A stretch of DNA of 64,000 nucleotides from Patescibacteria group bacterium (GTDB taxonomy: Bacteria; Patescibacteriota; Patescibacteriia; JBAZBY01): contig JBAZBY010000001.1 in assembly GCA_041671225.1 (NCBI GenBank), forward strand, positions 690,060-754,059, written 5' to 3'. The notes beneath the pieces were generated by a model. The model did no database searches. It worked only from the letters and a program-made list of their open reading frames with translations, and was not told the DNA's origin. Positions within the stretch are counted from its first letter, which is position 1. The number at the start of each line of letters is the position of its first letter. Positions 1 through 64,000 of this stretch are shown here, in pieces. Both the position numbers and the translations under genes were made by a program.

Positions 1-41
1 TTCATGATTGGACGACACGTATTTACGTTTATTTTTTTGCG

Positions 42-818
42 GTGGCCACACATTTCATTTTTTTTGGTCTGAATTTTTATACCATCATGACGGTTGTACT
101 GCTCTGGCTTTTTTGGATGCGCTATGGTCGCAACACGGGTTGGGAGGAGCGCGAGCGCATTCATTTTCACGCCATTAAAATTCTTTCACATACATTAGGT
201 ACGGTGATTAGTTTTTCTATTTTTGCCCTCGCCTTCGCTTATTTTGGCGTTGTTGCGCAGAATGAAGCACGGAGTATTGATGTGATCGATGCATTTTCTG
301 AGACCGCAACCACCGCAGCCGTCCTGACTCTTGAGAGCTTCGTTGAGAATTTTGATAAGGATATGACGCTTGATGCATTTTTGGATCAGTATGCCGGCGA
401 GCAGATCAAGGCATTGTTTCCCGGGGACCTTTTGCCCGCGAATTTGGAATCAATACTACAGGCTCGCGATGAGCAGCCGGACGGTGCCCCACATATACCA
501 TTAGCAGAAGAAACATTGCAGGAGTTCAGGGAAACGCTGCTTCAGAAATTTGGCATTCATGCAGAAGGCAGCGATCCGATAAGCGTAGTACTCACTGATA
601 TTGTTCGTGCGCGCATTCGCGAAGCAATCGAGCCATATCAGAAGTATGTTCCGCCCGTGCTTGCCATTTCACTTTTTCTTGCACTTTCCGCCTTTGGAGC
701 GCTTTATTTTTGGGTATCGGTTGGCATGGGCTGGTTGATGACAAAGGCACTCTTCCTGGTGCATCTCCTGAAGATCGAAGAGCGATCAAAAATCACCGAG
801 AATCTTATTATTGAATAA
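42..818 (+). CDS. hypothetical polytopic membrane protein (GTG start at 42; alternative ATG at 87)
   Basis: 258-aa ORF with hydrophobic N- and C-terminal segments; no recognisable catalytic motif; stop overlaps dnaJ start (TAATGG). Confidence 0.5.
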   Translation: MATHFIFFGLNFYTIMTVVLLWLFWMRYGRNTGWEERERIHFHAIKILSHTLGTVISFSIFALAFAYFGVVAQNEARSIDVIDAFSETATTAAVLTLESFVENFDKDMTLDAFLDQYAGEQIKALFPGDLLPANLESILQARDEQPDGAPHIPLAEETLQEFRETLLQKFGIHAEGSDPISVVLTDIVRARIREAIEPYQKYVPPVLAISLFLALSAFGALYFWVSVGMGWLMTKALFLVHLLKIEERSKITENLIIE

Positions 819-1897
819 TGGCAGAGAATCCATACGACGTTTTGGGGGTAGGCCGTTCTGCCACGCAGGATGAGATTAAGCGTGCATACCGAAAACTCGC
901 GCATCAGCACCACCCGGACAAATCAAGCGGTGATGAGCAGAAGTTCAAGGAGATCAACGCGGCATATCAAATACTCGGCAACGAGCAGAAGCGCAAGCAG
1001 TATGACCAGTTTGGAGAGTCTTTTGCCGGCGGGCAAGGACCCGGAGGAGGAGGCATGCGCTGGGAAGATTTTGCGCAGCAGGCTGGCGGACAGAATCCAT
1101 TTGGCGGGGAAGGGTTTGATATCGGCGATATCTTTGGAGATTTTTTTGGCGGCGGCAGGCAACAACAGCGTCGCAGACAGGCAGGACAAAGTCTTGAGAT
1201 GGATATGCAACTTGCATTCGAAGATGCGGTCTTTGGTGTAGAGAAAAAAATAGAGATTTCCAAGGATGCCACGTGCCCGCACTGTAAGGGCGAGAAGGCA
1301 GAGCCAGGAAGCAAGGTGATGACGTGTAAGACGTGCAATGGCAGCGGAAGCGTTCAGCGCGTCCAGCGGACGATTCTTGGCGCTATTCGAACATCACAAA
1401 TATGCCCAACCTGCGGCGGGGAAGGCAAGGAACGCGAGAAGAATTGCAAAGAATGCGGTGGTCGCGGTGTCACCAAACAAAAGCAAAAGATAACCGTTTC
1501 TGTGCCGGCCGGTATTGATGATGGTCAGTTATTGCGCGTGCCGGGCCACGGAGCGATGGGCGAGAGCGGTGTTGCCGGGGATCTGTTTATTACGGTGCAT
1601 GTTGAACCGCACCCGCATATTCTCCGCGAGGGGAATGACCTTTTTTCAGAGCTTGTGGTGAGCTTCCCTGATGCGGCGCTTGGCGTAACGGCGACCGTTG
1701 AAACAATTGATGGGAAAAAGGATATTAAGATCCCTTCTGGTGTGCAGAACGGACAGCGTTTGCGCATGAAGGGGCATGGCATTGGCGAGAAAGGCGGAAA
1801 TCGCGGCGATCATTATGTCATTATTCGCGTTGAAACCCCGCAAAAACTTTCACGCAAGGAGAAGAAGCTTTACGAAGACCTTCGGGATAACTCCTGA
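818..1897 (+). CDS. dnaJ: molecular chaperone DnaJ
   Basis: J-domain 'YDVLGV...HPDK'; Gly/Phe-rich linker; four CxxCxGxG zinc-finger repeats (CPHCKGEK, CKTCNGSG, CPTCGGEG, CKECGGRG); C-terminal substrate-binding domain. Confidence 0.92.
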   Translation: MAENPYDVLGVGRSATQDEIKRAYRKLAHQHHPDKSSGDEQKFKEINAAYQILGNEQKRKQYDQFGESFAGGQGPGGGGMRWEDFAQQAGGQNPFGGEGFDIGDIFGDFFGGGRQQQRRRQAGQSLEMDMQLAFEDAVFGVEKKIEISKDATCPHCKGEKAEPGSKVMTCKTCNGSGSVQRVQRTILGAIRTSQICPTCGGEGKEREKNCKECGGRGVTKQKQKITVSVPAGIDDGQLLRVPGHGAMGESGVAGDLFITVHVEPHPHILREGNDLFSELVVSFPDAALGVTATVETIDGKKDIKIPSGVQNGQRLRMKGHGIGEKGGNRGDHYVIIRVETPQKLSRKEKKLYEDLRDNS

Positions 1898-1950
1898 TTG
1901 CGGTCTGTACCATTTTATGGTATATTCTTCGTAGAAGAAAAAAAGAAAAC

Positions 1951-2550
1951 ATGTTTTCACTACTCCAAGTGAGTACCATTGTGAATACGGCAAGTGATGC
2001 TGCAAACGGCGCAGGGAATTTTGTTACAAACGTCGATTGGAGCACGCCAACATGGGACATGTTCATTGTCCTGTTTTTTGTTCTTGCCGGGTTTCTTTAT
2101 GGTCTCTCGCTCGGGCGGGATCGGATCATCGTTATTCTTGTCTCAATATACATGGCGCTTGCCGTGGTAACGACCGCGCCATACATCGGAACGGTTGCCG
2201 CGGATGTGGGTATTGATCAGATTTTCGTCATCCGCATATCCACCTTTGTGACAACGTTCATCGTACTTTTCTTATTGCTTTCACGCTCTGCGCTCCTGCG
2301 CACCGTTGCCGCAAATGCAGAAAACAAAGGCGGGTTCTGGCATGTGATGCTTTTCAGTTTTTTGCATGTGGGATTACTGATATCCATTACGCTCTCCTTT
2401 CTGCCCAAAGAAGCGGCTGAGACGCTTGCGCCGTTGACACAGCAGATGTTCGCAACGGATACGGCGCGTTTTCTTTGGATCGTTCTTCCGATCCTTGCGA
2501 TGGTCTTTATCCGTACGGACGGAGACAAGAAATACAAATACGACCTCTAA
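1951..2550 (+). CDS. integral membrane protein, possibly CvpA-like
   Basis: 199 aa, 4-5 predicted TM helices; weak resemblance to CvpA family; no decisive motif. Confidence 0.45.
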   Translation: MFSLLQVSTIVNTASDAANGAGNFVTNVDWSTPTWDMFIVLFFVLAGFLYGLSLGRDRIIVILVSIYMALAVVTTAPYIGTVAADVGIDQIFVIRISTFVTTFIVLFLLLSRSALLRTVAANAENKGGFWHVMLFSFLHVGLLISITLSFLPKEAAETLAPLTQQMFATDTARFLWIVLPILAMVFIRTDGDKKYKYDL

Positions 2551-2596
2551 ACAGAGGTCACGTTGCATACGCGCCACCCGTAAGCCCTGCCTGCGA

Positions 2597-3583
2597 TCAC
2601 GCGGCAGTTTTGTGCTTCATGATTCTTGCTATGTCCTGCAGCGACTCGACGCGAACAAGTTCTTTGCGCAACTGCGATGCGCCGGGAAATCCATGCACAT
2701 ACCATGCAAGGTGCTTGCGTAGTTCCAGAATGCCCCAATGCCCCTTTGCTGCCTCTGCAAGTTCTGCGTGACGCAGCGCAGTGGCGGTAATATCTTCCCA
2801 GCTTGGTTCCGTATAGGCGCCTGTTGCAAGGTAGTCTTTGATTTGCTGGAAGATCCATGGGCGGCCTTGCGCGCCGCGCGCAGGGGCAACACCATCCGCG
2901 CCGGTTGCTTCTAACATTTCTTTTGCGTGTTCTGGTGTGAGGATGCCGCCGTTGGCGATCACAATGCCATCAAAGCGTTCTTTGACCTCGCGGATCATTG
3001 CTGCATCAATCTCGCCGCTATGGCCCTGCTCAAAAGACCGTCCGTGTATCATGATGGCCGCGACCGGCACATCGGCAATAGCTGCCACTAAATCAAGCGC
3101 GGTGTACCATTCCTGAACATCAGGGGCGATTTCTGCGCGTTCTTTGCGAATTTTACTCCGCACCTTGATGGAGACAGGAATATCAATCTCATCAACAATA
3201 CGCGCAATAAGGTCGCGGGCAAACCGCGGATTGCGGAGCAGCGCAACACCCGATCCGGCATTCACGACTTTTCGCGCAGGGCAACCGAAATTAATATCAA
3301 TACCTGCAAAACCGCGTTTTTGAATTTCTCGAGCCGCCACCGCGAACATTGCGAGGTCGCGGCCAAAAATTTGGCAGATAACCGGTTGTTCGCTCGGGTC
3401 AAACATCATCTTCTCATGCGCGCGGCGCGCATCATGCCCGATTGCGTCAGACGAGATGAATTCTGTGTAGAGCACATCAGCGCCGTGCTCCTTGCAGAGC
3501 TGGCGAAACGCCGTATCGGTCACGCCTTCCATTGGGGCAAGCGCGATGATCGGTTTATGAAGTTCCTTCCAAAAATTATTCAA
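2597..3583 (-). CDS. dus: tRNA-dihydrouridine synthase (Dus family), TTG start
   Basis: 'IALAPMEGVTD', 'QIFG', 'IDINFGCP' motifs of Dus TIM-barrel flavoenzymes; 328 aa. Confidence 0.85.
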   Translation of the reverse strand: MNNFWKELHKPIIALAPMEGVTDTAFRQLCKEHGADVLYTEFISSDAIGHDARRAHEKMMFDPSEQPVICQIFGRDLAMFAVAAREIQKRGFAGIDINFGCPARKVVNAGSGVALLRNPRFARDLIARIVDEIDIPVSIKVRSKIRKERAEIAPDVQEWYTALDLVAAIADVPVAAIMIHGRSFEQGHSGEIDAAMIREVKERFDGIVIANGGILTPEHAKEMLEATGADGVAPARGAQGRPWIFQQIKDYLATGAYTEPSWEDITATALRHAELAEAAKGHWGILELRKHLAWYVHGFPGASQLRKELVRVESLQDIARIMKHKTAA

Positions 3584-3654
3584 AGATTCGTAGTAATGAA
3601 TAATGGTAAACTACGCGACCACTGTTATCTCATATTATTCCTGAAGGTGCAACT

Positions 3655-3715
3655 GCCGCACGAAGAAAAAACTCGCGGAGACGCGCGGGCTTGGTCCCGC
3701 TCAGCGGGCCGCGCG
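3655..3715 (-). terminator. nested GC-rich hairpin followed by a U-run downstream of cysS
   Basis: minus strand reads ggcgcgcggcccgctgagcgggaccaagcccgcgcgtctccgcgagtttttt, 3' of the cysS stop. Confidence 0.35.
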
Positions 3716-3790
3716 CCGAGCGAGTAGTGGTGCCGCCGACCGCTGGAGTTGGCGGACACCCGGTTTTTCTGAGTGTGGTGGTTGCACCTT

Positions 3791-5173
3791 CTATCCTCGC
3801 AGCAAGCGAGGGCCGTCTGGCGTGTCTTCGATGATGAATCCTGCTTTGCTGATTGCGTCGCGCAGCGCGTCTGACTTCGCAAAATCCTTCGCCACGCGCG
3901 CATCTTCACGCTTTTTGAGAAGCTCGTGCACCTCCTGCGGGATGACAACCGTTGGTTGTTGCGCGCGCGCCGCAAGGCCGAGACTTAAAAGCTCATCCAT
4001 AACCAGCGCGCTGTGTCGCTTTGCACTGTCCGGGTGATCAGATTTCAAAAGTTCCCAGAGCACCGCAAGCGCCTGCGGAGTGTTCAGATCATCATTCATC
4101 GCATCCTTGAAGCGCTGTTCAAATTCAGCGCAGCCTGTTTTTCCTTCGCCATTGAGCCGAGAAAACGTCGTGATCAGTTTGTGATATGCGGCTTGCGCGC
4201 CATCCATTCCCTCCCATGAGAAGGTAAGTTTTTGGCGATAATGCGCGGAGAGAACAAAGTAACGGTAGGCAAGGGGATCGTAGCCCTTCTCCTTCAGCGT
4301 TTCGAGCGTCAGGGTGTTTCCCTCAGACTTGCCCATACGACCACTGTCCACCACAAGGAATTCATTATGCATCCAAAAGCGCGCCTCTTGCGTGCCATAT
4401 GCCGCTTGCGATTGCGCGATTTCATTTGGGTGATGAAGAGAAGCATGATCTACGCCGCCCGTATGGATGTCCGCAAGGTTCCCAAGATACTTCGCCGACA
4501 TGGCCGTACATTCAAGGTGCCAGCCGGGGAATCCTTTTCCCCACGGTGAATTCCATTCCATTTGGCGCTGCTCGTTTTTTTGAGAGAATTTCCACAGTGC
4601 AAAATCGCTTGGGTGCTTTTTCTCCGGATTTTTCTCAACGCGCGCACCTTCTTCCATCCCTGCTACGTTTGCAACGCCAAGGGCAGGGTAGTCTGCAATT
4701 CGGCTCGTATCCAGATAGATACCGTCGCTCGTTTGATAGGTAAAGCCCTGTTCCTCAATACGCGTAACTAACGCGATCTGTTCTTCAATATGATCCGTTG
4801 CTTTTGCCCAGATATCCGGCGCAGCAATATGCAGGTCAGCAAGATTCTCCTTGAAGACGCCCGTAAAGTGTTCGGCGAGCTCCCAGGCATTTTTTCCTGT
4901 TTCTCGCGCGGCTTTCTCCATTTTGTCTTCACCATCATCCGCGTCACTCACAAGATGACCCACATCAGTAAGATTCATGACGTGCTGCATCTTCCATCCT
5001 TGAGCGAGCAGCGTTTTGCGCAAAAGATCAACAAAGATGTATGCGCGAAGATTCCCGATATGTGGCTCCGAATAGACCGTTGGTCCGCAAGAATACATGC
5101 GTACGGTGTTTTCGCGCATTGGTTGGAATTCCTCCTTTGCGCGATGGAGGGTATTGAAAAGCATTAACGGCAT
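3791..5173 (-). CDS. cysS: cysteine--tRNA ligase
   Basis: class I HIGH motif 'PHIGN', KMSKS-like 'GRMGKSEGN', 'YSCGPTVY' N-terminus. The ORF track extends to 5245, but alignment to CysRS N-termini ('MLFNTL..KEEF') favours the ATG at 5173 (or 5164). Confidence 0.9.
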   Translation of the reverse strand: MPLMLFNTLHRAKEEFQPMRENTVRMYSCGPTVYSEPHIGNLRAYIFVDLLRKTLLAQGWKMQHVMNLTDVGHLVSDADDGEDKMEKAARETGKNAWELAEHFTGVFKENLADLHIAAPDIWAKATDHIEEQIALVTRIEEQGFTYQTSDGIYLDTSRIADYPALGVANVAGMEEGARVEKNPEKKHPSDFALWKFSQKNEQRQMEWNSPWGKGFPGWHLECTAMSAKYLGNLADIHTGGVDHASLHHPNEIAQSQAAYGTQEARFWMHNEFLVVDSGRMGKSEGNTLTLETLKEKGYDPLAYRYFVLSAHYRQKLTFSWEGMDGAQAAYHKLITTFSRLNGEGKTGCAEFEQRFKDAMNDDLNTPQALAVLWELLKSDHPDSAKRHSALVMDELLSLGLAARAQQPTVVIPQEVHELLKKREDARVAKDFAKSDALRDAISKAGFIIEDTPDGPRLLRG

Positions 5174-5184
5174 ATATCTATTGT

Positions 5185-5228
5185 AAAGAAAAACCCCGTG
5201 CCAGGGAAGGTCATACCCCAGCACGGGG
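5185..5228 (-). terminator. hairpin ccccgtgc/gcacgggg followed by TTTTTCTTT about 12 nt before the cysS start
   Basis: read directly on the minus strand; the position immediately upstream of cysS suggests a leader/attenuator rather than a simple terminator. Confidence 0.4.
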
Positions 5229-5330
5229 CGTCCCGCATCTCCCAAGCAGGGAGGTGACGGGATTGCGAGAGAAGTCTCTGCAGAGCCTCTCCTTCGTAGA
5301 AAAAGGAAGAGGTGCGGGATGAACCGGACC

Positions 5331-5471
5331 TTAGACCTGGAGATTCCAGGCCCAGAGGGTAACCCCCCAGAGATAGGAGAAGGTGACGAGCACGGCGCTC
5401 AATATCACCCCGTGCATGACTTCCACGAGCATTGGTTCGGCTTGTGCCTGAACCGGCGCGTGGACATCCAT
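5331..5471 (-). CDS. small hydrophobic peptide (46 aa, one predicted TM helix)
   Basis: ATG preceded by AGGAGGG at optimal spacing; MDVHAPVQAQAEPMLVEVMHGVILSAVLVTFSYLWGVTLWAWNLQV; below the ORF-track length cutoff; lies in the cysS leader region. Confidence 0.3.
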   Translation of the reverse strand: MDVHAPVQAQAEPMLVEVMHGVILSAVLVTFSYLWGVTLWAWNLQV

Positions 5472-5695
5472 GCCCTCCTGTGTAGGCGCGTCTTGCATAC
5501 GCATGTTAGTTTATTTTTGTTTTTTAAACCCGAGAGTCTTTTTTCTCTTCGAGCTTTTGCCCTGTACCGGAGCCTTACGGCGACTGGTGCTGGGCGGTCG
5601 ACCTTTTAATGAACAAACCTTCAGCCAGAGGCTGATCCGCCTTGGGCGGAGGTTGGGCTTGCCCCGTACTGCTTCAGATGAAAAACGGTACGGCG

Positions 5696-6667
5696 CTAGC
5701 CAATCGTTGGCGCTGGCACGTCGGTGGGCACGTCGGTACTTGGAAGCGAGCGGACGTCTTCTGCCCACTGCTTGATGATTGATTCTACATCTCCCTTCAT
5801 CACTGCCACATCTTTTCCCGCGTACGCTTCAGGGTGTTCAATAGAATGCAGACGGACCTTTGCGGCCGCTTCATCAATGACGTCGATCGCCTTGTCGGGG
5901 AAGTGGCGATCAAGCAAGTATTGTTCTGCAAGAAGAACCGCGGCGTTAATCGCTTCGTCGTCAATGCGCAGATGGTGGTGTTCTTCGTAGCGTGGACGCA
6001 AGCCCCGCAGGATGCTGACCGTCTCTTCTGGCGTTGGTTCGCGGACAAAGATCGGCTGGAAACGACGCTCAAGGGTTTTGTCGTTGCGGATCTTTTCATA
6101 CTCCTCGCGCGTTGTTGCGCCAATAGCCTGGAGCTCGCCGCGGGCGAGTGCAGGTTTGAGAATATCAGATGCGTCAATGGCGCCAGTTGCCTCGCCGGCT
6201 TCTGCCAGCGTGTGAAGTTCATCAATGAACAAAATAATTGATCGCTTTGCCGCAACGATCTCGTTGATGATTCCCGTCAGACGCTTTTCAAATTCACCGC
6301 GATATTTTGTCCCGGCAACGAGCCCGGAGAGATCCAGCGCCAGCACGCGTTTTTCCTTGAGCGGACCGGGAACTTCGCCGCGCGCAATCGCATTGGCAAG
6401 CCCTTCAACAATCGCCGTCTTGCCCACGCCGGAGTCGCCGATGAGCACCGGATTGTTCTTTGTGCGCCGGGAAAGGATTTGAATAACGCGATCGATCTCT
6501 TCTGAGCGGCCGATGACGGGGTCAAGCAAACCCTGCGTTGCAAGAGCGGTAAGATTCTTGGAGTAGATATCCAGTGTTGATGTTTTTGCCGTGGTCGTTT
6601 GACTTCGCTGATACATAAAAACCACCAGCATGATCAGCACGGCAGCAATGAGGAGTGTATAGAGCAT
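5696..6667 (-). CDS. membrane-anchored AAA+ ATPase related to the D1 domain of ClpA/ClpB/ClpC
   Basis: N-terminal TM helix, then '[40 protein letters not shown]' (Walker A), 'ILFIDELH' (Walker B), sensor/arginine-finger region; no Clp_N domain, no D2 domain, 323 aa. Confidence 0.75.
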
Positions 6668-6719
6668 ACAGGGTGAGTGGGTTTTATTTTCTTTTTCTTT
6701 TTTTCCTGACCAGCACTAA

Positions 6720-6974
6720 CTATTGTAGCGGCGCATCCGGAGTGGTAAAGCTGAAGGTAGGAACATCTCCTGTCTGTTCTAATGCGTTCTCTGCGGAGGA
6801 TGTTGTCGCTGCGCCTGAGTTTGCCGCGCTCGAACCAGTGAAGGTCCAGATGGCTGTTGCAACAACTGAAAGCAAAACAAGCACGGCTGTTGCAATGGTA
6901 TATCCTAATGAAATCTTTGTACCGAGGGAAACCTTTGTACTCGTTTCCACTTCAGTTTGTGGATTTTTTGGCAT
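6720..6974 (-). CDS. small membrane protein (84 aa from the ATG; the ORF-track TTG at 7007 is probably too close to the promoter)
   Basis: one TM helix plus Ser/Thr/Ala-rich tail; sits between a strong promoter and the AAA+ gene; no SD sequence. Confidence 0.3.
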   Translation of the reverse strand: MPKNPQTEVETSTKVSLGTKISLGYTIATAVLVLLSVVATAIWTFTGSSAANSGAATTSSAENALEQTGDVPTFSFTTPDAPLQ

Positions 6975-7009
6975 AAGGGTATGCAAAATACTAAGCGCCG
7001 TATGCAAAC

Positions 7010-7038
7010 ATCATACCATAGTTTTGCGACTTTTGCAA
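7010..7038 (-). promoter_or_regulatory. sigma70-like promoter: -35 TTGCAA, 17-nt spacer, extended -10 TGgTATGAT
   Basis: minus-strand read cttgcaaaagtcgcaaaactatggtatgat; would drive the small ORF and the AAA+ gene. Confidence 0.4.
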
Positions 7039-7129
7039 GCAGTGGTCATCCTGAGCCTGCCTGCCCGCCGAAGCGTAGCGTAGGAGGGTCAAAGGATGAT
7101 AGGGCAGTGGACACGACAAAAGACAGATT

Positions 7130-7154
7130 GTCACTCCCGCGTAGGCGGGAGTCC
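7130..7154. repeat. REP-like palindromic element copy A1 (GTCACTCCCGCGTAGGCGGGAGTCC)
   Basis: 7-bp GC stem with GTAG loop; member of a family also found at 9867-9980. Confidence 0.6.
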
Positions 7155-7180
7155 TTGCCTGTTGCCTTAGTGGATTTCGG

Positions 7181-7216
7181 GTCTCCTCCGCCGGAGGCGG
7201 ACTTGCCCGGAATGAC
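7181..7216. repeat. REP-like element copy A2 (degenerate; reverse complement GTCATTCCGGGCAAGTCCGCCTCCGGCGGAGGAGAC)
   Basis: shares the GTCATTCC head and a CCGCC/GGCGG hairpin. Confidence 0.45.
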
Positions 7217-7316
7217 AGCAACAATAAAAAAAGCGCCGGCACCACAAGTGGGTGTCGGCGCGGAAGGTTCGAGCTTTCGCGAAGGGCATTTGCCTTCGCG
7301 TCAGCCACGAAAGTTT

Positions 7317-8741
7317 CTAGCGGACGCGGAACGGAGAGTCCACGATCCGCTGCGGATTCCCAGTCAGGCTGACCGGGATGGTCTTGACGCGGGCATCGGC
7401 GTGGAAGAATCCGCGCCCCCGGTGATTCTTGGGAGAGTCATCGAGGTAGCGAACCTCAACGCCATACTTGGCGAATCGGTCCACCTTGTAGCTCACCGCG
7501 TAACCCGGTGCGACGATGGTTTCGTCGCTCGGGTCCACGTACTGGGAGCCCTTGGCTCCCCAGACGACGAGTCGAGCGATATAGGTCTCGCTCGAGGTGT
7601 TCACCGCCTCAATGAAGAGGGGTTCAACAACACCATCGATCTGGGATGAGCGCGACGCTACCTGACGACGGGCGGGATGAGTCCGCCGCGTTTGAGTCCG
7701 CGGCGTGAAGTTCGAGGAAGGTTCCTCGTACTTCTGTCCCTGGTCGAGTTCGCGCTCAAGGTGAGCGTTCTCGCTGATGGCTTCGAGGCTGTCGGGCTCG
7801 ACAGCAACGAGGAGAGAGTCATCCGCTTCGATCACCACCGGAGGTTCGGTCGCCTTGCTGACACTACCCAGTGTCAGCGTGACCGAGCCTTTGGAAGGCG
7901 CGAGTTGCGCCTCCAAGGAGAGGACCACCCGATTGAGTCGGGCAATCTCGCTCGCGTTCGCGTGTGCCAGCGCGGAGTCGCGCTGGGCAGCGGCCGTGTT
8001 AAGATCCTGCCGGAGCAGGTCTTTCTTGGCGGCCGCCTCACTCGTGTGAGCTGCCGTAACAGGAGCCTTCTCCTTTGTCACGGCGATCTCCGCTTGGAGT
8101 GAGTCAATCTGCGCCTGCAGATTGGCGACGATTGTGGAGTCGGAAGCCGAAGCTTCCAATTCCGTCACGACGACCAGGGAGTCCGCCGGCTCCACGACTG
8201 TGGAGTCGGTAGCGGCCATGTCCGAGGACATGTCCGCATTGAGGATTTCCTCCTCCGCCGGGGCTTCATCGACCAGCGAGTAGTAGTCCTCGCTGCTCTC
8301 CCAGAACCGAAGCCCCGGGAAGAAAAGGAACGACGCCGCCGCCGCCGTGAGGAGCAGAATTGCTCCCAGGGCGACGAGCGGAGCCTTCCTGCTGCGCTTT
8401 CTGGGCGCAGCCGGCTCCTCGTCGTCCGTCTCGGGCTCTTCGTCGGTCTCGGATTCGGGCTCGTAGTCGTCCGTCGGCAGGGCCGGCGGTTCGACAGACT
8501 CAGGTTCGGAGGCGGGCGTCTCGGGTTCGGGGATGGGCTCGGGATCCGGGGCAAACACGTTGCCCTCGGCGTCGATGTACCCGTCCTCGATGAGAGCTGC
8601 GAACGCCTTGTCCGCGCTCTCATCCGAAATTTGGAACTCGTGGGCTTCGAGCGCCCACGTGATGATCGTCTGAACACTGACCTGGGCCTGGGTTCGCACC
8701 CAAGCGATCAGCATCCCAAACGTGAGTTTCTCCTCTGACAT
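7317..8741 (-). CDS. hypothetical bitopic membrane protein: small N-terminal cytoplasmic domain, acidic Pro/Glu linker, one TM helix, coiled-coil-rich extracytoplasmic region, C-terminal globular domain
   Basis: 474-aa ORF with AGGAGAATACG-ATG ribosome-binding site; GC-rich; architecture resembles anti-sigma or tethering proteins but no diagnostic motif. Confidence 0.6.
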   Translation of the reverse strand: MSEEKLTFGMLIAWVRTQAQVSVQTIITWALEAHEFQISDESADKAFAALIEDGYIDAEGNVFAPDPEPIPEPETPASEPESVEPPALPTDDYEPESETDEEPETDDEEPAAPRKRSRKAPLVALGAILLLTAAAASFLFFPGLRFWESSEDYYSLVDEAPAEEEILNADMSSDMAATDSTVVEPADSLVVVTELEASASDSTIVANLQAQIDSLQAEIAVTKEKAPVTAAHTSEAAAKKDLLRQDLNTAAAQRDSALAHANASEIARLNRVVLSLEAQLAPSKGSVTLTLGSVSKATEPPVVIEADDSLLVAVEPDSLEAISENAHLERELDQGQKYEEPSSNFTPRTQTRRTHPARRQVASRSSQIDGVVEPLFIEAVNTSSETYIARLVVWGAKGSQYVDPSDETIVAPGYAVSYKVDRFAKYGVEVRYLDDSPKNHRGRGFFHADARVKTIPVSLTGNPQRIVDSPFRVR

Positions 8742-8839
8742 CGTATTCTCCTATCTTGGGGTTCTTGGCGGCACAGAGAAAAAAGGAGGGGACCACGCGG
8801 CACGAATGCAGCGCAGCCCCCTCAGGAACGAGCCGAGGA

Positions 8840-9307
8840 TCACTCCTCGGTAAGGTCGATGGTGGGGACCTCAACCCAGGTACTATCCGACGAATCGGCT
8901 AGCGAGTTGATTCCCAAGGAACCTGCGTAGGCCGGGTCCAGCTTGTAGACCTTCCCATCATGTCCCAGCTTGTAGCGCGGGTTAGGCGCTCCATCCGGAA
9001 CGTCGACGGTAAACTGCTTCCAGTATCCGGCGCGGTCTTTTCCGACGCGCCAGAGTTTCACAGGGAACTCACCCTGTCCCGGAAGCGGGACGAAGATCAC
9101 ACGGCCGGAGTAGCAGTAGGGCATGTTGTCCCCACTGTACCACCCGTCGGTGTTTCCAACCTTCATTTCCACCGACCACTCATACTCGTTGCCGAAATCG
9201 AAGCCGTAGTCTCCCCAACCCACAGGGCCGAGGATTCTTTCACAGCCGGTCGCCCCCAGGAGGAGCGACAGAAGAGCTACCATCAGAATCAGAGATTTGG
9301 TTTTCAA
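8840..9307 (-). CDS. putative lipoprotein / exported protein (TTG start)
   Basis: signal peptide 'LILMVALLSLLLGATGC', then a Trp/Tyr/Gly-rich domain. Confidence 0.55.
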   Translation of the reverse strand: MKTKSLILMVALLSLLLGATGCERILGPVGWGDYGFDFGNEYEWSVEMKVGNTDGWYSGDNMPYCYSGRVIFVPLPGQGEFPVKLWRVGKDRAGYWKQFTVDVPDGAPNPRYKLGHDGKVYKLDPAYAGSLGINSLADSSDSTWVEVPTIDLTEE

Positions 9308-9556
9308 GGTTCTGTCCTCTTTCTAGATGGGGCGTTTCACGGCCGCTCACCTGTTCGTACTGATCCGTTATGGAGTGGGGAAGAGAAGCCTTCCTCGCAC
9401 TGGACACAATTGTCCATCAAGTGAACATATCATCATACCACTTCCTCAATATTTTGTCAAGTACCACTTGAAAAGCCTTTAAAACAATGTCACCCTGAGC
9501 CCTTCGACCACCTCAGGACATGTTTGTAGAAGGGCGGAATTGGTCTTAGAATTGTC

Positions 9557-9862
9557 ATGGTGGCGGAAAGCCACTATTTTATGCAGTATTTCGTATACAT
9601 CCTCACGAATAAGCGTAATGGAACGCTATATATTGGTGTTACGAACAATCTGGAACGACGCATGGTTGAGCATAAACAGAGGCTAGTTGAAGGTTTCTCC
9701 AAAAAATATGAATTGCACCAGCTTGTCTACTTTGAAAATACAAAGAGTATTGAAGCTGCGATATGGAGAGAGAAGTGTCTGAAGAAGTGGTACCGGAAGT
9801 GGAAAATACGGCTTATTGAGGAACAGAATCCTGAGTGGATGGATTTGGCTGAGGATTTTTGA
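9557..9862 (+). CDS. GIY-YIG nuclease superfamily protein (UPF0213/YhbQ-like)
   Basis: 'YFVYILTNKRNGTLYIGVTNNLERRMVEH' GIY-YIG motif; alternative start at 9581. Confidence 0.75.
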   Translation: MVAESHYFMQYFVYILTNKRNGTLYIGVTNNLERRMVEHKQRLVEGFSKKYELHQLVYFENTKSIEAAIWREKCLKKWYRKWKIRLIEEQNPEWMDLAEDF

Positions 9863-9866
9863 ATGT

Positions 9867-9891
9867 GGATGCCCGCCTACGCGGGCATGAC
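9867..9891. repeat. REP-like element copy B1 (reverse complement GTCATGCCCGCGTAGGCGGGCATCC)
   Basis: same GTAG loop and stem as copy A1; begins 5 nt after the GIY-YIG stop. Confidence 0.6.
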
Positions 9892-9898
9892 AAAAGGG

Positions 9899-9914
9899 TA
9901 CGCGGGCATGACAA
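9899..9914. repeat. half-copy of a REP-like element (tacgcgggcatgacaa), tandem duplicate of the B1 3' arm
   Basis: direct repeat of cgcgggcatgacaa at 9881-9894 and 9901-9914. Confidence 0.5.
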
Positions 9915-9938
9915 CGCATAATTACTTCTTCTCCTAAC

Positions 9939-9949
9939 GTCATTCCCGC
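9939..9949. repeat. REP-like half-site GTCATTCCCGC
   Basis: 5' arm only. Confidence 0.4.
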
Positions 9950-9956
9950 TGCCCTG

Positions 9957-9980
9957 TCATTCCCGCGAATGCGGGAATCC
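9957..9980. repeat. REP-like element copy B3 (GTCATTCCCGCGAATGCGGGAATCC)
   Basis: perfect 7-bp stem TTCCCGC/GCGGGAA with GAAT loop. Confidence 0.6.
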
Positions 9981-10035
9981 ACTGTGGTTACTGGAACGGA
10001 TTCCAGATCTCCCTCGCTTTGCTCAATCGTCCAGA

Positions 10036-10587
10036 ATGACAGGGAAACAAAAGACGCCTATACTAATGCACATGCTTTTATACATCCTCATTATCTTCAT
10101 ATTTCTTGTCCTCGGTTCTGCGGCCGTTGCAGGATTTAAGGCTGCCCCGTATGTGCCAACACGCACAAAGGAGAAGGAGCGTATGCTGCGCCTTGCCAAT
10201 ATTCAGCCTGGCGAGACGGTCATTGATCTTGGTTCTGGTACGGGTCAGTTGGTGATGAGCGCTGCCAAGGATTATAAAGCTCGCGGCATTGGCTATGAGA
10301 TATCGATTCTTCCTTTTATCATTTCCGTCATTTGGAAGCTGTTGCGACCAGGCGTTTCAGCATCGTTTCACTTTAAGGACTTTTTTTCTGTGGATCTTTC
10401 ACATGCGGATGTGATTGTGTTTTTTTTAACACCCGGAGCAATGAAGCGCCTTGGTCCAAAACTCGCAAAGGAGCTCAAGCCAGGCGCACGCGTCGTTTCG
10501 CTCGCGTTTGCCATACCGGATCTTCCACTCACGCAAAAGGACAAGCCGCAGAGCAATGCAACACCGGTATTTGTGTACACAAAATGA
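10036..10587 (+). CDS. membrane-anchored class I SAM-dependent methyltransferase
   Basis: N-terminal TM helix; motif I 'VIDLGSGTGQLV'; 183 aa. Confidence 0.6.
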   Translation: MTGKQKTPILMHMLLYILIIFIFLVLGSAAVAGFKAAPYVPTRTKEKERMLRLANIQPGETVIDLGSGTGQLVMSAAKDYKARGIGYEISILPFIISVIWKLLRPGVSASFHFKDFFSVDLSHADVIVFFLTPGAMKRLGPKLAKELKPGARVVSLAFAIPDLPLTQKDKPQSNATPVFVYTK

Positions 10588-10667
10588 AGTGAGAAGCATA
10601 GGTTGACCCGCTTTCACAAAGTGTTACGGCAGGCAGGCAGCTACTTTAGCAATAGTAAGCAATAGAG

Positions 10668-10696
10668 TTGACAGTGCCGCTTTGCGTTGCTAGACT
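10668..10696 (+). promoter_or_regulatory. sigma70-like promoter: TTGACA, 17-nt spacer, TAGACT
   Basis: ttgacagtgccgctttgcgttgctagact, 44 nt upstream of the ATG at 10740. Confidence 0.4.
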
Positions 10697-10739
10697 GGCT
10701 CTGCAAAAAGAGAACGAAAATCCAAAAAAATCAAACAAT

Positions 10740-11330
10740 ATGCCAAGCGAAAAACAACTCAAACAGATAAAAGAACTCATCAATAATGCCCAGCTTGCCC
10801 TTGCCGAGGCCAACAAGCTGCTTGCTGATGTGGAGACAGAAGACGACGACGAGACAGAGCCAACAGCGAGTGCCGCTGAGCAGGCCAAATCATTGAACAG
10901 CTCCGAGGAAGATGGACAGAAAATCGTTGAAGGCGTGTTTGATGGTCAGCACATGGTGGGCCCGGATGGGAAGCAATACGCCGTCCCTGCGAACTATGCG
11001 TCCAAATCAAAGCTCGTTGAGGGTGACGTCTTGAAGTTGATCATTACCGAGGATGGCTCATTTATCTATAAGCAGATTGGGCCAGTGGAACGAAAGCGCA
11101 AAGTAGGCAAACTCATGAAGGATGCTGAGACGGGTGATTTTCGCGTGCTTTCAAATGGCAAGCAGTTCCGCGTTTTGCTGGCGAGCATCACGTATTTTAA
11201 AGGCGAGGTTGCTGATGAAGTGGTGATCCTTGTGCCGGAAAGCCGCGAGTCCCAGTGGGCTGCGGTTGAAAATATTATCAAAGAAGGAGGCGCTCCAGCG
11301 CCGGCCGCAGACGACCTCGATCTCGCGTAG
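10740..11330 (+). CDS. hypothetical protein with N-terminal coiled coil
   Basis: ATG start at 10740 (the ORF-track TTG at 10668 is the promoter -35); no known motif. Confidence 0.55.
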   Translation: MPSEKQLKQIKELINNAQLALAEANKLLADVETEDDDETEPTASAAEQAKSLNSSEEDGQKIVEGVFDGQHMVGPDGKQYAVPANYASKSKLVEGDVLKLIITEDGSFIYKQIGPVERKRKVGKLMKDAETGDFRVLSNGKQFRVLLASITYFKGEVADEVVILVPESRESQWAAVENIIKEGGAPAPAADDLDLA

Positions 11331-11393
11331 TCTTCACCCTTCCGTTGTTGTGGAACCTGTGGTACGCTGCACTTCGCGCATCATCCTTTTGTT

Positions 11394-13013
11394 ATGTCGA
11401 CAACACTGTATCGAAAGTACCGCCCACGCATCCTCGACGAGCTTGTAGGGCAGGACCATGTCAAAATTACCTTGAAGCAAGAAATTGCCTCAGGGAGACT
11501 TGCGCATGCATATCTCTTTACTGGTCCGCGCGGTGTTGGGAAGACAACCACAGCTCGTTTGATTGCGAGCGCGGTGAATGTCCCGGAAGGTTCAAAGAAG
11601 AAGGAGGATCAGGCGCGCGCAGAGAGCATCCTTTCCGGCAACTCGCTTGATGTTGTGGAAATTGACGCAGCGTCCAATCGCGGTATTGATGATATTCGCG
11701 CGTTGCGAGAAGGCGTGCTTATTGCGCCATCACATTTGCGGTTTAAGGTGTACATCATCGATGAAGTGCATATGCTGACGACGGAGGCTTTTAATGCCTT
11801 ATTAAAGACACTCGAAGAGCCGCCAGAGCATGCCATTTTTGTTCTTGCCACAACCGAAGTGCAAAAGCTTCCGCAGACCATCGTCTCTCGCTGTGAACGG
11901 TTTGATTTTCATCGGGTTTCCATTGAGCATCTTTTTGAACGCCTCACGGATCTTGCCGGCCGCGAGAAAGTGACGGTCGAAGCAGAAGTCATGCGCGCCA
12001 TTGCCATTGCCGCAGAGGGATCCATGCGAGATGCAGAGAGCGTTCTTGGTCAGATACTTGCGCTGGGAGAAAAGAATATCACGCGCGATATCGCCGCACT
12101 TGTGTTGCCCCATTCTGATCTTGCCCGCCTGTTGCAGCTCTTTGGCCATCTTGTGCACAATGAAACCGCGAGTGCAGTGCAGCTTCTGCGTGAGACCATT
12201 GAACAGGGAACGAACGTCTCATACTTCACAAAATCACTCGTGCAGTTCTTGCGCGGCGTGTTGTTGCGAAAGGTAGATGCGAGCCTGCAGCATGATGCGC
12301 TGCTTGGGCTCACCAAAACGCAACAAGAAGAGCTTGATCATATACTTGATGTCGTGACACCGCAGTACCTTGTGCATATTTTGGACGCGTTTCTTGCGGC
12401 AGCAAAGGATATTGACGCAACCTATGTGCCAGAACTGCCGCTGGAAATGGCGATCGTCGAGCTCACCACTGCAACCGAAGGAACACAATCCATGGAATTG
12501 CCGGCAGCAAGGGATGCAAAGGCGCCTGCTGCGGTGAGCGCGCCGGCACAAAGCACGAATCCCAAAAAGCAATCCACACAAAAAGCGAAGGATGCAGACG
12601 TATCAAAGAAGAAGGCTCGCGGGGCAGTATCTGCCGCTATCCTTCAACAATGGAATGCGCTTGTCGATCGTATACAAAAAGAGAATACCGGTCTCGCACT
12701 TATTCTGAATGTGGTGCACCCTATTGGCGTGGAAGGCGATACGCTTACTTTGGCTTGCCGCTATCGGTTTCATGCAGAACGTCTTGCTGAGCCATCGGTG
12801 CAAACGTACCTGCAAAATATCATCGAAGAAGTGACGGGTGAGAGATATACGATCGTCACTGATATCCAAGACGACATGCCGGCAGGAGAAAAAACTGCAG
12901 CACCCTCAAAAGCCGCGCCCGCAGCAGCACCAGAAAAGAAGCCAGAATCAACAGGGGATCTTTGGAAGGATGTTGTGGGAACCTTTGGTGACGATATCGT
13001 CCAGGAAGATTAA
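11394..13013 (+). CDS. dnaX: DNA polymerase III subunit gamma/tau
   Basis: 'YRKYRPR...VGQDHV', Walker A 'GPRGVGKTT', 'IIDEVHML', 'SRCERFDF' clamp-loader motifs; Ala/Pro/Lys-rich C-terminal linker. Confidence 0.9.
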   Translation: MSTTLYRKYRPRILDELVGQDHVKITLKQEIASGRLAHAYLFTGPRGVGKTTTARLIASAVNVPEGSKKKEDQARAESILSGNSLDVVEIDAASNRGIDDIRALREGVLIAPSHLRFKVYIIDEVHMLTTEAFNALLKTLEEPPEHAIFVLATTEVQKLPQTIVSRCERFDFHRVSIEHLFERLTDLAGREKVTVEAEVMRAIAIAAEGSMRDAESVLGQILALGEKNITRDIAALVLPHSDLARLLQLFGHLVHNETASAVQLLRETIEQGTNVSYFTKSLVQFLRGVLLRKVDASLQHDALLGLTKTQQEELDHILDVVTPQYLVHILDAFLAAAKDIDATYVPELPLEMAIVELTTATEGTQSMELPAARDAKAPAAVSAPAQSTNPKKQSTQKAKDADVSKKKARGAVSAAILQQWNALVDRIQKENTGLALILNVVHPIGVEGDTLTLACRYRFHAERLAEPSVQTYLQNIIEEVTGERYTIVTDIQDDMPAGEKTAAPSKAAPAAAPEKKPESTGDLWKDVVGTFGDDIVQED

Positions 13014-13906
13014 AGCACGAGTACGCGGAGCTTGATTGCTTCGTGCCAGATCCAGAAGCGTTCAAGAATAAAGAATATGGGCCACTTTACAAAGAAGATG
13101 GCGATATTGCGTTTGCCGTGTATAAGGTAGCGAAAAAAGAGAAACGGAATCACGATCGGGGAGAAAAGGAGTAAAAGATACGTAATCGGCCGAAGAATAA
13201 CACCAAAGGCAAATTGTTTGCGAAAGATCTGGTAGTGCCGGGGGTATTTCTTTTTCATATGCACCATCACGGCAGTATTGTGCGCGGCCGCGAGCAGCGC
13301 GGGTGCTGTCCATGCGCTTTTTTGGTGAAAAACGCGCGCAGAGGGCATGCGAAGAAAGTGATTGCCTGCAGCAACAGCGCGAATGCCGAGTTCCGTATCT
13401 TCATTATTAAAGCGATCATAGAATGCATCAAATCCGCCAAGATTCATAAAGACTATTGCACGGTATGCCATGTTGCTCGTGCTGGGCCACACGGCATTGC
13501 GATTTTGCACAACGCGTTCCGGGAATGCGCCGCGGTAGTGATCTGCAACGTAGCGCGTTTCCCCGATGACAAACGCAGTAGAGTCTTTTGCAAATCCATT
13601 CCGTAACTCTGCAAGCCAGTTCGGCGCTGCAGTGCAGTCATCATCAATGAATGTGATAAGCGCATGCGTTGCAGCGCGGACGCCGCGATTTCTCGTTTCA
13701 GATTTTCCTTGTTGTGTCTCATTTTCCAGGAGCCGAAGATTTTGCACAGCATTTTCATTGAGGAATTCCCGCGTGCCGTCAGTGGATGCGTCATTGACCA
13801 CGATGATCTCAAAGGGACCTTGTTGTTTCTTCAACGACGCGAGACACTCTTTGAGCAGATCTCGGCGGTTTCGCGTTGGGATGACGATGCTAATCGGTTC
13901 TGGCAT
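13010..13906 (-). CDS. family 2 glycosyltransferase
   Basis: 'ISIVIPTRNR', 'VVNDASTDGT' GT-A motifs; hydrophobic C-terminus. Confidence 0.8.
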   Translation of the reverse strand: MPEPISIVIPTRNRRDLLKECLASLKKQQGPFEIIVVNDASTDGTREFLNENAVQNLRLLENETQQGKSETRNRGVRAATHALITFIDDDCTAAPNWLAELRNGFAKDSTAFVIGETRYVADHYRGAFPERVVQNRNAVWPSTSNMAYRAIVFMNLGGFDAFYDRFNNEDTELGIRAVAAGNHFLRMPSARVFHQKSAWTAPALLAAAHNTAVMVHMKKKYPRHYQIFRKQFAFGVILRPITYLLLLFSPIVIPFLFFRYLIHGKRNIAIFFVKWPIFFILERFWIWHEAIKLRVLVL

Positions 13907-13971
13907 GTTTGTAGATTACCATATTCTTGTATACAAAACCGCCCTTGCGGGCGGTGTTGTGTGTTTCGTAC

Positions 13972-14352
13972 CTATGCGTGGTGGTCTGCTTCGTCAGCTT
14001 CTGCTTCTTTCTTCGTCATGTGAATCGTTCCATCTTTATGTGCAGGAGGGGAATACACCGTATAGAGCAAAAGCGGTTCATCGCCGGTATTGAGAATATT
14101 ATGCGCGGTACCCTGAGGAATCACCACGGCGTCGCCATCCTTCAGAGCAAAGTCTTCACCATCAAGAATTGCCTTGCCCGTGCCGCGTTCAATACGAATG
14201 AATTGATCGAGCTCGTGCGTCTCCATGCCGATCTCTTCGCCAACCCTCAGGTTCATAACAACAAGTTGACTGTTTGGCGCAGTATAGAGCACCTTTCGAA
14301 AATTCGTGTTTTCTTCTGTTTCGTTTTCAATATTTGTAATGAATCCAGCCAT
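13972..14352 (-). CDS. cupin domain protein
   Basis: two-motif cupin signature (G..H.H...E...G, 'GDAVVIPQGTAHNI'); 126 aa. Confidence 0.7.
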   Translation of the reverse strand: MAGFITNIENETEENTNFRKVLYTAPNSQLVVMNLRVGEEIGMETHELDQFIRIERGTGKAILDGEDFALKDGDAVVIPQGTAHNILNTGDEPLLLYTVYSPPAHKDGTIHMTKKEAEADEADHHA

Positions 14353-14411
14353 AGCATCTCCTTTGATTAATCGTTATACCCTAATTTTAGTATACCAAAC
14401 ATAGCACTATT

Positions 14412-15389
14412 CTACCCCTTTTCGATTTGAGGTGCGGTAGCAGATATCTGACTTTTCATGTTGGCAATAACAAGGATTGCGCCGAGTACTAGAATAGCGC
14501 CAATCCATTGCGCGAGAGTAAGTCCCTTATCATGTATAAAATACTCAAGAACGATGGCACTCACTGGAAACATCATTTCATAGATGATCGAACGTGATGC
14601 GGTGACGCGCTTCAATCCCCAATAATAGATAAAGATAGCCGTGCCTCCGGTGGTGAGGGCGATCACGACAAATGCAAAAATGATATTCCAGCTTAACACC
14701 GAGAAGCCAGAAAATCCTGCGTATCCCGTATGAATGTCGAGGCTATTGAGGAGCGCAATGATCAGGATAATGATTGCCATGATCCCTGTCGTGATGGTGA
14801 AGCGTAACGCTGTACCAAGCCCGTGGCTCACCTTGGCGATGGCGCTCTTTGAAAATACGGTCGAGGAACCAAAGGAGAATGCCGCAAGCAAAGCAAGGAG
14901 CGCGGGGGTAAGCATGCCCTCTGCGTTGAGATTTGGTTTCTCAAAACCAAAAGTGAGAAAATAACTGCCAAGCAGCGCGATCAATGCCCAGAGGTAAAAA
15001 GGTTTTTTTGGCCGCTCTTTAAGAAGAAGATACGCAAGGAGAATGGCAAAAATGGGCTGGAGTTTTTGAATAAGGAGAACGACAGCAATATTGAGACCGT
15101 TGGTATAGACAAAGATAATTGCCCCAATGATCGCCATGGTGCCCGCTGCCCCGCCAAAGATTCCGACGAGGGAAAAAGAGATCCAGTCCTTTTTCTGCAG
15201 TCGTGCGAGTTCATGTTTTCGACTAAAGAAAAAGTACAAAAGAAAAAGAGACGAAACCGCGTGAAGCATAAAAACGAACGTTGGGACGTCCGAAAGTCCT
15301 AGATCCAGCACCCAAGGGGTGAGTAGAACGCCGTCAAGCGCCCAGAGGAACGCCGCAAAGAGAATTGCACCGGCAGCAAAAAAAGCCAT
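14412..15389 (-). CDS. EamA/DMT family transporter
   Basis: 10 predicted TM helices in two 5-TM halves. Confidence 0.75.
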   Translation of the reverse strand: MAFFAAGAILFAAFLWALDGVLLTPWVLDLGLSDVPTFVFMLHAVSSLFLLYFFFSRKHELARLQKKDWISFSLVGIFGGAAGTMAIIGAIIFVYTNGLNIAVVLLIQKLQPIFAILLAYLLLKERPKKPFYLWALIALLGSYFLTFGFEKPNLNAEGMLTPALLALLAAFSFGSSTVFSKSAIAKVSHGLGTALRFTITTGIMAIIILIIALLNSLDIHTGYAGFSGFSVLSWNIIFAFVVIALTTGGTAIFIYYWGLKRVTASRSIIYEMMFPVSAIVLEYFIHDKGLTLAQWIGAILVLGAILVIANMKSQISATAPQIEKG

Positions 15390-15835
15390 AGAGCAGTATT
15401 AATAGGTAACGTGCGTAGTATATCATGTTTTGCCTTGCGTTGTGTTTCTCCGTTGTTGCTCCATCGGTGGCGTACATATAAAAAAGTGTCCGAGCCCCAC
15501 ACAGAGTGGCGGGGCCCGGACGGGGGTCAAAACGTACACGGAACAGTCTGTTCCGCGGTGTCCGGAGGATCATCCTGGCATGCAAGGACACGCCCACACC
15601 AGGACTATCCCTGTTCTTTTTCACGCGGGCTGCGGAAAACCGGGAATCGTTTCCCGCAACGCACCGAATGTTCAGGAGCAACATCCGGTCATGACGTTCT
15701 AGCACGTCTGAAAAAAAATGTCAAGAGGACGTACGGAATGACCACGCGTGTGCAATTTCATGGTCTGCTCAGCAAATGCCGAAAGGAGCAATGCTCCCTG
15801 GAGTACTGCAAACGAGATTAAAATATAGTGTCATG

Positions 15836-17065
15836 CTACCCGAACATCAACCATTCGGGCTTGAGAAGAAGTAGTATGCCGAGGAGCAAGAGAATACTGC
15901 CCCCGATGATATGTGACGCCCGCGCATACTTTCCCGTGACGCCCGCCACCTGCAAGGTCTTCATCGCGATGAAGAACACGAGCAGATCATCCAGCATGAA
16001 GATGAAAATATACAGCAACAGGTAGAGATAATACTGCCATGCGGGAAGGTGTGAAAGCGCGAGCACTTGCGTATATACCGCCGGAAGGCCGGCAGAGCAA
16101 ATAAGTTCCACAAGGTTCACGGCAGCGGCAAGAAGGATAATGCCGATAAGCGCGAGCCAGAAGCGCTGTTCCTGTGCAATGCGGCGCAGCCGGTCAAAGA
16201 TCTTGCGCCGGTTTTCCTGCCCGGTTACCTTGCACGTGGCATCGCGGTTCTGGAAGAACTCCTTGAGATAATAGATACCGCCGGCAATGGCAATGAATCC
16301 GATCGCTACCCGCACCCAGACCACGAACCCGATGAAGAGTAAAAGGTTGAGCCATGCCGCGAGGAAGAGAAAGTACACCGCTCCGGATGTCACAATGAAC
16401 GCGCCGCCAAGCGCCCAACGCCGCCGTGCGTTGGGCATACCCACCAATAAACCGATGAGGAATACCAATGTCCACATGGCGCACGGGTTAAAGCCATCCA
16501 GCGCGGCGATTCCCACAGTGAGCAATGGAAGTGAGAATGCCTTTGGATCGATGCTGCCGAAGAAAGGTACGTGCACGCGATCCGCAGACGGGTCATCTGC
16601 TGTCTCCGCTGGGACGTCCGCCTCCGGCTGCTGCGGTTCCGGATCATCCGCAATTGTCACGATCGAGGCAACGGGATCTGCACAGGGCGTCGCAATACAC
16701 TCCTGAATGCGTTGCTCGATCTCCGCGCCGGTCGTCTCATCGGTGTAATACCCGGGAATGTACTGCCCGCCAATAATGGCGACGGGAACGCCGGAAACAT
16801 CAAGCGAAAGTGCATTGCCAACAGCGGAAAGCAACGCGCGATTTTCCGCATCGTGCCACACCTCCAGCGCATGTACGCGCATAGAAGGATAACGCTCCTG
16901 GATCTGTTCAAGAAAGGATTCTTCTTTTGCGCAATGCGGGCAGCCATCCCCCCAGAAGAAATAGACATCCACGGGGTGTAAGACATCTTCCTGCGCGCGC
17001 GCAGCAAACGGAATGATACCAAGAAAGAAAGAAATGATGAGAAAAAAGATGGATAAACGCTTCAT
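15836..17065 (-). CDS. thioredoxin-fold domain fused to a CcdA/DsbD-like membrane domain (thiol:disulfide interchange)
   Basis: signal peptide; 'WGDGCPHCAKEE' CxxC; membrane domain with 'DGFNPCAMW' and a second Cys ('ELICSAG') typical of DsbD/CcdA. Confidence 0.75.
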   Translation of the reverse strand: MKRLSIFFLIISFFLGIIPFAARAQEDVLHPVDVYFFWGDGCPHCAKEESFLEQIQERYPSMRVHALEVWHDAENRALLSAVGNALSLDVSGVPVAIIGGQYIPGYYTDETTGAEIEQRIQECIATPCADPVASIVTIADDPEPQQPEADVPAETADDPSADRVHVPFFGSIDPKAFSLPLLTVGIAALDGFNPCAMWTLVFLIGLLVGMPNARRRWALGGAFIVTSGAVYFLFLAAWLNLLLFIGFVVWVRVAIGFIAIAGGIYYLKEFFQNRDATCKVTGQENRRKIFDRLRRIAQEQRFWLALIGIILLAAAVNLVELICSAGLPAVYTQVLALSHLPAWQYYLYLLLYIFIFMLDDLLVFFIAMKTLQVAGVTGKYARASHIIGGSILLLLGILLLLKPEWLMFG

Positions 17066-17256
17066 ACGGATTCAAAAAGCATGGTAAAGAGGTACCCCAT
17101 CATGATGATGCCGAAACCGACCACACCGGCAAAAACGCCTACCCGCGCTTTGAGTTGATCGTCGGTGAGATCCGGATGCTTTTTCTTCATCTCATTCCAG
17201 TATTTTTGATAGATATTCCGCTGTACATCACGAGAGCGAAAACCATCAAAGCACAA
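17062..17256 (-). pseudogene. gene fragment: duplicated internal segment of the vanX-like dipeptidase gene
   Basis: encodes 'FDGFRSRDVQRNIYQKYWNEMKKKHPDLTDDQLKARVGVFA', near-identical to residues 63-105 of the full gene at 18208-18864; it then diverges. Confidence 0.5.
17128..17250. repeat. 124-bp direct repeat, copy 1 (about 94 percent identical to 18541-18664)
   Basis: aligned by eye; about 7 mismatches. Confidence 0.8.
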
Positions 17257-17273
17257 CGCTTTGCGAATAAATA

Positions 17274-18206
17274 CTATTCAATACGACGCCACGTATCCCT
17301 GAAAAGGGTCGTGGGAGTGTTGCCATCTTCCTGCTTCCGGAATTGCCACATCCATGACTGCGAAAAAAGAAGATCATTGAGCATTCCTATGGTCGCGCGA
17401 GGATAGCGGGCAAACTTCTTCAAGAGCACGAACCAGACCTTTGGATTCCTGGGTATTTGTTGTTTCATCCTCGCCAGCCAGTATTCTGACGTCCAATGGT
17501 AATCTTTTGTCCCATCTTCACTGTGTTCCAGTATGAAATGCCCCTGTGCACACTCCTGTAGCTGTCCGCGCATCGGATACCATCCACCAAAATCCTCCAA
17601 AAGAACTCTGGCAAAATGATACTGTGTGGAGCCGCGTTGCTGCTTGTTTGCGCCTTGGATGATGACGCTGGGGTCGGGCGGCTGATTGAAATGCAAAACG
17701 GTCGTTGCCAGATATCCTCCTGGTCTGAGTATTCGTTGGAAGATCGCAAACATCGTTTTGTAGATGTTGTTCTGCTTTCCCTGCAGCGTATCCTGCACTT
17801 GGACAAAATGTTCAATAGAGCCATTGGCAATGACTCCATCGAATCGCCCAGCCCAATCTTTTGGAATGTTCTGGTAGTTCATCAGATGCACTTCAAGGCC
17901 CTTATGCTGTGCTCGCTTTACCTGCTGCGCAGAGATCGTGATCCCCACGGCATGTGCTCCGCGCTTCTGTGCTGCTGTGAGTATTCTCCCATTGCCGCAC
18001 CCAACATCAAGGATGGTACTTCCTTTTGTGCAATGGATCTGATCCAGCAGCCATTCCGCTTGATTCGCCTGTGCTTGTATGTATGGTAGATTTGGATTTC
18101 CAAAATACTTTCCGTCCGTAAAATCTTCCACACCACCGGAAAACGCAGCATCAAAAAGATCATAACATCGAATGACCGTTCGTGATGTGACTTGGGAGGA
18201 GTCCAT
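17274..18206 (-). CDS. class I SAM-dependent methyltransferase, cyclopropane-fatty-acyl-phospholipid synthase-like
   Basis: 'ILDVGCGNGRI' motif I, 'GRFDGVIANGSIEHF'; real start at the ATG at 18206 (MDSSQ); the ORF-track N-terminal extension is read-through. Confidence 0.7.
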   Translation of the reverse strand: MDSSQVTSRTVIRCYDLFDAAFSGGVEDFTDGKYFGNPNLPYIQAQANQAEWLLDQIHCTKGSTILDVGCGNGRILTAAQKRGAHAVGITISAQQVKRAQHKGLEVHLMNYQNIPKDWAGRFDGVIANGSIEHFVQVQDTLQGKQNNIYKTMFAIFQRILRPGGYLATTVLHFNQPPDPSVIIQGANKQQRGSTQYHFARVLLEDFGGWYPMRGQLQECAQGHFILEHSEDGTKDYHWTSEYWLARMKQQIPRNPKVWFVLLKKFARYPRATIGMLNDLLFSQSWMWQFRKQEDGNTPTTLFRDTWRRIE

Positions 18207-18207
18207 A

Positions 18208-18864
18208 TTATATTCTTGGCGCCTCTTTGATCTCCCCGTACATGGCATGCGGCTTGTGCAGCGTGTATGCCCACAACTGATTGCCATAGTCAAAATGCCA
18301 CCACTCATCTTTGTCCTGTCGAAATTCTGCCGCATCCATGGCTTCGCGCAAGCGCTTGCGATTCTGACGCACTGTCTCATTAATGGAATAGTTCTCGTAG
18401 TAGAATGCCGCCGCCTCCGGTCCAAAGTGATCAAACGCTGTTCCCATGGCGAGCTCATTGCCGTTTTTGTCGGCAAGTGTGAGATCCACTGCCCCTCCTG
18501 TGCTATGAGGAGGAATGCGGCTTGGCTGGTCCGGGTCTGTGGCAAAAACACCTACCCGCGCTTTGAGCTGATCGTCAGTGAGATCCGGATGCTTTCCCTT
18601 CATCTCATTCCAGTATTTTTGATAGATATTCCGCTGTACATCACGAGAACGAAAACCATCGAAGATCTTGATGCGAAAACCGGGAAGGCAGCGTTGCACC
18701 TCCATCAGCCGCTCAACAACGCCTTGGCGCAGGAACATGCGTTCATCCTGCGAAAGCTTTTGTTGAAAGTAGGAAGGCTCCAAGACAAGAACATTCTGAT
18801 CCAAGGCGACCAAAGGCTCATTCGATTCAAGAATTGGGATGGATTCAAATGCAATAAGGGTCAT
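18208..18864 (-). CDS. D-Ala-D-Ala dipeptidase (VanX/DdpX, M15D family)
   Basis: 'IFDGFRS', 'STGGAVDLTL', 'EWWHFDYG' zinc-ligand and catalytic motifs aligned to VanX. Confidence 0.8.
   Translation of the reverse strand: MTLIAFESIPILESNEPLVALDQNVLVLEPSYFQQKLSQDERMFLRQGVVERLMEVQRCLPGFRIKIFDGFRSRDVQRNIYQKYWNEMKGKHPDLTDDQLKARVGVFATDPDQPSRIPPHSTGGAVDLTLADKNGNELAMGTAFDHFGPEAAAFYYENYSINETVRQNRKRLREAMDAAEFRQDKDEWWHFDYGNQLWAYTLHKPHAMYGEIKEAPRI
18541..18664. repeat. 124-bp direct repeat, copy 2 (inside the vanX-like coding sequence)
   Basis: see copy 1. Confidence 0.8.
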
Positions 18865-19283
18865 GGATCAAGAATAGCATACAATGACCACTTTTGTAGG
18901 CGGCGTGAAAGTCCATTTTCTTTCTTTAGGTATGCCAAAAAACCCTTCCAAGCGTGTCGAGAGGGTTCCAATTTTCTGTACGTATTGTGACGGATCCGTG
19001 GCCGTGAATGTCTGAGGCCGGACGCTTCGCGCAACGCGCGTACAAAACTGATATCGGTGTGTTTTCGTTTTCTGCTGCTTCCTGCCCCCTATATCGGGGT
19101 GCATTTCATGACTTTTGTGAAGCAGGTTCGAAAATTGAGCAATACTTGACGAAAGGAGCATACAGCACATGATCGCTTCTGTCAAGAGTGTACGGAAATA
19201 CTGACTGGCTCCCCTGGGCTGATTATCTTCGAACGTGGGCGAAGGGATTGATCCTAAAGACTGGCCGCGATTTCCTCCTGAAC

Positions 19284-19877
19284 CTAGGCTGAGGGTATGG
19301 TTCCGCCCGAAGTCAACGGGGAGACGAAACTCTCAAAGTCAGGGGGTGTGAAGTCAGGGGGTGTTTGAAGAAGGATGTACAGGACTGCGTTCTCTCTTAG
19401 GAACCACAGTTCCCAGAGCTTCTCATCTGCAACTTCTGATCCCTCCTCTCCTCGACTCTCGATGAACTCGCCACTCCCCAAGGCGCTATGAATGTCGCCA
19501 CTGCTTTCGGGCTGGTTGCCCGTATGGAGAACGCGCACAGCCTCCTGGTAGTACGTCTCTGCCTTGCCTTTATCCACGAAGAGGAACGCGGACTGCGTTA
19601 GCGTGAATGCCTTCGAGTCGTTGACGAGTGCAGAAGGCTCATACTGGCTGGTCATCCCCCTCTCGGGCGCGTAGGAATCGACATACTCAGCGCTCCCTTC
19701 CTCATGGAAGAGCCCCAGGGAGGTGGGGAGGTCTGTATTCTTCATAGGAAGCTCTGCTAGCTGAGCAATGGTGATCATTGATCCACTCGGGCGATGCCCG
19801 TAGCCGGCCACCGCGAAACCCACCGCTAGCAAGAGGCAACAACTTGCAACAACAATGTGAACACGACGGACCCGCAT
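19284..19877 (-). CDS. hypothetical exported/membrane-anchored protein
   Basis: N-terminal signal anchor 'VVASCCLLLAVGFAVAG'; no known motif. Confidence 0.5.
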   Translation of the reverse strand: MRVRRVHIVVASCCLLLAVGFAVAGYGHRPSGSMITIAQLAELPMKNTDLPTSLGLFHEEGSAEYVDSYAPERGMTSQYEPSALVNDSKAFTLTQSAFLFVDKGKAETYYQEAVRVLHTGNQPESSGDIHSALGSGEFIESRGEEGSEVADEKLWELWFLRENAVLYILLQTPPDFTPPDFESFVSPLTSGGTIPSA

Positions 19878-20160
19878 ATAAATTGAGTGATTCGGGATCG
19901 CTGGGCAAGAAGCTCTTCAGTCGGAAGGACCTTCCGGAGCGCTACAACTTGTACCAGTTGATAGTCGGGTTGATCTGGTAATGCCCTCCGTTGTATGTGA
20001 TGTAATAGGAACCCGTTTGCTTCGTCTGATGATCTGAGCGAATGCAGATCACTCGTGTAAAATATTGGCGGAAAATTCCAGAAATATGGACTGGCTCGGC
20101 ATAGTGGACGCTATTGGAACTTTATTGTCCCAAACAGAATCCTTGCGTTATTTATGTGAC

Positions 20161-20901
20161 TTACCCTGACAAAGGCTGATAGTTTGATAACTTGTTCTGC
20201 CATTGGATCAATAAATCTTCCAGATCGTTTTCTAGGAATGTCGTTGGTGAAACTATTCGAAACTCCACAGTCATATTTGATGTGAGAACATATACAATCC
20301 AGTGAGTACTGTTGAAACTCGCGTCATATTCATTCACATATGGATCAGTGTCGTAATAACTCGCATTGCCAATATCTTCAAAACTGCCTTCTAATGAATC
20401 CGGATCATTGAATAAGAGTGAGGCACCAGTCACTTCTATATTGTAATATTTTGCTGCTTTTTCAGTATCTTCCAGTATTGCTATGGTCATCCCGAAAGTA
20501 AAGTCATCAGGGCCAGCATTGGCTGACATTACCTGTTGCGGAGTGTACATATAGATGTTTCCAAAAAACGAATCACCGATAGTGGCTTCTGCGACTTCAT
20601 AAAATGTGTTTTTCTTGTATGGTCCGTAGGCGGTTGGTAAATCATCTTCGGTCAGCATAATTGCTTCACCATTTCCATTGTATATTCCTGGATCACCTTC
20701 TGCGGGCGGGATGACTTTTCCTAATTCAGAAGAAGCCTCATCATTTGTATTTCCGGTTCCATTATCTTGACCTGTCGTTGAAGTGTCGGATTCCTCGCCG
20801 TTCGAAAGCATCACAATATAAATCAATGCACCAACACCAATAATAACAACCGCAAGCAAGAGTATGAGATATATTTTTGCAAGCCCTTGTTGTTTTTTCA
20901 T
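20161..20901 (-). CDS. hypothetical membrane-anchored exported protein (ATG at 20901; GTG at 20907 also possible)
   Basis: signal anchor 'IYLILLLAVVIIGVGALIYIV'; acidic, Asn/Asp/Tyr-rich; AT-rich codon usage distinct from its neighbours. Confidence 0.5.
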   Translation of the reverse strand: MKKQQGLAKIYLILLLAVVIIGVGALIYIVMLSNGEESDTSTTGQDNGTGNTNDEASSELGKVIPPAEGDPGIYNGNGEAIMLTEDDLPTAYGPYKKNTFYEVAEATIGDSFFGNIYMYTPQQVMSANAGPDDFTFGMTIAILEDTEKAAKYYNIEVTGASLLFNDPDSLEGSFEDIGNASYYDTDPYVNEYDASFNSTHWIVYVLTSNMTVEFRIVSPTTFLENDLEDLLIQWQNKLSNYQPLSG

Positions 20902-21146
20902 ATCCACTAATTACTATTTATTTCTTCAGTCTATCACAAAACCACCGCGTCAGCGATGATGCTTTGATGGCTCGGGGACAACTTGTCCGCCTCTGGCGGA
21001 GGGATTTATCGCCTCGCCCCGCGCCTAGCGGTGCTCGTTGTCCGGGGCAGCAGTGAACGCTGCGCCAGCTCGCGTTCCCTGATCGCTCGCCGTCGCCACG
21101 CCTTCGGCAAGTGGCTTGGCTCGCTTCTGCCCGGTTCGAATCCTCC

Positions 21147-21192
21147 ATAAACAAAAAAGGTTCTGCCGCCCGCAGACGGGCGCCAAAACCTT
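21147..21192. terminator. bidirectional hairpin flanked by an A-run and a T-run, immediately 3' of tRNA-Gln
   Basis: aaaaaaggttctgccgcccgcagacgggcgccaaaaccttttt. Confidence 0.4.
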
Positions 21193-21194
21193 TT

Positions 21195-21268
21195 TGGCTC
21201 GGGGACAGGGATTCGAACCCCAATTACTGGGACCAGAACCCAGCGTCCTACCATTAGACGATCCCCGA
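21195..21268 (-). tRNA. tRNA-Gln (anticodon CUG), CCA encoded
   Basis: manual cloverleaf: acceptor UCGGGGA/UCCCCGA with U1-A72 and G73 (Gln identity elements), D-stem GUCU/GGAC, anticodon stem CUGGG/CCCAG with loop UUCUGGU, T-arm GGGGUUCGAAUCCC. Confidence 0.8.
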
Positions 21269-21330
21269 ATAATGGATGAATGACAAAAGAGAGGCTACAC
21301 CATCTTCTACTATTGGTCAACCACCATTTC

Positions 21331-21358
21331 TTGACATATTGTAAGGAAGTTGTAATGT
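21331..21358 (+). promoter_or_regulatory. sigma70-like promoter: TTGACA, 16-nt spacer, TAATGT
   Basis: upstream of the HU-like gene. Confidence 0.35.
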
Positions 21359-21428
21359 CCTCCTCACTGGAGTGGGGCCTACATTGAGCCCTTTGTTTCA
21401 TCTCTTGCATTGGAGAAGGAGGAGTTCC

Positions 21429-22148
21429 ATGGGAGACACTTCTACGGTCCAGAAACGGCCGATCGTCGGCAAGGAAGTGCTTGCGAGGGCGATCTGCGAG
21501 CAGTTCAAGGATGACGCGGCCCCGATGCATCTGCCCGAGGCACGCATGATGGTCGATACCGTACTCGGCGCCGTCGAGCAGCAGCTCGTTGCGGGCAACG
21601 ACATCCGGTTCATCGGGCTCGGCATCATCGAGGTGAAGGATGGCGTTCCGCAGTTCCGCCCGGCAGACGCTCTGCAGGCGGCCATCATCGCTGCTACGAA
21701 CCCGCCGCCGGCCAAGGACGGAGACGCCAAGGAGCCGGCCAAGGACGGAGACGCCGAACAGCCCGTCGGCGAGGGCACCACCGAGACCGAGGGGGACGGA
21801 GCACCCGCCACGGAGACCGAGCCAGTGACCGCCGAGTCCAACGCCGATCCTCCCGCGGAGGAGGTGGCCGGCAGTGAGGAGGACGGCACTGCCGAGCCCG
21901 CTGCCAGCGAGCCCGAGGCTGCCGGCGAAGGGGAACCGCCTACCGATCCGCCTGAGGAGGCTGCGCCCGCTGAGGAATCCGCCTCCGAGGATGGAGACGC
22001 CGAACCCGCTGCCAGCGAGCCCGTCGCCGGCGAAATCGTGGACCCGGGTAGCCAGGCGCCAGCGATTCAGGTCGGTGCCAAGGACACCCCCGTCGAGGTC
22101 GGCGAGAAGGCGCAGGCAGTCGGCGCCACCGAGGGCGCTGAGAGCTAG
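21429..22148 (+). CDS. HU/IHF-fold-like protein with a long acidic Pro/Ala/Glu-rich C-terminal tail
   Basis: strong SD GGAGAAGGAGGAG before the ATG at 21429; N-terminal about 90 aa align loosely to the HU dimerisation core ('AGNDIRFIGLGIIEVKD'); the beta-arm is not conserved; tail has repeats such as PAKDGDAKEPAKDGDAEQP. Confidence 0.5.
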   Translation: MGDTSTVQKRPIVGKEVLARAICEQFKDDAAPMHLPEARMMVDTVLGAVEQQLVAGNDIRFIGLGIIEVKDGVPQFRPADALQAAIIAATNPPPAKDGDAKEPAKDGDAEQPVGEGTTETEGDGAPATETEPVTAESNADPPAEEVAGSEEDGTAEPAASEPEAAGEGEPPTDPPEEAAPAEESASEDGDAEPAASEPVAGEIVDPGSQAPAIQVGAKDTPVEVGEKAQAVGATEGAES

Positions 22149-22173
22149 ATCCGCATGTTCTGAGTTCGTTTCG

Positions 22174-22210
22174 GTCGGAACCTCCCCGTGGGGTTCCGGC
22201 CGTTTTTCTC
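22174..22210 (+). terminator. rho-independent terminator (cggaacctcccc/ggggttccg + TTTTTCT)
   Basis: directly after the HU-like stop. Confidence 0.55.
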
Positions 22211-22394
22211 ATGTCATAAATTATGTTATTCTTTCTTTATGGAAGTCACGGGTAATCAAATTTTTGGCGTTATCATCGCGTTAGTACTTCTTGGTATTGT
22301 TTATTTATACACATACAAGAAGTGGTAGGGGATAGGCGCGTGTCCCACTCTCAAGTGAATCCCCGTGAGGGGATTTTTTATTTGTACAAAACTC

Positions 22395-22422
22395 TTGACG
22401 CGCTTGTTCACGGTGCTACAAT
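22395..22422 (+). promoter_or_regulatory. strong sigma70-like promoter: TTGACG, 16-nt spacer, TACAAT
   Basis: would start a roughly 460-nt leader containing GCCGTCGC repeats and the 74-nt element before the gene at 22888. Confidence 0.5.
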
Positions 22423-22591
22423 GAAGTTACAAAAGAGCCGTCGCAGATAATCAGCGCCGTCGCAAAAAAAGAAAACGTTCGCTCGTTACATTACACAGGG
22501 GATAAAACACTGGAGTTTTTCTTTGTTACACGTGCGCCGTCGCGAGGCGAGCGCCGTCGCAAAAAAAGTGGATAACCTCCTTGTTCGTGAC

Positions 22592-22665
22592 CTGGCCAGC
22601 ATTGCGTTTCCGTTCTTAACCATTTTCCGCCACCAAAATGGGTCTCTCGGAATCACACTGGCCAG
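22592..22665. repeat. 74-nt element bounded by palindromic CTGGCCAG octamers with an internal hairpin CCATTTT-ccgccacc-AAAATGG, copy a
   Basis: about 50-nt core near-identical to the copy at 23821-23896. Confidence 0.7.
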
Positions 22666-22887
22666 ATCAGGGATGAGGAAGTGCCTCGTCTCGATTGCTC
22701 CAATGTGGAGCAAAGGCGGCACGCACCTTAACAAGCGTGAATAAAGGCTAGACGATACCGTTCAATCCACATAATTGATGCGCGGTTTGGACTCGCGCAT
22801 CCTTCTGGTTCCACATGTTCCGGCAAACTGTACTCCCGTACAGCAAGAGGAGGACGGACCACTTGCAGTAAAACAAAGGAGCATCAC

Positions 22888-23292
22888 ATGCTAACATCCC
22901 CAGCTCCTATCGTTCTCGCAATTCCTGACATACAGCCCGAAGTCCGTTCCACGATCGTCGAACACATCGCGCGGGAAGAGCATGTCAATAAGGAGCGCGC
23001 AGGACGCATCTTCGATGCGCTTCTGCATGTCTTCGCCTTGGCGATGTGCTTCCAGCACAAAGTGTTTCCGCTTGCGCCGAGCATCGGAAGAGCGGAAACG
23101 ACGTTCCAGCAGTTCCCCGTTGCATACCAGGCGTATTGCAGAGCGCTTGGACCAAAGCCGGTGAGGGTGAGAACTGGTTCCTATGAGACCAGCGAGCCCA
23201 GCCCGTTCTTTGGTCCCGAGTACACGATCCAGTTCATGATCGCCAACGGCATCGTTTTCGACGAGGACGTCTGGCGTGAGAAAAAGGAGTAG
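22888..23292 (+). CDS. hypothetical protein, paralog 1 of a tandem pair (134 aa)
   Basis: SD AAGGAG; shares 'R.GR.FDAL.H..A.A..F' and 'F..A..EY..C..LG' blocks with the next gene; no known family. Confidence 0.6.
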   Translation: MLTSPAPIVLAIPDIQPEVRSTIVEHIAREEHVNKERAGRIFDALLHVFALAMCFQHKVFPLAPSIGRAETTFQQFPVAYQAYCRALGPKPVRVRTGSYETSEPSPFFGPEYTIQFMIANGIVFDEDVWREKKE

Positions 23293-23298
23293 AGCGCC

Positions 23299-23724
23299 AT
23301 GCAGACGCCACTTTCGCTGAAACCCCCAGTGGCCATCACTGTCCCGGCGGTGGCCTGGCCCTTCCGTGACGAGCTCATCGACGTGTTCGCAACCCAGGAG
23401 CGCATCTCCCGTTCTCGTTCTACCCGTGTCATCGACGCACTCTTCCACTTCCTTGCTGTGGCCGCGACGTTCCGGGGGCGAAACCTCAGACCCGCGGATG
23501 AGATCTCCGCAGCGTGGATGCTCTTCGTCGCATATACAAAGGAGTACACCGAGTTCTGCGACGAGCTCGGCGGCTACATCCACTTCCGGCCCGCTACCAG
23601 TCCCCGTACCATCGCAACCACCACGCCGGCGGATGCGATCAACCTCATGGAGAAGTTCGAGATCCCGTTCAACAAGATGGTGTGGATGCCGGAGTGCGTA
23701 TCTCCGGAGACGGTCAAGTCCTGA
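23299..23724 (+). CDS. hypothetical protein, paralog 2 of the tandem pair (141 aa)
   Basis: SD AAAAAGGAG; paralogous to 22888-23292. Confidence 0.6.
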   Translation: MQTPLSLKPPVAITVPAVAWPFRDELIDVFATQERISRSRSTRVIDALFHFLAVAATFRGRNLRPADEISAAWMLFVAYTKEYTEFCDELGGYIHFRPATSPRTIATTTPADAINLMEKFEIPFNKMVWMPECVSPETVKS

Positions 23725-23820
23725 TTCACGCAGATAGAGAACAGTAGAGGCTTCGGCCTTTATTGACATAATGGGGAGTGGTGGCGCTGGTGGCTGCTAC
23801 TCCCCGACCTTTTTCGCGAT

Positions 23821-23896
23821 CTGGTCAGCGCATTGTTTCCGTTCTTAACCATTTTCCGCCACCAAAATGGGTCTCTCGGAAGCAGTTCCTGGCCAG
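23821..23896. repeat. 74-nt CTGGYCAG-bounded element, copy b
   Basis: see copy a. Confidence 0.7.
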
Positions 23897-24048
23897 GTCG
23901 GGGGAAAGGAACAGTAACGTTACCCCGATGCCTATTTTCTTTTTTGGGGGCATTATTTTCACCGCATGTTTTATGTTCATCTTCAGCAAGAGACGACGCA
24001 TGAAAAAGCCGAATTCACAATATACGATTTTCATCTGGTGATTTCTTG

Positions 24049-24130
24049 CTTCCCGTCTGGTGGCAACCGGGAGGCCGGAAACTCGTCCAGCTTCTAGCTC
24101 AAGGTGGCTCGCACCTTACATCGGTCGCAG
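24049..24130. promoter_or_regulatory. conserved upstream box (family copy 1): tggcaaccgggaggccggaaactcgtccagcttctagctcaaggtggctcgcaccttacatcggtcg
   Basis: about 80 percent identical over about 70 nt to 33301-33370; partial copies at 36149-36190 and 22718-22745; always 90-220 nt upstream of a start codon. Confidence 0.4.
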
Positions 24131-24160
24131 ACACGCGGCCACAGATAGAGGAGGTACGCA

Positions 24161-24820
24161 ATGTACCGCATACGAAACACGTGGAGTGTTGCGACGTGTT
24201 GGGTCGCGATCCTCTGCATGCTTACCATCCCGTTGCTCTCCGGGTGCTCAGAGGACCACGCGCAGGTCATTGCTCCGCCGCAGGAGCAGACCGCGCCCTC
24301 GGTGCCGGATCAGTACGCACAGTATGAGGCCCAGGGAACGCTGATCCAGCAGTGGATCGATCGCATGGACCCGTACGTCACGCAGAACGCCGACGGCACG
24401 TTCGTCTGCGACTGGCAGGCGTTTCAGCAGGATCTCGCGCGCACCAATCCCCAGATTGCGCTGGCTCTCAACGGCGCCGCCACTCCGGGCAAGGACGCCA
24501 AGGTGATCGTGGAACTGCGCGACGGAATTCCCATCGCCAACAAGGCGCTCAAGGAGCAGCCCGAGGGCATGACGCAGACCGCGTCCACGCGTTGCTACTG
24601 GCGCTGGTGGGGTCGCACCTGCTGCTACACCGGCTGGGATGCTGAAGTTGCCGTATGGACCAATGCCGCCGCGGCTGTCGTGGCGGGCATCGCCGGAGGT
24701 CCGATCGGCGCGGGGGTGGTCGCCTACATCGCGTGGGTAGCTGAACGTCTCACCGATCAGTGTGGTGGGTTCTGCATCAACGCAACGTGGGTTGGCGGCT
24801 TCTGGCTTACCTGTCCGTAG
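24161..24820 (+). CDS. lipoprotein with a Cys/Trp/Gly-rich hydrophobic C-terminal region
   Basis: lipobox 'LLSGC'; C-terminus 'CYWRWWGRTCCYTGW...AAAAVVAGIAGGPIGAGVVAYIAWVA...DQCGGFCINATWVGGFWLTCP', reminiscent of Gly-rich bacteriocin-like peptides. Confidence 0.6.
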   Translation: MYRIRNTWSVATCWVAILCMLTIPLLSGCSEDHAQVIAPPQEQTAPSVPDQYAQYEAQGTLIQQWIDRMDPYVTQNADGTFVCDWQAFQQDLARTNPQIALALNGAATPGKDAKVIVELRDGIPIANKALKEQPEGMTQTASTRCYWRWWGRTCCYTGWDAEVAVWTNAAAAVVAGIAGGPIGAGVVAYIAWVAERLTDQCGGFCINATWVGGFWLTCP

Positions 24821-24906
24821 CTTCGCGCTACACCTCTCTCACGTGCTCGGCGGGCCTCAGGTCTCTCCCGCCGAGCACAATTTTCTCCATTTGCTATCAT
24901 ACATTT

Positions 24907-25206
24907 ATGAACATCACGACAGATATCCTTCCATTCTATATTCTTTTGCTCGCGTTTGCGCCGGCCATAAACCTCCTTGCGCTGTATTTTGTCTTGCGGC
25001 GCAAAGCAAAATTTCAGGATCCAAAACAGGCAGTATTGGAGTTTGTCCGCATTCTTTTTGGTTATGCCATCTACACTGCGCTCATCTTGAATATCATCTT
25101 CCAGTATATGGATTTTCTCTGGTTCATTGCCGTGTATGTCGTCTTACTTGTCCTATGGTATCTCACGGAGCGCATGATCCGGGCGAAGTACGGTATTAAG
25201 GAATAA
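24907..25206 (+). CDS. small 3-TM membrane protein (99 aa)
   Basis: ATG at 24907 (the ORF-track start at 24760 overlaps the preceding gene); hydrophobic helices. Confidence 0.5.
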   Translation: MNITTDILPFYILLLAFAPAINLLALYFVLRRKAKFQDPKQAVLEFVRILFGYAIYTALILNIIFQYMDFLWFIAVYVVLLVLWYLTERMIRAKYGIKE

Positions 25207-25260
25207 TTTTCGAATTCCCCTTAGGAAGAGGAGACCCGCTGGCGGCAGGAAAGGAACAGT

Positions 25261-25665
25261 ATGGACGTGAACAAAGTCACGCTCATCGGGAATCTGGTGC
25301 GGGACCCCGAAGCAAAAGAGACCAAAGGCGGAAACTCCCTTGCAACGTTCAGCGTTGCAACAAACCGCGCATGGCGGGATGCGGAGTCAAAAGAGAAGAA
25401 AGAGGCGGTGGAGTATCACAACGTGATTGCCTGGGGCAGGCTCGCGGAGATCATCAGCGAGTATGTGAAGAAGGGCAATAAAGTGTATGTGGAAGGCCGT
25501 CTGGCCAACCGCAGCTTTGAAGGCAAGGACGGTAAGAAGCGGTATTACACCGATGTGGTTGCAAGCAACCTCATCATGTTGACGCGTAAGCCCGCGGTGA
25601 AGGAGGACACTCCTGCAGCCATGGCGCCTGAAGAAGTGAACGTCGAGGAAGTCGTCGTCGCATAG
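25261..25665 (+). CDS. ssb: single-stranded DNA-binding protein
   Basis: OB-fold 'VTLIGNLVRDPE...TFSVATNRAW...HNVIAWGRLAE...VYVEGRL'; short acidic tail 'EEVVVA'. Confidence 0.85.
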   Translation: MDVNKVTLIGNLVRDPEAKETKGGNSLATFSVATNRAWRDAESKEKKEAVEYHNVIAWGRLAEIISEYVKKGNKVYVEGRLANRSFEGKDGKKRYYTDVVASNLIMLTRKPAVKEDTPAAMAPEEVNVEEVVVA

Positions 25666-25680
25666 AGCGAAACGCAGACG

Positions 25681-25714
25681 AAGGAGCAGCCACGCGGCTG
25701 CTCCTTCCTTCTTC
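25681..25714 (+). terminator. hairpin aaggagcagcc/ggctgctcctt + CCTTCTT after ssb
   Basis: 11-bp stem, 4-nt loop. Confidence 0.5.
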
Positions 25715-25739
25715 AGCGCAACTCCTCTACACTGCATTC

Positions 25740-26630
25740 ATGAAGCGGCTTATTCTCTCTGGGGTATTTTGTGCAGCATTTCTTCTCGGTATCGGGGTTG
25801 CATGGATGCAATGGCGCAGTGTTGAAGACGATGCAATACCGGTTGTTGAACCCTTCACGTATATGTCCCCATGGGTGCCGTATGATGCATATGAAACGCT
25901 GTATCGCACCCAGGTGCAGGAGACAACGCCGGTGGCAACGTATGTTCCGGCTGCCATTGTCAATCATCATCTCCTTGCGTCGGATCTCATCACAAAAACT
26001 CTTGCCGCGCTTTCCACACAGCATCCGTCGGTGATTGTCTTACTTGCTCCGGATCATTTTTCCAAAAGTACAACGCCCCTCTCCACATCGTTGTTTTCCT
26101 GGCATACTGAAGTCGGGGATCTCTCTGTTGCTACCGTACTCGCGGAGCGTCTTGCGGAGGACGATGCGCTTTCCATAAATCCGAATGCATTGGATCATGA
26201 GCACGGCATTGGCAACATCACCACATTCCTCGCAAATGTATTTCCCGGTACGCCCTTCATTCCGGTTATCGTCAGTGAGCATGCAAGCGTTGCGGCAATG
26301 GATGAGTTTGCACAGCGCCTGGATCTCTTACTCCCTGTAGATGCGCTTGTGCTCGGTTCGTTCGATTTCTCTCACGGCAAAACACTTGTGGTGCAACAGG
26401 AGAATGATGCAGTGAGTACAGAAGTTCTTGGGCGCCTTGCCGCAGAGGAGACGAGCGAGCTTGATGTTGATTCCCGCAATGGACTCCGCATGCTGCTGCA
26501 GTTTGCCAGGTTCCGCAACGCTGGCATCTTTGCCCCCATCGGTCATTCCAGCTCAGCCGCGCGCATGAATGATCCGGAAACCACGGAGAACACCAGCTAC
26601 ATCACAGGATATTTCACGGCAGCACCGTAG
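25740..26630 (+). CDS. Memo-like / AmmeMemoRadiSam system protein B family
   Basis: 'LLAPDHFSKST' and 'LDHEHGIGN' motifs resembling the MEMO1 'GPSH' and 'HSHEHS' metal-binding blocks; N-terminal TM anchor. Confidence 0.6.
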   Translation: MKRLILSGVFCAAFLLGIGVAWMQWRSVEDDAIPVVEPFTYMSPWVPYDAYETLYRTQVQETTPVATYVPAAIVNHHLLASDLITKTLAALSTQHPSVIVLLAPDHFSKSTTPLSTSLFSWHTEVGDLSVATVLAERLAEDDALSINPNALDHEHGIGNITTFLANVFPGTPFIPVIVSEHASVAAMDEFAQRLDLLLPVDALVLGSFDFSHGKTLVVQQENDAVSTEVLGRLAAEETSELDVDSRNGLRMLLQFARFRNAGIFAPIGHSSSAARMNDPETTENTSYITGYFTAAP

Positions 26631-26684
26631 CTTTGTGCTGTGACGGCTGCGGGTTTATACTAGAAGCACTTAATTTCAAATTTT

Positions 26685-28424
26685 ATGACAACAAAGATTG
26701 CGCTTCTCGCTGCACTCGGACTCGTAGTGCTTTTTGGTGCCGGTCTCGGTGTGGGGTATGTGCTTTTTGCCGATAATGAGCCTGTTCAGGAGACGGTAAA
26801 CATCAACGGACCCATAAGCGTTGCTGATACCGTCGAGACGAATGAAAATGTGAATCTCGCGCTTGCCGATGAGACGGACGTGAGCCCTTATGAAGAAGAA
26901 ATCACCGTTGATGAAGATATCAAACCGTTTCCGTCCGAGCCCGTGGAGGGGGATGACAGCGTGACGGATATTCCCGCAATGGATATTTTTGATCCGGTGG
27001 CGGAGTTTAATTACGGGCAGTATGAGCGGGAAAACGCGCGTTTTTACAGCGCAGGTACCGTTGAAAGCGGCGCGTATGCCGGTGGAGAAATGGTTCTTCT
27101 GGTATTTTATCCCGAGGGTCCGGTTTTTTATCCGACGATGGCGCGCTTTGTGCGTGACGGCGATGAGTTGACTTTACTTTCCCTGCATTCCTCAGGCTGG
27201 CTGGATATTCTCGACGACAGCAAGTTCACAACGGATTCTCAAACGCTGCTGCCGGAATACAATTATCCGGCGGTTCTGCTCGGGCCGGATCAGCGGCAGA
27301 TCCTCCGCCTCGACACAGATGTGCAGGCCTTCTTTGATCCGGCCGGACTGGAAGTTGCGTTTACCGATGAAACCTGGGGGCCGGTATACCGGGCAAACGG
27401 AAGCAACACCGCGGAGAATATTTATGCCAAGAACGGTTTTTATCTGAACGCGCCGGACGGCACAGTGCGCGTCTACGGGCTTGATGTGGATTTTCAGGAT
27501 GAGAACGATATTCTGAACATCACCTGGAATAACGGCGAACGGAGTTATTGGGCATATTCCATCGGTGATGTGGGCGGCTGCGGATTGCAGAACTATATCT
27601 CCGTGATTGATGACGGATCAGTGGTGATTGAGCGCGACCTGGTGAAAACCGGAACGTCCAATTTTGGTGATGTGATATACGAGTATGCGGATTCCGATGC
27701 CGCATTCCTGCATGATTGGTATGAGAACGGGTATTGGGGGCAATGGAATGACGTGACGCAGGATTTGGAGAAAGATACCTATGAGAATTATCTCGTCATG
27801 CACCCTTTCATTTTCTGGGTGGATCCGTTTGACCGTCTTGTCCGCGCAATGAATAGCGCATTCCTGCCTGCTGCGGAATGCGGCAAGCCGGTTATTTACC
27901 TTTATCCGGATAAGCCCACATCCGTGCAGGTGACCGTTGAGCCAAAAGGAGGGTTCTCATACACCGACCCGGCATATAATGATGGCTGGCAGGTGACCGC
28001 TGATGCTGATGGCCGCCTCTGGAACAGCGACGGTACCGTCTATCCGTATCTCTTTTGGGAAGGTCGGGGAGCCGCACTCTATGACACTCCAGACCGCGGA
28101 TTTGTGGTGGCGCAGCAAGATGTTGACGGGTTCCTGAGCGAAAAACTCACCGCATTGGGCCTCCGCGGACGGGAGATCACGGACTTCAAGGAATTCTGGC
28201 TTCCCCGCATGCAGGAAAAACCGTGGTATTTTGTGACCTTCCTTGGGAATCAGGCGATGGAGACGCTTGCGCCGCTCACGGTCACACCAGCACCAGACAC
28301 AGTGATCCGTGTGCTCATGGACTTTACCGCACTTGATGCGCCGATTTCTGCAGAGCCTTATACCATTCATACGCCGGAGCGCAAAGGATTCACGGTTATT
28401 GAGTGGGGCGGCGTACTGCGGTAG
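26685..28424 (+). CDS. hypothetical exported protein (579 aa)
   Basis: signal anchor 'IALLAALGLVVLFGAGLGVGYVLF'; acidic, Trp/Tyr-rich; no known domain. Confidence 0.6.
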   Translation: MTTKIALLAALGLVVLFGAGLGVGYVLFADNEPVQETVNINGPISVADTVETNENVNLALADETDVSPYEEEITVDEDIKPFPSEPVEGDDSVTDIPAMDIFDPVAEFNYGQYERENARFYSAGTVESGAYAGGEMVLLVFYPEGPVFYPTMARFVRDGDELTLLSLHSSGWLDILDDSKFTTDSQTLLPEYNYPAVLLGPDQRQILRLDTDVQAFFDPAGLEVAFTDETWGPVYRANGSNTAENIYAKNGFYLNAPDGTVRVYGLDVDFQDENDILNITWNNGERSYWAYSIGDVGGCGLQNYISVIDDGSVVIERDLVKTGTSNFGDVIYEYADSDAAFLHDWYENGYWGQWNDVTQDLEKDTYENYLVMHPFIFWVDPFDRLVRAMNSAFLPAAECGKPVIYLYPDKPTSVQVTVEPKGGFSYTDPAYNDGWQVTADADGRLWNSDGTVYPYLFWEGRGAALYDTPDRGFVVAQQDVDGFLSEKLTALGLRGREITDFKEFWLPRMQEKPWYFVTFLGNQAMETLAPLTVTPAPDTVIRVLMDFTALDAPISAEPYTIHTPERKGFTVIEWGGVLR

Positions 28425-28598
28425 GACTCGTGATACTCAAAACGACAACCCGCTCACTCATTGGGCGGGTTTTGGTTTGGCAGAAGTGGATAACTACCAC
28501 GTTCTTTCTCTTGACAGTGCATTCGTCGGGTATACACTTGAACTATCACTGGTGGCGAAGTGCTCATTTTGAGCGCGCCACTCGTTTTATATAAAGAT

Positions 28599-30194
28599 AT
28601 GGGATCAATGAGTAAGAAGCATCTTTACCAGCAACCAGCCGTATTGCTTACTTTGTGCATCGCCGTTGCCTTTTTTATTGCTGCTGTATATTCTGCTCGT
28701 CCAAATAATAAGCAGAATACAAATGAGACCCCTTCAGTCAATGATGTCAGTGTTTCTGAAAATGAAGTTTATAAAGTTTTTCCATATGCGGAATACTTTG
28801 ATCCTACTGTCGCCGAGCGCATTGTTTTTCAGAACATTCGTCTGCTCTTACCTCAGGGATATGAGTATTCCTTGAAAGCTGGGAGTGTACCGGTATTACG
28901 TATGTATCCGACAGAAGATCCAACGGCAGTAGCACAGCTTACACTCAGTGAAAAACTGCCGGAGCACGCCGTGGATGGATTCGCGACATCTCAGGATAAT
29001 TTTTGTTCTAGAGATGAGAGAAATTTTGGCCTAACGTGGTTTCGGGGGATTTTAGAGAGGAATATTGTTCCTTATCAATTTGCGTGGGAGCGGAATGATG
29101 TTCCGGATAAGTATATCTGGGCAGGGAAGTCTAGCGGGCAGACCTATGTGTATTCTTTTTCAGACACGGAATATGCTGGTTACTTCGTAGCTATTGGTGA
29201 ACAGATCCAGCCTGGAGGAGTAGCATTCGTTGACGTGACCGATGAATCTCTTGGAGTGAAATATACATTTCCTGAAAATTGGATAAAAGATGAAGAAAAC
29301 ATTCCGGATCGATTTCTTAGTGATATTGATTCTTATCGGTATCGGCATGTTGCTTCACATGGGTTTTTGTCTCCGGAATGGAAGTCGCGCGGTCATTCAG
29401 CCGTTTGCACTTTGTCAGTATTTGAAAATGCGGATGGCTTATCGCCGGAAGCGTGGGCAGAGAGCAGCGGTATTTATTCGGAAAAATATTGGTCTCGTGA
29501 TCGATCAGTGGGAGAGGTCAATAATTTGGATGCATATTTTGTTATTGAATGGGGGCAAATGCAAGGTGAGGAAGCAATGACGGGGACTTCAGATTCTCGG
29601 TATCTTGCATTCGCTGGTCACATATTGCGCTTTTCGGAATATACAGGTTTAACACAGGACTTCTCAGATGAGGATAATGATCTACTTCAGAGCGAGATAT
29701 CTCTTTGCGATGAAATACGTGATTCATTCCAGGACACGAAACGCGGAGTGATCAATGATGGCGGTTTACAGCGCTACCATAATGAACGTTTCAGGACGAG
29801 CTTTGTTATTTCCAAGGATCTGCGTTTATTGCGCGATAACGGACATGAAGCTGTTCTCATACTAGCGTCAGAGAATATTGGCGCGGCTGGCGATTATGAA
29901 GGGCCAATGATACGCATTAATTGGTATCGTACGGATGAAACTCCTCGCGCGTGGCTTGAAAAGAAATTCAATGAAACAGATCCTCAGGTAGTTGATTCGT
30001 TAGTAGATTTTTCTTCTGGAACGATCAATGGTGTGCAGTATGATCTTGAATACGAATATGGTGCAATGCACACATTACGTGAAAGAGTATTTCGCTCTGG
30101 TAAATTTATAGTGGATGTACTTAACCTCGACACACAGAATGTCGAGTTAACCTCGGGTACAGAACAGATTTTAGATACGTTTCAAATACTTTAA
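28599..30194 (+). CDS. hypothetical exported protein (about 530 aa)
   Basis: signal anchor 'AVLLTLCIAVAFFIAAVYSA'; ATG at 28599. Confidence 0.55.
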   Translation: MGSMSKKHLYQQPAVLLTLCIAVAFFIAAVYSARPNNKQNTNETPSVNDVSVSENEVYKVFPYAEYFDPTVAERIVFQNIRLLLPQGYEYSLKAGSVPVLRMYPTEDPTAVAQLTLSEKLPEHAVDGFATSQDNFCSRDERNFGLTWFRGILERNIVPYQFAWERNDVPDKYIWAGKSSGQTYVYSFSDTEYAGYFVAIGEQIQPGGVAFVDVTDESLGVKYTFPENWIKDEENIPDRFLSDIDSYRYRHVASHGFLSPEWKSRGHSAVCTLSVFENADGLSPEAWAESSGIYSEKYWSRDRSVGEVNNLDAYFVIEWGQMQGEEAMTGTSDSRYLAFAGHILRFSEYTGLTQDFSDEDNDLLQSEISLCDEIRDSFQDTKRGVINDGGLQRYHNERFRTSFVISKDLRLLRDNGHEAVLILASENIGAAGDYEGPMIRINWYRTDETPRAWLEKKFNETDPQVVDSLVDFSSGTINGVQYDLEYEYGAMHTLRERVFRSGKFIVDVLNLDTQNVELTSGTEQILDTFQIL

Positions 30195-30196
30195 AT

Positions 30197-31300
30197 ATGC
30201 AATCAACACCCGTCAGTCCAAAAAAACCAATGAGCCCGATGCCATGGATTGTCCTTGGTATTGTGATTGTTCTTGCTGCCGTAGGTTTGTGGTATGTGGT
30301 TGGGCAGGGGAATGGGGCGGATGAGAATGCGAATATTGCTGTGGTAAATACCAATACGACAGGCAATCAAAATGTGAGCATAGTCAATATTAATGCAACA
30401 GTTGATACGAGTGGGTGGGTGACACACACTAATACGCAACTTGGTTTTACGATAAAACATCCTCAAAACTGGACAGCAAGAATTGTTGGTAGTGAACCGG
30501 AATTAAATCAACAGGAGGCGGATTCGGTCTTGTCAGAGGGGCAGTGTGCCGAGGGCGAGGTATGCGAAATATCAGAGGGGTACTGTACTATTACCATTGG
30601 TCAACTGCCATATCCCTTCACTTCAGAAAAAAATATAGACCTCGTTCTTGATGATTTGAGGACGCGTGCGCGCTCCCCAATCGTAGAGGTGACATTCCCA
30701 AATTTTTCCGGATATGTTACCGACACCGCGGCAAGTCCCCCTGATGAAAATGGTGATCAACTACTGGGGAAATATTATCTTCTTCAGCTTAATAATCAAG
30801 TTCTCCACGCCATATTGGGCACGGGTTATTTGCGAGAGGATTGTAGGAATGCACTGCACGATATTCTTTCAACATTCAGTACAGACTTAGTAGTCGGCTT
30901 CGATGCCGGTGACTTGGTGACATATATCAATCAGGAGCATCAATATTCTTTTCAGTACCCCCCAACACTAACCGTTCAGGACTATACGAGTTTAAGCTTA
31001 TCAGACAACGATAAGCTTGTTAGTCGCATCTTAGTTCCCGTTGCGGAAGGCGACTATTTCATCGAAGTTACAAAATATAGCGGTACGCTTGACGAAGTGA
31101 AAGAAGCACTTCGCAATCGTACTGCAAATGCGATATGGTTGCCTGGTACTCTTGATATGCAGGAGGCAGAATACACACGGCGGTCATATAATCTTGATGA
31201 GTCATTTTTTGAGTACATATATCTTGTCTCACGAGAGAAGTACGTTTTTGTGGTTTCAGTTTTTGATCAGAGCATCCTTAATACTTTTCATTTTCTGTAA
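30197..31300 (+). CDS. hypothetical exported protein (367 aa)
   Basis: signal anchor 'WIVLGIVIVLAAVGLWYVV'. Confidence 0.55.
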   Translation: MQSTPVSPKKPMSPMPWIVLGIVIVLAAVGLWYVVGQGNGADENANIAVVNTNTTGNQNVSIVNINATVDTSGWVTHTNTQLGFTIKHPQNWTARIVGSEPELNQQEADSVLSEGQCAEGEVCEISEGYCTITIGQLPYPFTSEKNIDLVLDDLRTRARSPIVEVTFPNFSGYVTDTAASPPDENGDQLLGKYYLLQLNNQVLHAILGTGYLREDCRNALHDILSTFSTDLVVGFDAGDLVTYINQEHQYSFQYPPTLTVQDYTSLSLSDNDKLVSRILVPVAEGDYFIEVTKYSGTLDEVKEALRNRTANAIWLPGTLDMQEAEYTRRSYNLDESFFEYIYLVSREKYVFVVSVFDQSILNTFHFL

Positions 31301-31378
31301 TCTGTGTGGTCTATCTTCCTTCCGCGTTGAACATTTCAACTCGGAAGTGAGGTAGTTGTTCTCTGACAACTCTTCCGG

Positions 31379-33181
31379 GTGTTTACGCCCAGAAAGGCGG
31401 ATGCAGTGTTGCGCATTCTGATCACGGTCGTTGCGCTGGTTCTGTCAGCTGGAACTGCACAAGCGGCCAAGGTTCTCTGGTTTCCCTTCGACTACCCGAT
31501 CTCCGTCACCTGTGGGTTTGGGTGCTACACAGTACCCATCCATCATGACGGTGTGGATTACTCCTGCCCTGAAGGGACCTCCCTCTACGCCGCGATTGGT
31601 GGAACGGTAAAGAAGGTGGTGAACTCCGTATCGGGCCAGGTGTGCAGTTCACCGAATTTCGGCAACTACGTGCTCATTGAGAACACGCAGTATGGCGTTC
31701 AGGTGATCGAGGCACACATGCTGGCAGGCTCCATTACCGTTGTTGAAGGGCAGGTGATCACCGCAGGCCAGTACATCGGCAAATCCAGCAATTCTGGATA
31801 CACGATGACGCTGGTCAACGGGGTCTACAAATGCGGATATGGCGGAGGTCATCACCTTCACCTTGAGACGCGCGTTCTCATCAACGGCAGGTGGGTTGCG
31901 GTGGATCCCTATATCTATAATGGAGGGCTCTGGACCAGCCCCCTCCAGTACGGGAACGATTCCAACTGCACCCTCGCTTCCTCCTCCGAGGCGAAGTCCC
32001 AGATCACGGCGTGCCGGAACAGGAACACCTGGCTCGGCAGCGCGACCTCGGGATTCCACCAGTGGAAGCCCTCGGGCGGCAACGGCAAGTGGGTCTACAT
32101 CATCGATTACCAGAAGGGGTCCGTGGTGTTTGACGCTCTTGGCGGTGCGGAGAAGGCATATGCCGTGAGTAGCTACATGCTCGGTTGTTGGGCCGCGGAT
32201 CACGGTTGCGCTGGTTCTCGGCTCGGTTGTCCGATCACTGAACGCTACGCCTGGAACGGTGGGCTGCGCATGGACTGGAACTACGGGTATACATTTGAGA
32301 AGGCCGGCATTTCCTGCGGTCCCATCAAGTGGGGTACGGCGGGCTATTACGGCCCTGGCACGTTTGCGGGCTACGCCATCGATTGCCAGGCGACGTACAA
32401 GTTCGCTGCGTGCTATGCGCGTCATGGCGTTGGGAAGCTCGGGTATCCCGCGTCGGGAAATGGAATTCTGCCGTACGTGCATACCATCGGCAGCAATCCC
32501 AACATCCTCGCGCAGGATTTCAAGGGTGACCAGTGGGACAATGTTGTGCTGCTCTACGACCGTGAAGCGCCGCAGTATGCGAGCATCGTCGCATCCTTCT
32601 GCCCGTCACCCAACACGCCGGATCAGGCAAGCGAACTTCATGGCGGTTTCCGCGGCTACTGGGAAGCGAACGGTCGCTTCAGCACCATCGGCGTTCCGTT
32701 CACGGATGAAGTGCCGGTTTTCGGTAAGCCGTGGATCGTCTACCAGCGGTTCATCCGGCGATCCGGAAGCAACTGGGTCGCGTGCGAGCTCCGTTACTAC
32801 CCGAATGGCAGTGTGTCGAAAGCCACGCTGTTCACGAAGGCGGTTACCGTAAGCTCTGTCGACGTTGAAATTGACATCGTGGACGACACGCAGGAAAGCC
32901 CTGCGCCTCGCCCGGTGCTTCTCCTCAGCCCCAACCCGACGGCAGGCAGCAGCACCATCCAGTTCTCCCTTCCCACCGAGGGACAGGTTGCACTGCAGGT
33001 GTTTGATATCGCTGGCCGGCTGGTGGCCACGCTCCTGGACGAAACGCGTCCAAGCGGAGAATACCAGATTTCCTGGGATGGAAAGGACGGACAGGGCAAT
33101 GCGGCGGCAAGCGGAATCTACTTCGTTCGTCTCGCAACTCCTTCCTTCCAGACCACCAAGCGTCTCGTGGTACTCCGTTAG
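31379..33181 (+). CDS. M23 (LytM-type) metallopeptidase with a C-terminal T9SS-type sorting domain
   Basis: signal peptide; 'HHDGVDY...GNYVLIEN...GHHLHLE' (HxxxD/HxH); large Trp/Gly/Tyr-rich middle region; last about 85 aa 'LLLSPNPTAGSSTIQFSLPTEGQVALQVFDIAGRLVATLLDE...GEYQISWDGKDGQGNAAASGIYFVRLATPSFQTTKRLVVLR' match the Por/T9SS C-terminal domain pattern; GTG start. Confidence 0.75.
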   Translation: MFTPRKADAVLRILITVVALVLSAGTAQAAKVLWFPFDYPISVTCGFGCYTVPIHHDGVDYSCPEGTSLYAAIGGTVKKVVNSVSGQVCSSPNFGNYVLIENTQYGVQVIEAHMLAGSITVVEGQVITAGQYIGKSSNSGYTMTLVNGVYKCGYGGGHHLHLETRVLINGRWVAVDPYIYNGGLWTSPLQYGNDSNCTLASSSEAKSQITACRNRNTWLGSATSGFHQWKPSGGNGKWVYIIDYQKGSVVFDALGGAEKAYAVSSYMLGCWAADHGCAGSRLGCPITERYAWNGGLRMDWNYGYTFEKAGISCGPIKWGTAGYYGPGTFAGYAIDCQATYKFAACYARHGVGKLGYPASGNGILPYVHTIGSNPNILAQDFKGDQWDNVVLLYDREAPQYASIVASFCPSPNTPDQASELHGGFRGYWEANGRFSTIGVPFTDEVPVFGKPWIVYQRFIRRSGSNWVACELRYYPNGSVSKATLFTKAVTVSSVDVEIDIVDDTQESPAPRPVLLLSPNPTAGSSTIQFSLPTEGQVALQVFDIAGRLVATLLDETRPSGEYQISWDGKDGQGNAAASGIYFVRLATPSFQTTKRLVVLR

Positions 33182-33282
33182 ATCCGCCAGCGCCCCTTGG
33201 CGCAGGCAGAAGCTCCTTCACTCTCAACCCCGGGGTGTGCCGTGACCTTTCCAGGTCTCTGGCCACGACGCACCCCCCTTTT

Positions 33283-33370
33283 TTCCGCTCTCCCGAGCGG
33301 TGGCAGCCGGGAGGTCAGAAATTCGTCTGGTTTCTAGCATAAGGTGGCTTGCACCTTGACAGCGGTCGTC
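33283..33370. promoter_or_regulatory. conserved upstream box (family copy 2): ttccgctctcccgagcggtggcagccgggaggtcagaaattcgtctggtttctagcataaggtggcttgcaccttgacagcggtcg
   Basis: see 24049-24130; contains TTGACA. Confidence 0.4.
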
Positions 33371-33407
33371 TCTTTTGGAGGCGGCCAAGAACAGAAGGAG
33401 ATAGACG

Positions 33408-34079
33408 ATGAAGCGGTTTATCCTGCTCATCACGCTCATCGTCGTTTCTTTGGTGTTCGCGGCAGCGCCCATCAACGCGCAGCAGCCCATCCAAGAGACG
33501 ACCTGGGGGAGGATCAAAGTTCAGTATGGGGAGCAGACCCATTTGGATCGGCCCAATACTCTGGATCCGAAAAGCATCGGAGCATACACGGCAATCGCCT
33601 GGCCGTTCCCCTGGGAGAGCCCGAACGACTGGCGCGGCGATGAAGGTGATCGTACGGACGGTGGTTGGTATAACTCGCGATGTGCCGGCTGGATTCCGAC
33701 GCACAGCGGTGCCGATCACTATGCTCGCGACCTTTCGCGGAGGTACAAGTCCACGGCTGGCGCGCGCGTCTACGCCGGACTTACCGCGAAGGTCGTGAAA
33801 ATCGAGAAGTATGGCGCCGGGTGGAGCGTCGTACTGTACTATCCGAAACAGCGACTGTGCATACGCTACGCCCACATGGACGGCATCGTCGTGAACGTTG
33901 GTTGGACTGTGTCCATGCGGCAGTACCTTGGATACGTTCTTGACCAGGGGAGTGGGTCTCACCTGCATCTGGTCGTTTATGAGAATGTGCCGGAGGGTTC
34001 AAACGGCTTCCCCGCGTATATTCCGAGCGTCTGTAACAGGGACACGTGGCACGCCTGCCGGGTCTACTTCTTCTCCTGA
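33408..34079 (+). CDS. secreted M23-family peptidase (small)
   Basis: signal peptide 'LLITLIVVSLVFAAAPINAQ'; 'HSGADHYARD' (HxxxD) and 'GSHLHLV' (HxH). Confidence 0.6.
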   Translation: MKRFILLITLIVVSLVFAAAPINAQQPIQETTWGRIKVQYGEQTHLDRPNTLDPKSIGAYTAIAWPFPWESPNDWRGDEGDRTDGGWYNSRCAGWIPTHSGADHYARDLSRRYKSTAGARVYAGLTAKVVKIEKYGAGWSVVLYYPKQRLCIRYAHMDGIVVNVGWTVSMRQYLGYVLDQGSGSHLHLVVYENVPEGSNGFPAYIPSVCNRDTWHACRVYFFS

Positions 34080-34153
34080 TGATCACGCGGGCGCCTCGGA
34101 AGCAAGGTCTTATCTTCTGAGGCGCCCGCACATAATTCCTACGATATATTTCT

Positions 34154-34738
34154 ATGAATCATATATTCAAAAAAATCAGCACGATACTTTTTTTTGTCAT
34201 TCTTTTATTTATTGCCACATGGTTTGTTTTTCAGGATCAAAGTAAGAATACAGGGGGAAAAAAGGACAGGTGGTCATCAGATGGTCTTGGTTTTCGGGTT
34301 CTGCTTCCAGAAACACTAGTTTTTTTTGACACATCCTCGCGTCAAATGGATGATGGCGAGATTCAAACCGTATCCTTCATTATTGAAGGGAGTGCAGACC
34401 CTGCCGATCCGTATGTCCCGCCCTCGTTAATGGTTTCCGTTCTTCCGAGTATGGGGCGCACTGCATCATTTTGGGCTGATCGCAAGATTTTTGGGGGATA
34501 CCCAGAGGGTACCGTTGTGTCTGATCGCATAGCCTCCTCAATTGCGAGAGAGGATTGTGTACAGCAAAAGGAGGGCATCAACGCAGGCATGCCAACTGAA
34601 CAAACCCTGATGCATGTTCATTATTGCGTTCACGATGATCAACTGTATATGCTTGGAATTCTTGCGAACACGGAATCTATGTTTTCCACTTTTGAAAATC
34701 TTGAGAAGGACTTCGTTCGGGATTTTGAATTCCTCTAG
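34154..34738 (+). CDS. hypothetical membrane-anchored protein
   Basis: signal anchor; no motif. Confidence 0.5.
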   Translation: MNHIFKKISTILFFVILLFIATWFVFQDQSKNTGGKKDRWSSDGLGFRVLLPETLVFFDTSSRQMDDGEIQTVSFIIEGSADPADPYVPPSLMVSVLPSMGRTASFWADRKIFGGYPEGTVVSDRIASSIAREDCVQQKEGINAGMPTEQTLMHVHYCVHDDQLYMLGILANTESMFSTFENLEKDFVRDFEFL

Positions 34739-34785
34739 TTTTTAACACCTGTCCCCGAAGCAATTTCTGAACTATACTTTATCCT

Positions 34786-36147
34786 ATGAATAAGAACATC
34801 ATTCTTGTCAGCCTGGCAGGCATTATTGCTGTCGTGACACTGGGTATTTTTATGATGTCTTTTACGAGGACAGAAGAAGGCAACAATACAACAACGAACC
34901 AGACCCAGCGTGTGAACGCCGCTGAGACGACAAAACGCATTCCAAATACTTTGTTCGAAAATGAGGGTGCGCTTGTGAAGGTGAATTTTAAGGGTGAAGA
35001 TTATTTGTTTGCAACAAGTGTCTATAATATGTTACGTCCCGGATCAACAGGCTCCGAAGAACTTATCCTGCAAGGTGAAGAGTGGCAGCCGATTTTGTAT
35101 TCATCGCTTCATGCGAATGATGTTCTTTTTCCCGGAGGACCACTGCTCCGTTTTGATCAAAGAACGCAGGAGATCTCCGAAACCGTCTCTCGCGATGAGT
35201 ATTTTCTTCGTGTGTATAACATAGAAAATGGCAACCTTGAAAATACTATTAGCTATCACACGGGAGATACCATTTTGACCTCGGGGGTTGAGATTGAAGG
35301 CGACGTTAAATATACGAATGTTTCCAGCGACTATCTCGTTGATTTTGCGGTGGATGCTTCGAACAAAAAGATCTATATGCTCGTCGCGATAGATGGTTCC
35401 AGCGGTGCGCTCTGGGGTGATTCAACATCAGAATCTTCTGTGGAAATTATTGAGGTTGACGTCGTGAATGGTACCGCTGAGAGTATTGTCTCATTCACAA
35501 GTGAAAAAGCTACTCTCGTGCATGAGGATGAGGCCGATACATGGTTATTGCCAACAGAGATTCATTATGTTGAAGGAGCGGTGCTTCTTACATGGAGAAA
35601 TAAACTGGAACGTGTCGATCTTCTTACTGGAAACCGTCAGGACATTCTTTCCTTGACGCAGGAAGATTGGGATGCAAACCGACAACTATCCGTTGAGAGT
35701 AACCCAACTGGCACAGCGGCCATTATCTTTGATTCAGTGGGGTATATGACGAATGAGGAAGAAAGTTCAATTCGATTATTCAACGCAGCTGACCGTACTC
35801 TCTCGGTCATTGGCCCGCTTTCTGCTGATATTGTACAACAACATCCTATTTGGAATGACTCAGGTACGCAGATGGTTACGACATCAAATACGAGTTCCAC
35901 CATCTATCAAATATCACTCGAAAATAATACACTGACATCGCTTGATAACATGGTCGTTGAGAGGGTTTATGATTGGCTTCCGTCAGGCGAGTTATTGGTA
36001 AGTATTTTTGATGTGTACGAGGATCCTGATGAGATTCCGGAAACGGACAGTAACTATCGTTCACAATTTTATCTCTACAATTTGGAAACAGGGCTTGGAG
36101 CGTCGTTAGGGAATTATCGCAGCCCGCATTATTTCGGCAGGGTATAG
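34786..36147 (+). CDS. hypothetical exported protein (453 aa)
   Basis: signal anchor 'IILVSLAGIIAVVTLGIFMM'. Confidence 0.55.
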   Translation: MNKNIILVSLAGIIAVVTLGIFMMSFTRTEEGNNTTTNQTQRVNAAETTKRIPNTLFENEGALVKVNFKGEDYLFATSVYNMLRPGSTGSEELILQGEEWQPILYSSLHANDVLFPGGPLLRFDQRTQEISETVSRDEYFLRVYNIENGNLENTISYHTGDTILTSGVEIEGDVKYTNVSSDYLVDFAVDASNKKIYMLVAIDGSSGALWGDSTSESSVEIIEVDVVNGTAESIVSFTSEKATLVHEDEADTWLLPTEIHYVEGAVLLTWRNKLERVDLLTGNRQDILSLTQEDWDANRQLSVESNPTGTAAIIFDSVGYMTNEEESSIRLFNAADRTLSVIGPLSADIVQQHPIWNDSGTQMVTTSNTSSTIYQISLENNTLTSLDNMVVERVYDWLPSGELLVSIFDVYEDPDEIPETDSNYRSQFYLYNLETGLGASLGNYRSPHYFGRV

Positions 36148-36148
36148 C

Positions 36149-36190
36149 CTTCCGCTCTCCCTCCTAGCAGCCGGGAGGTCAGAAAGGCAA
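36149..36190. promoter_or_regulatory. partial copy (5' half) of the conserved upstream box: ttccgctctccctcctagcagccgggaggtcagaaaggcaatg
   Basis: matches 33283-33325. Confidence 0.35.
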
Positions 36191-36224
36191 TGTTTGAATG
36201 CGCTTTTGCGGTATTTTGGTTTTG

Positions 36225-36253
36225 TTGCGAATCCTAGCGGGAAGTGGTATAAT
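36225..36253 (+). promoter_or_regulatory. sigma70-like promoter: TTGCGA, 17-nt spacer, extended -10 TGgTATAAT
   Basis: about 115 nt upstream of the sensor-domain paralog array. Confidence 0.5.
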
Positions 36254-36368
36254 TTTTTTCAGAGAACAACTGAATTTTCTATACTCATGGAACCAGTAAT
36301 TGGGGCGGAGGGTTCCGGACTCACTTATTTCAATACCTATCCAAGGCCATAGCGGCTTTGTTTTTTGT

Positions 36369-37037
36369 ATGGATTTGATTACCGCATTACTTTTTCTTGT
36401 CGGTATCGCCGATGTGGTGATTGGCGTATATATTGGCATACAAAAACCAGTGACCACCATCCGTAAATCGTACACATGGGTGGTGTTTGGAACAGCTGGG
36501 TGGGTATTGGCGAATGCTGTTTTTCGACTTATGAGCACGGATGCCGCTGTTGAAATTGCGGAACGCCTCACGTTCTTATTCGGCACCGTAGCGACATCAG
36601 CCTTTCTCTACTTCTCTTTCGTTTTCCCATATACAAAGCGTCCCCTGAAGCAATGGATGTTTTTGTATGTAGTTTTAAGTGCTGTCGTCATTTGTATTTT
36701 TGCCTTATTTACAGAATTTTTTCTTGTTAGAAGCGTTTCAGTTGGATCACATGAAAGTATCAGTACCTATGGACAATTCTACGCAGTATTTTTTATTTGG
36801 TTTATTGGTACTTGGATATGGAGTATTGCGAATCTTCTATTGAAGTATAAGGATGCAGATGCGTTTTCTCGTTGGCAAATACGCATGATGCTGTTTGCGG
36901 TTCCGTTAACAATTATTCTCGCAATTCTTTTTGATCTCATTGCGCCGTATCTCCAGATTGCTGGCACAGGGTGGTTCGCTTCAGTATCATCGGTTATTTG
37001 GCTGGGTTTTACTGTTTATATTGTGATGAAACGATGA
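36369..37037 (+). CDS. stand-alone polytopic membrane sensor-domain protein, paralog A (ends ...YIVMKR)
   Basis: about 7 TM helices; 'DAFSRWQIRMM' block; homologous to the N-terminal membrane domain of the histidine kinase at 40191; stop overlaps the next start (ATGA). Confidence 0.65.
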   Translation: MDLITALLFLVGIADVVIGVYIGIQKPVTTIRKSYTWVVFGTAGWVLANAVFRLMSTDAAVEIAERLTFLFGTVATSAFLYFSFVFPYTKRPLKQWMFLYVVLSAVVICIFALFTEFFLVRSVSVGSHESISTYGQFYAVFFIWFIGTWIWSIANLLLKYKDADAFSRWQIRMMLFAVPLTIILAILFDLIAPYLQIAGTGWFASVSSVIWLGFTVYIVMKR

Positions 37038-37699
37038 ACACCACCGACATCCTTTCCTGGTTCAACATCGTGGTTGCCGCAGCAGAGCTCTATTTTGCAT
37101 TCTATATGCTGCTCACGCGCGTGCGGAGCAAGGTGAGCGTTTTTTATTTTTTGTTTTCCCTTGGAGTTGCGGGGTGGGTATACAGCATCGGCGGGTTTTA
37201 TCTGTTTGAGAATCCAGGGGTCGAGCGGTTTCACCTCAACCTCGCGTATATTTCCGCCTCGCTCATCATGTCGGCGCTCTTTCTCTTTGCCATGGTGTTT
37301 CCTTTCCAGAAGCGGCGACTGGGGCTGGAACACTATGCACTCGCGATCCTTCCATTCCTGGCATTTGCGGTCGCATCCTTCGCGCATCAGATCCTCACCG
37401 GTTACATCAAAGATCCCACGGAGTATTTCCTTGGTCCGCTGTACACGCCGTACACCATCTATATCGTGGGATATTATCTCATTGCCATGGCGCTGTTGGT
37501 GGAAAAGTACCGTATGAGTGACGGCATCCACCGCTGGCAGCTCAAGAATCTCATTTTGAGCCTGCTCTTTGCGGGCGTCATGGGCGTTACCTTCAACCTG
37601 CTGATCCAATTCTGGGGCATCGCGTATCTGAACCACGTGGGAACCCTTGCGTCGGTCATTTGGTTCAGCACGACCTTATACATTGTGATGAAGAGATGA
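37034..37699 (+). CDS. stand-alone membrane sensor-domain protein, paralog B
   Basis: 'DGIHRWQLKNL' block, ends ...LYIVMKR; ATGA overlap at both ends. Confidence 0.65.
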   Translation: MNTTDILSWFNIVVAAAELYFAFYMLLTRVRSKVSVFYFLFSLGVAGWVYSIGGFYLFENPGVERFHLNLAYISASLIMSALFLFAMVFPFQKRRLGLEHYALAILPFLAFAVASFAHQILTGYIKDPTEYFLGPLYTPYTIYIVGYYLIAMALLVEKYRMSDGIHRWQLKNLILSLLFAGVMGVTFNLLIQFWGIAYLNHVGTLASVIWFSTTLYIVMKR

Positions 37700-38376
37700 T
37701 TGACCAGCCATATTTTGCAATTGCGGCCATGATAATAATAGGGCTTTTTGATTTTGGATTCGCATCCTTTATTTTTACCCGCTATCAACGAGAGTCGCGG
37801 ATTATCATGTATGGCATGTTTGCGCTGATGGTTGGTGGGTGGGTTCTCCTCAATGGGGTTGGTCTACTCTTTGAGCGAGGCGGTGCAACCTCAGATTTTT
37901 TTGGTCGAAGTGCATTTGTCTTTGCGGCTTTCATTTTTCCGTTTATGTATGTCTTCTCTGTTCTTTTCCCATTCCCATCAGCGCGTATTGACGGACGGTT
38001 CGTTTTTCTTGCCCTGCTGCCGGCAATACTTTTGTCCGCCCTTGCATACTTCACCGACGCACTCATTCAGGGGTTTGATTTAACTCGGTATGCACAAACA
38101 ATACCCGGTGAGGGTTTTTGGCTCTACGTGCTGTATATACTGATATTCTTTGGATTAATTCTTGCGGAACTCCTCGGTAAATTCCGGCGTTCCGATGGCA
38201 TTCATCGCTGGCAACTAAAGTACTTAATTATTGTCATAGCCCTTTCTGGCTTTATCGGCATTATCACGGTACTTATTTTGCCTTATATCTGGTACTTTGA
38301 CTCACTTGCATGGATTGGGCCATGTTCATCAATCATTTGGCTTGGTGGGAGTATGTATATTGTTATGAAGAGATGA
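37696..38376 (+). CDS. stand-alone membrane sensor-domain protein, paralog C
   Basis: 'DGIHRWQLKYL' block, ends ...MYIVMKR. Confidence 0.65.
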   Translation: MIDQPYFAIAAMIIIGLFDFGFASFIFTRYQRESRIIMYGMFALMVGGWVLLNGVGLLFERGGATSDFFGRSAFVFAAFIFPFMYVFSVLFPFPSARIDGRFVFLALLPAILLSALAYFTDALIQGFDLTRYAQTIPGEGFWLYVLYILIFFGLILAELLGKFRRSDGIHRWQLKYLIIVIALSGFIGIITVLILPYIWYFDSLAWIGPCSSIIWLGGSMYIVMKR

Positions 38377-38440
38377 TTTATTTACGACAGCAATAAGCAC
38401 GTCTAATTTCTACTTGATTAGTTTTCCCAGGTACTGACAA

Positions 38441-39142
38441 ATGAGTTATATTATTAGAAAAGTAAAATCAGTTTTTAAAACTATTTATTTCACTTTTTTT
38501 TATAAAGAATTATTTAAAGATTACCGCTTTACTATTAGTAAAGCTTCGACTGAAGTAGAACGAAGGGAGTTGTATCGATTAAGATACCAGGTGTACTGCG
38601 AGGAATATGGTTATATTGATAGGAATAACTGTCCAGACGGATTAGAAAAAGATGTTTATGATGAGCATTCAGATTACTTTATTATTCGTGATAGTAAAAA
38701 TAATATTGCTGCAACGGTAAGAATTATTAAGAATTCTCAAGCAGGATTTCCTCTTGAGAAAAATTTTCACCTAAATATTGAAACATCAAATCTTGATCAT
38801 GATCATTTAGTCGAGATTTCAAGACTTATAGTTGCTAGAAAGTATCGAAAAAAATTATTGCTATTGTTTCTAGTGAAGGGTTTATATTTGTATGCGATAG
38901 AACAAAAGATAACTCATGCATATTTTATAATCGATGAAAAACTCTATCCTCTTCTCTTGAAGATTAAAGTACCTGTAATAAAAATTGGAACACCGGCAAT
39001 CTATCAGGGTTTAACATTTCCATGTCTTGTTGATGTTACTGAATGGGAACGTAATGTTAGAAGAAGTAGAAGTTTTAATAGGTTTTATTATTTTGGCGGT
39101 ATGGATTTAAGCGATGACGGAAATAAGTATGAAGTTCATTAA
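38441..39142 (+). CDS. GNAT-fold N-acyltransferase of the FeeM / N-acyl amino acid synthase type
   Basis: 'RRELYRLRYQVYCEEYGYID....DGLEKDVYDEHSDYFIIRD', 'VEISRLIVARKYR' match the conserved blocks of the exosortase-associated N-acyl amino acid synthase family; very AT-rich. Confidence 0.65.
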   Translation: MSYIIRKVKSVFKTIYFTFFYKELFKDYRFTISKASTEVERRELYRLRYQVYCEEYGYIDRNNCPDGLEKDVYDEHSDYFIIRDSKNNIAATVRIIKNSQAGFPLEKNFHLNIETSNLDHDHLVEISRLIVARKYRKKLLLLFLVKGLYLYAIEQKITHAYFIIDEKLYPLLLKIKVPVIKIGTPAIYQGLTFPCLVDVTEWERNVRRSRSFNRFYYFGGMDLSDDGNKYEVH

Positions 39143-39159
39143 GATTTACGAGGGATACC

Positions 39160-40194
39160 GTGCAAGGCATTCAAGATAATTTGGGCGAGTATTTTAATTT
39201 TACGCCAGGTGTTTTTCTATATATATATATACTAACATTTATTCCATCATGGATCGCACTGATATTATCACTTCGTTATCTTAAGAGACGCAACATTCAC
39301 GCTAGTCTCTTTTGGCTCATTATCCTTTTTGGTTTATTGGCCTTGCCGTATCTGTATGTATTAGTTGGGAGCGTAGGTCTTCCTTGGCAATTTTTGAGCG
39401 CGATTATTCTCATTCCGACATACAGCTTCTCAAAAATTTTAATGAACAGAAAAACATATTCTGATACCTTCGGGGGTTCATTTTTTTGGACTTTATATGC
39501 AAAAGTGTATGATTTGTTGCTTCTTTTCAGTCCCTATAAACAACTTGTATCTCAGCTTTTAGAAGAAATAAGAGTAACTAAGCCAGCTGGGAATATTATT
39601 GATATTGGTTGCGGTACAGGAAATCTTGCGGTGTCACTTTCTGCGAATACAAACTATACTATTTTAGGAATAGATAATTCTATTGGAATGCTTACGCGTG
39701 CACAAAAAAAACATTATGATAAACAAAGGGTGCTTTTTCAAAAAGTTGATCTAGAGAATGAAAATTTTATATCTGAGATAGATGGAAAATTTGATATTGC
39801 TATTATTAGTAATGTGCTTTATACACTTGGGTCACCAATTATGGTTCTTAAGCAAATCAAAGCATTATTAAACAATGATGGCTTCTTAATTATCTCAGAA
39901 CCTAAGCAGGGTTCTAGTTTATATGCTTTATTCAAAGAGCACTATAGACAATTGTTTAGTCATTTTAGTATTAATAATCTAATCATATCTGTTAGGGATT
40001 TTTTTATTTTATTAGTTGTTGGTGTATTTAATTTTGCAATTTCTTTTAGAGCACGGGGTAGGGGGTCATATTCTTTTTTTTTACCGCACAATCTTACTCA
40101 ACTAGTTCAGGAATCTGGATTCAGTATTGAAAAAATTGGTGCGTCTTATGCAAACCAAAATATCTTACTTAAAGCAAAAAAAATACTAACATGA
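39160..40194 (+). CDS. membrane-anchored class I SAM-dependent methyltransferase
   Basis: 2-3 N-terminal TM helices, motif I 'IIDIGCGTGNLAV', 'DIAIISNVLY'; stop overlaps the histidine kinase start (ATGA). Confidence 0.7.
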   Translation: MQGIQDNLGEYFNFTPGVFLYIYILTFIPSWIALILSLRYLKRRNIHASLFWLIILFGLLALPYLYVLVGSVGLPWQFLSAIILIPTYSFSKILMNRKTYSDTFGGSFFWTLYAKVYDLLLLFSPYKQLVSQLLEEIRVTKPAGNIIDIGCGTGNLAVSLSANTNYTILGIDNSIGMLTRAQKKHYDKQRVLFQKVDLENENFISEIDGKFDIAIISNVLYTLGSPIMVLKQIKALLNNDGFLIISEPKQGSSLYALFKEHYRQLFSHFSINNLIISVRDFFILLVVGVFNFAISFRARGRGSYSFFLPHNLTQLVQESGFSIEKIGASYANQNILLKAKKILT

Positions 40195-42983
40195 ATGCAA
40201 TTCTTGTTTTTTCTTCTGTTCTAGCAGCCCTTGTATTTATTTTAGGTGTCGTTATTTTGTTGCGGGGAAAAAATCAGAGAACGAATATTGTATTCTCATT
40301 GATTACTTTATCAGCATTTTTGTGGACTGTTTCAAATATATTTGTAGATACCTCATATACTTCTTCTGCTGCATTGTTTTGGAGTCGTACGGCGTTACTT
40401 GGGCCGATTTTTATTGCAAGCCTTTTTGTGATTTTTGTTTCGATTTTCCCTTCTGGCGTGCTAAGTCTTCAGAAAAAATTATTTTATTCACTCCCAATTC
40501 TTCCGTTCCTACCGTTTATCTATACAAACTCAAATATCTCAGCTGTTAAATTTGTTAATGGGACAGTTCAAGCAACACCAGGAGTATTATTCTATTTTGT
40601 GCTAGTCTATTTTGCAGTATTTTTTGGGTTTGGATTTTGGACACTTATTCAGAAATATAGAAAGTCTTACGGTTTACAACGACAGCAGATCACTTATGTA
40701 TTTTTGGGATTTTTTCTTACTGTAGGAATCGCAACCTTCACAAATTTATTGTTACCACTTTTTGGGATTCAAAATGTGCAAAGCCTTGGGCCAGCTTCTA
40801 CATTTTTTCTTATATCATTTATTGGCTATGCAATCATTCGCCATCGTCTCCTTGACATAAGTATCATCATTAGACGGTCCATCGTCTATGTCTTCCTCAT
40901 CGCATTTGTTGCCGGTTCCTTTGCAGGCGTCACCTTCCTCTCCGGACGTCTATTTTCAGAGGCCCTCGGTCTCGGGCAATTTCTCACTTCCGGCCTCGTT
41001 GCTTTACTGGTTGTTCTTCTTCTTGATCCTCTCAAAAATTATATTTCTCGCGTAACAGACAAAATTTTCTTTAAGGCAAAAATTGATTACAGTACCGTCC
41101 TGCAAAAACTCTCAACGACCATGGCAGAAAAGATCGAGATGGACCCGTTGTTGGAAGAAGTTGCGCATATAACAAAAGAAGAGCTCAAGGTAGAATCTGT
41201 GATAACGATCCCAAAGAACAAGCAGGGGAACTTTCGCGCACGCGTGAACCGTCCGCCGCATGATATGTCTCTCATTTTGAAGCAGGATTCTGAGCTCATT
41301 AAATTCCTTTCAACAGGAGAGATTTCTGTATTGGATTCCTTAGAGCGCAAGATCGAAGACACCACAAATGACCGTGAGCGTAAGAAGCTTGAAAAATCCA
41401 AAGAAGACATGAAGCTTGCCCATGCAGCTATTGCCGCGCCCATCATGCGCAAAGGGGAACTCACAGGGGTCTTTTTTATTGGGCCAAAGAAGTCCGGCGA
41501 TAGCTTTTCCCTTGAGGAGCTCCGGCTTTTCAAAGTGCTGGGGCCTCAGCTTGCAACTGCCCTTGAAAAGGCGCGCCTCTTTGAAGAGGTAAAAGCCTTT
41601 ACCGCGCAGTTGCAACAGCGCGTTGAAAGCGCAACCAAGGAATTGCGGGAACGGAACGCATACCTTGTTGCCTTGCAGGATGTCTCCGCGGCCATCACCC
41701 GCACGTTTGACTTTGATAAAGTCACGCAAGAAATCACGAATGCGATTGCGGATGAACTTGGTTTTGTCGGCGGGCTTATGGTGTTTCTCGATAACGATGG
41801 ACGGAACGTCTTTCCGCAGGCAATCACACAAACAAAGATAACAGAGCGCGCCCTAAAACTTCTGCCAACGAACTTCAAGGAGTTTAAGGGAGATCTCTAC
41901 AAAGAGAATACGCTGGATCACCGCGTTATCCGCGAAGGCAAACGCAGGATTACCACACAGCTTTCTGACGTTATTTCACCACCGGTTCCAAAATTGATCG
42001 TGAAAGGAATTCAGAAGCTGCTTGGCATTAAGACATTAGTACTCGTCCCAATTTTTTCGGAAGATAAAGCAGTGGGAGCGATTGACTTTGCACTTGCGAA
42101 AGAGGAGAAAGATATCAGCGCCCGTGAATTTGAAATCATGCAGGCACTTGCAGACCAAACAGGGATCGCGTACCGGAACTGGCGGTATGTTGAACGTATT
42201 AAAGAAGCAAACCGGCAGCTTGAAGACGCAAATGAGCGCCTGATGCAGCTGGATCAGGCGAAGACGGAGTTCGTCTCAATTGCTTCTCACCAGCTCCGCA
42301 CGCCAATGACCGGCATCGCGGGGTATCTTTCTATGCTGGTGGGAGGGGACTTTGGCAAGCTCATCCCTGAGCATGGCAAAATTTTGAAGCAACTGCTTGA
42401 AGAAAGTCAACGCATGATACGGCTCATCAACTTGTTCCTCAACGTCTCCAAGATCGAAGCGGGCAAGTTTGAGCTTACCTTCCAACCCACCCAGCTTGAG
42501 GACGTGGTGGAGGGTGAGGTGAAGGAATTAATTCGCTTGGCAGCAGAGAAGAAGCTCAAACTCACCTTCAATAAACCAAAGAAAAAGCTTCCTCTTGTGA
42601 CGGCTGATGGCGACAAACTGAAGGATGTTATTTTGAACCTTGTGGACAATGGCATTAAATACACGGCAGAGGGGAGTATCGTTGTGGATATGGCAAAGGT
42701 TGGGAATGAGGTGCATGTTTCCGTGAAGGATACCGGCATCGGCATTGAACCGGATGATGCAAAACATTTGTTCCAAAAGTTCGTCCGCGCTTCCGGCATC
42801 GCGCAGATCCACCCTGATGGTTCCGGCTTGGGACTCTTTATCGCAAAGAAGATCGTTGAGGCGCACGGCGGCAGCATTTGGGTTGAAAGCAAAGGGCAGG
42901 GCAAGGGCAGCACGTTCTTTTTTGCCATTCCAATCGAAAAAGCAAAGGTCTTATCAGCAGCGACAACAACAAAGAAAATATGA
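40191..42983 (+). CDS. sensor histidine kinase: polytopic N-terminal membrane domain, GAF-type domains, HisKA, HATPase_c
   Basis: H-box 'SIASHQLRTPMTGIAGYLSML', N-box 'LNLVDNGIKYT', G-boxes 'DTGIGI' and 'GSGLGLFIAKKIVEAHGGSIW'; first about 660 nt AT-rich like the upstream insertion. Confidence 0.9.
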   Translation: MNAILVFSSVLAALVFILGVVILLRGKNQRTNIVFSLITLSAFLWTVSNIFVDTSYTSSAALFWSRTALLGPIFIASLFVIFVSIFPSGVLSLQKKLFYSLPILPFLPFIYTNSNISAVKFVNGTVQATPGVLFYFVLVYFAVFFGFGFWTLIQKYRKSYGLQRQQITYVFLGFFLTVGIATFTNLLLPLFGIQNVQSLGPASTFFLISFIGYAIIRHRLLDISIIIRRSIVYVFLIAFVAGSFAGVTFLSGRLFSEALGLGQFLTSGLVALLVVLLLDPLKNYISRVTDKIFFKAKIDYSTVLQKLSTTMAEKIEMDPLLEEVAHITKEELKVESVITIPKNKQGNFRARVNRPPHDMSLILKQDSELIKFLSTGEISVLDSLERKIEDTTNDRERKKLEKSKEDMKLAHAAIAAPIMRKGELTGVFFIGPKKSGDSFSLEELRLFKVLGPQLATALEKARLFEEVKAFTAQLQQRVESATKELRERNAYLVALQDVSAAITRTFDFDKVTQEITNAIADELGFVGGLMVFLDNDGRNVFPQAITQTKITERALKLLPTNFKEFKGDLYKENTLDHRVIREGKRRITTQLSDVISPPVPKLIVKGIQKLLGIKTLVLVPIFSEDKAVGAIDFALAKEEKDISAREFEIMQALADQTGIAYRNWRYVERIKEANRQLEDANERLMQLDQAKTEFVSIASHQLRTPMTGIAGYLSMLVGGDFGKLIPEHGKILKQLLEESQRMIRLINLFLNVSKIEAGKFELTFQPTQLEDVVEGEVKELIRLAAEKKLKLTFNKPKKKLPLVTADGDKLKDVILNLVDNGIKYTAEGSIVVDMAKVGNEVHVSVKDTGIGIEPDDAKHLFQKFVRASGIAQIHPDGSGLGLFIAKKIVEAHGGSIWVESKGQGKGSTFFFAIPIEKAKVLSAATTTKKI

Positions 42984-43411
42984 TCACACCACCCCGACCC
43001 ATGAGAGTCCTCGTTGTGGAGGACGAACCGCTCATCTCCAGTCTGTATGCGCGCGCACTTGGCAAGGATAAGAATATCACTGTTGAGACAGCAAAAGATA
43101 AGATTGATGCTGTGGCAAAGATAGAACATTTTGAGCCGGATATCGTGTTTTTGGATCTTATGATTCCTCTTGGGACGCATGAGTTCACCGCGGATTATGA
43201 TCACCCCGCCGGCTTTGACGTTTTAGAAACGGTCAAGCGTAATCCGCACACAAAAAATGCAAAGGTGATCGTCCTTTCCTGTTTGGATGGACAGCAACAT
43301 AAGGCGCATGCGGAATCATTGGGCGCCGATGCATACGTCGTGAAATCAGAGATCGACCCGCATGAATTGATCGAACGATCCAGACAGATGTTTGCCAAAC
43401 AGGCGCGATAA
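42980..43411 (+). CDS. single-domain response regulator (CheY-like receiver only)
   Basis: 'RVLVVEDEPLI', phospho-acceptor 'FLDLMIP', 'VIVLSC', 'AYVVK'; no output domain. Confidence 0.85.
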   Translation: MITPPRPMRVLVVEDEPLISSLYARALGKDKNITVETAKDKIDAVAKIEHFEPDIVFLDLMIPLGTHEFTADYDHPAGFDVLETVKRNPHTKNAKVIVLSCLDGQQHKAHAESLGADAYVVKSEIDPHELIERSRQMFAKQAR

Positions 43412-43413
43412 GC

Positions 43414-44673
43414 ATGGCTGAGCGCAAAAAATCTGTTGTCATCTGCGGAGGCGGTTTTGCGGGGCTTTCTGCTGCGCGCAGTATCGCGCGTTCACCAGGT
43501 ATGGAGCATGCCCAGATAACAGTGTTGGATGATTCGGTGTTTTATGTCTACCATGCGTGGCTCTATGAAGTGGCGACCTTTACTATTGAGCACGGCATTT
43601 CACAGAAGCGACTTCGAGATTTTGTATGCATTCCTACTGAATCGCTCGAGTATCTTTTTTCAGAAACCAATATACGTTTTGTACAGGATCGCGTTACGAG
43701 TGTTGACCTTGCGAGTAAGACGGTGCGGTGTGAGAGTGGTCGTAGTTATCAGGGTGATGTTGTGCTCTATGCACTAGGGAGCATCACAAATGATTTTGGT
43801 GTTCCGGGTGTTCCAGAGCACACCGTTGGGTTGAAAAATCTTGAAGATGCACTGACGATCCATGAACGTATTCAGGAACTTTTTCGCGATGTGCAGCTGC
43901 ATCCCAGGCAGCGTAAGGTGGTGATTTGCGGTGGCGGGCTTTCTGGGGTGGAAGTTGGCGCAGAGCTGATGCACTACATCCGTCACATGGAGCGTGATCA
44001 CGCGTTACCGGAAGGAAGGGTTACAGTGGAGATTATTGAGGCAGGTCCAAAAATCCTTTCTATGCTTCGTGATTCTGTCCGTAAGATTGCAGAATATCGT
44101 CTGAAGAAGCTCGGCGTGACCGTGCGTCTCAATACACGCATCACGAGCATCGCACACGATGAATATGCAGTAGAGGATGGTGCGGTTTCGCGTCACGACC
44201 TGTTTATTTGGACCGGTGGCGTGAAGCCAAATCCCGTCGTGCAGAATATCCCCGGAATGCCCTTAGACGGGCACTCCTGCATCATGACGGAGCCGACGTT
44301 GCAGGTGCAGGGACATCCCGGCGTTTTTGCATTAGGTGATGCGGCAGCATGTATGCCACTCGGAGGAAAGCATCCGCTTCCAGCAACAGGGCAGATTGCC
44401 TGGAAAGAGGGTATCGCAGTCGGGCCAAACATTGCGGCGTACCTTACCGGAAAGCCCTTGCACGCCGTGCATGTGAAACAGGAGGGCCCGGTGGTACCAC
44501 TTGGCGGCAAGTGGGCCATTGCTGTGCTTGGACCTCATACCGTTTTTTCCGGATTCATCGGATTTGTCATACGGCGCATTGCGGATTTTCGCTATTTAAG
44601 GTCACTGCTACCATTCTGGGAAGCGGTTCGGTTTGTCGCGGAAGGTACGCGTGTCTTTTCCAAAAACGACTAG
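43414..44673 (+). CDS. ndh: type II NADH dehydrogenase / FAD-dependent pyridine nucleotide-disulfide oxidoreductase
   Basis: two Rossmann GxGxxG motifs ('VVICGGGFAGLSAA', 'VVICGGGLSGVEVGAEL'). Confidence 0.75.
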   Translation: MAERKKSVVICGGGFAGLSAARSIARSPGMEHAQITVLDDSVFYVYHAWLYEVATFTIEHGISQKRLRDFVCIPTESLEYLFSETNIRFVQDRVTSVDLASKTVRCESGRSYQGDVVLYALGSITNDFGVPGVPEHTVGLKNLEDALTIHERIQELFRDVQLHPRQRKVVICGGGLSGVEVGAELMHYIRHMERDHALPEGRVTVEIIEAGPKILSMLRDSVRKIAEYRLKKLGVTVRLNTRITSIAHDEYAVEDGAVSRHDLFIWTGGVKPNPVVQNIPGMPLDGHSCIMTEPTLQVQGHPGVFALGDAAACMPLGGKHPLPATGQIAWKEGIAVGPNIAAYLTGKPLHAVHVKQEGPVVPLGGKWAIAVLGPHTVFSGFIGFVIRRIADFRYLRSLLPFWEAVRFVAEGTRVFSKND

Positions 44674-44729
44674 AAAAGACACTACCAGAAAAGTTCAAAA
44701 TATGGTTTACTATATGCAGTGAACCTCTT

Positions 44730-45923
44730 ATGAAATTGCGCAAACTCACTGCAGATTTAGTCAGGGGGAAGCGAGTCCTTCATCGCGTATGTTTGGATGT
44801 GAAGTTTGATAAAAAGAACGGTCAGCGCATCGTAAAGGATGACAAGCGTTTGCGTGAGATTCTTCCCACGATACGGTTTCTCAGAAAGGCCAATGCGAAG
44901 GTCATCATTTTAACGTATATTGGCAGACCCAAAGGCAAGAGGGTTCCTGAGCTTTCTGCTGATCCGGTTGCCGCGCGGCTTGGTGAACTCCTACATATAC
45001 GAGTAAAAAAAGTTGATGATTGTATTGGTCCGGCTGTTCAAAAAGCCATAGCCGCTATGAAGCCCCGCGATGTGTTGATGCTGGAAAATGTACGTTTTCA
45101 TGCAGAAGAAGGAGAAGGAACAAAAGGAAAAACTGACGGGAGTGATACTTTCGGGAAAAAACTTGCAGCACTTGCTGATGTCATTGTAATGGACGCCTTC
45201 GGGCAGATGCACCGCGCAGTACCTTCCATTTTGCATATCCAGAAGTATATGCGTAAACGCGCCGCTGGTTTACTACTAGAAAAAGAAGTGAAGGAATTGG
45301 ATCGTGCTTTGAATAGTCCGTATCATCCCTTTACCGTGATCATCGGCGGAGCAAAAGTGGAAACAAAACTTCCTGTTATGACAGCGCTCATGAAGCATGC
45401 AGATGATATGCTCGTTGGCGGCGTCCTGGCAAATACATTGCTCAAAGCAAAGGGCATTCAGACGGGGCGTTCGCTTGTTGATGATGACACGATGTTCATG
45501 CTTAAGAAATTCAATCTTACGGATAAGCGTTTGCATTTGCCCGTTGATGTGATGGTGGAGGATGCTGCTGGCAAGCGCCACAAGCGCGCGGTGGGAGCGG
45601 TGCAACCGCGCGAAAGGATTCTGGATATTGGGCCAGAAACGATCGTACTCTTCCATGACATTCTCAAAAAAGCAAAGATGGTACTTTGGAACGGTCCGCT
45701 TGGGTATTTTGAAGATCCCACGTATGCCATTGGTACAAACGAGGTCGGCAGGATTCTTGGCAAGGTGTCTGCCTACACGATCATTGGTGGCGGAGAAACC
45801 ATTACCGCGGTCAGAAACGCGCGCGCAGAAAAACATATTGATTTCATTTCAACCGGCGGCGGCGCCATGCTCGAATTTTTAACCGGGAAAACACTCCCAG
45901 GCATTAAACCTCTCTTGGTATGA
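44730..45923 (+). CDS. pgk: phosphoglycerate kinase
   Basis: 'GKRVLHRVCLDV...DDKRLREILPTIRFL...AKVIILTYIGRPKG', 'GGGA' hinge; the ORF-track N-terminal extension overlapping ndh is rejected. Confidence 0.9.
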   Translation: MKLRKLTADLVRGKRVLHRVCLDVKFDKKNGQRIVKDDKRLREILPTIRFLRKANAKVIILTYIGRPKGKRVPELSADPVAARLGELLHIRVKKVDDCIGPAVQKAIAAMKPRDVLMLENVRFHAEEGEGTKGKTDGSDTFGKKLAALADVIVMDAFGQMHRAVPSILHIQKYMRKRAAGLLLEKEVKELDRALNSPYHPFTVIIGGAKVETKLPVMTALMKHADDMLVGGVLANTLLKAKGIQTGRSLVDDDTMFMLKKFNLTDKRLHLPVDVMVEDAAGKRHKRAVGAVQPRERILDIGPETIVLFHDILKKAKMVLWNGPLGYFEDPTYAIGTNEVGRILGKVSAYTIIGGGETITAVRNARAEKHIDFISTGGGAMLEFLTGKTLPGIKPLLV

Positions 45924-47176
45924 AGATAGAAAAACTCAACGCACGAGAAATTCTTGACTCGCGCGGTAATCCAACAATTGAAGCAGTGGCCTTCGGCAAT
46001 GGACACCACGCGGCCGCGGCTGTTCCTTCTGGCGCGAGCACGGGCTCACATGAAGCGCTTGAACTGCGCGACCGTGACGAAAAACGCTTTGACGGACTCG
46101 GCGTGATGAAGGCAGTTGCCAATGTGAAGGAAACCATTGCCAATGCGGTGGTCGGCAAGGAGTTTGTTGATGTCACGCAATTGGATGCGTTCTTGCTGAA
46201 GCTTGATGATTCCCCCAAGAAGACGAACCTTGGTGCAAATTCACTTCTTGCGGTTTCTCTCGCGTTTGCACGCCTTGATGCGGAAAATAAGGGGCAGCAC
46301 CTTTATGAGTATCTTGCCAAGACATATGGCTTTGGTCCGCTGCCAAAGAAGATGCCGCGCCTCATGATGAATGTGATCAACGGCGGGAGTCACGCAGACA
46401 CGCAGCTTGAGATCCAGGAGTTTCACATTGTGCCGCGTCAGGATAGCGCGCTGGAAATGGTGCGTGTTGGTGCGGAAGTATTCCATGCATTGAAGCAGGT
46501 ATTAAAGCGACAAAAAAAAGTAACGCTCGTAGGCGATGAAGGCGGCTATGCGCCAGAGTATCGCGACGGACGCGAAGTCCTGGCCGTTATGCAGCAGGCA
46601 GTGGAGCTTGCCGGATACATACCTGGAAAGGATGTGGATTTTTCAATTGATGCCGCAGCAACGGAGCTTTTTGACATTGAGACGGGGAAGTATCGGTTAA
46701 ATGAGAAAACGTTGAGCGCAACACAGCTCATCAGCGTCTATCGCGATTGGATAAAAGAATTTCCTATCATTTCACTTGAAGATGGACTTGCAGAGGATGA
46801 TTTTGAAGGCTGGAAGAAATTAAAACAAGAGTTTGGAGAAAAAATGACGCTCGTCGGCGATGACCTTTTTGTGACGAATCTTGTGCGATTAGAAGAAGGT
46901 ATTAAAGAAGATCTCGCGAATGCGATCCTTATTAAACCGAATCAGATCGGTACATTGACCGAGGCGGTACAGGCAATTCAACGCGCGCAGAAGGAAAAAA
47001 TGGCGATCGTCATATCCCATCGGTCAGGAGAAACCTGCGACCCGTTTATCACCGATCTGGCGGTTGCCTCGCATGCGAATTATTTGAAGGCGGGATCCCT
47101 CTCACGCGGTGAACGTCTCACGAAGTACAATCGCTTAATGGCGATTGATGACCTTCTGCATCAAACAGGAGCATAA
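45920..47176 (+). CDS. eno: enolase
   Basis: 'AREILDSRGNPT', 'SGASTGSHEALELRD', 'IKPNQIGTLTE', 'SHRSGETCD'. Confidence 0.95.
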   Translation: MKIEKLNAREILDSRGNPTIEAVAFGNGHHAAAAVPSGASTGSHEALELRDRDEKRFDGLGVMKAVANVKETIANAVVGKEFVDVTQLDAFLLKLDDSPKKTNLGANSLLAVSLAFARLDAENKGQHLYEYLAKTYGFGPLPKKMPRLMMNVINGGSHADTQLEIQEFHIVPRQDSALEMVRVGAEVFHALKQVLKRQKKVTLVGDEGGYAPEYRDGREVLAVMQQAVELAGYIPGKDVDFSIDAAATELFDIETGKYRLNEKTLSATQLISVYRDWIKEFPIISLEDGLAEDDFEGWKKLKQEFGEKMTLVGDDLFVTNLVRLEEGIKEDLANAILIKPNQIGTLTEAVQAIQRAQKEKMAIVISHRSGETCDPFITDLAVASHANYLKAGSLSRGERLTKYNRLMAIDDLLHQTGA

Positions 47177-48771
47177 TGCCAAACGCACGGGGGAAGAAAT
47201 CGCAAGAGCAGCAGCGTGCCGTTTTGGGACCGCTTGCTTTGGTTATCATTGATGGTTTTGGCATTACGGATGTTACAGAGGGAAACGCCGTCGTTGCCGC
47301 AAAGACGCCGAATTTTGATGCCTACATGAAAAAGTATCCCCATACGGAGCTTGCTGCGTCCGGGAAGGACGTTGGGTTGCCGGATGGCCAGGATGGCAAC
47401 TCAGAAGCCGGGCATATGAACATCGGCGCTGGCCGCGTTGTGGAGCAAGATGCGGTGCTCATTTCTGAATATATCAATACCGGTGCATTTTTTCAGAATC
47501 CCGCATTCATTCAGGCAGTGCGTCATGTGAAGCGGAAGAGATCCAACATGCATATCATGGGGCTACTCACGGGTTTTAATTCCGCGCATTCGTATCTGGA
47601 TCATCTTATTGCTTTGCTTGCCCTCATGCGCAATGAAGGGCTCACAAAGGTCTATTTGCACCTCTTTACCGACGGGCGTGATATGTCCCCATATTCTGCG
47701 ATCGATCTGCTGCGCAAGGTGCAGCGCGTCATAGCGGATAACCATGCGACGATCGCAACGATTACCGGCAGACTCTATGCGATGGATCGCAAAAAGGAAT
47801 GGTCGCGTACGGAATCGACATATAACACGCTTGTTCACGGACGCGGCAAGCACACCGCGCGTACCGCAGAAGAAGCGGTGCTCAATGCATATAATCGCGG
47901 GCAAAGTGATGAATTTATTGAGCCAACGGTTATTGTTGATGAAAAAGGCAAGCCGCTTGCGCGTATCGCCGATGATGACGCAGTGATCTTTTTTAATCTC
48001 CGCTCGGATCGCGCTCGTCAACTTGCAAAGGTATTCGTGCAAAAGAATTTTGCAGCACGGAATCCGCATGCGTTCGAGCCGCAGGGACTGCCAAAGAACC
48101 TTCTCTTTGTTGCGATGACGGATTTTGGACCGGATCTTGAAGGAATGATTACGGCGTACCCTGCAAAAAAAATTCTTCAGACGCTACCGACGCAGTTAAA
48201 AGGACTTCGACAGATGTACATCGCAGAAAAAGAGAAGTACGCGCATGTGACGTACTTCATGAATGGGGGATACAAAGATCCTGTAGCAGGCGAAGAGCGC
48301 GTCATTGTTCCATCCCCGCGTCTGGATCATTATGATGAAAAGCCGGCAATGAGTTCGCGGGAGATCACGGAGATAGTGCTTGCATCCTTAAAAAAGGATG
48401 CACATGACGTGTATGTCATCAACTATGCACCGCCGGATATGATCGGACATACGGGCAATTTTGAAGCAACCGTCAAGGCAGTTGAAGGAATTGATGTGGA
48501 ATTGGGCAGGCTTTCAGAGGTATTGCTCAAAAAAAATGGCGTGATGCTGCTGACCGCTGACCATGGTAATGCTGAACAAATGCTTCATGAGGACGGCCGT
48601 GTTGATTCTGAGCATACAAAGAACCCCGTTCCTTTTATCGTGATCGGCAACACACAAATAAAGAAAGGCATGCTGAGAAAGCACGGGAGACTCGCTGATA
48701 TCGCTCCAACAATACTCACACTGCTTGGGAGGAAGGTGCCACCGCTCATGACGGGGAAAAGTTTATGGTAG
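47176..48771 (+). CDS. gpmI: 2,3-bisphosphoglycerate-independent phosphoglycerate mutase (copy 1)
   Basis: 'VIIDGFG', 'GNSEAGHMNIGAGR', 'LFTDGRD', 'ADHGNAE'. Confidence 0.9.
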   Translation: MPNARGKKSQEQQRAVLGPLALVIIDGFGITDVTEGNAVVAAKTPNFDAYMKKYPHTELAASGKDVGLPDGQDGNSEAGHMNIGAGRVVEQDAVLISEYINTGAFFQNPAFIQAVRHVKRKRSNMHIMGLLTGFNSAHSYLDHLIALLALMRNEGLTKVYLHLFTDGRDMSPYSAIDLLRKVQRVIADNHATIATITGRLYAMDRKKEWSRTESTYNTLVHGRGKHTARTAEEAVLNAYNRGQSDEFIEPTVIVDEKGKPLARIADDDAVIFFNLRSDRARQLAKVFVQKNFAARNPHAFEPQGLPKNLLFVAMTDFGPDLEGMITAYPAKKILQTLPTQLKGLRQMYIAEKEKYAHVTYFMNGGYKDPVAGEERVIVPSPRLDHYDEKPAMSSREITEIVLASLKKDAHDVYVINYAPPDMIGHTGNFEATVKAVEGIDVELGRLSEVLLKKNGVMLLTADHGNAEQMLHEDGRVDSEHTKNPVPFIVIGNTQIKKGMLRKHGRLADIAPTILTLLGRKVPPLMTGKSLW

Positions 48772-50375
48772 GAGAGGCCACACAACTCGCGCATCGACCG
48801 ACGGTTCTCATTATTCTTGATGGCTGGGGCGTTGCGGAAGCGTCTCGCGGAAATATCATCGCAACCGCGAAGACGCCGGTGATGGATGAACTCACCGCGC
48901 GGTATCCGGCAATGGTTCTTGAGGCCTCCGGAGAATCAGTCGGTTTGCCATGGGGCGAGATGGGTAATTCAGAAGTTGGCCATCTTTCCATTGGCTCTGG
49001 CCGGATCATCTATCAGGATTTGCCGCGCATTACAAAGGCGATCACTGATGAATCATATTATACCAATGCAGCTTTTATTGCTGCCGCAGAACATGTGAAG
49101 CAGCACAGCGGTACGCTGCATATCATGGGACTCATGAGCTCTGGTGGCGTACATGCATCAAATGTTCACGCGTATGCGTTGCTTGAATTTGCAAAGCGAC
49201 AAGGCCTGACTGATGTGCGTCTGCATCCTATTCTTGATGGACGCGATACTGCGCACAATAGCGGGCGCGGTTTTATTGAACAGTTGATCAAGAAGACGCA
49301 GGAGCTTGGCGTTGGCGAGATTGCGACGCTTTCTGGCCGCTTTTATGCGATGGATCGGGATCATCGTTGGGATCGTATTGAAAAGGCATACAATGCAATG
49401 ACAAAGGGTGAAGGAGAGAAGGCGCTGGATCCGCTCGTGGCGATCGATGCAAGTTATGAGAAGGAAGTCTATGATGAGGCATTTCATCCGACGGTGATAA
49501 CAAAGGAAGACGGAACACCGCGCGGCCTCATCAAAGAAGGCGATGCGGTGTTGTTTTTTAATTATCGGAATGATCGTGCGCGCCAACTGACGCAGGCGTT
49601 GGTTTTGCCAGGGTTTGAAAAGTTCCCAAGAGCGTATTTGTCGGATCTTTTTCTTGTGACGATGACAGAGTATGAAAAGAACCTTCCGGTAACGGTTGCT
49701 TTTCCTCCTCAAGAGGTCACCATGCCATTGGCTCGCGTGATAAGTGATCTTGGCTTGACGCAGCTCCATATCGCAGAAACGGAGAAGTATGCGCACGTAA
49801 CCTTTTTTTTCAACGGAGGGAAGGAGGATCCCTTTCCCGGTGAGGAGCGCGCGTTGGTTCCTTCTCCGCAGGTTGCAACATATGATGAGAAGCCGGAGAT
49901 GAGCGCTAAAGAGGTTGCCGATAAAATCATCGAGGCAATCACAAAGGGTACATATGATTTTATTGTTGTGAATTTTGCAAATGCTGACATGGTGGGACAT
50001 ACCGGTTCCATTCCCGCCATCACAAAAGCCGTTGAGATACTTGATGAGCAGGTCGGCCGCGTTGTGCAAGCTGTACTTGATACCGGTGGCGCGGTTGCCA
50101 TTACTGCAGATCACGGCAATGCGGAAGAAAAGATCAATGTGCAAACAGGGTTTGTAAACAAAGAACACACAACAAATCCCGTTCCTTTATTATTAATTGC
50201 GAGTGAGTTATTACTCCATAAAGGCAGCACAGGGGTTCCGCCCGATCTTTCGACGCAGTCCTCCATTGGTCTTCTTGCGGATGTCGCGCCAACAGTGCTT
50301 TCACTCATGGGTCTTTCTATTCCAAAAGAAATGGAAGGCCGTAATCTTTTAGAATCATATGCATATTCCCATTGA
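48765..50375 (+). CDS. gpmI: 2,3-bisphosphoglycerate-independent phosphoglycerate mutase (copy 2, about 40 percent identical paralog)
   Basis: 'IILDGWG', 'GNSEVGHLSIGSGR', 'ILDGRD', 'ADHGNAE'. Confidence 0.9.
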   Translation: MVGEATQLAHRPTVLIILDGWGVAEASRGNIIATAKTPVMDELTARYPAMVLEASGESVGLPWGEMGNSEVGHLSIGSGRIIYQDLPRITKAITDESYYTNAAFIAAAEHVKQHSGTLHIMGLMSSGGVHASNVHAYALLEFAKRQGLTDVRLHPILDGRDTAHNSGRGFIEQLIKKTQELGVGEIATLSGRFYAMDRDHRWDRIEKAYNAMTKGEGEKALDPLVAIDASYEKEVYDEAFHPTVITKEDGTPRGLIKEGDAVLFFNYRNDRARQLTQALVLPGFEKFPRAYLSDLFLVTMTEYEKNLPVTVAFPPQEVTMPLARVISDLGLTQLHIAETEKYAHVTFFFNGGKEDPFPGEERALVPSPQVATYDEKPEMSAKEVADKIIEAITKGTYDFIVVNFANADMVGHTGSIPAITKAVEILDEQVGRVVQAVLDTGGAVAITADHGNAEEKINVQTGFVNKEHTTNPVPLLLIASELLLHKGSTGVPPDLSTQSSIGLLADVAPTVLSLMGLSIPKEMEGRNLLESYAYSH

Positions 50376-50937
50376 AGTTTCAGCACGACACATACACCTC
50401 ACTGCAGCGGATATTGCAGTGCTTTTTGGGGAGGGATACATCCTTGGAAAGCATCGCGTTATTTCGCAGCCAGGACAGTTTTCAAGCGTTGAAAAGGTGA
50501 TAATAAAAGGACCAAAAGGCGAAATGGCCGGTGTCCGGGTTGTTGGTCCTGCACGCAAAAAAACACAAGTTGAACTCTCTATGACGGATTGCCGCACACT
50601 GGGCGTTGAAGCGATGCTGCGCGTTTCTGGGGATCTTACGGGGACGCCTGGCGGGGTTACCATTATCGGCCCAAAAGGCGAGATAACACTTATTGAAGGC
50701 GTTATCGTTCCACAGAGGCACCTCCACATTGAGCCAGAGTATGCAGAAGCGCTTGGGCTCACACATGGTGATACCATTGCAGTGAAGGTTGAAGGTGAAC
50801 GAGCTGTGACATTGCATAATGTCGCAGTGCGTTCACGGGAAGGAATTGATGCGCTTGCGCTTCATATAGATACCGATGAGGGTAATACAGCAGGAGTTAT
50901 CAAACCAACATATGCATCATTTATCGGTAAAGAATGA
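50359..50937 (+). CDS. pduL: PduL-type phosphate acyltransferase (phosphotransacetylase/propanoyltransferase)
   Basis: duplicated PduL halves: 'VSARHIHLTAADIAVLFGEGY...SQPGQF', 'GVTIIGPKGEITLIEGVIVPQRHLHIEPEYAEALGL', 'ALALHIDTDEGNTAG'. Confidence 0.8.
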   Translation: MHIPIEVSARHIHLTAADIAVLFGEGYILGKHRVISQPGQFSSVEKVIIKGPKGEMAGVRVVGPARKKTQVELSMTDCRTLGVEAMLRVSGDLTGTPGGVTIIGPKGEITLIEGVIVPQRHLHIEPEYAEALGLTHGDTIAVKVEGERAVTLHNVAVRSREGIDALALHIDTDEGNTAGVIKPTYASFIGKE

Positions 50938-52046
50938 ATATGCAAAAATATATTCTTGCGCTCAACGCCGGTTCCTCAAGTCTTCGTTTTTCTCTTTATA
51001 CTACAACACTTCATCTCGTGCTGAGCGATAATATCGATCGCATCGGCGCGCGCGGCGGCGCATATGCAACGCATGCTGCGGCAGTGCAGGGAATGCGCGC
51101 CGTGATGCGGAAGAAGGGGATCGTCCCCGCGGAGATCGCTGTTGTTGGACATCGCGTGGTGCATGGCGGCGCAACATTGCGCCGGCCTGTCCGCATCACC
51201 GCGTCGGTTGAACGCGCCATTCATACGGCGGCAGCTTTGGCGCCTTTGCATAATCCTCCGGCACTCATGGGAATACGGCTTGCGCGCAGGGCATTTCCCC
51301 GTGCTGCGCACATTGCGGTGTTTGATACCGGGCTGTATGAGGAGCTTCCGGAAGTTGCGCAGACATATGCCTTGCCCAAGGCGCTCGCGCGGAAGTATGG
51401 GCTGAAACGCTATGGCTTTCACGGGCTTTCCCATGAATATGCGCTGCATGAATCAGCACGACGTCTTAAAAAGCCGGAACGCGCGTTGAATCTTTTGAGC
51501 GTGCACCTTGGCAGCGGATCCAGCATGACCGCTTTTGCAAAAGGCAAGCCCGTTGCAACAAGCATGGGGTTCACACCCATGGAAGGCTTGCTCATGACCA
51601 CGCGCGTCGGGGATATTGATCCGGGCATTCTTCTGTATCTTCTGAAGCAGGGGAAGACGATAAAGGAGCTGGATAATGCATTCAACCATATATCCGGGTG
51701 GTATGGCCTTACGGGCATGAAGGATTTTCGCGATGTGCTCTATGCCGCGGGCTTTTCCAAAGAGAAAGGCGTGCAGTCTTTCCCTATCTCAAAAACACAG
51801 CGCCATGACGCAAAGCTTGCGCTGGAGCTTTTTTTGCGCCGCGTTCGGTTCTACCTTGGCGGGTATGCAACGCTGCTCGGAGGGAAGGTAGATGTCATCG
51901 TTTTTACTGGCGGCATTGGCGGCGTGAATGTGCGGCTATGGCGCGAGATCATGCGGCCATTCCCGCGCTTGCGTAAGGTAAGGATCTTTCGCTTTCCTTC
52001 CGACGAAGCTGCAGTGATCGCGCGGCACGCCAAGCGTTTTCTTTAA
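50934..52046 (+). CDS. ackA: acetate (propionate) kinase
   Basis: 'ILALNAGSSSLRFSLY', 'VGHRVVHGG', 'AVFDT', 'HLGSGSS', 'TGGIGG'. Confidence 0.9.
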   Translation: MNMQKYILALNAGSSSLRFSLYTTTLHLVLSDNIDRIGARGGAYATHAAAVQGMRAVMRKKGIVPAEIAVVGHRVVHGGATLRRPVRITASVERAIHTAAALAPLHNPPALMGIRLARRAFPRAAHIAVFDTGLYEELPEVAQTYALPKALARKYGLKRYGFHGLSHEYALHESARRLKKPERALNLLSVHLGSGSSMTAFAKGKPVATSMGFTPMEGLLMTTRVGDIDPGILLYLLKQGKTIKELDNAFNHISGWYGLTGMKDFRDVLYAAGFSKEKGVQSFPISKTQRHDAKLALELFLRRVRFYLGGYATLLGGKVDVIVFTGGIGGVNVRLWREIMRPFPRLRKVRIFRFPSDEAAVIARHAKRFL

Positions 52047-52058
52047 CACAAAGTGAAA

Positions 52059-52090
52059 TCGCCCGGCACTCGAGAGGGAGGCCGGGCGTT
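52059..52090 (+). terminator. hairpin cgcccggc/gccgggcg + TTT after ackA (convergent with the gene at 52122)
   Basis: read from sequence. Confidence 0.4.
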
Positions 52091-52121
52091 TCGGTATGGG
52101 TACAAGGAACGGGAGGCGTGG

Positions 52122-52661
52122 TTACGCCGGGGCGAGAGTCGCCTCTATGGGGATGGGCTCTCCGAAGAGCGGGAACAGGTCGGTGGCGTTGAGTTGCACC
52201 TGCCCGGGGATGCACGTCTCGGGGCAGGCAAACGGCTCCTTCCAGCCTGTGAGGATGGCGATCCGCCACGGGAGGCGCCGAATGGCCAGCATGGGCAGGA
52301 GGTGCTCCGTGACGTAGTCCCGGAGATCCTGATCTCCAGGGTAAATGGCAAAGCGCATCTCGCGCATCGTCGTTCTGGCGCCGGGGATCTCTTCCGCCGC
52401 ACCAGGAGCATCATCCACCGTCCCGTCGTCGGGCACGACATCCGCCGTGGTCATCAGTTGCTCGAGCAGCGCGTATGCGAACCGGCCCTGATCGAGCTGG
52501 TGCGGAACTCCGAGTGACTGGAGCACGCCGCTGAAGGTGGGTGAGTCCGTGTGGACTGCCCAATCGCGTTCCTGTGCGGCACGCAGAAGTTCGTTGAAGA
52601 TGGATTCGTACCCCACCGGGTTTCCGTAAAGGAACAGTAGCGGCTTGAAGCTTCGTGGCAT
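52122..52661 (-). CDS. hypothetical protein (possibly alpha/beta-fold hydrolase-like)
   Basis: GGAGGG SD before the ATG at 52661 (the ORF-track start at 52739 is less likely); 'LLFLYGNPVGYESI'; GC-rich. Confidence 0.5.
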   Translation of the reverse strand: MPRSFKPLLFLYGNPVGYESIFNELLRAAQERDWAVHTDSPTFSGVLQSLGVPHQLDQGRFAYALLEQLMTTADVVPDDGTVDDAPGAAEEIPGARTTMREMRFAIYPGDQDLRDYVTEHLLPMLAIRRLPWRIAILTGWKEPFACPETCIPGQVQLNATDLFPLFGEPIPIEATLAPA

Positions 52662-52796
52662 GGCACCCTCCAAACGGTTGTAGGTTTGTGTGCAGCCCAG
52701 CGATGCAAGGCTGCTATGGCTTATCAGTTTTTCTCCCATACGTCAACAGACACGGCATTTGCTGTATGGTATAATATAGAGGAAAGGAATAAGGGT

Positions 52797-53384
52797 ATGA
52801 TTAAATGGTTGCTGGATATTCTACTTGATACGCGCGATGTCTTCTGGCGTCGACTCTCAGGCTTCCGCGCCGTTCCAAACTCTATTTTTCGCGTGCATCT
52901 TCTGCGTTATAATGGGAGTACGATCAAGCTCTCAGATGGAACAAAGGTCAAATGGGGTGAGGTGTTTATTGGTATACACCTGGATAATCGACGACTCATG
53001 CGCATCCTGAAGGAGTACCAGCCATTGGAGCGGCGTGAGCGGTTTCAAGAGGAAGCGAAGAAGAATCTTCGAGTGCTCATAACGTATATTGATGAGCACA
53101 CGCCATATGAAGAAGCAGTGGCGATCCGTGCACGCACGATCCTCGCATATAACTTTAAAGACTGGCCGGTTGATATCATTCCGCTGAAGAGGAATTCCTG
53201 GTTCACGCGCCTCTACCGTTGGGGGCTCAAAGTGAATCTTGTACGCTGGCACCCGTTACGCATCAAGCGGATCTTTTCAAAAAATCATGATCAGTTGCAG
53301 ATACAGGATGTATGGATGTCCATAGCATCCTTAAGGACATTTGCGGAAAACTATGAAAAAGGGGCGAACACAAAAAAAGAATAA
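52797..53384 (+). CDS. hypothetical protein
   Basis: ATG at 52797 with an AAGGAATAAGGG ribosome-binding site; no known motif. Confidence 0.5.
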   Translation: MIKWLLDILLDTRDVFWRRLSGFRAVPNSIFRVHLLRYNGSTIKLSDGTKVKWGEVFIGIHLDNRRLMRILKEYQPLERRERFQEEAKKNLRVLITYIDEHTPYEEAVAIRARTILAYNFKDWPVDIIPLKRNSWFTRLYRWGLKVNLVRWHPLRIKRIFSKNHDQLQIQDVWMSIASLRTFAENYEKGANTKKE

Positions 53385-55149
53385 GAACATCATTCTCAAT
53401 TGGAAGATCGGGGGAGAAGCGGGCTTTGGCATCAAGGTAACCGGGCAGATGTTCTCGCGCATGCTCACGCGTGCGGGATATTTTACCTATGATTATTCTG
53501 AATACCCTTCGCTTATTCGCGGCGGGCATAATACCTATCAGGTTGCGGCTGGCGCGGATCCGGTGCGCTCTGCATATGCCGATGTTGATTTTTTGATCTG
53601 TTTGAATCAGGACGCCTGGCGGGAGCAACAGGACGAACTCGTTCCCGGCGCTGCCGTTGTGTATGACGCATCATACGTGAAGATTCCTGAGCGCGTGGCA
53701 AAGGCAAAGAAGCTGAAGCTGTATCCTGCACCGCTTGAAGAAATTGCACGTGAATACGGGGACCCCATCATGCGCAATGTTGTTGCCCTTGGCATGACGG
53801 TTCAATTATTTGGTCTGGACTTTCACTTACTCCAGGGTGTGCTTGAAACAGCATTCGGCAAAAAAGGAAAGGACGTCATCACCCTCAATATGCAGCTTGC
53901 GCAGGCAGGTGCGGCTGTGATAGGGAAGCGTCGATTCCGTCATCTGCCGCCGGCAAAAGAGAAAAAGCGATCACTCATGAATATTGATGGGAATACCGCT
54001 CTTGCGTATGGCGCAATCCGCGGCGGTCTGCAGTTCTATGCGGGGTACCCCATGACACCGTCATCATCGATCCTTTCCACGGTCGCAAAGTATGCACGTG
54101 AATATGGCATGGTGGTGAAGCACGCAGAGGATGAGATCTCGGTCATCAACATGGCCATTGGCGCGGGGTTTGCCGGTGCGCGTTCTATGATCGCAACATC
54201 AGGCGGGGGATTTGCATTGATGAGTGAAGCGCTCGGCCTTGCCGGTATGACGGAAGTGGGAGTGGTGATGGTGGATGTCCAACGTCCTGGTCCCGCAACA
54301 GGCCTGCCCACATGGACGGGGCAGGGTGACCTGCGTTTTGTGCTGCATACCGCGCAGGATGATGTTCCGCGCATTGTGCTCACCCCCGGCGATCCAGAAG
54401 AATGTTTTTTCATGGCGGCGGAGGCGCTGAACCTTGCAGAGGAGTATCAAACCCCGGTGATCATTGTTTCAGATAAACTTCTTGCCGCGAGTCTTGTTTC
54501 GATGCCGCTCTTTGATGAAAAGAAGGTGAAGATTCGCCGCGGCAAGCTGATGAAGCAGTCGCAGCTCAAGGCGGGGGCGGCCTTTGCGCGCTATAAGGAA
54601 TCCGCGGATGGAATTTCTCCTCGCAGTCTCCCTGGTATGAAGCATGGCATGTTCATCGCGAATTCTGATGAACATGACCCACAAGGGATTGTGGATGAAA
54701 CAGCGGAAACGCGCAACATACAGCATGAGAAGCGTCTTCGTAAACTTGCGACGTATGCAAAAAAAATGCCAGAGCAGAGACTCTATGGTCCAAAGAATGC
54801 TGCCGTGACGTTCATTGGTTGGGGTTCCACCAAGGGCGCCATGCTTGATGCGCTTGATATCATCAATAGCGGAAAGAAACCCCGCGGAGCGGGATCCTCC
54901 TCTGGCGGAAAAGCAAACTTCCTCCACATCACACACGCGTTTCCCTTTCCGATAAAAAGCGTGATGCGCCAACTGAAGAATGCAAAGCGCATCGTGAGCA
55001 TTGAGGGTAACGCGACCGGCCAGTTTGCCGGCCTCCTACGCGAACACACGGGCATCACAACGGATGAGCAGTTGTTGAAGTATGACGGACGTCCCTTTTA
55101 TCCGCACGAAATCGTGACATTCTTTGAATCCCATGCCAAAAAAAACTGA
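53353..55149 (+). CDS. korA: 2-oxoacid:ferredoxin oxidoreductase, fused gamma-alpha subunit
   Basis: gamma-like 'NWKIGGEAGFGIKVTGQM', alpha 'DGNTALAYGAIRGGLQFYAGYPMTPSS'; overlaps the upstream gene by 32 nt. Confidence 0.85.
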   Translation: MKKGRTQKKNKNIILNWKIGGEAGFGIKVTGQMFSRMLTRAGYFTYDYSEYPSLIRGGHNTYQVAAGADPVRSAYADVDFLICLNQDAWREQQDELVPGAAVVYDASYVKIPERVAKAKKLKLYPAPLEEIAREYGDPIMRNVVALGMTVQLFGLDFHLLQGVLETAFGKKGKDVITLNMQLAQAGAAVIGKRRFRHLPPAKEKKRSLMNIDGNTALAYGAIRGGLQFYAGYPMTPSSSILSTVAKYAREYGMVVKHAEDEISVINMAIGAGFAGARSMIATSGGGFALMSEALGLAGMTEVGVVMVDVQRPGPATGLPTWTGQGDLRFVLHTAQDDVPRIVLTPGDPEECFFMAAEALNLAEEYQTPVIIVSDKLLAASLVSMPLFDEKKVKIRRGKLMKQSQLKAGAAFARYKESADGISPRSLPGMKHGMFIANSDEHDPQGIVDETAETRNIQHEKRLRKLATYAKKMPEQRLYGPKNAAVTFIGWGSTKGAMLDALDIINSGKKPRGAGSSSGGKANFLHITHAFPFPIKSVMRQLKNAKRIVSIEGNATGQFAGLLREHTGITTDEQLLKYDGRPFYPHEIVTFFESHAKKN

Positions 55150-55999
55150 ACAATTTGAAACAGGATTGAATCCAAGCTGGTGCCCTGGTTGCGGGGACTG
55201 GGCGATCTATCGCGCGCTGAAAACCGTTTTTACTGAACTGGGCTTAAAGAACGAGAACATCGCGATTGCGTACGGTATCGGTTGCTCAGGCAATATGGCG
55301 AGCTATCTGGATATCTATGGTTTTCATGGCCTCCATGGGCGGCCATTGCCCGTTGCCGCAGGAATCAAGATGGCAAATGATAGATTGACAGTGCTCGCTG
55401 CCGGTGGGGATGGCGATGGGTATGGCGAGGGCATATCTCACTTTCTCCATCAGATGCGCGCGAATCAGGACATCACCTATCTTGTTTTTGATAATCAGGT
55501 CTATGGACTCACACAGGGGCAGGTCTCTCCGCGTGGCATGAAGGGCTACAAAGCTTCCACAACGCCAGACGGCGTCATAGAAGAACCGGTGAATCCGATC
55601 GCGTTGGCGCTTGCAAACAATGCAACGTTCGTTGCGCGCACCTTTGCCATTGATTTTTTGCACAACATCAAGACGATCAAAAAGGCGATTCAGCATAAAG
55701 GGTTCTCGCTCGTCAATATCATTCAACCATGCCAGACGTTTAACAAGCTCAATACGCACAGTTATTGGCAGCGGCGCATCTATAACATGGAAGAAGAAAA
55801 AAATTATCGCAGCAATGACCGTATGTATGCAATGGAAAAAGCTTTTGAAGGTCCGGAGCCACGGTTCCCCGTTGGCATTTTTTATCAGGAAAAGCGATTG
55901 TCCTACGAAGATGAGCTTCCACAGATAAAAAAGAATCCTCTTGTGCAGCAGAGCCCTGAAGGGCGTTCTGTGCGGAAGTTGTTTTCAAGCCATCAATAG
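55133..55999 (+). CDS. korB: 2-oxoacid:ferredoxin oxidoreductase beta subunit (TPP-binding)
   Basis: 'WCPGCGDWAI', 'GIGCSG', 'GGDGDGYGEG'. Confidence 0.85.
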   Translation: MPKKTEQFETGLNPSWCPGCGDWAIYRALKTVFTELGLKNENIAIAYGIGCSGNMASYLDIYGFHGLHGRPLPVAAGIKMANDRLTVLAAGGDGDGYGEGISHFLHQMRANQDITYLVFDNQVYGLTQGQVSPRGMKGYKASTTPDGVIEEPVNPIALALANNATFVARTFAIDFLHNIKTIKKAIQHKGFSLVNIIQPCQTFNKLNTHSYWQRRIYNMEEEKNYRSNDRMYAMEKAFEGPEPRFPVGIFYQEKRLSYEDELPQIKKNPLVQQSPEGRSVRKLFSSHQ

Positions 56000-56008
56000 C
56001 ATCGTCCT

Positions 56009-56617
56009 ATGAAAAAAGGGACTCAAGGCTTCACACTTATTGAACTCCTCATTGTAATAGCCATCATCGGGATTCTTTCTGGTATTGGTATAACGAAGCT
56101 TAATGGCGCACAGGATAAGGCACGGGATGCAGGACGTATTCTTGATATTCGCGCGATCGTGCAAGCGCTTCAAATCTACTACAGCGACCACAATGCCTGG
56201 CCGTATGTGGATCAGACATATACGTATTCACCCGGTGTCATTATTTGCAGTCAGTCGGCGACATTTACAGAATCACGCTGCAATTCCTACAGCATCTGTT
56301 CATCGATAAATATTCATGGAGTTCCAAATAGTCTGAATTGGGTTCCATTGCTGGGGACAAAATTTGCTTCCGGTCACCCCCCAATCGATCCCATTTTTAA
56401 AGGCACTTGCCCATATGGCTTGATATCTTATGCCTACAGGTATACCGCCAATCGATCACAGCCAGTTGGAGATGGCGCTGACAGCTTCACTTTGGAATTC
56501 ACACTGGAGCGGCGTAATGATGAATCTGGTCTCGGGACTTTCGTTTCTTGCATTTCTGGTGCAAGCGAAAAGTGCGTGTATGTCATTCATGGTGATCCTG
56601 ATGGGAGTATATGGTGA
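56009..56617 (+). CDS. type IV pilin / pseudopilin
   Basis: prepilin leader + 'GFTLIELLIVIAIIGIL' N-methylation / TM helix. Confidence 0.75.
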   Translation: MKKGTQGFTLIELLIVIAIIGILSGIGITKLNGAQDKARDAGRILDIRAIVQALQIYYSDHNAWPYVDQTYTYSPGVIICSQSATFTESRCNSYSICSSINIHGVPNSLNWVPLLGTKFASGHPPIDPIFKGTCPYGLISYAYRYTANRSQPVGDGADSFTLEFTLERRNDESGLGTFVSCISGASEKCVYVIHGDPDGSIW

Positions 56618-56672
56618 TAGTATTGTATTTTAAAAGGTTCTCATCTTTGTCACTCTGCGCTATACTGCTTTC

Positions 56673-58400
56673 ATGAATACACAGCATTGGTTGGTACGGC
56701 AGGCGCCACCCGAAGAGTTTTACAAGCGTTTTCCTGAGCAGTCCCGGATCCTCACGGCACTGCTTTTTCAGCGTGGCCAAGAAACACAAGAGGCAGTTGA
56801 TGCTTTTTTAGAACCGGAATATTCGCATGATCCGCACGATCCTTTTCTTTTTCGTGATATGGAAAAGGCTGTTGCAAGAATCCTTACTGCGCTCAAAAAG
56901 AAGGAAAAGATAACCATTTACGGAGATTACGATGCAGATGGTGTTGCGGGTGCTGCGGTTCTTTTTTGTACACTTCGGGAATTTGGCATCACGCCTGATG
57001 TCTACATTCCCTACCGGATGACCGAAGGGTATGGCATGAATCTTCCGGCCATTGAAGAGATCGCAAAAGGCGGAAGTACGCTTATCATCACGAACGATCT
57101 GGGAATCACAAACGTTGAAGAAATTGCACTCGCACATGAGCGGGGAGTGGATGTCATTATTAGCGACCATCACACCGAGCCAGAGAAGTTGCCTGATGCC
57201 TATGCAATCGTGAATCCCGCAGTGAAAGCTGAAACATACCCCTTTGCGCGCCTTTCAGGCACCGGTGTTTCATATAAACTCGCAACAGCGCTTTTAAAGC
57301 GTTCAGTATATGCAAAGGACTTTCGGGAAACGCCGCTGCCCGAAGGTTGGGAGAAATGGCTTCTGGATCTGGTTGCTATTGGCACCGTAGCGGATATCAT
57401 GCCGCTTGTGGATGAGAATAGATCATTGGTGACCTTTGGACTTGCCGTTATGCGCAAGACGCGCCGAAAAGGCCTGCTTGCATTGGAAAAAACGATGCGC
57501 ACAGCGCTCCGTGACGCGAATACGCAATCTATCGGCTTTCAGATTGCGCCGCGGCTCAATTCTGCCGGCCGGCTCAAGCATGCGTCAACGGCGTTTCAAT
57601 TGCTCGTGACAGATGATGATCAGGAGGCGGCATCGCTTGCGGAAGATCTTGAGCGCACGAATCGTGAACGGCAGACGCTTACGGATTCCATGGCGCGTGA
57701 AGCGATACAGCAGATCGGCACGCCGGATGAAAAAACAAAGATCGTTTTTGCGGAAGGAGAAGGCTGGCAGCGCGGCGTTGTGGGTATTGTGGCAGGCAAG
57801 CTCGTGCATCATTATGGCCTTCCGGCGATCGTGGCAGGCAAAGACAGCGACGTGAACGGCTCTGGCCGCTCCGTTTCTGCATTCAATATGATCGAGGCAG
57901 TGCAGCAGTGCTCAGCTGGTTTAACAAAATTTGGCGGTCATCCGCAGGCATGCGGTTTCACGGCAAAGGATCAGGAAGCATACGCAACGTTCAAGCAGTG
58001 CCTCACAAAAGCAGCGGCAAAGGCGCTGACAAATGAAGATCTGCGTCCTGAATTGCACGTTGATATGGAGATAACATTTTTTGATATCACATGGGATCTC
58101 CTTGATGATCTGGAACGTCTTGAGCCATTTGGTGAAGCAAACCCGCAGCCGCGTTTTTTGATCAAAGACGTTGCTATTACAGATTTTTCAACAGTAGGCG
58201 CAGAGGGGGACCACCTGCGCATGACATTGACCCAGGGTGAGATCAGCCGCAAGACCATCGCGTTTCGCCGCGGCAAGGATGCAGAGCGCCTGACACACGG
58301 CACGCGCCTTGATATTGTTGCCGTCATCGAGAAGAATGAGTGGAATGGGATGCAGTCTCTTCAATTACGCATCGAAGATTTTATGCTGCATCAGCAATGA
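56673..58400 (+). CDS. recJ: single-stranded-DNA-specific exonuclease RecJ
   Basis: DHH motifs 'IYGDYDADGV', 'IITNDLG', 'ISDHH'; DHHA1 'GGHPQACG'. Confidence 0.9.
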   Translation: MNTQHWLVRQAPPEEFYKRFPEQSRILTALLFQRGQETQEAVDAFLEPEYSHDPHDPFLFRDMEKAVARILTALKKKEKITIYGDYDADGVAGAAVLFCTLREFGITPDVYIPYRMTEGYGMNLPAIEEIAKGGSTLIITNDLGITNVEEIALAHERGVDVIISDHHTEPEKLPDAYAIVNPAVKAETYPFARLSGTGVSYKLATALLKRSVYAKDFRETPLPEGWEKWLLDLVAIGTVADIMPLVDENRSLVTFGLAVMRKTRRKGLLALEKTMRTALRDANTQSIGFQIAPRLNSAGRLKHASTAFQLLVTDDDQEAASLAEDLERTNRERQTLTDSMAREAIQQIGTPDEKTKIVFAEGEGWQRGVVGIVAGKLVHHYGLPAIVAGKDSDVNGSGRSVSAFNMIEAVQQCSAGLTKFGGHPQACGFTAKDQEAYATFKQCLTKAAAKALTNEDLRPELHVDMEITFFDITWDLLDDLERLEPFGEANPQPRFLIKDVAITDFSTVGAEGDHLRMTLTQGEISRKTIAFRRGKDAERLTHGTRLDIVAVIEKNEWNGMQSLQLRIEDFMLHQQ

Positions 58401-58813
58401 AAACGACAAAACATATCCAGCTATGGACAGACGGTGGCTCGCGAGGCAATCCCGGACCCGCGGGGATCGGCGCGATTCTCAAGAGCCCGGACGGAACCGT
58501 GCTTGCGACGGTTTCAAAATATATTGGGGAGGATACCAATAACCAAGCAGAGTACTTTGCGATGATTGCCGCGCTTACAGAAGCAAAGAAGTTACACGCA
58601 GAAACAATTGAAGCATTCATGGATTCACAGCTTATTGTTGAACAACTGAATCGTAGGTATAAAGTGAAGCATCCTGATATTCAAAAACGATTCGTTGAAG
58701 TGTGGAATCTCATTCAAAAATTCAAGAAAGTGACGTTCACGCATGTTCCACGCGAAGAGAATAAAGAAGCCGACGCGCTGGTAAACGCTGCATTGGACGC
58801 GGTACAGGAATAA
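58397..58813 (+). CDS. rnhA: ribonuclease HI
   Basis: 'LWTDGGSRGNPGPAGIGA', 'TNNQAEYFAMIAAL', 'DSQLIV', 'HVPREENKEADALVN'; ATG overlaps the recJ stop (ATGA). Confidence 0.85.
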   Translation: MKTTKHIQLWTDGGSRGNPGPAGIGAILKSPDGTVLATVSKYIGEDTNNQAEYFAMIAALTEAKKLHAETIEAFMDSQLIVEQLNRRYKVKHPDIQKRFVEVWNLIQKFKKVTFTHVPREENKEADALVNAALDAVQE

Positions 58814-58860
58814 ACAGGAGAGCGTTGACAAAAACGCTTATTTTTCCTATGGTAATCATC

Positions 58861-59470
58861 GACGCAACTTCACAAGATGGTCGCTCCGTCTTCGCCCCCT
58901 GCTTCGCAAAGGGCTGCGACGGACAAGCCCCGTAAGCACAAAAGGGCCTGTCCGCCGTAGCTCTGAACGGAGTGAGGAGCGAAGGCGGAGAGGAAAGTCC
59001 GAACACCCCACGTGGTGCTCGCGGCACTCTAAAAATGGGAGTGCGACGAGCGTCACGTGGAAGTGGATACCACCGAAATGGTGGCAGGAGTGATCCTAGG
59101 GAAAGTGCCACAGAGACAATACCGCTCCGTCTTCGCCCCCTGCTTCGCAAAGGGCTACGACGGACAAGCCCCTGTTATTGCATCGTGCAATAGGCCTGTC
59201 CGCCGTAGCTCTGAACGGAGTGAGGAGCGAAGGCGGAGTAAGGGTGAAAAGAGTGGGGTAAGAGCCCACAGGCAGGTCTGGTAACAGATCAGCGTGGCAA
59301 ACCCTATCCGGTGCAAGATCGAATAGGCTCGCGTGCTTCATTTTGTGAGGTGCGCCGAGCGGGTAGATTGCTGGATCGCGTTGGTGACAACGCGGCAAGA
59401 GAGATGATCATCACCTGCAAACCGTGAGGAATGTAGGGACAGAATTCGGCTTATCGTGAAGTTGCGTCCC
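58861..59470 (+). ncRNA. rnpB: RNase P RNA (bacterial type A core) with two large inserted hairpins
   Basis: P1 pairing 58861-58873 (gacgcaacttcac) with 59456-59468 (gtgaagttgcgtc); P4 'GGAAAGTCCGAACAC' at 58992-59006; J11/12-P12 'TAAGGGTGAAAAGAGTGGGGTAAGAGCCCAC' at 59239-59269; P13-like 'GGTCTGGTAACAG'; 3' P4 'ACAGAATTCGGCTTAT' at 59439-59454. Confidence 0.85.
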
Positions 59471-59647
59471 CAACTCATTTCGCGCTGCGGGTTTTGCGAG
59501 CTCATCACATGAGCTCGCCTCACCCTTCGCGCGAAGCCTCGTTTCTACGCCACAAACGCGTGCTACGTGTCGCGACGCCTTTCGCTCGCTACACTCGCTC
59601 AAGGCTGCTCCTTGTGCGCACCTCGTTTGCGGGGACCCCCAGAAGCT

Positions 59648-61036
59648 ATGAAGAAATCTGAACTCATTTTTGCAGCGTTGCTTGTCGTTATTGACTGGTT
59701 GCTTATCGTGGCAGCGGGTCTGACGGCCTATGCATTACGTTATTGGACGTTTGTGCAGGACATTCGTCCGGTTATTTTTGATTTGGCATTGAGCGAGTGG
59801 GTGAATATCGTGTTGATTGTTGCGACACTGTTTATTGTCGTCTTTGCGCTATCAGGCCTGTACATTATCCGTTCGACGCGGCGCATGGTGGATGAAATAG
59901 GTCGTATCTTCTTTGCCGTTTCAACCGGCGTTCTCTTTGTTATTCTTCTGATCTTCTTTCAACGCGAGCTTTTTTCTTCTCGGTTCATCATCCTTGCTGG
60001 CTGGGTTGTTGCATTTTTCTATGTTACGATCGGCCGCACGCTTATCTATGCGTTGCAGCATGCGCTTTTTTCTCGCGGGATTGGCACGCATCGCGTGGTA
60101 CTCGTGGGGGCGGATCGCACGACGACCATTGTGCAGGAATACCTTGCACAACATCCAAAACTTGGATACCGCGTGTTCGAGCGTTTTGATGGGATTACCG
60201 ATGAGAGCCTTCGCAGGATTGATGTGCTTGCACAGGAGAATAAGATTGACGAGGTGATTCAGGCGGATGCGAGCCTGCCACGGAATGATGTCATGAAGCT
60301 CGTTGATCTCGCGAGCGATCGCCACAAGATTTTTCGCTACACCGCGGATATCATGGATGCAAAAGTATTGCGCATTGATGTGAAGACTCTCGCTGGCATT
60401 CCTATCATTGAAATTAAGCGTACCCCCCTTGATGGATGGGGGAAGATTCTTAAACAGATTTACGATTTTATTGTCGCTCTCGTTCTTCTTGCCATTCTGT
60501 CGCCGCTGTTTCTTCTTGTGGCCATTCTTATCCGCCTGGAAGGCAAGGGACCGATCTTCTTTGCGTCAAACCGCATTGGTCAAAGTGGCCGTCCTTTTTC
60601 TATGTACAAATTCCGTTCGATGGTGCCGAATGCGGAGAAACTGAAGGAGCAGCTCATGCAGCATAATGAACGGAGTGGTCCGCTTTTTAAAATGAAAAAT
60701 GATCCGCGCATTACCCGTGTTGGTCGTTTTATTCGCAAGACGAGTATCGATGAACTGCCACAGCTTTTTAATGTTCTTCGATTTGAAATGAGTCTTGTGG
60801 GGCCTCGTCCGCATGAACCAGGAGAAGTGGATAAATATGACCGCCAGCAGCGCAAATTGCTTACCATCAAGCCCGGCATTACGGGCATGGCGCAGATCTC
60901 TGGCCGTTCAGACCTTGAGTTCAATGAAGAAGTAAAGCTGGATCTCTATTATATTGAGCATTGGTCGCTCCTTCTGGATATGAGCATCCTTGCGCGGACG
61001 CCGATGGCCGTTTTGGGTTCTAAACACGCCGCGTAA
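59648..61036 (+). CDS. polyprenyl-phosphate sugar phosphotransferase (WbaP/bacterial sugar transferase family)
   Basis: 4-5 N-terminal TM helices; C-terminal '[15 protein letters not shown]', '[21 protein letters not shown]'; ATG at 59648. Confidence 0.85.
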
Positions 61037-62133
61037 TGAAAGTTGCACTCGTTCATGAACATCTTGCCCAGGATGGCGGCGCCGAGCGCGTTGTGCAGGT
61101 CTTGCAGGAGATTTTTCCTGAAGCGCCGCTCTACACGCTGGTTTACGACAAGAATGATGCGAACCCGGCGTTTCGTGGCAAAGATATTCGCACCTCATTT
61201 TTACAGAAGATGCCGTTCGCAGTGCGGCATTATCAATGGTATCTCACCATGATGCCAACTGCCGTTGAGAGTTATGAGTTGGAGAAATACGATGTGGTCA
61301 TTTCTTCATCTTCTGCGTTTGCAAAGGGAATTATCACCCGTCCGGAAACACTGCATATCTGCTATTTACACTCACCAACACGATACCTCTGGAGCGATAC
61401 GCATCGGTATGTGCAGGAGCTTTCTTATAATGCCGCTATAAAAAAGGTGCTTCCGCATATATTAAATCATATTCGCATTTGGGACCGGGTGGCCGCTGAT
61501 CGTGTCGATGTTTTTATTGCAAACTCAAAAATGGTTCAGCGGCGCATAGAAAAGTATTATCGCCGCACGAGTGATGTGATTTATCCGCCAGTTGATACAT
61601 CCCGTTTTTCCCTAGCAGATTCGGTGGGGAACTATTATTTAACGGGTGGCCGTCTTGTCGCATACAAGCGTTTTGATATTGCAGTACAAGCGTTCAATAA
61701 ACTTGGCATTCCACTGAAGATTTTTGGCACGGGTCCAGAGTTGCGAAGACTACGCGCAATGGCAAAAAAGAATATCGAATTTGTCGGACGCGTAAGTGAT
61801 GAGGATTTGCCAAAGCTGTATCAAAAGGCCATTGCATTTTTGAATCCGCAAGAAGAAGATTTTGGCATTACCGTGATCGAAGCAATGGCAGCAGGTCGCC
61901 CCATCATCGCATATAATGCCGGCGGTGCAATGGAAACAGTGATCCCAAATGTCTCTGGAGTCTTTTTTGAAGACCAAATGTGGGAATCACTTGCGGATGC
62001 CGTCATTCGTTTTAAACCAGAAGAGTATGATCCGCAACAGATTCAACGACACGCACAAACCTTTAGTACGGAGACATTCAAAAAAAATATTTTGGAGTAT
62101 ATTACGCAACAACATAATCTTTTTAAAAAATAG
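61036..62133 (+). CDS. GT4 family glycosyltransferase
   Basis: GT-B fold; 'EDFGITVIEAMAAGRPIIA' (E-x7-E motif). Confidence 0.8.
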   Translation: MKVALVHEHLAQDGGAERVVQVLQEIFPEAPLYTLVYDKNDANPAFRGKDIRTSFLQKMPFAVRHYQWYLTMMPTAVESYELEKYDVVISSSSAFAKGIITRPETLHICYLHSPTRYLWSDTHRYVQELSYNAAIKKVLPHILNHIRIWDRVAADRVDVFIANSKMVQRRIEKYYRRTSDVIYPPVDTSRFSLADSVGNYYLTGGRLVAYKRFDIAVQAFNKLGIPLKIFGTGPELRRLRAMAKKNIEFVGRVSDEDLPKLYQKAIAFLNPQEEDFGITVIEAMAAGRPIIAYNAGGAMETVIPNVSGVFFEDQMWESLADAVIRFKPEEYDPQQIQRHAQTFSTETFKKNILEYITQQHNLFKK

Positions 62134-62136
62134 AAT

Positions 62137-62775
62137 ATGGAACTCAACGACTATCAACTCGTCTTTAAGCGCTTCATTGCAGCGATGATCATCATTACGG
62201 TTCTCGGCGGGCTCGCGGGGTTTCTGGTGAGTAGTATCGTACAGGATGTGGTGTATGACACTTCTATTTCCTTTGCGGTCAATCGCATAAGCCGCCAAGA
62301 TACGCCAGACTATCAATATGATGGCTATTATGCGATTCAAGCTGCGGACCTTTTTTCGCAGACAATTGTGAGTTGGTTCTCAACGCCATCAGTGCTTCTT
62401 GAAATGTACCGCAATGCGGGTATTGAGCCAGAAATCACTTCTATTGATGCATTCTCCAACAAGTTCCGCACACGGAAGTATTCTTCGCAGAATATCGTTC
62501 TTCGTTTTCATGAGGCGACCCGCGAGCGTGCGGAGCAGATCTCTCAGTCCATCATTGAAACAGCGCAGGCCCGCGTAAAGGAGCTGAACAAGACAAGCAA
62601 CCAGGAAGCGCTTTTTGATGTTGTCGCGAGTGAGCCCGTTATTGTAGAAAAGCAGCCGAACGTTATTTTTTCGACTCTTCTTGGACTTATCGCAGGATTC
62701 ATCATTGGCATGATTGTTGCGATTGGTTTGCATTATTTGCGACCACAACACGAAGCACCGCGATCCACTATCTAG
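62137..62775 (+). CDS. Wzz-like chain-length determinant / polysaccharide co-polymerase (short)
   Basis: N- and C-terminal TM helices flanking a periplasmic domain; locus context. Confidence 0.55.
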   Translation: MELNDYQLVFKRFIAAMIIITVLGGLAGFLVSSIVQDVVYDTSISFAVNRISRQDTPDYQYDGYYAIQAADLFSQTIVSWFSTPSVLLEMYRNAGIEPEITSIDAFSNKFRTRKYSSQNIVLRFHEATRERAEQISQSIIETAQARVKELNKTSNQEALFDVVASEPVIVEKQPNVIFSTLLGLIAGFIIGMIVAIGLHYLRPQHEAPRSTI

Positions 62776-62778
62776 CAT

Positions 62779-63891
62779 ATGCGCATAGGGATTGACGCTC
62801 GGTTTTTTGGCCCTATTGGCAAGGGACTCGGGCGCTATACAGAAAAACTCATCCAGTATCTGCAGGATAAGGAGGATGGGCATACCTACCGCATTTATTT
62901 GCGGCGCGAGAATATGGATGCCTTCACGCCCCGCTCGCCACGCTTTCAAAAAGTACTGGCGCCTTTTCGTTGGTATAGCCTGCAGGAACAGATTGCGTTT
63001 CCGCGCCTTTTGAATCGTGATGGCTTGGATCTCATGCATTTTCCGCACTTTAATGTGCCGTTGCTGTATCGGAAACCATTTATTGTGACAATTCATGATC
63101 TTATTCTCACGCGCTTCCCAACGAATCGCGCAACAACGCTCGGTCCGCTTCGGTATTTTGTAAAGCGCAAGGCGTATGATCTTGTGATCCGGTCCGCCCT
63201 TCACCGTTCGCAGAAGATCATCACGGTATCGCGCTATTCTAAGGATCAGATTCTGGATCATTTTCCTGAGCTTCCATCAAAAAAAATCGTCGTGACATAT
63301 GAAGGTGTGGATGATCTTGCCGCAAGTGCCACAGGCGTGATACCTGCAGCAGTGCAACAACCGTATTTTCTTTATATCGGCAATGCGTATCCGCACAAAA
63401 ATCTTGAAAAACTCCTGGAGGCAATGAAGCTTTTCAGCGAGGATGATGACGCCACAAAACTTGTTCTCGTCGGCAAGATGGATTATTTCTACACCCGCCT
63501 CGTTGACTATGCGCGTGAGCTTGATATAAGCGATCGTATCGTTTTTACGGGGTATGTTGATGATGCGACACTCTCGGCACTGTATACGCACGCGGCTGCA
63601 TACATTATTCCTTCATTGGAAGAAGGTTTTGGTTTGCCCCCGCTTGAAGCAATGATGCATAAAATACCCGTTCTTGCCGCGCAGGCTTCATGTTTGCCGG
63701 AAATTCTTGCTGATGGTGCAGAGTACATGGACCCGCATGATATATATGATATGGCAAAACATATGCGCCGCATTCTGAATGATGAAGTGCTACGCGCAAG
63801 CCTTGTGCGAAACGGGACAACAAATGTTCTTCCGCGGTATTCTTGGAATGCGATGGTGGAAGAAACACGCTCTATTTACGAACAGGCATGA
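62779..63891 (+). CDS. GT4 family glycosyltransferase
   Basis: 'EEGFGLPPLEAMMHKIPVLAA' (E-x7-E). Confidence 0.8.
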   Translation: MRIGIDARFFGPIGKGLGRYTEKLIQYLQDKEDGHTYRIYLRRENMDAFTPRSPRFQKVLAPFRWYSLQEQIAFPRLLNRDGLDLMHFPHFNVPLLYRKPFIVTIHDLILTRFPTNRATTLGPLRYFVKRKAYDLVIRSALHRSQKIITVSRYSKDQILDHFPELPSKKIVVTYEGVDDLAASATGVIPAAVQQPYFLYIGNAYPHKNLEKLLEAMKLFSEDDDATKLVLVGKMDYFYTRLVDYARELDISDRIVFTGYVDDATLSALYTHAAAYIIPSLEEGFGLPPLEAMMHKIPVLAAQASCLPEILADGAEYMDPHDIYDMAKHMRRILNDEVLRASLVRNGTTNVLPRYSWNAMVEETRSIYEQA

Positions 63892-64000
63892 GTATCCACA
63901 TCTCAAAAGGACAAAGAAAGTATATTCCCTCGGAGAATATTTTGGATTTGCGCAAACAAAGAACAGCAGAACCCTCAATACAGAAGAAGCAAAAGTACAC

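Follow-up and report, generated by a model that had tools for sequence, protein, structure and literature searches.

We analyzed a 64-kb stretch of DNA, here called the window, from a Patescibacteria (CPR) MAG. At its center, a gene predicted to encode a membrane-anchored protein with two PsbP-like ectodomains is followed, in the same orientation, by genes for a large and a small secreted M23 peptidase. The features of this locus are listed in Table 1. The GC content rises from ~0.40 to 0.55-0.63 at ~31.38 kb and drops back at ~34.13 kb, and the two M23 genes have GC3 values of 0.712 and 0.723 versus 0.365-0.427 for four flanking genes and ~0.5 for housekeeping genes. A sequence-only reading had described this block as markedly richer in GC than its neighbors and as containing a second secreted M23 enzyme preceded by a conserved box. 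The sharp edges and GC3 values agree with the former, and the peptidase domain of the second enzyme and a genuine box upstream of it agree with the latter. The block is not unique in composition since ~7 of the 54 window genes have a GC3 of at least 0.68.

Table 1. Features of the locus, with positions as counted in the window.
Feature	Position	Strand	Description
Third leader and box copy	24045..24160	+	upstream of Cys-rich secreted protein gene 24161-24820; nhmmer E 4e-34
Partner gene	30197..31300	+	367 aa: N-terminal membrane anchor, Asn/Thr-rich linker, two PsbP-like ectodomains
Large hydrolase gene	31379..33181	+	600 aa: signal peptide, M23, LGFP-like repeats, T9SS-type C-terminal domain
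Signal peptide, Sec-type	31379..31465	+	residues 1-29, ...SAGTAQA/AK; read from sequence
M23 catalytic domain	31544..31888	+	residues 56-170; PF01551 46.7 bits
Middle region, LGFP-like	31964..32893	+	residues ~196-505, ~3 units; candidate cell-wall-binding module
T9SS type A-like C-terminal domain	32927..33172	+	residues 517-598 of 600; Ig-like beta-sandwich
Leader upstream of small M23	33283..33407	+	38-nt inverted-repeat box (33283-33321), two hairpins, then RBS
Small secreted M23 peptidase gene	33408..34079	+	223 aa; PF01551 42.2 bits
GC-rich hairpin, 3' edge of GC-rich block	34087..34129	+	16-nt arms, 94% complementary
Second box copy	36150..36186	+	exact 19-mer; upstream of sigma-70-like promoter (36225-36253) and first HisKA_7TM gene

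The sequence is of CPR origin. Database records label the proteins as Patescibacteria, the exact large hydrolase is present in the NCBI MAG GCA_041665645.1 ('Patescibacteria group bacterium'), and the same proteins were found on 57-kb and 1.03-Mb contigs from several sources. The outer membrane has been proposed to be absent from Patescibacteria (PMC12102498), and the producer is probably a tiny bacterium of this group that lacks one.

Domains of the large hydrolase

An alternative GTG start codon at 31406, which may be the true start, gives a 591-aa form of the large hydrolase that is also on record (P0020). By inspection, both M23 proteins appear to have Sec-type signal peptides. The large protein shows a hydrophobic core followed by an AQA/A site, and its N-terminus aligns with the signal peptides of four relatives (P0004-7). 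The Pfam cut-off for Peptidase_M23 (PF01551) is 28.7 bits and both proteins score above it. The metal-binding and catalytic motifs are intact. HxxxD corresponds to H56-D60 of the large protein, where HxH follows at positions 159-161 of the same fold, and the small protein has H99-D103 and H185-x-H187. Judged by these scores and motifs, both proteins are members of peptidase family M23. The M23 module of the large protein is 59-67% identical to P0004-7, and among solved structures its sequence is closest to zoocin A (5kvp, E 4e-4), in an alignment that spans the first M23 motif (HxxxD).

An AlphaFold2 model of the whole protein from a 7-sequence alignment had a mean pLDDT of 41. The C-terminal tail was its only confident part (pLDDT 70-88) and there was no confidence in the middle region, which was therefore identified by profiles. 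This 310-aa region appears to be LGFP-like, a cell-wall-binding repeat type. Its profile matches the LGFP domain of C. glutamicum PS1/MytA (6swz, E 8e-9; 6sx4, E 1.2e-7) and also retrieves canonical LGFP proteins with 6-8 LGFP repeats. The Pfam LGFP model (PF08310) does not match the query itself and gives 14.8-16.1 bits in four relatives, below its cut-off of 22. MytA LGFP domains bind peptidoglycan-arabinogalactan, according to the summary in PMC11299179, and LGFP domains are read as wall-binding modules in actinophage lysins (PMC9671378). Two proteins, P0002 and P0003, are the sole relatives that share the full middle region, each with 53% identity; in both, this region and the same kind of tail accompany a CHAP-type enzyme domain.

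The tail scores 40.2 bits with NCBIfam TIGR04183 (cut-off 23; residues 517-598) and 31.8 bits with Pfam Por_Secre_tail PF18962 (cut-off 27; residues 518-598). Both scores exceed the curated cut-offs and, together with the PF01551 match, bear out the earlier description of the 600-aa protein as a LytM-type catalytic domain joined to a T9SS-type tail. The tail passes the Pfam FlgD_ig model (PF13860; 41.7 bits, cut-off 27) as well as it passes the T9SS models. Foldseek with the tail model found PorU (6za2), PorZ (5m11), and the substrate tails 8glk_D and 8gl6_D (target TM ~0.6). FlgD and Ig domains of Gram-positive subtilases matched similarly, so the fold is not specific to T9SS. Despite the PF13860 match, we rejected a FlgD hook cap because the FlgD N-terminal domain is missing, flagellar genes are not present nearby, and the remainder of the protein is M23 and LGFP-like. 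From its profile scores and fold, we consider the tail to be homologous to T9SS type A sorting domains. A scan of contigs from named genomes recovered relatives of the tail only, at 29-46% identity, and a protein search with the tail alone gave 44 candidates with one weak match.

T9SS acts across the outer membrane and requires at least 20 proteins (PMC8754138), and it has been described as specific to the FCB superphylum (PMC12398890). None of its machinery (PorK/L/M/N, SprA/Sov, PorV, PorU) was found among 46 ORFs of the window that were scanned with Pfam and matched no T9SS family, and a custom tail HMM run against the six-frame translation of the window matched the large hydrolase ORF only. 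The earlier statement that no other T9SS component or substrate is visible here thus stands. T9SS parts were likewise not found in ~70 kb of related CPR loci (L001, L034, L040, L041), and the taxon suggests that the system is absent genome-wide (PMC12102498). If the outer membrane is absent, as proposed, the tail cannot act as a T9SS signal. It is kept and swapped as a module, with a probable role as a surface or binding domain of the Ig-like kind or as the signal of another route. Automatic annotation already labels such tail-bearing proteins, and the observation itself is not hidden. Our full-text literature searches found no paper that addresses T9SS-type tails on Patescibacteria hydrolases.

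A conserved gene pair in a hypervariable locus

Comparison with L040, the corresponding locus of a close relative, revealed that the locus is hypervariable. The flanks are 89-90% identical in DNA, and between them the N-terminal ~490 codons of the large gene have been replaced and neighboring genes swapped. The tail is 91% identical to that of L040. Relative to L040, the tail segment has a dS of 0.085, compared with 0.42 in the flank and 0.88 in the small M23 gene; the dN/dS of the tail is ~0.55, a value from 13 substitutions that cannot show selection. Judged by its closest matches, the large gene is a mosaic of three modules with three different nearest relatives, namely P0004-7 for the M23 module, P0002 and P0003 for the middle region, and L040 for the tail.

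The combination of M23, LGFP-like region, and tail occurs in at least eight protein clusters, of which the named ones are all CPR, and the tail is thus no isolated orphan. Hydrolases of M23, C39-like, and CHAP type that bear such tails recur across several Patescibacteria and Parcubacteria MAGs (P0062 and P0050 are from Parcubacteria), and the syntenic position in L041 holds a C39_2 protein with a tail, an M23 protein with a tail, and another two M23 genes. This recurrence shows that the group maintains and exchanges the tail as a module. The sequence-only reading had proposed that the sorting domain is an orphan acquired with the gene. This proposal is not supported as worded because the gene was not taken up as one piece, its modules being 59-67%, 53%, and 91% identical to their nearest relatives, and because such tails recur in CPR.

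GC3 is above background here and in three other CPR loci. The nearest M23 relatives adjoin serine recombinases, a relaxase, and a split comM on GC-rich contigs that resemble mobile elements (L036, L039, L166, and L167, the putative donors), and their GC3 matches the local background there. The earlier claim that the block holds horizontally acquired lytic enzymes is thus upheld as to their lytic identity and is plausible as to horizontal origin, given the GC3 contrast and the mobile-element neighbors, with acquisition as a single piece contradicted. We rejected a viral or phage origin, such as a prophage lysis cassette, since no relatives were found in viral contigs and there was one weak phage match.

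The large hydrolase gene and the gene upstream of it form a conserved pair. In five of the five loci with this M23 subtype, a membrane-anchored PsbP-like partner is encoded directly upstream in the same orientation, 49-115 nt away. The first ectodomain of the partner (D1, residues ~61-228) is 44% identical to the protein encoded immediately before the M23 enzyme in L166 (E 4e-55), and the second (D2, residues ~236-367) is 29-33% identical to those of the upstream genes in L167, L039, and L036. Five partner proteins have weak, sub-threshold matches to PsbP_2 (E 0.011-0.12), and there is a match to Imm25 at E 0.038. L040, which has another M23 subtype, also has another partner ectodomain, and the ectodomain type tracks the M23 subtype and not the tail. 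Because these genomes commonly encode membrane-anchored PsbP-like proteins, some of this adjacency could be incidental. The GC3 of the partner gene is 0.40 versus 0.71 for the hydrolase gene, which argues against a single recent joint acquisition. The PsbP-like protein is most likely the cognate partner of the M23 enzyme, and we regard it as a candidate, and probable, immunity or inhibitor protein.

The small peptidase and its leader

The small M23 family comprises nine clusters, and the named ones are all Patescibacteria. The protein is 83% identical to its ortholog in L040 and 56% identical to that in L041, with a dN/dS of 0.13 relative to L040. This enzyme is under purifying selection and may be a housekeeping one. 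In L040, L041, and L163, the small M23 gene has a neighbor encoding 369-391 aa for which we detected no homolog among the downstream genes of the window.

The box in the leader of this gene reads TTCCGCTCTCCC...GCAGCCGGGAGGTCAGAAA (33283-33321). The third copy (~24045-24081) has diverged, and none of the copies is expected by chance. The leader is conserved upstream of the small M23 ortholog in L040, L041, and L163 and partly in L165. A folded structure of the box has some support from a compensatory substitution in L165 and from L041, where the hairpin is kept in another sequence. L163 has a U-U mismatch, and most pairs are invariant across these loci. Rfam had nothing at or near the leader at either gathering or lenient thresholds. 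A metagenome scan with the leader pattern CCGGGAGGN{20,32}AAGGTGGC returned 120 loci, in none of which nhmmer found similarity outside the pattern itself, and we took them to be chance occurrences. We also considered the box as a recombination site of the cassette and rejected this because the L040 breakpoints (~28.43, 32.86, and 34.1 kb) miss the box copies.

Proposed function of the cassette and comparison with known systems

We propose, with a probability of about 0.6, that the block represents accessory DNA of a CPR genome, a cassette of effector-like, secreted peptidoglycan endopeptidases that is exchanged horizontally. The large enzyme would be exported by the Sec pathway and held on a cell wall by its LGFP-like repeats, where its lysostaphin/zoocin-type M23 domain is predicted to cut peptide cross-links. 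Its substrate is more likely the wall of a host or competitor cell than that of the producer. Use against a host or prey wall, which the sequence-only reading had put forward, would be consistent with how variable the locus is and with the conservation of the partner gene. Patescibacteria live attached to other microbes, and a hypervariable mobile cassette with wall-binding endopeptidases and a candidate immunity partner is a concrete and testable candidate for the interface at which they breach or remodel host walls.

Both enzymes could alternatively be housekeeping autolysins that, like ShyA, MepM, and LytM, remodel the producer's wall during growth and division, with the GC richness and the tail being historical accidents. 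This role is common for M23 enzymes, NCBIfam yields weak matches to MepM, ShyA, and DipM, and the small M23 gene holds the same position in three genomes with the low dN/dS given above. We consider this possible but on the unlikely side because genomes with ~90% identity in the flanks have exchanged both the catalytic and the middle module of the large gene, which would be unusual for an essential division enzyme. The family is also very small and patchy, as the distribution of the full middle region illustrates, its nearest relatives are on mobile elements, and the best solved relative is a bacteriolytic exoenzyme. Improbable, in our judgment, is a VirB1-like hydrolase that makes local openings in the wall through which type IV pili or a type IV secretion system could pass. 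Among annotated plasmids, those of Actinobacteria and Macrococcus carry the nearest relatives of the M23 module (28-34% identity), the relative in L167 is near a relaxase and a coupling protein, and a Saccharibacterium cannot grow epibiotically without the peptidase and lysozyme genes beside its virB4 (work cited in PMC12102498). Neither the window nor L040 or L041 has an adjacent gene for type IV secretion or pilus assembly, however, and the wall-binding repeats and partner gene better fit a freely acting effector.

That the large hydrolase is ordinary T9SS cargo, either because the organism has a T9SS or because the contig belongs to an FCB-group bacterium, would account for a tail that passes curated T9SS models and has its closest relatives in named genomes mostly in FCB-group MAGs. 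We find this very improbable since the gene is located between typical CPR genes on a 1.03-Mb contig and in independent assemblies, the window and related CPR loci yielded no T9SS family, and the outer membrane is the very structure proposed to be absent from Patescibacteria. The sharp GC steps at both edges are what would be expected of foreign DNA misjoined to a CPR contig during assembly or binning. Such a chimera is barely credible because the same junctions occur in separate NCBI, JGI, ENA, and Logan assemblies, the related strain with L040 holds the block between the same conserved flanks, and L041 has equivalent genes in the syntenic place.

An outer-membrane sorting tail on CPR hydrolases raises the question whether the tail has a second, T9SS-independent function or the envelope and secretion biology of these cells differs from what is assumed. 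In a broader proposal, which we regard as unlikely, T9SS-type tails would function in Patescibacteria without an outer membrane as the signal or anchor of an undescribed display or export route, or by docking the enzyme onto a T9SS-bearing host, for example via the tail-binding proteins of that host. They would do so within a recombining effector/immunity-like cassette that is perhaps co-regulated, via the shared upstream element, with the neighboring 7TM-sensor/N-acyl-synthase signaling locus.

The effector-like cassette that we favor resembles several known systems in part. With T9SS type A cargo of Bacteroidota and the FCB group, the large hydrolase shares the order of a signal peptide (here predicted by inspection), functional domains, and ~80-aa C-terminal sorting domain, as well as TIGR04183 and PF18962 scores above cut-offs and the fold of solved tails. 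It differs in that its host is a Patescibacteria MAG with a proposed lack of an outer membrane and no T9SS part seen, and in that its tail does equally well on the FlgD_ig model. Exoenzymes of the lysostaphin, zoocin A, and LytM type are likewise secreted Zn endopeptidases in which HxxxD and HxH motifs are followed by a wall-targeting module. Their targeting is by SH3b or a zoocin-type target recognition domain, whereas the query has LGFP-like repeats plus a T9SS-type tail. Known producers of such enzymes need self-protection. There it is a FemABX-type change of the cross-bridge, and here the candidate is an anchored protein.

The LGFP-repeat wall anchors of C. glutamicum MytA/PS1 and of actinophage LysA lysins share with the query ~50-aa repeats around an (L/I)G-x-P motif and placement beside a wall-active catalytic domain. 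Those anchors belong to Actinomycetota, whereas the query repeats, which are putative wall binders, are found in CPR, are strongly diverged, and are missed by the Pfam model. Effector-immunity pairs, such as T6SS amidase effectors with their periplasmic immunity proteins, differ in that the partner here is upstream and membrane-anchored, no dedicated secretion apparatus is linked, and the similarity to an immunity family is the Imm25 match only, and inhibition is putative. Common to both are tight linkage between a wall hydrolase gene and a gene for a small extracytoplasmic protein, travel of the pair on mobile DNA, and a partner type that goes with the catalytic type.

Two secreted M23 peptidases in a GC-rich block

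The sequence-only reading had described an M23 peptidase ending in a T9SS-type C-terminal domain (the tail) and a second secreted M23 enzyme behind a conserved upstream box, both in a GC-rich block and with no other T9SS item in the window, and each of these points was confirmed. Profile scans of the large hydrolase yielded matches to Peptidase_M23 (46.7 bits, residues 56-170), TIGR04183 (40.2 bits) and Por_Secre_tail PF18962 (31.8 bits, residues 518-598), and the C-terminal stretch also matched FlgD_ig PF13860 (41.7 bits), all above the curated cut-offs. The small protein scored 42.2 bits as an M23 peptidase. Both proteins retain the HxxxD and HxH motifs and, by inspection, begin with Sec-type signal peptides. 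For the large hydrolase, an alternative GTG start at 31406 would produce a 591-aa form, which is likewise on record.

Sharp GC steps occur at approximately 31.38 kb and 34.13 kb. GC3 is 0.71-0.72 in both M23 genes versus 0.37-0.43 in flanking genes and approximately 0.5 in housekeeping genes, and is equally high in several other genes of the window. GC3 is also a mosaic elsewhere, with values of 0.71-0.78 at 7317-8741(-), 8840-9307(-) and 21372-22148, the last encoding a product with an acidic, low-complexity C-terminal half, and just 0.21-0.25 at 38441-40194.

Besides a bacterial RNase P RNA and a single tRNA, the window encodes lower glycolysis, PFOR, acetate kinase and numerous anchored hypothetical proteins, a gene content that fits Patescibacteria. 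Two tandem cofactor-independent phosphoglycerate mutase paralogs (47176-50375) lie within the row of glycolysis genes. The exact 600-aa protein is found in an NCBI MAG labelled 'Patescibacteria group bacterium' (GCA_041665645.1) on a 57-kb contig. A 1,028,488-bp contig carries the 90% cluster of the large hydrolase together with the exact small M23. Since the first nucleotide of the 57.2-kb NCBI contig corresponds to approximately 21078 of the window, the window reaches past that contig and probably derives from the 1.03-Mb one. None of the 46 scanned ORFs of the window matched a T9SS family, and a purpose-built tail HMM found no second tail in its six-frame translation. The T9SS carries cargo across the outer membrane and requires at least 20 proteins (PMC8754138), and has been reported to be specific to the FCB superphylum (PMC12398890). 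Patescibacteria are proposed to lack an outer membrane (PMC12102498), and from this taxonomic placement, with the 64-kb window scanned, we infer that the organism very probably has no T9SS.

Genes of the locus and modules of the large hydrolase
Feature	Position	Description	Nearest relative	Identity
Partner gene, window version	30197-31300	two ectodomains
Large hydrolase	31379-33181	600 aa; same strand as small M23
Small M23 peptidase	33408-34079	223 aa; same strand as large hydrolase
M23 module of large hydrolase			P0004-P0007	59-67%
Middle module of large hydrolase			P0002, P0003	53%
Tail module of large hydrolase			L040 protein	91%

Modular architecture and exchange of the tail

Residues 196-505 of the large hydrolase have no Pfam match, and the AlphaFold model is unusable across them. 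A middle-region profile built from the large hydrolase, two related proteins (P0002 and P0003; Pfam shows an N-terminal CHAP domain in P0003 only) and the hydrolase of L040, the locus of a close relative, matched the LGFP domain of C. glutamicum PS1/MytA (6swz, E 8e-9; 6sx4, E 1.2e-7). An exhaustive search with this profile gave 292 representatives, some with 6-8 canonical LGFP repeats, and Pfam LGFP was sub-threshold at the corresponding places in four relatives. As summarised in PMC11299179, MytA LGFP domains bind peptidoglycan-arabinogalactan, and LGFP regions of actinophage lysins have been taken as wall-binding modules (PMC9671378). This profile, sub-threshold Pfam and literature evidence argues for a predicted order of signal peptide, M23, LGFP-like candidate wall-binding repeats and tail.

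The M23, middle and tail modules each have a different nearest relative (see the table), which makes the large hydrolase gene a mosaic, and its locus is hypervariable. In DNA sequence, the flanks of L040 share 89-90% identity with window 26711-28425 and 36167-36395. Between these conserved flanks, a 544-aa gene of the window is absent from L040, different sequence has replaced roughly the first 490 hydrolase codons, and another gene stands in place of the two downstream genes. At synonymous sites the flank has diverged by 0.42, the tail segment by only 0.085 and the small M23 by 0.88, an inequality that indicates repeated recombination at the locus. An anchored protein of 369-391 aa is conserved after the small M23 in three genomes (L040, 5408-6517; L041, 10708-11817; L163, 1750-2922); the window has two unrelated genes in its place (34154-34738 and 34786-36147).

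L041, from a more distant Patescibacteria MAG, has the same neighbourhood, bordered by SSB on one side and by three HisKA_7TM genes plus an N-acyl synthase on the other. The L041 cassette comprises C39_2 plus tail, M23 plus tail and two further M23 genes. Seven representatives with an N-terminal hydrolase followed by an LGFP-like region exceed a curated cut-off for the tail, while P0059, an eighth, stays below it; those with names that combine hydrolase, LGFP-like region and tail are Parcubacteria or Patescibacteria. The tail is thus a module retained and exchanged among hydrolases of Patescibacteria (CPR) rather than a stranded orphan.

The four nearest M23 relatives (P0004-P0007) carry FG-GAP/VCBS repeats and a tail. 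Large serine recombinases adjoin all four genes, and the loci have further mobile-element markers: a split comM in L036, just a comM fragment in L039, a relaxase and coupling protein in L167, and CBASS in L166. The CBASS operon (L166 1557-4285), which encodes a SMODS cyclase, an E2-like protein and a SAVED effector, immediately precedes the partner/M23 pair and shares the serine-recombinase element with it. GC3 of P0004-P0007 equals the local background (0.78-0.81 in approximately 62% GC DNA, 0.565 in 50% GC DNA), whereas that of tail-bearing genes exceeds the background in four CPR loci. This difference favours import of tail-bearing genes into CPR genomes, a direction of transfer that we infer. 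The sequence-only reading of horizontally acquired lytic enzymes, with an orphan tail if a T9SS is lacking, was partly right: GC3 and the serine-recombinase neighbours support exchange, the orphan tail does not stand, and the lytic role is predicted. We view these as horizontally exchanged, predicted lytic enzymes in an organism very probably without a T9SS.

Upstream box and neighbouring signalling genes

The box is a 38-nt inverted repeat (TTCCG..CTCCCG-loop with GGTGGC-CGGGAG..CRGAA). Copies in the window precede the small M23 gene, the gene at 24161 for a Cys-rich secreted protein, and the promoter that serves the first HisKA_7TM gene, upstream of the HisKA_7TM/N-acyl synthase cluster; small M23 genes in L040, L041 and two other related loci (L163, L165) are likewise preceded by the box. 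Two hairpins downstream of it keep their position, not their sequence, in L041. The box and leader had no Rfam match and covariation is sparse, leaving the box a candidate RNA structure or protein operator. Part of it, the exact 19-nt direct repeat GCAGCCGGGAGGTCAGAAA (33303-33321 and 36167-36185), occurs on either side of a stretch comprising the small M23 gene and the next two genes, at positions that do not match the recombination breakpoints relative to L040. The Cys-rich protein (24045-24820 including leader; 219 aa, GC3 0.80) belongs to no Pfam family; its gene shares the conserved leader with the small M23 gene, and a homolog (8780-9361) lies within the L041 hydrolase cassette.

The cluster at 36300-43411 encodes three tandem HisKA_7TM membrane proteins, a SAM methyltransferase, a 7TM-GAF histidine kinase, a response regulator and a FeeM/LuxI-like N-acyl synthase (38441-39142, GC only 0.30), and may be a signalling locus. 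The HisKA_7TM/N-acyl synthase cluster also flanks the hydrolase cassette in L041.

A candidate immunity or inhibitor partner

Each of the five loci that carry this M23 subtype has, directly upstream of the M23 gene, on the same strand and 49-115 nt away, a gene whose product is anchored in the membrane and contains an Asn/Thr-rich linker. One ectodomain of the window partner shares 44% identity with the L166 partner (E 4e-55) and the other 29-33% with those of L167, L039 and L036. Similarity to known families is weak (PsbP_2, E 0.011-0.12 in five partners; Imm25, E 0.038). Because L040 differs from the window in both M23 subtype and partner ectodomain despite a nearly identical tail, partner type tracks the catalytic domain of the M23 enzyme. 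Such tracking is the behaviour expected of an immunity or inhibitor protein and speaks against the partner being a receptor for the tail. Overall, the locus resembles a cassette of the effector/immunity type.

Follow-up and report, generated by a model that had tools for sequence, protein, structure and literature searches.

Organization of the locus

The window, a 64,000-nucleotide stretch of DNA, comes from a member of the Patescibacteria, a tiny-genome bacterium. ORF calls reproduce the seven consecutive plus-strand genes described in the first-pass annotation, which encode three membrane proteins (tm1, tm2 and tm3), a GNAT, a methyltransferase, a histidine kinase and a receiver (Table 1). 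The packing is looser than the six overlaps in seven junctions claimed there: ATGA overlaps occupy only four of the six internal junctions, coupling among others methyltransferase to kinase and kinase to receiver, and gaps of 64 and 17 nt separate tm3 from the GNAT and the GNAT from the methyltransferase. No DNA-binding regulator is encoded in the operon. An eighth, Ndh-like gene (43414–44673) begins 2 nt after the receiver. Thus, the transcript may run on into this gene instead of ending at 43411. The proposed promoter is the top-scoring promoter-like site within 35800–44900, but shuffled sequence contains about as many sites of this kind (19 observed, 17.6 expected), and its role is therefore plausible rather than established.

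Table 1 Features of the operon in window coordinates.
Feature	Coordinates	Strand	Evidence and remarks
Sigma-70-like promoter candidate	36225–36253	+	TTGCGA, 17 nt, TG-TATAAT (extended -10); 10/12 matches; in 221-nt gap 5' of tm1
tm1, kinase-less HisKA_7TM membrane protein, 222 aa	36369–37037	+	PF16927, 36.9 bits (cutoff 28.6); paralog of tm2 and tm3; ATGA overlap with tm2
tm2, kinase-less HisKA_7TM membrane protein, 221 aa	37034–37699	+	PF16927, 36.2 bits; GC3 0.70, anomalously high
tm3, kinase-less HisKA_7TM membrane protein, 226 aa	37696–38376	+	Paralog closest to kinase
Low-GC3 island: synthase, methyltransferase, sensor-coding 5' third of kinase	38441–41090	+	GC3 0.15–0.40; flanks 0.45–0.76
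N-acyl amino acid synthase-type GNAT, LuxI/FeeM superfamily, 233 aa	38441–39142	+	TIGR03694, 129.6 bits; PF13444, PF21926, PF00765; GC 0.30, GC3 0.21
Membrane-anchored (~3 N-terminal TM) class I SAM-dependent methyltransferase, 344 aa	39160–40194	+	Pfam Methyltransf_23/31/12/25/11; TM helices by hydropathy
Kinase residues 1–222, HisKA_7TM sensor	40191–40856	+	PF16927, 53.4 bits; GC3 0.22–0.37; co-varies with tailoring-enzyme type
Kinase residues 223–290, TM8 and TM9, joining 7TM bundle to cytoplasmic GAF	40857–41060	+	Hydropathy peaks 223–241, 259–277
Kinase residues 291–675, two cytoplasmic GAF domains	41061–42215	+	GAF_3 at 317–459; GAF_2/GAF at 507–660
Kinase residues 676–930, HisKA and HATPase_c transmitter	42216–42983	+	PF00512, 63.3 bits; PF02518, 95 bits; H-box SHQLRTP, His700
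Stand-alone receiver, 143 aa	42980–43411	+	PF00072, 57.4 bits; ATGA-coupled to kinase

The GNAT had been proposed to be a FeeM-type N-acyl amino acid synthase, and its placement in that family rather than among unrelated acetyltransferases is borne out by a score above the NCBIfam TIGR03694 cutoff (111.95 bits), by Pfam matches to Acetyltransf_5, FeeM and Autoind_synth, and by the top PDB match, the LuxI-type autoinducer synthase 5w8c. Its invariant residues are R48, E69, D71, D74, R94, E125, S127 and R128. Patescibacteria synthases lack a ~40-aa insert of canonical TIGR03694 members. Patescibacteria usually lack fatty-acid synthesis, and the window contains no ACP-like ORF. The neighboring gene is a class I SAM-dependent methyltransferase with about three N-terminal TM helices, as had been thought.

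The kinase (40191–42983, plus strand) consists, in order, of a 7TM domain, two more TM helices, two GAF domains, HisKA and HATPase; domain searches thus agree with its description as a GAF histidine kinase with a 7TM sensor. The receiver was said to have no output domain, and PF00072 is indeed its sole domain match. It has an acidic pocket (D15/E16) and D59 in the motif FLDLMIP, and orthologous receivers lie close to the kinase in three related loci (L005, L010 and L093).

The three small membrane proteins and the kinase N-terminus all score above the Pfam HisKA_7TM (PF16927) gathering threshold. Their mutual paralogy is significant (tm1–tm2, E 4e-20; tm2–tm3, E 2e-29 with 33% identity; tm1–tm3, E 7e-17), and the proposed homology to the kinase holds for each of them (tm3, E 1e-11; tm2, E 1e-3; tm1, E 0.02). 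What does not hold is that they end exactly where the cytoplasmic domains begin: tm1–tm3 stop after TM7, whereas in the kinase two further TM helices (~223–277) follow before the first GAF domain. For tm1 there is also a longer ORF with a TTG start at 36300.

Conservation and gene fusions

At least 12 Patescibacteria loci carry the cluster (window, L001, L003/4, L005/6, L007, L008, L009, L010, L011, L096, L098 and L099), and the suggestion that the genes belong together is upheld accordingly. The conserved order is one to five kinase-less 7TM or 7TM-GAF paralogs, the synthase, a middle module and a 7TM-GAF-GAF kinase, and identity across the loci measured is only 43–49% for the kinase and 41–52% for the synthase. 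Flanking synteny is partly kept in L005 and L009, where an M23 peptidase precedes the cluster and Ndh/PGK follow it.

Methyltransferase and synthase also occur as single polypeptides. Such Rosetta-stone fusions form 18 cluster representatives (mutual identity 32–100%, coverage at least 90%), one of them from Ca. Magasanikbacteria, and residues 107–341 of the methyltransferase align with their methyltransferase domain (28% identity, E 1e-22), which suggests that the methyltransferase acts with the synthase as a tailoring enzyme. Three fusion loci were examined (L103, L104 and L105), and in each the fusion gene is followed directly by a homolog of the kinase that matches its residues 6–460 and 680–915. 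The neighboring genes in these loci are wholly different, with no mutual synteny, and the 7TM domains of all three kinases match those of methyltransferase-type kinases best. The fusions are one line of evidence that the genes are functionally coupled; the variable middle gene, its co-variation with the sensor and base composition, described below, are others.

The middle gene varies by locus. The module is one of the following: a methyltransferase; a small 4-TM protein with a ThiF/E1-like adenylyltransferase; ThiF alone; and a PaaK-like adenylate-forming ligase. Outside Patescibacteria, about 34 of 78 loci with a TIGR03694 synthase have a ThiF-family gene no more than 10 kb away, frequently in operons of the form synthase-synthase-ThiF-nitroreductase, and in five a PaaK-like ligase is immediately 3' of the synthase. 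Both middle enzymes are thus general partners of the synthase family. Any kinase at all is present within 10 kb in only 21 of the 78 loci, none with a HisKA_7TM-type domain.

Co-variation of the middle module with the kinase sensor

We compared nine loci using pairwise identity matrices and a permutation test. Identity between kinase 7TM domains is 43–69% within a middle-module type and at most 38% between types, a perfect separation (p ~ 0.001). Among the same nine loci, no such separation by type is seen for TM8-9, GAF1, GAF2 or the kinase core (p 0.06–0.45), nor for the synthase (p 0.12). Of the parts compared, only the sensor domain of the kinase varies in step with the type of tailoring enzyme. 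The cytoplasmic kinase domains and the synthase group differently from the 7TM domain, with the GAF phylogeny tracking the kinase core rather than the sensor, and ThiF identities parallel the 7TM grouping. In L005 compared with L007/8, for example, identity is 78–80% in the core, 56–62% in GAF1 and 57–60% in the synthase, but only 29–31% in the 7TM domain. Such a pattern could also arise through hitch-hiking of adjacent DNA, or if the sensor were matched to a membrane-anchored tailoring enzyme that it touches and not to a ligand.

The low-GC3 island in the window spans the synthase, the methyltransferase and the sensor-coding part of the kinase. All nine loci analysed have such an island over the synthase, the middle gene and the 5' part of the kinase gene that encodes the sensor, and in each the GC3 step falls within the kinase gene, where the sensor meets the cytoplasmic part. 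Expression control could also account for such an island.

Proposed mechanism and alternatives

We suggest, with a probability of roughly 0.55, that the operon is a synthase/receptor make-and-sense module with pherotype-like specificity cassettes. The GNAT would acylate an amino acid, and the membrane-anchored methyltransferase would tailor the acyl amino acid to a neutral, lipophilic product, most plausibly as a methyl ester that masks the free carboxylate, although N-methylation is also possible. Inside the membrane, the neighboring kinase would recognise this product through its GPCR-fold 7TM domain, and the signal would pass via TM8-9 and the two GAF domains to govern autophosphorylation of His700 and the transfer of phosphate to the single-domain receiver. 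The product might be secreted or used from cell to cell. Across lineages, the tailoring enzyme and the 7TM-coding segment would be exchanged as one contiguous specificity cassette, giving rise to signal/receptor "dialects" much like the pherotypes of comQXP or agr. The first-pass annotation had already proposed that the locus makes and senses a possibly methylated N-acyl amino acid. That idea gains strong comparative support from the fusions, the portable fusion-kinase pair and the sensor/tailoring co-variation; counting against it are the synthase, which does not co-vary, and the related locus L093, which has a 7TM protein, PaaK-like and ThiF-like enzymes, kinase and receiver but no synthase. 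The receiver's lack of an output domain, the absence of a DNA-binding regulator from the operon and of an ACP-like ORF from the window, and the paralogs, which neither follow the chemistry nor accompany the minimal modules, also weigh against it.

The three 7TM paralogs may serve as accessory receptor subunits bound to the kinase membrane domain; co-receptors, sensors of other ligands and dominant-negative partners are all conceivable roles. Natural 7TM-7TM-GAF-kinase and 4x7TM-kinase fusions in other lineages suggest that the paralogs physically associate with the kinase as co-receptors. The evidence speaks against the paralogs being decoys for a signal that the cell itself makes, since they do not co-vary with tailoring chemistry across the loci compared and are absent from the minimal two-gene modules (L103, L104 and L105). 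Receptor paralogs that lack an output module, or that block one, act via hetero-oligomers in TrlR-TraR and RetS-GacS, which offers a precedent for kinase-less modulators, although the paralogs here do not track the chemistry of their own locus.

Two other functions for the product seem unlikely. The synthase and methyltransferase could make a structural aminolipid like the OlsB/OlsG ornithine lipids, with the 7TM kinase and paralogs monitoring the membrane and adjusting lipid production homeostatically. The methyltransferase is membrane-anchored, every sensing module is intramembrane, and aminolipids from the same enzyme superfamily are known (PMC11631085). The GNAT does resemble OlsB models weakly (E 1e-8), but its scores of 35 and 29 bits fall far short of the respective cutoffs (350 and 320), whereas it passes TIGR03694, and the operon has no second, OlsA-type acyltransferase. 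Repeated chemistry swaps with the sensor domain only fit specificity matching better than bulk-lipid homeostasis, and the portable synthase-kinase pair resembles signal/receptor pairs. About equally improbable is an antimicrobial or host-directed lipoamino acid, a surfactant or antibiotic that a probable episymbiont turns on its host or competitors, with the kinase sensing host or envelope cues or giving feedback and the paralogs providing self-protection or export. This enzyme family yields many N-acyl amino acids with antibacterial or biofilm-modulating activity (PMC7293339, PMC4897644), the paralogs exist in several copies and evolve fast (20–39% identity), as expected of arms-race genes, and type IV pilus genes adjoin the minimal module in L103 and L105. 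However, the paralogs have a receptor (GPCR-like) rather than a transporter fold, are homologous to the kinase sensor and are fused in cis to kinases elsewhere; minimal modules without them imply that they are not obligatory immunity factors. Even here, sensor/tailoring co-variation would imply that the kinase recognises the product.

We consider it very unlikely that the genes form no functional unit, their order being simply inherited from a common ancestor within a single Patescibacteria clade and the kinase responding to a cue unrelated to the GNAT product. The partly conserved flanks in L005 and L009 and the scarcity of kinases near synthases in other phyla would fit this account, but methyltransferase, kinase and receiver are joined by ATGA overlaps, the pair recurs in three non-syntenic contexts, the middle gene is replaced between constant flanks in step with the sensor domain only, and the compositional island crosses a gene boundary.

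Comparison with known systems

In LuxM/LuxN, CqsA/CqsS and LqsA/LqsS, a synthase gene lies beside its cognate multi-TM histidine kinase, and a lipophilic acyl-derived signal is sensed in the membrane domain, as we propose here. The synthase gene in the window also adjoins a multi-TM kinase, which, like LuxN, has nine TM helices and an external N-terminus. It differs from these systems in its TIGR03694/FeeM-type GNAT with a tailoring enzyme, its HisKA_7TM sensor of GPCR-like fold followed by two inserted GAF domains, its single-domain receiver, its kinase-less receptor paralogs and its phylum, Patescibacteria.

TIGR03694 comprises the PEP-CTERM/exosortase-associated N-acyl amino acid synthases (Craig et al. 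2011, as cited in PMC11072679 and PMC7293339), and one member is required for a community-level phenotype in Methylomonas (PMC11072679). The GNAT passes this family's cutoff, and ThiF-like and PaaK-like partners are common to both settings. In contrast, the neighbors here are a HisKA_7TM kinase and its paralogs, with no PEP-CTERM protein or exosortase in the window or the Patescibacteria loci, and the PrsK-type kinases near proteobacterial synthases lack the 7TM domain. N-acyl alanine methyl esters are natural AHL analogs in Roseovarius (PMC11580390). Those of Roseovarius tolerans do not act in AHL signalling and that paper names no biosynthetic genes; for the window product, an ester is only a predicted chemistry.

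In pherotype loci, the membrane domain of ComP is hypervariable and its cytoplasmic part conserved (PMC4008528). The window-type loci resemble ComQXPA and agr in that a signal-modifying gene and the kinase membrane sensor form the polymorphic unit, next to a conserved cytoplasmic kinase part. The signal there is a ribosomal peptide, whereas we propose a small lipoamino-acid derivative; window-type loci diversify by wholesale replacement of the tailoring-enzyme class, and they diverge between lineages rather than between strains of one species.

The 7TMR-DISM/LytS-type receptors (such as BtsS, RetS and RgsP) likewise couple a seven-helix membrane module to signalling domains, and one of them, the 7TM kinase BtsS, binds a small molecule (PMC10653868). 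One homolog, P0038, matches both PF07695 and PF16927. HisKA_7TM differs in having no known ligand and in occurring also on its own, in the free-standing paralogs, and in tandem arrays of two or four per kinase.

Organization of the gene cluster

Genes and other features of the window discussed in the text
Feature	Position	Strand	Family matches and remarks
tRNA-Gln(CTG)	21195-21268	-	Rfam
M23 peptidase gene	31379-33181		FlgD_ig and Por_Secre_tail
M23 peptidase gene	33408-34079
tm1	36369-37037	+	HisKA_7TM (PF16927), 36.9 bits
tm2	37034-37699	+	HisKA_7TM (PF16927), 36.2 bits
tm3	37696-38376	+	HisKA_7TM (PF16927), 32.1 bits
GNAT (N-acyl amino acid synthase type)	38441-39142	+	Acetyltransf_5, FeeM and Autoind_synth matches; TIGR03694 cutoff passed
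Methyltransferase	39160-40194	+	class I SAM-dependent; about three N-terminal TM helices
Histidine kinase	40191-42983	+	7TM bundle, two more TM helices, two GAF domains, HisKA (His700), HATPase
Receiver	42980-43411	+	PF00072, 143 aa, without output domain
pgk (mechanical ORF)	44349-45923		overlaps 3′ end of Ndh-like gene
Phosphoglycerate mutase, copy 1	47176-48771		cofactor-independent; iPGM_N and Metalloenzyme
Phosphoglycerate mutase, copy 2	48765-50375		cofactor-independent; iPGM_N and Metalloenzyme
RNase P RNA class A	59009-59462	+	195.7 bits (Rfam)

The cluster consists of seven consecutive, tightly packed plus-strand genes between 36369 and 43411, as the first-pass annotation had proposed. 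That annotation also counted overlaps at six of seven junctions; we find ATGA overlaps at four of the six internal junctions, but gaps of 64 and 17 nt at the other two. An Ndh-like gene, at 43414-44673, begins only 2 nt past the receiver stop codon, so the transcription unit may extend past 43411. The promoter placed earlier at 36225-36253 is the top sigma-70-like match of the region, but such matches are not enriched over shuffled sequence. In a scan of the cluster region terminator-like sites were likewise not enriched over shuffles, and nothing convincing was found 3′ of the receiver. Searching the whole window at Rfam gathering cutoffs yielded no regulatory RNA in the cluster, only the RNase P RNA and one tRNA elsewhere. 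Outside the cluster, the 64-kb window has neither another 7TM, synthase or kinase gene nor an ACP-like ORF.

The gathering cutoff of HisKA_7TM, which covers a 7TM region of ~220 residues, is 28.6 bits; the kinase N-terminus reaches 53.4 bits. In the receiver, D15 and D59 of the acidic pocket are both present, and PF00072 (57.4 bits, cutoff 30.2) is the sole Pfam family matched, in agreement with the earlier description of a receiver lacking an output domain. As a whole, the original observation was essentially correct, with small corrections.

Family assignment of the synthase

The description of the GNAT as resembling FeeM-type N-acyl amino acid synthases was borne out by HMM searches. The protein scores 129.6 bits against TIGR03694 (curated cutoff 111.95), the NCBIfam family of PEP-CTERM/exosortase system-associated acyltransferases, which are N-acyl amino acid synthases. 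The match falls into two stretches because the window synthase lacks an insert of ~40 aa present in the family. Pfam scores are 63.6 bits for PF13444, 54.2 for FeeM and 36.3 for PF00765 (cutoff 24), the NCBIfam AHL synthase equivalogs give ~20 bits against cutoffs of 250-292, and the top PDB match is a LuxI-type synthase (E 4e-5). Residues R48, E69, D71, D74, R94, E125, S127 and R128 are unchanged across 16 homologues with identities down to 27%; we take the invariant acidic and basic residues to be the counterparts of the LuxI catalytic residues. By score, the window GNAT is a member of TIGR03694, predicted to N-acylate an amino acid with acyl-ACP or acyl-CoA as donor.

The context that gives this family its name is missing within the 64-kb window and the compared loci: scanning the window and loci L001-L012 for PEP-CTERM tail motifs gave no match, and no exosortase occurs among the Pfam-scanned neighbours in the window and the compared loci. 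Membership of OlsB was rejected at 35.1 and 28.7 bits against model cutoffs of 350 and 320, and the cluster does not match an ornithine-lipid pathway (OlsB/OlsA/OlsG), there being no second acyltransferase among the seven genes. Residues 1-50 (38441-38590) are left out of the JGI gene call, which is 50 residues shorter (183 aa). The hydrophobic and aromatic N-terminal segment YFTFFYKELF is found in all Patescibacteria synthase homologues; canonical TIGR03694 proteins lack it. The segment may form a helix for membrane association.

Conservation of the gene order

By tracing synthase homologues to their contigs, supplemented with one genome scan and one metagenome scan, we recovered the same arrangement in the window and in homologous loci L001, L003/4, L005/6, L007, L008, L009, L010, L011, L096, L098 and L099. 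In the shared layout, one to five kinase-less sensor paralogs (~220 aa with the 7TM alone, or ~450-480 aa with the 7TM, TM8-9 and the first GAF domain) are followed by the synthase, a variable middle module and the 7TM-GAF-GAF kinase. Across the measured loci the kinases are 43-49% and the synthases 41-52% identical; thus, the gene order has outlasted substantial divergence.

The middle module is a membrane methyltransferase in the window, L007 and L008; a 160-aa 4-TM protein with a ThiF/E1-like adenylyltransferase in L005, L009 and L011; ThiF alone in L004 and L098; and a soluble ~570-aa enzyme with a PaaK-like adenylate-forming domain in L001 and L010. Two of the three enzyme classes adenylate carboxylates, and methylation of a carboxylate is within the scope of a class I methyltransferase; from this we infer that tailoring of the N-acyl amino acid takes place at its free carboxylate. 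A variant at L093:7001-13143 contains a 7TM protein, a PaaK-like protein, a ThiF-like protein (Rv1355c-type, 362 aa), a 735-aa 7TM kinase and a receiver, and no GNAT synthase.

Evidence for coupling of synthase, tailoring enzyme and kinase

Fused proteins join two of the three functions. A 455-aa protein encoded at L090 carries a methyltransferase domain that matches residues 107-341 of the window methyltransferase in alignment (E 1e-22), together with a synthase domain that matches the window GNAT (E 1e-16). This fusion family comprises 18 cluster representatives with identities down to 32%, one of them from Ca. Magasanikbacteria. In all three readable contexts (L103, L104 and L105), the fusion gene is directly followed by a 7TM kinase homologous to the window kinase across 7TM-GAF1 and the transmitter, and the genes around the pair are all different among the three, a layout typical for cognate synthase/receptor pairs. 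The synthase and a polytopic kinase are linked irrespective of synteny, in at least nine syntenic loci and in three loci sharing none.

The L090 sequence itself is a 2.7-kb contig (CAZHUL010000101.1) binned as Gammaproteobacteria; among the matches listed, the one relative with a taxon name, P0199 from Ca. Magasanikbacteria, is 69% identical, and the contig may be mis-binned. Type IV pilus/T2SS-like genes (T2SSE, T2SSF, N_methyl pilins) adjoin the fusion and kinase pair in two of the three loci (L103:12561-17392 and L105:12488-17381).

Among 78 TIGR03694 loci of other phyla, a ThiF-family gene lies close to the synthase in ~34, often in an operon of the type synthase-synthase-ThiF-nitroreductase or fused to the nitroreductase, and a PaaK-like gene lies immediately 3′ of the synthase in five. 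Such neighbours elsewhere indicate that the middle enzymes are real pathway partners of the synthase family. Operons with a nitroreductase-like gene occur in Methylococcales and other Proteobacteria (L018, L023, L028, L041, L052 and L058, at ~10000-13600 in most), and L086:10737-12794 encodes ThiF and a nitroreductase-like domain in one 685-aa protein; the pairing recalls the E1-like/dehydrogenase pairs of azole-forming pathways.

Adjacency to a kinase is not a general TIGR03694 trait. Any kinase occurs within 10 kb in only 21 of the 78 non-Patescibacteria loci, and none of these kinases carries the HisKA_7TM domain. On this comparison, the synthase-7TM kinase pairing is specific to Patescibacteria. 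Membership of the window kinase in PrsK (TIGR02916) was rejected (45.5 bits, cutoff 300): hhalign gave only 15% probability for the 7TM profile against PrsK-like N-termini, and PrsK-like proteins have no PF16927 match. The two kinases appear analogous in architecture only, with membrane domains that are not demonstrably homologous.

The sensor domain tracks the tailoring enzyme

Nine full-length kinases were aligned and identity was scored region by region with a permutation test. The 7TM region (residues 1-222) is 43-69% identical between loci with the same middle-module type and at most 38% identical across types, a perfect separation by tailoring type (p ~0.001) in what is a small sample of nine loci compared by an identity-based method. 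TM8-9, GAF1, GAF2 and the kinase core are not separated by module type in these loci (p 0.06-0.45), nor does the synthase co-vary with it (p 0.12); the cytoplasmic kinase parts and the synthase follow another, presumably organismal, grouping. ThiF is 57% identical between L005 and L009, which share a module type.

Region-by-region identity of selected locus pairs
Pair	Middle modules	Core	GAF1	Synthase	7TM
L005 and L007/8	ThiF-type and methyltransferase-type	78-80%	56-62%	57-60%	29-31%
L001 and L009	PaaK-type and ThiF-type	73%	68%	61%	34%
L005 and L009	both 4-TM protein and ThiF	59%	39%	38%	48%

Sliding-window identities place the switch close to kinase residues 210-240. Base composition independently sets off the same segment: GC3 stays at 0.14-0.41 through the opening 200-300 codons of the kinase gene and jumps to 0.5-0.8 thereafter, in nine of nine loci. 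Low GC3 also extends to the synthase and middle genes, forming an island at ~38441-41090 in the window, and is not due to membrane-protein coding alone, since GC3 values of the kinase-less 7TM genes lie at 0.39-0.70. In the window, tm2 has GC3 of 0.65-0.76, tm1 and tm3 0.33-0.47, and the genes directly 3′ 0.15-0.40, which makes the operon a three-level compositional mosaic.

Read most simply, the data suggest that the sensor-coding 5′ segment of the kinase gene would be inherited and swapped as a unit with the tailoring gene or genes, and selection would keep them together if the sensor must fit the tailored product. Hitch-hiking of neighbouring DNA could possibly produce the same co-variation, as could a tailoring enzyme that touches the sensor directly. 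For swapping as a matched unit there is a documented parallel in ComQXPA, where ComP combines a hypervariable membrane domain with a conserved cytoplasmic part (PMC4008528).

The 7TM module and its kinase-less paralogs

Alignment supports the earlier claim that tm1-tm3 are paralogous to one another (E 1e-17 to 1e-29) and homologous to the kinase sensor region (tm3 against the kinase, E 1e-11). They had also been said to stop exactly where the kinase turns cytoplasmic; they do end at TM7, but in the kinase two more helices come first. For tm3, AlphaFold2 gave a confident model (pLDDT 88.7, pTM 0.88). The positive-inside rule and the 9-TM layout of the kinase give a predicted N-out/C-in topology, and a β-hairpin lies within the outer TM4-TM5 loop. 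In the kinase-less copies the outer loops are least conserved; the cytoplasmic TM5-TM6 junction (SDGIHRWQLK), the end of TM3 (FPF/FPY) and the end of TM7 (IWLG..YIVMKR) are most conserved. Such a pattern would be expected if the proteins are receptors whose ligand sites vary and whose inner coupling surface is shared.

Searching 1.84 billion representatives with a profile returned 8,091 relatives; the best 160 include 95 7TM-only proteins, 14 7TM-7TM-GAF-kinases and three 4x7TM-kinases. Such tandems in cis argue that extra 7TM modules physically work with the kinase's own sensor. One of the fusions, L091 (4x7TM-PAS-kinase), has no synthase in its vicinity, so the tandems back a general 7TM-7TM association and not the link to the synthase. 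The paralogs had been suggested to be decoys or heterodimer partners. The tandem kinases favour association, but a decoy for the cell's own signal is made less probable by the lack of co-variation of the kinase-less paralogs with tailoring type and by their absence from the minimal two-gene modules (L103, L104 and L105). With partial positional orthology between genomes, the kinase-less paralogs are old and fast-evolving. They may serve as co-receptors, may detect other ligands, foreign dialects among them, or may act as modulators.

A candidate signalling system

The cluster was originally read as an operon that could make and sense an N-acyl amino acid, possibly a methylated one. Several independent comparative lines, namely the fusions, the two-gene modules and the sensor/tailoring co-variation, now support this proposed mechanism, to which we assign a probability of roughly 0.55. 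We view the module as a candidate signalling pair of synthase and membrane kinase that is equipped with specificity cassettes, a variant on known pairs. It would work most like the LuxM/LuxN and CqsA/CqsS two-component quorum sensing pairs and would share the pherotype-style diversification of comQXP, but it differs from all three in its synthase family, receptor family, GAF domains, single-domain receiver and kinase-less paralogs. N-acyl alanine methyl esters of Roseovarius show that the predicted product class occurs in nature (PMC11580390), and a Methylomonas TIGR03694 synthase is needed for a community-level polysaccharide-band phenotype (PMC11072679).

A broader and more doubtful proposal, somewhat against the odds in our judgement, is that the module could serve cell-cell or symbiont-host communication in Patescibacteria. 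Tailored N-acyl amino acids would be the autoinducers and HisKA_7TM proteins, a GPCR-fold and previously ligand-less family with more than 8,000 cluster representatives, the receptors; mutually unintelligible dialects would arise between lineages through swaps of the tailoring enzyme and sensor cassette, and kinase-less 7TM paralogs would be extra subunits, possibly admitting foreign dialects to the same kinase. Full-text searches turned up no paper that connects N-acyl amino acid synthases with Patescibacteria or the candidate phyla radiation, and none that describes HisKA_7TM ligands.

Patescibacteria (candidate phyla radiation) are host-dependent bacteria of ultra-small size, most of them uncultured, and next to nothing is known of how they signal. 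With a conserved synthase/receptor module there would be a concrete handle on kin or host sensing in this group. We know of no ligand for the HisKA_7TM domain, of no physiological role for exosortase-linked N-acyl amino acid synthases since 2011, and of no characterization of their ThiF-like and PaaK-like partners. The operon proposes one testable link among the three, and the communication proposal, if true, would give these orphan synthases a function. Co-variation of tailoring enzyme and sensor defines matched and mismatched pairs that are directly testable, and a GPCR-like fold that exists both free-standing and in tandem fusions makes an interesting case for the evolution of receptors.

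Other genes near the cluster

Two M23 peptidase genes lie upstream of the cluster, the first of which carries a T9SS-type C-terminal sorting domain (Por_Secre_tail) and lies inside a patch with GC 0.60. M23 peptidases are also close to the cluster in L001, L005, L009 and L010, some with Por_Secre_tail. A partnership between a 7TM receptor and an M23-type peptidase is known from RgsP/RgsM of Rhizobiales (PMC6107284).

Downstream of pgk and eno, the two phosphoglycerate mutase genes are tandem paralogs. The mechanical pgk ORF overlaps the Ndh-like gene by ~325 nt, and the true pgk start is probably an internal codon beyond 44673.

Follow-up and report, generated by a model that had tools for sequence, protein, structure and literature searches.

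The locus and the question it raises

Why does a stretch of AT-rich DNA end in the middle of a histidine kinase gene? The question arises from 64,000 nucleotides (hereafter the window) of a small-genome Patescibacteria group bacterium (assembly GCA_041671225.1, contig JBAZBY010000001.1, positions 690,060-754,059 of the forward strand), where the original prediction was that an acquired cassette and a foreign sensor domain had been recombined onto a resident kinase core. Our analysis suggests, with a probability that we put at roughly 0.6, that the low-GC block is an allele of a hypervariable module that fronts, and reaches into, a vertically inherited kinase, and that it represents a signal-synthase/cognate-receptor unit exchanged as a whole.

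Composition and boundaries of the low-GC block

The block is the most AT-rich part of the window. The window has a mean GC of 50.1%, and the three 1-kb bins from 38 to 41 kb (34.7, 33.1 and 36.4%) are the lowest of its 64, the next lowest having 41.0%; in 300-nt windows the GC content stays at 27-37% throughout ~38.25-40.8 kb. An AT-rich block had been claimed at 38380-40860, and a two-breakpoint maximum-likelihood fit over 36-44 kb confirms it at 38350-40825, with a GC of 0.322 versus 0.474 outside, i.e. 32% versus 47% (likelihood ratio 166). The minimum 2.5-kb GC of the entire 64 kb starts at 38351 (0.324), compared with a mean of 0.502 (sd 0.046) for all 2.5-kb windows and a minimum of 0.431 outside the block. 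The dinucleotide signature, corrected for base composition, is also odd, with a delta* of 0.125 versus 0.066 +/- 0.024 in the other windows; a higher value is seen in the 6.5-9.5 kb region alone.

The GC drop sits at the third codon positions and hence is not an amino-acid effect. The third-position GC (GC3) is 0.21 for the GNAT gene, 0.25 for the methyltransferase gene and 0.285 for kinase residues 1-235, so the low GC does run through all three as predicted. By comparison, the remainder of the kinase has 0.43-0.60, the response regulator 0.52 and the three stand-alone 7TM paralogs nearby, which had rightly been called GC-normal, 0.39, 0.70 and 0.43. Within the kinase the GC3 changes at codon 214 (0.26 to 0.55) and the DNA composition switches at about nt 40826-40830, so the block ends inside the gene at codon ~213; a boundary inside the kinase had been foreseen. 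The lack of a significant discontinuity would have refuted the original prediction, and the GC fit, GC3 and the dinucleotide signature all show that there is one.

The hallmarks of a genomic island or mobile element were not found. No integrase, transposase or other mobile-element gene is found among the annotated genes around the block, its borders have only short direct or inverted repeats at chance level, and no tRNA or tmRNA target lies there, the sole tRNA being at 21.2 kb.

Genes in and around the block

The block is part of a string of genes that all run in one direction, beginning at 36369 and reaching 44673 at least; neighbours overlap or are no more than 64 nt apart. The best sigma-70-like promoter match, TTGCGA-17-TATAAT with TG (36225-36253, + strand), lies upstream of the first 7TM gene; judged by its consensus match only, it is possibly the start of a transcript across the whole string. 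Three stand-alone HisKA_7TM membrane proteins come first. Protein 1 (36369-37037, + strand; 222 aa without a kinase domain; PF16927 36.4 bits, above the cut-off) ends in ...YIVMKR* at a position homologous to the kinase junction and falls within a stand-alone 7TM clade, apart from the kinase sensor domains; its 59% identity to 7TM-a of the sister genome L002 marks it as a vertically inherited orthologue. Protein 2 (37034-37699, + strand; 221 aa), the one with a GC3 of 0.70, overlaps the preceding stop by ATGA, and no close orthologue of it was found in L002. Protein 3 (37696-38376, + strand; 226 aa), again with an ATGA overlap, is the left conserved anchor of the variable block, with 51% identity to 7TM-b of L002 and 41% to a truncated homologue in L003.

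The first gene of the block (38441-39142, + strand) encodes an N-acyltransferase with a GNAT fold, of the LuxI/FeeM type, which is 233 aa long and lacks TM segments. Its HMM scores exceed the curated cut-offs of Acetyltransf_5 (PF13444, 63.6 bits, cut-off 22.4), FeeM (PF21926, 54.2, cut-off 27), Autoind_synth (PF00765, 36.3, cut-off 24) and TIGR03694, the PEP-CTERM/exosortase system-associated acyltransferase (129.6, cut-off 111.95). The nearest solved structures are the LuxI-type AHL synthases 5w8c and 5w8a (E 4e-5) and the AHL synthases 6wn0 and 3p2f. The protein also matches the models of the ornithine-lipid N-acyltransferase OlsB at E 1e-8, far under their cut-offs. No exosortase or PEP-CTERM gene is present among the annotated genes within 10 kb on each side, the rest of the genome being outside this search. 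The protein may be the synthase of a molecule that resembles an N-acyl amino acid, its catalysis being inferred from sequence similarity.

The second gene (39160-40194, + strand) encodes a membrane-anchored class I SAM-dependent methyltransferase (344 aa) that matches Pfam Methyltransf_23, 31, 12, 25 and 11, all above cut-off, and no specific equivalog model at its cut-off. It has at least two N-terminal TM helices (hydrophobic segments 18-36 and 51-69) and a catalytic domain at residues ~126-324, and is a putative tailoring enzyme. The block contains no ribosomal peptide precursor: apart from the kinase end it holds only these two genes, with gaps of 64 and 17 nt that leave no space for more ORFs.

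The kinase fits the HisKA_7TM sensor kinase type, with scores of 53.4 bits for PF16927, 63.3 for HisKA and 95.0 for HATPase_c, and two GAF domains. Its variable part is the HisKA_7TM sensor domain (residues 1-213, 40191-40829, + strand; GC3 0.26). The junction motif Y213-A-I-I-R-H-R-L-L-D222 (40827-40856, + strand) is conserved in the aligned kinases (seven shown) and is the point where both composition and identity switch. The resident core (40830-42983, + strand) consists, by Pfam, of two further TM helices (GC3 0.43), a linker, two GAF domains, HisKA and HATPase_c. It is followed by a receiver-only response regulator (42980-43411, + strand; 143 aa, PF00072) without an output domain, 78% identical to that of L002 and 68% to that of L003. 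ATGA overlaps join the methyltransferase stop to the kinase start and the kinase stop to the response regulator. The putative signal-production genes and the kinase have an operon-like layout, as judged by adjacency, shared strand and ATGA overlaps alone.

The locus in related species

The composition step is not peculiar to the window. We compared 29 orthologous kinases, that of the window and those of 28 related species, all from Kerfeldbacteria-like Patescibacteria; all loci are from metagenome assemblies and all comparisons are between species only. The sensor has a lower GC3 than the core in every one of the 29, by 0.28 on average. The step is absent from three HisKA_7TM kinases of other candidate-phyla-radiation lineages, where the difference is 0.04, 0.015 and -0.013, indicating that it is not inherent to 7TM-coding sequence. 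The module GC3 tracks the host GC3 (r = 0.74, slope 0.53). With the step present throughout and the module following its host, AT-richness is a mark of the hypervariable module and not a proof of recent import; instead of being imported it could have been made or kept in place, e.g. if AT-biased mutation acts on genes that evolve fast.

The genes directly upstream of the kinase vary by species, and include acyltransferase plus methyltransferase, acyltransferase plus ThiF, alpha-oxoamine synthase, glycosyltransferase and others. A co-directional gene or cassette, in several cases an unannotated singleton, stands there in each of the 26 loci, out of 28, whose upstream region is intact and recognisable. 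Among the syntenic sister loci, the window has GNAT plus methyltransferase, L002 GNAT plus ThiF and L003 methyltransferase plus an unknown gene, and the downstream response regulator, Pyr_redox, PGK and enolase genes are conserved; in many species the kinase adjoins central metabolism genes. Beyond the window, the cassette of GNAT and membrane methyltransferase is found only in L004 and L005, whose methyltransferase homologues (320-334 aa) occupy the same position, and the window GNAT is 52% identical to that of L004 versus 41% to that of the sister genome L002. An alpha-oxoamine synthase of the CqsA superfamily occupies the cassette position in L017, and a macrolide-type glycosyltransferase is found in the cassette of L008 (its family partner in L035 lies outside the scan); the other chemistries are SAM methyltransferases, ThiF-type adenylyltransferases and a weak PaaK-like adenylate-forming protein. 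The cassette types come partly from in-house BLAST clustering, and several families have no annotation. In L014 the upstream gene is 22 nt from the kinase, in L016 the contig stops 104 nt upstream of it, and L020 has an unannotated stretch of ~790 nt at the cassette position.

The original prediction called for comparison with relatives lacking the insert. The cassette does differ between relatives, but none without an insert was found among the complete loci read, which makes the block a replacement within a conserved but hypervariable slot rather than an insertion. A close donor was not found: the nearest module is just 43-52% identical and the nearest sensor domains 43-46%, from which we infer that the swap is old and its donor unsampled. 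We found no within-species variants of the locus, exact-sequence look-ups of the flanking proteins having returned only the same context or nothing, so the data do not demonstrate strict pherotypes.

Different histories of sensor and core

The identity between kinase orthologues changes abruptly at the end of the sensor domain. Against L002 the window kinase has 29% identity before residue 213, the change point, and 78% after it; against the closest orthologues generally it has 29-41% before and 73-82% past residue ~213. The core as a whole is 79% identical to that of L002 and 73% to that of L003, and by domain the two closest orthologues show 35-41% in the sensor versus 66-82% in the TM linker, GAF1, GAF2 and kinase domains. 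The window sensor itself is closest to those of L005 (44-46% identity) and L004 (43-44%). Breakpoints are non-uniform across the orthologues: identity changes at residues 207-215 in six pairs of close-core relatives and at residue 152 between the window and L003, and the GC3 change points elsewhere lie from residue ~210 to ~450 in most other species, with two outliers at ~100 and ~660.

The separate phylogenies of the two kinase halves, which the original prediction had proposed as a check and whose congruence would have refuted it, are incongruent. In neighbour-joining bootstraps on corrected p-distances, the window clusters with L002 and L003 at 100% in the core tree (residues ~214-930), a clade with 0% in the sensor tree, where the window joins L004 and L005 at 64% only. 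The sensor tree contains L002+L027 (99%), L007+L011 (98%), L013+L022 (97%), L008+L035 (99%) and L019+L025+L029+L033 (92%), all of which have 0% in the core tree except L007+L011 (17%); conversely, the clades L004+L006 and L019+L031 reach 100% with the core but 0% with the sensor. Across pairs, sensor identity hardly correlates with core identity (Spearman 0.16).

The clades of the sensor domain follow the cassette type and not the core phylogeny. Every pair with at least 45% sensor identity has its cassette type in common, and the mean sensor identity is 45.6% for same-cassette pairs versus 29.4% for different-cassette pairs (permutation p <= 1e-4), the core identity being alike in both groups (49.7 and 50.8%, respectively). 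GNAT divergence correlates with that of the sensor (Mantel rho 0.44, p = 0.005) and not with that of the core (-0.12). The core correlates with the neighbouring housekeeping genes (rho 0.64 for PGK and 0.31 for enolase), versus 0.07 each for the sensor. The cassette genes and the sensor thus vary together, without regard to core or genome. This incongruence supports the part of the original prediction that joined an acquired cassette and a foreign sensor to a resident core; the event was, however, neither a one-off insertion nor recent.

Alternative explanations

A metagenome assembly chimera that joins two organisms at a conserved kinase motif has next to no chance of being the answer. The junction does fall at a conserved motif, where assemblers could in principle mis-join, but the same 930-aa kinase is found, identical, in several independent assemblies from four sources (NCBI, JGI, ENA and Logan; contigs from 20-50 kb to 1.03 Mb), syntenic GC-normal genes lie on both sides of the block, and the same structure is seen in 29 species; the block is not an assembly artefact. 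Hardly more credible is that the low GC is a by-product of coding a membrane domain rich in Phe, Ile, Leu, Tyr, Asn and Lys. The sensor is very hydrophobic and its first- and second-position GC is somewhat below that of the core, yet the biggest shift is at synonymous third positions (0.285 versus 0.43-0.60), the soluble GNAT has the lowest GC3, the adjacent 7TM paralogs and the TM helices of the core have GC3 values of 0.39-0.70 and 0.43, and the three HisKA_7TM kinases from other lineages lack the step. The third-position data refute this side effect.

It is also improbable, if less so, that no transfer took place and that the cassette and the sensor evolve fast where they stand, under diversifying or relaxed selection, with AT-biased mutation lowering their GC and stronger selection keeping that of the core. 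The step in 29 of 29 orthologues, the tracking of host GC3, the absence of mobile-element genes, flanking repeats or a tRNA at the borders and the failure to find a close donor are all in keeping with it. Faster divergence in place, however, cannot explain why the sensor is as alike as the core, or more so, in several pairs (52 versus 44% for L002-L027, 44 versus 28% for the window and L005, and 60 versus 55% for L029-L033). Nor does it fit sister genomes that differ in gene content (methyltransferase, ThiF or unknown gene), sensor clades of 92-99% bootstrap that contradict core clades of 96-100%, or a GNAT that diverges with the sensor and not with the core. Another reading, still unlikely but less so than the others, accepts the exchange of the module and denies communication: the enzymes would make or modify a membrane aminolipid, by OlsB-like N-acylation and then methylation, and the 7TM domain would monitor the lipid or membrane state in a private homeostatic loop. 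The sub-threshold OlsB matches of the GNAT, the membrane anchor of the methyltransferase, the wholly intramembrane sensor and the central metabolism genes next to the kinase in many species speak for such a loop. Against it, the cassette chemistries are very diverse (alpha-oxoamine synthase, glycosyltransferase, ThiF, adenylate-forming enzyme), their quick turnover would better suit a signal or a specialised metabolite than a housekeeping lipid, and the best curated matches of the GNAT are the LuxI/FeeM/TIGR03694 group. The present data do not tell whether the product is secreted or stays in the membrane.

Proposed working and known systems

The exchange of a synthase and its receptor as one unit, the reading that we prefer, would work as follows. 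A module would comprise at least one small-molecule biosynthetic gene and the 7TM sensor domain of the kinase, and entire modules would have been replaced through recombination as species diverged, the right breakpoint usually falling at the motif YAI(I/V)RHRLLD at the end of the 7TM domain, so that an incoming sensor is joined in frame to the existing core of two TM helices, GAF-GAF, HisKA and HATPase. In the window, the acyltransferase may make an amphiphilic compound of the N-acyl amino acid type, which the methyltransferase would then modify; the product would be released or partition into the membrane and be bound by the cognate 7TM domain, whereupon the kinase would phosphorylate the receiver-only response regulator. 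We propose that synthase and sensor are exchanged and co-evolve together because they must match. The composition step, gene content, operon-like layout, phylogenetic incongruence and cassette-sensor co-variation are observed; that recombination was the process, what the product is chemically, that the sensor binds it and that the system serves cell-to-cell signalling are only inferred.

Autoinducer synthase and sensor genes are usually adjacent and co-evolve as a cassette (PMC3376566), and the variable regions of comQXP and agr end within the receptor kinase gene (PMC6334282, PMC10482373). In Staphylococcus agr, as here, signal-production genes adjoin a receptor histidine kinase, and the hypervariable region, which in agr covers agrB, agrD and the sensor-encoding half of agrC, stops within the kinase gene (PMC10482373); in both systems the membrane sensor varies with the signal, and the kinase core and the response regulator are conserved. 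The agr signal, however, is AgrD, a ribosomal peptide that AgrB processes, and agr alleles segregate within a species, whereas our locus has no peptide precursor and employs small-molecule enzymes of several chemistries that vary between species, and its HisKA_7TM sensor is unrelated to AgrC. The locus is an analogue of agr and not a member. ComQXPA of Bacillus subtilis has the same layout, with the cassette and the sensor 5' end set against the core and the response regulator, but its signal is a prenylated peptide, ComX, and it is polymorphic within species. The locus shares with pherotype loci a variable segment that ends in the kinase gene at the sensor/core boundary (residues 213/214) and the joint variation of cassette and sensor irrespective of the core. 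It lacks a ribosomal peptide signal with a dedicated processing enzyme, as the block carries GNAT and methyltransferase only; this absence makes it an analogue, not a member, of the pherotype-type quorum-sensing loci of the agr/ComQXPA kind.

Small-molecule counterparts are LuxM/LuxN, CqsA/CqsS, LqsA/LqsS and PhcB/PhcS, where an acyl-chemistry synthase adjoins a polytopic membrane histidine kinase that senses a lipophilic product. CqsA is a PLP-dependent enzyme of the alpha-oxoamine-synthase type (PMC3376566). The L017 allele has an enzyme of this superfamily at the cassette position. PhcB, a SAM methyltransferase, produces a fatty-acid methyl ester as its signal. Unlike our locus, these four systems are proteobacterial, with fixed gene content and unrelated sensor domains, and we found no description of sensor-domain swapping onto a conserved core for any of them in the literature searched. 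The window GNAT also resembles FeeM, the N-acyl amino acid synthases from environmental DNA, and TIGR03694, exceeding both curated cut-offs, but the locus has no exosortase or PEP-CTERM gene within ~10 kb, and the pairing with a 7TM kinase is outside the family definitions.

If our reading is true, these Patescibacteria would have species- or strain-specific 'dialects' like those of agr and comQXP. They would depart from agrBDC and comQXP in their small-molecule chemistry, in varying between species and in having hosts from the candidate phyla radiation.

Gene content and base composition of the locus

Three stand-alone HisKA_7TM membrane proteins are encoded on the forward strand at 36369-37037, 37034-37699 and 37696-38376, with ATGA overlaps between the genes; they share only ~26% identity with one another and all terminate in ...YIVMKR*. 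They are followed on the same strand by a GNAT-fold acyltransferase (38441-39142), which exceeds the curated cut-offs of TIGR03694, FeeM, Autoind_synth and Acetyltransf_5 and has LuxI-type AHL synthases as its closest solved structures, and by a class I SAM methyltransferase of 344 aa with at least two N-terminal TM helices (39160-40194). The methyltransferase stop overlaps the start of a histidine kinase (40191-42983, forward strand) with HisKA_7TM, two further TM helices, GAF, GAF, HisKA and HATPase_c, and the kinase stop is in turn overlapped by the start of a receiver-only response regulator (42980-43411, forward strand). Downstream of the regulator lie Pyr_redox, PGK, enolase, two iPGM genes, PTA and ACK.

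The low-GC block is confirmed and ends inside the kinase gene. The 38-41 kb region holds the three lowest 1-kb bins of the window (33-36% GC; the window mean is 50.1%), and in 300-nt windows the GC content stays at 27-37% from ~38.25 to 40.8 kb. By a two-breakpoint likelihood fit the low-GC segment spans 38350-40825 (32.2% GC, versus 47.4% in the surrounding sequence), almost exactly where the original prediction had placed an AT-rich insertion (38380-40860). The same segment is the lowest 2.5-kb stretch of the window (0.324; mean 0.502 with standard deviation 0.046, minimum elsewhere 0.431), and its composition-corrected dinucleotide signature is ~2.5 sd off the window norm. The shift sits at synonymous positions: the GC at third codon positions (GC3) is 0.21 in the acyltransferase, 0.25 in the methyltransferase and 0.285 in kinase residues 1-235, versus 0.43-0.60 in the remainder of the kinase and 0.39, 0.70 and 0.43 in the three upstream 7TM paralogs. 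GC3 in the kinase changes at codon 214, in agreement with the proposal that the boundary falls within the kinase gene, and at the DNA level the composition switch is visible at ~nt 40826-40830. Mis-assembly is not the cause of this step, since an identical 930-aa kinase is found in several independent assemblies, one of them a 1.03-Mb Patescibacteria MAG contig (NCBI MFA6512446.1, MFA6943979.1).

Elsewhere in the window, 6500-9500 has the most atypical dinucleotide signature (delta* up to 0.16) at 60-62% GC, with long ORFs overlapping on opposite strands (6957-7649 on the forward and 7317-8741 on the reverse strand). The GC content jumps abruptly within 20000-22000, from 41% (20-21 kb) to 63% (21-22 kb), and the only tRNA of the window (21198-21268, minus strand) adjoins this jump. 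A full-length bacterial class A RNase P RNA is found at 59009-59462 (195.7 bits).

A module probably replaced upstream of a conserved kinase core

We refer to the low-GC acyltransferase, the methyltransferase and the 7TM sensor domain of the kinase (residues 1-213) as the module, to the rest of the kinase as the core, and to the genes directly upstream of the kinase as the cassette. About twenty full-length homologues, all from Patescibacteria, share the kinase architecture. The two closest, P0002 and P0003 (from the related loci L002 and L003), are 66-82% identical to the window kinase in every region past residue 235, but only 35-41% identical in the 7TM domain. Against L002 the identity changes at residue 213 from 29% to 78%, which coincides with the GC3 change point. 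Both loci are syntenic with the window on the right (regulator, Pyr_redox, PGK and enolase, the latter 75-77% identical), but their genes directly upstream of the kinase differ: L002 has GNAT+ThiF, and L003 a methyltransferase and an unknown protein of 226 aa. The sensor domains nearest to that of the window are instead those of P0004 (locus L004) and P0027 (locus L005), with 43-46% identity, whose cores are far more distant from the window's (50% and about 30%, respectively). These are precisely the loci with a GNAT and a membrane methyltransferase of 320-334 aa before the kinase, and the window GNAT is 52% identical to that of L004 versus 41% to that of L002.

Six close-core pairs have identity breakpoints at residues 207-215, just before a conserved YAI(I/V)RHRLLD motif, which may serve as a homology patch for in-frame joining; other pairs have later breakpoints, as far as the end of the first GAF domain. 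The left border of the module is gradual. The chimeric nature of the kinase is supported, in an amended form: we read it as the product not of an insertion but of the replacement of a module in a conserved, hypervariable slot.

The pattern is seen across the family. A scan of species-representative genomes gave 32 loci, of which 29 with sufficiently complete kinases were analysed. All come from metagenome-assembled genomes; about a third are labelled Patescibacteria group and six Candidatus Kerfeldbacteria, while many other labels are generic or apparently misassigned ("uncultured Gammaproteobacteria", "Izemoplasmatales", "bacterium", one Omnitrophota). Hypervariable genes sit immediately 5' of the kinase across species. 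The cassette types, partly derived from our own clustering, are GNAT + membrane methyltransferase; GNAT+ThiF, in some loci with an additional small protein or methyltransferase; an unknown 275-aa family + methyltransferase; methyltransferase + an unknown 430-aa family; a macrolide-type glycosyltransferase; an alpha-oxoamine synthase of the AONS/KBL/SPT/CqsA superfamily; GNAT + a ~500-aa protein with faint PaaK-like similarity; and nitroreductase+ThiF. The cassette families F6, F13 and F16 and h226 of L003 have no match in Pfam or NCBIfam.

Sensor and core identities are nearly independent (Spearman 0.16). All pairs with sensor identity of at least 45% share the cassette type, and the mean sensor identity is 45.6% for same-cassette and 29.4% for different-cassette pairs (label permutation p <= 1e-4), while the core identity is equal in both. 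Distance-based trees (neighbour-joining, with bootstraps) of sensor and core contain mutually exclusive clades. The sensor tree supports cassette-type clades at 92-99% and window+L004+L005 at 64%, and the core tree gives all of these 0%, except for L007+L011 (17%); conversely, window+L002+L003, L004+L006 and L019+L031 reach 100% in the core tree and 0% each in the sensor tree. The divergence of the GNAT tracks that of the sensor (Mantel rho 0.44, p = 0.005) but does not track that of the core (rho -0.12). The core tracks the adjoining housekeeping genes (rho 0.64 for PGK and 0.31 for enolase), which the sensor does not (0.07). We therefore regard the core as resident, and the cassette and sensor as the exchanged part.

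In L030, from a Kerfeldbacteria MAG, the orthologous kinase (8296-11128) is broken into three ORFs of 618, 92 and 196 aa, either as a pseudogene or through frameshift errors of that assembly. L005 (GCA_034520665.1, 1-10217), from a 30%-GC Patescibacteria genome, has three modules in succession: a methyltransferase with a 7TM-GAF protein; GNAT, a 507-aa protein and a methyltransferase with a 7TM-GAF protein; and GNAT and a membrane methyltransferase with a 7TM-GAF kinase, after which come three receiver-only regulators. The second 7TM protein follows a GNAT+F5+methyltransferase cassette, the type also present in L021, and scores 138 bits to the L021 sensor versus 93 to the other sensor of its own genome. 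The difference is modest and gives only weak support, and we do not rely on it.

Meaning of the AT-richness

The low GC had been taken as the mark of a horizontally acquired cassette. The sensor has a lower GC3 than the core in 29/29 kinases (mean difference 0.28, minimum 0.09), and the GC3 of the module climbs with that of the host (r = 0.74, slope 0.53). As the step is universal in the family and the module tracks its host, it cannot be read as a fresh import scar from an AT-rich donor. Nor is the step intrinsic to 7TM-coding DNA, since three HisKA_7TM kinases from Saccharibacteria, Woesebacteria and Pacebacteria do not have it. The AT-richness is more plausibly a lasting trait of a module that is hypervariable and exchangeable. 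It may come from a gene pool rich in AT, from partial amelioration, from AT-biased mutation in genes that evolve fast, or from several of these together. The case for exchange rests on gene-content turnover and phylogenetic conflict and not on composition.

No mobile-element genes, border repeats or tRNA were found at the module borders, and no second module elsewhere in the 64-kb window. As for a donor, a word-indexed search of the sensor domain against 5.8 billion proteins returned one partial match (59% identity over 34% of the query), a scan of JGI metagenomes had a best identity of 37-41%, and in the species-representative genomes the middle region of the kinase (residues 236-670) matched at no more than 44%. 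For strain-level alleles, exact look-up returned no record for the response regulator and only the same context for the left-flank 7TM gene.

Stand-alone 7TM genes and the left flank

Two to four stand-alone 7TM-only genes are arrayed upstream of the cassette in the window (36369-38376) and in L002, L004, L006, L010, L011, L018 and L032; in other species the array members are 7TM-GAF proteins of ~470 aa without a kinase. The arrayed genes have ATGA overlaps, are 71-73% identical over their last 48 nt of DNA and are orthologous between species. We considered them as a stack of displaced kinase sensors, the third one orphaned by the insertion. Their common ...YIVMKR* end lies at the position homologous to the kinase junction, a coincidence which remains unexplained. 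The idea is rejected, as the stand-alone genes share only 19-27% identity with the sister-kinase sensors and make up a clade of their own, in which orthologues from different species are 51-59% identical. They might act as decoys, co-receptors or transporters.

Further left, 34154-36147 encodes two proteins (194 and 453 aa) without Pfam match at a moderately AT-rich GC of 0.43-0.44. Both are missing from L002 and L003, hence the variable region reaches left of the 7TM array; the 453-aa protein has one relative in L010. Two M23 peptidase genes at 31379-34079 are unusually GC-rich (58-59% GC, GC3 0.71-0.72), the first with FlgD_ig and a weak Por_Secre_tail C-terminal domain. In L002 only the C-terminal ~100 aa of the first peptidase (56% identity) and the N-terminal ~65 aa of the second (42%) are conserved, which makes the flank to the left of the 7TM genes a mosaic too.

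Possible function and implications

The matched turnover could reflect a synthase/receptor pair, although no biochemistry is available. The acyltransferase would make an amphiphilic N-acyl amino acid-like compound, the membrane methyltransferase would modify it, and the matching 7TM domain would sense the product within the membrane. The kinase might then receive the signal by way of the conserved pair of TM helices and the GAF domains, and would phosphorylate the receiver-only regulator. As synthase and receptor must match, they would be expected to co-move and co-diverge. The same matched logic is found in the agr hypervariable region (PMC10482373) and in comQ-comX-5' comP (PMC6334282), and co-evolution of autoinducer synthase and sensor as one cassette is a general rule (PMC3376566). 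The cassette allele of L017, with a CqsA-superfamily enzyme, fits this logic. ThiF or methyltransferase genes also precede 7TM kinases in Saccharibacteria and Pacebacteria, an arrangement that fits as well. A serious alternative is that the function is a private membrane-lipid feedback loop; our data cannot separate a secreted from a membrane-resident product.

The block at 43414-52000 (Pyr_redox, PGK, enolase, two tandem iPGM paralogs, PTA and ACK) is conserved 3' of the kinase and regulator in the window, L002, L003 and at least 11 other loci, and the synteny of the kinase with PGK-enolase is kept in at least 13 species, which suggests that the kinase system may control the part of fermentation that yields ATP, or be expressed together with it.

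The locus is a new form of pherotype-type synthase/receptor locus, its signalling being inferred, with small-molecule chemistry and between-species variation in candidate-phyla-radiation (CPR) bacteria; no description of it was found in the searchable literature. We tentatively give a probability of 0.4 to the reading that a chemically diversified locus for self-recognition or quorum sensing is present throughout the lineage of Kerfeldbacteria-like Patescibacteria, and that in this locus whole units of signal chemistry plus 7TM receptor domain are repeatedly swapped onto one conserved kinase core beside glycolysis/fermentation genes, with chemistries including N-acyl amino acid derivatives, alpha-amino-ketones and glycosylated or adenylated products.

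For the analysis of other genomes, a change of GC within a gene is not necessarily a scar of recent transfer, but can be a lasting trait of a hypervariable module throughout its family. The conserved YAI(I/V)RHRLLD junction would be a sensor-domain exchange point that spares kinase function, and could serve the engineering of chimeric sensor kinases. We know of no ligand for the HisKA_7TM domain, and the compounds made by the adjacent cassettes are candidates for its ligand class. To our knowledge, cell-to-cell signalling in CPR bacteria is essentially uncharacterised, and a conserved kinase that repeatedly gains new sensor domains along with new biosynthetic genes is a concrete, testable candidate for it. 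If the reading is true, the locus would be a natural case of modular sensor-kinase re-wiring at a defined junction motif, and these bacteria, with their reduced genomes and probably attached to hosts, would have chemical dialects of their own.
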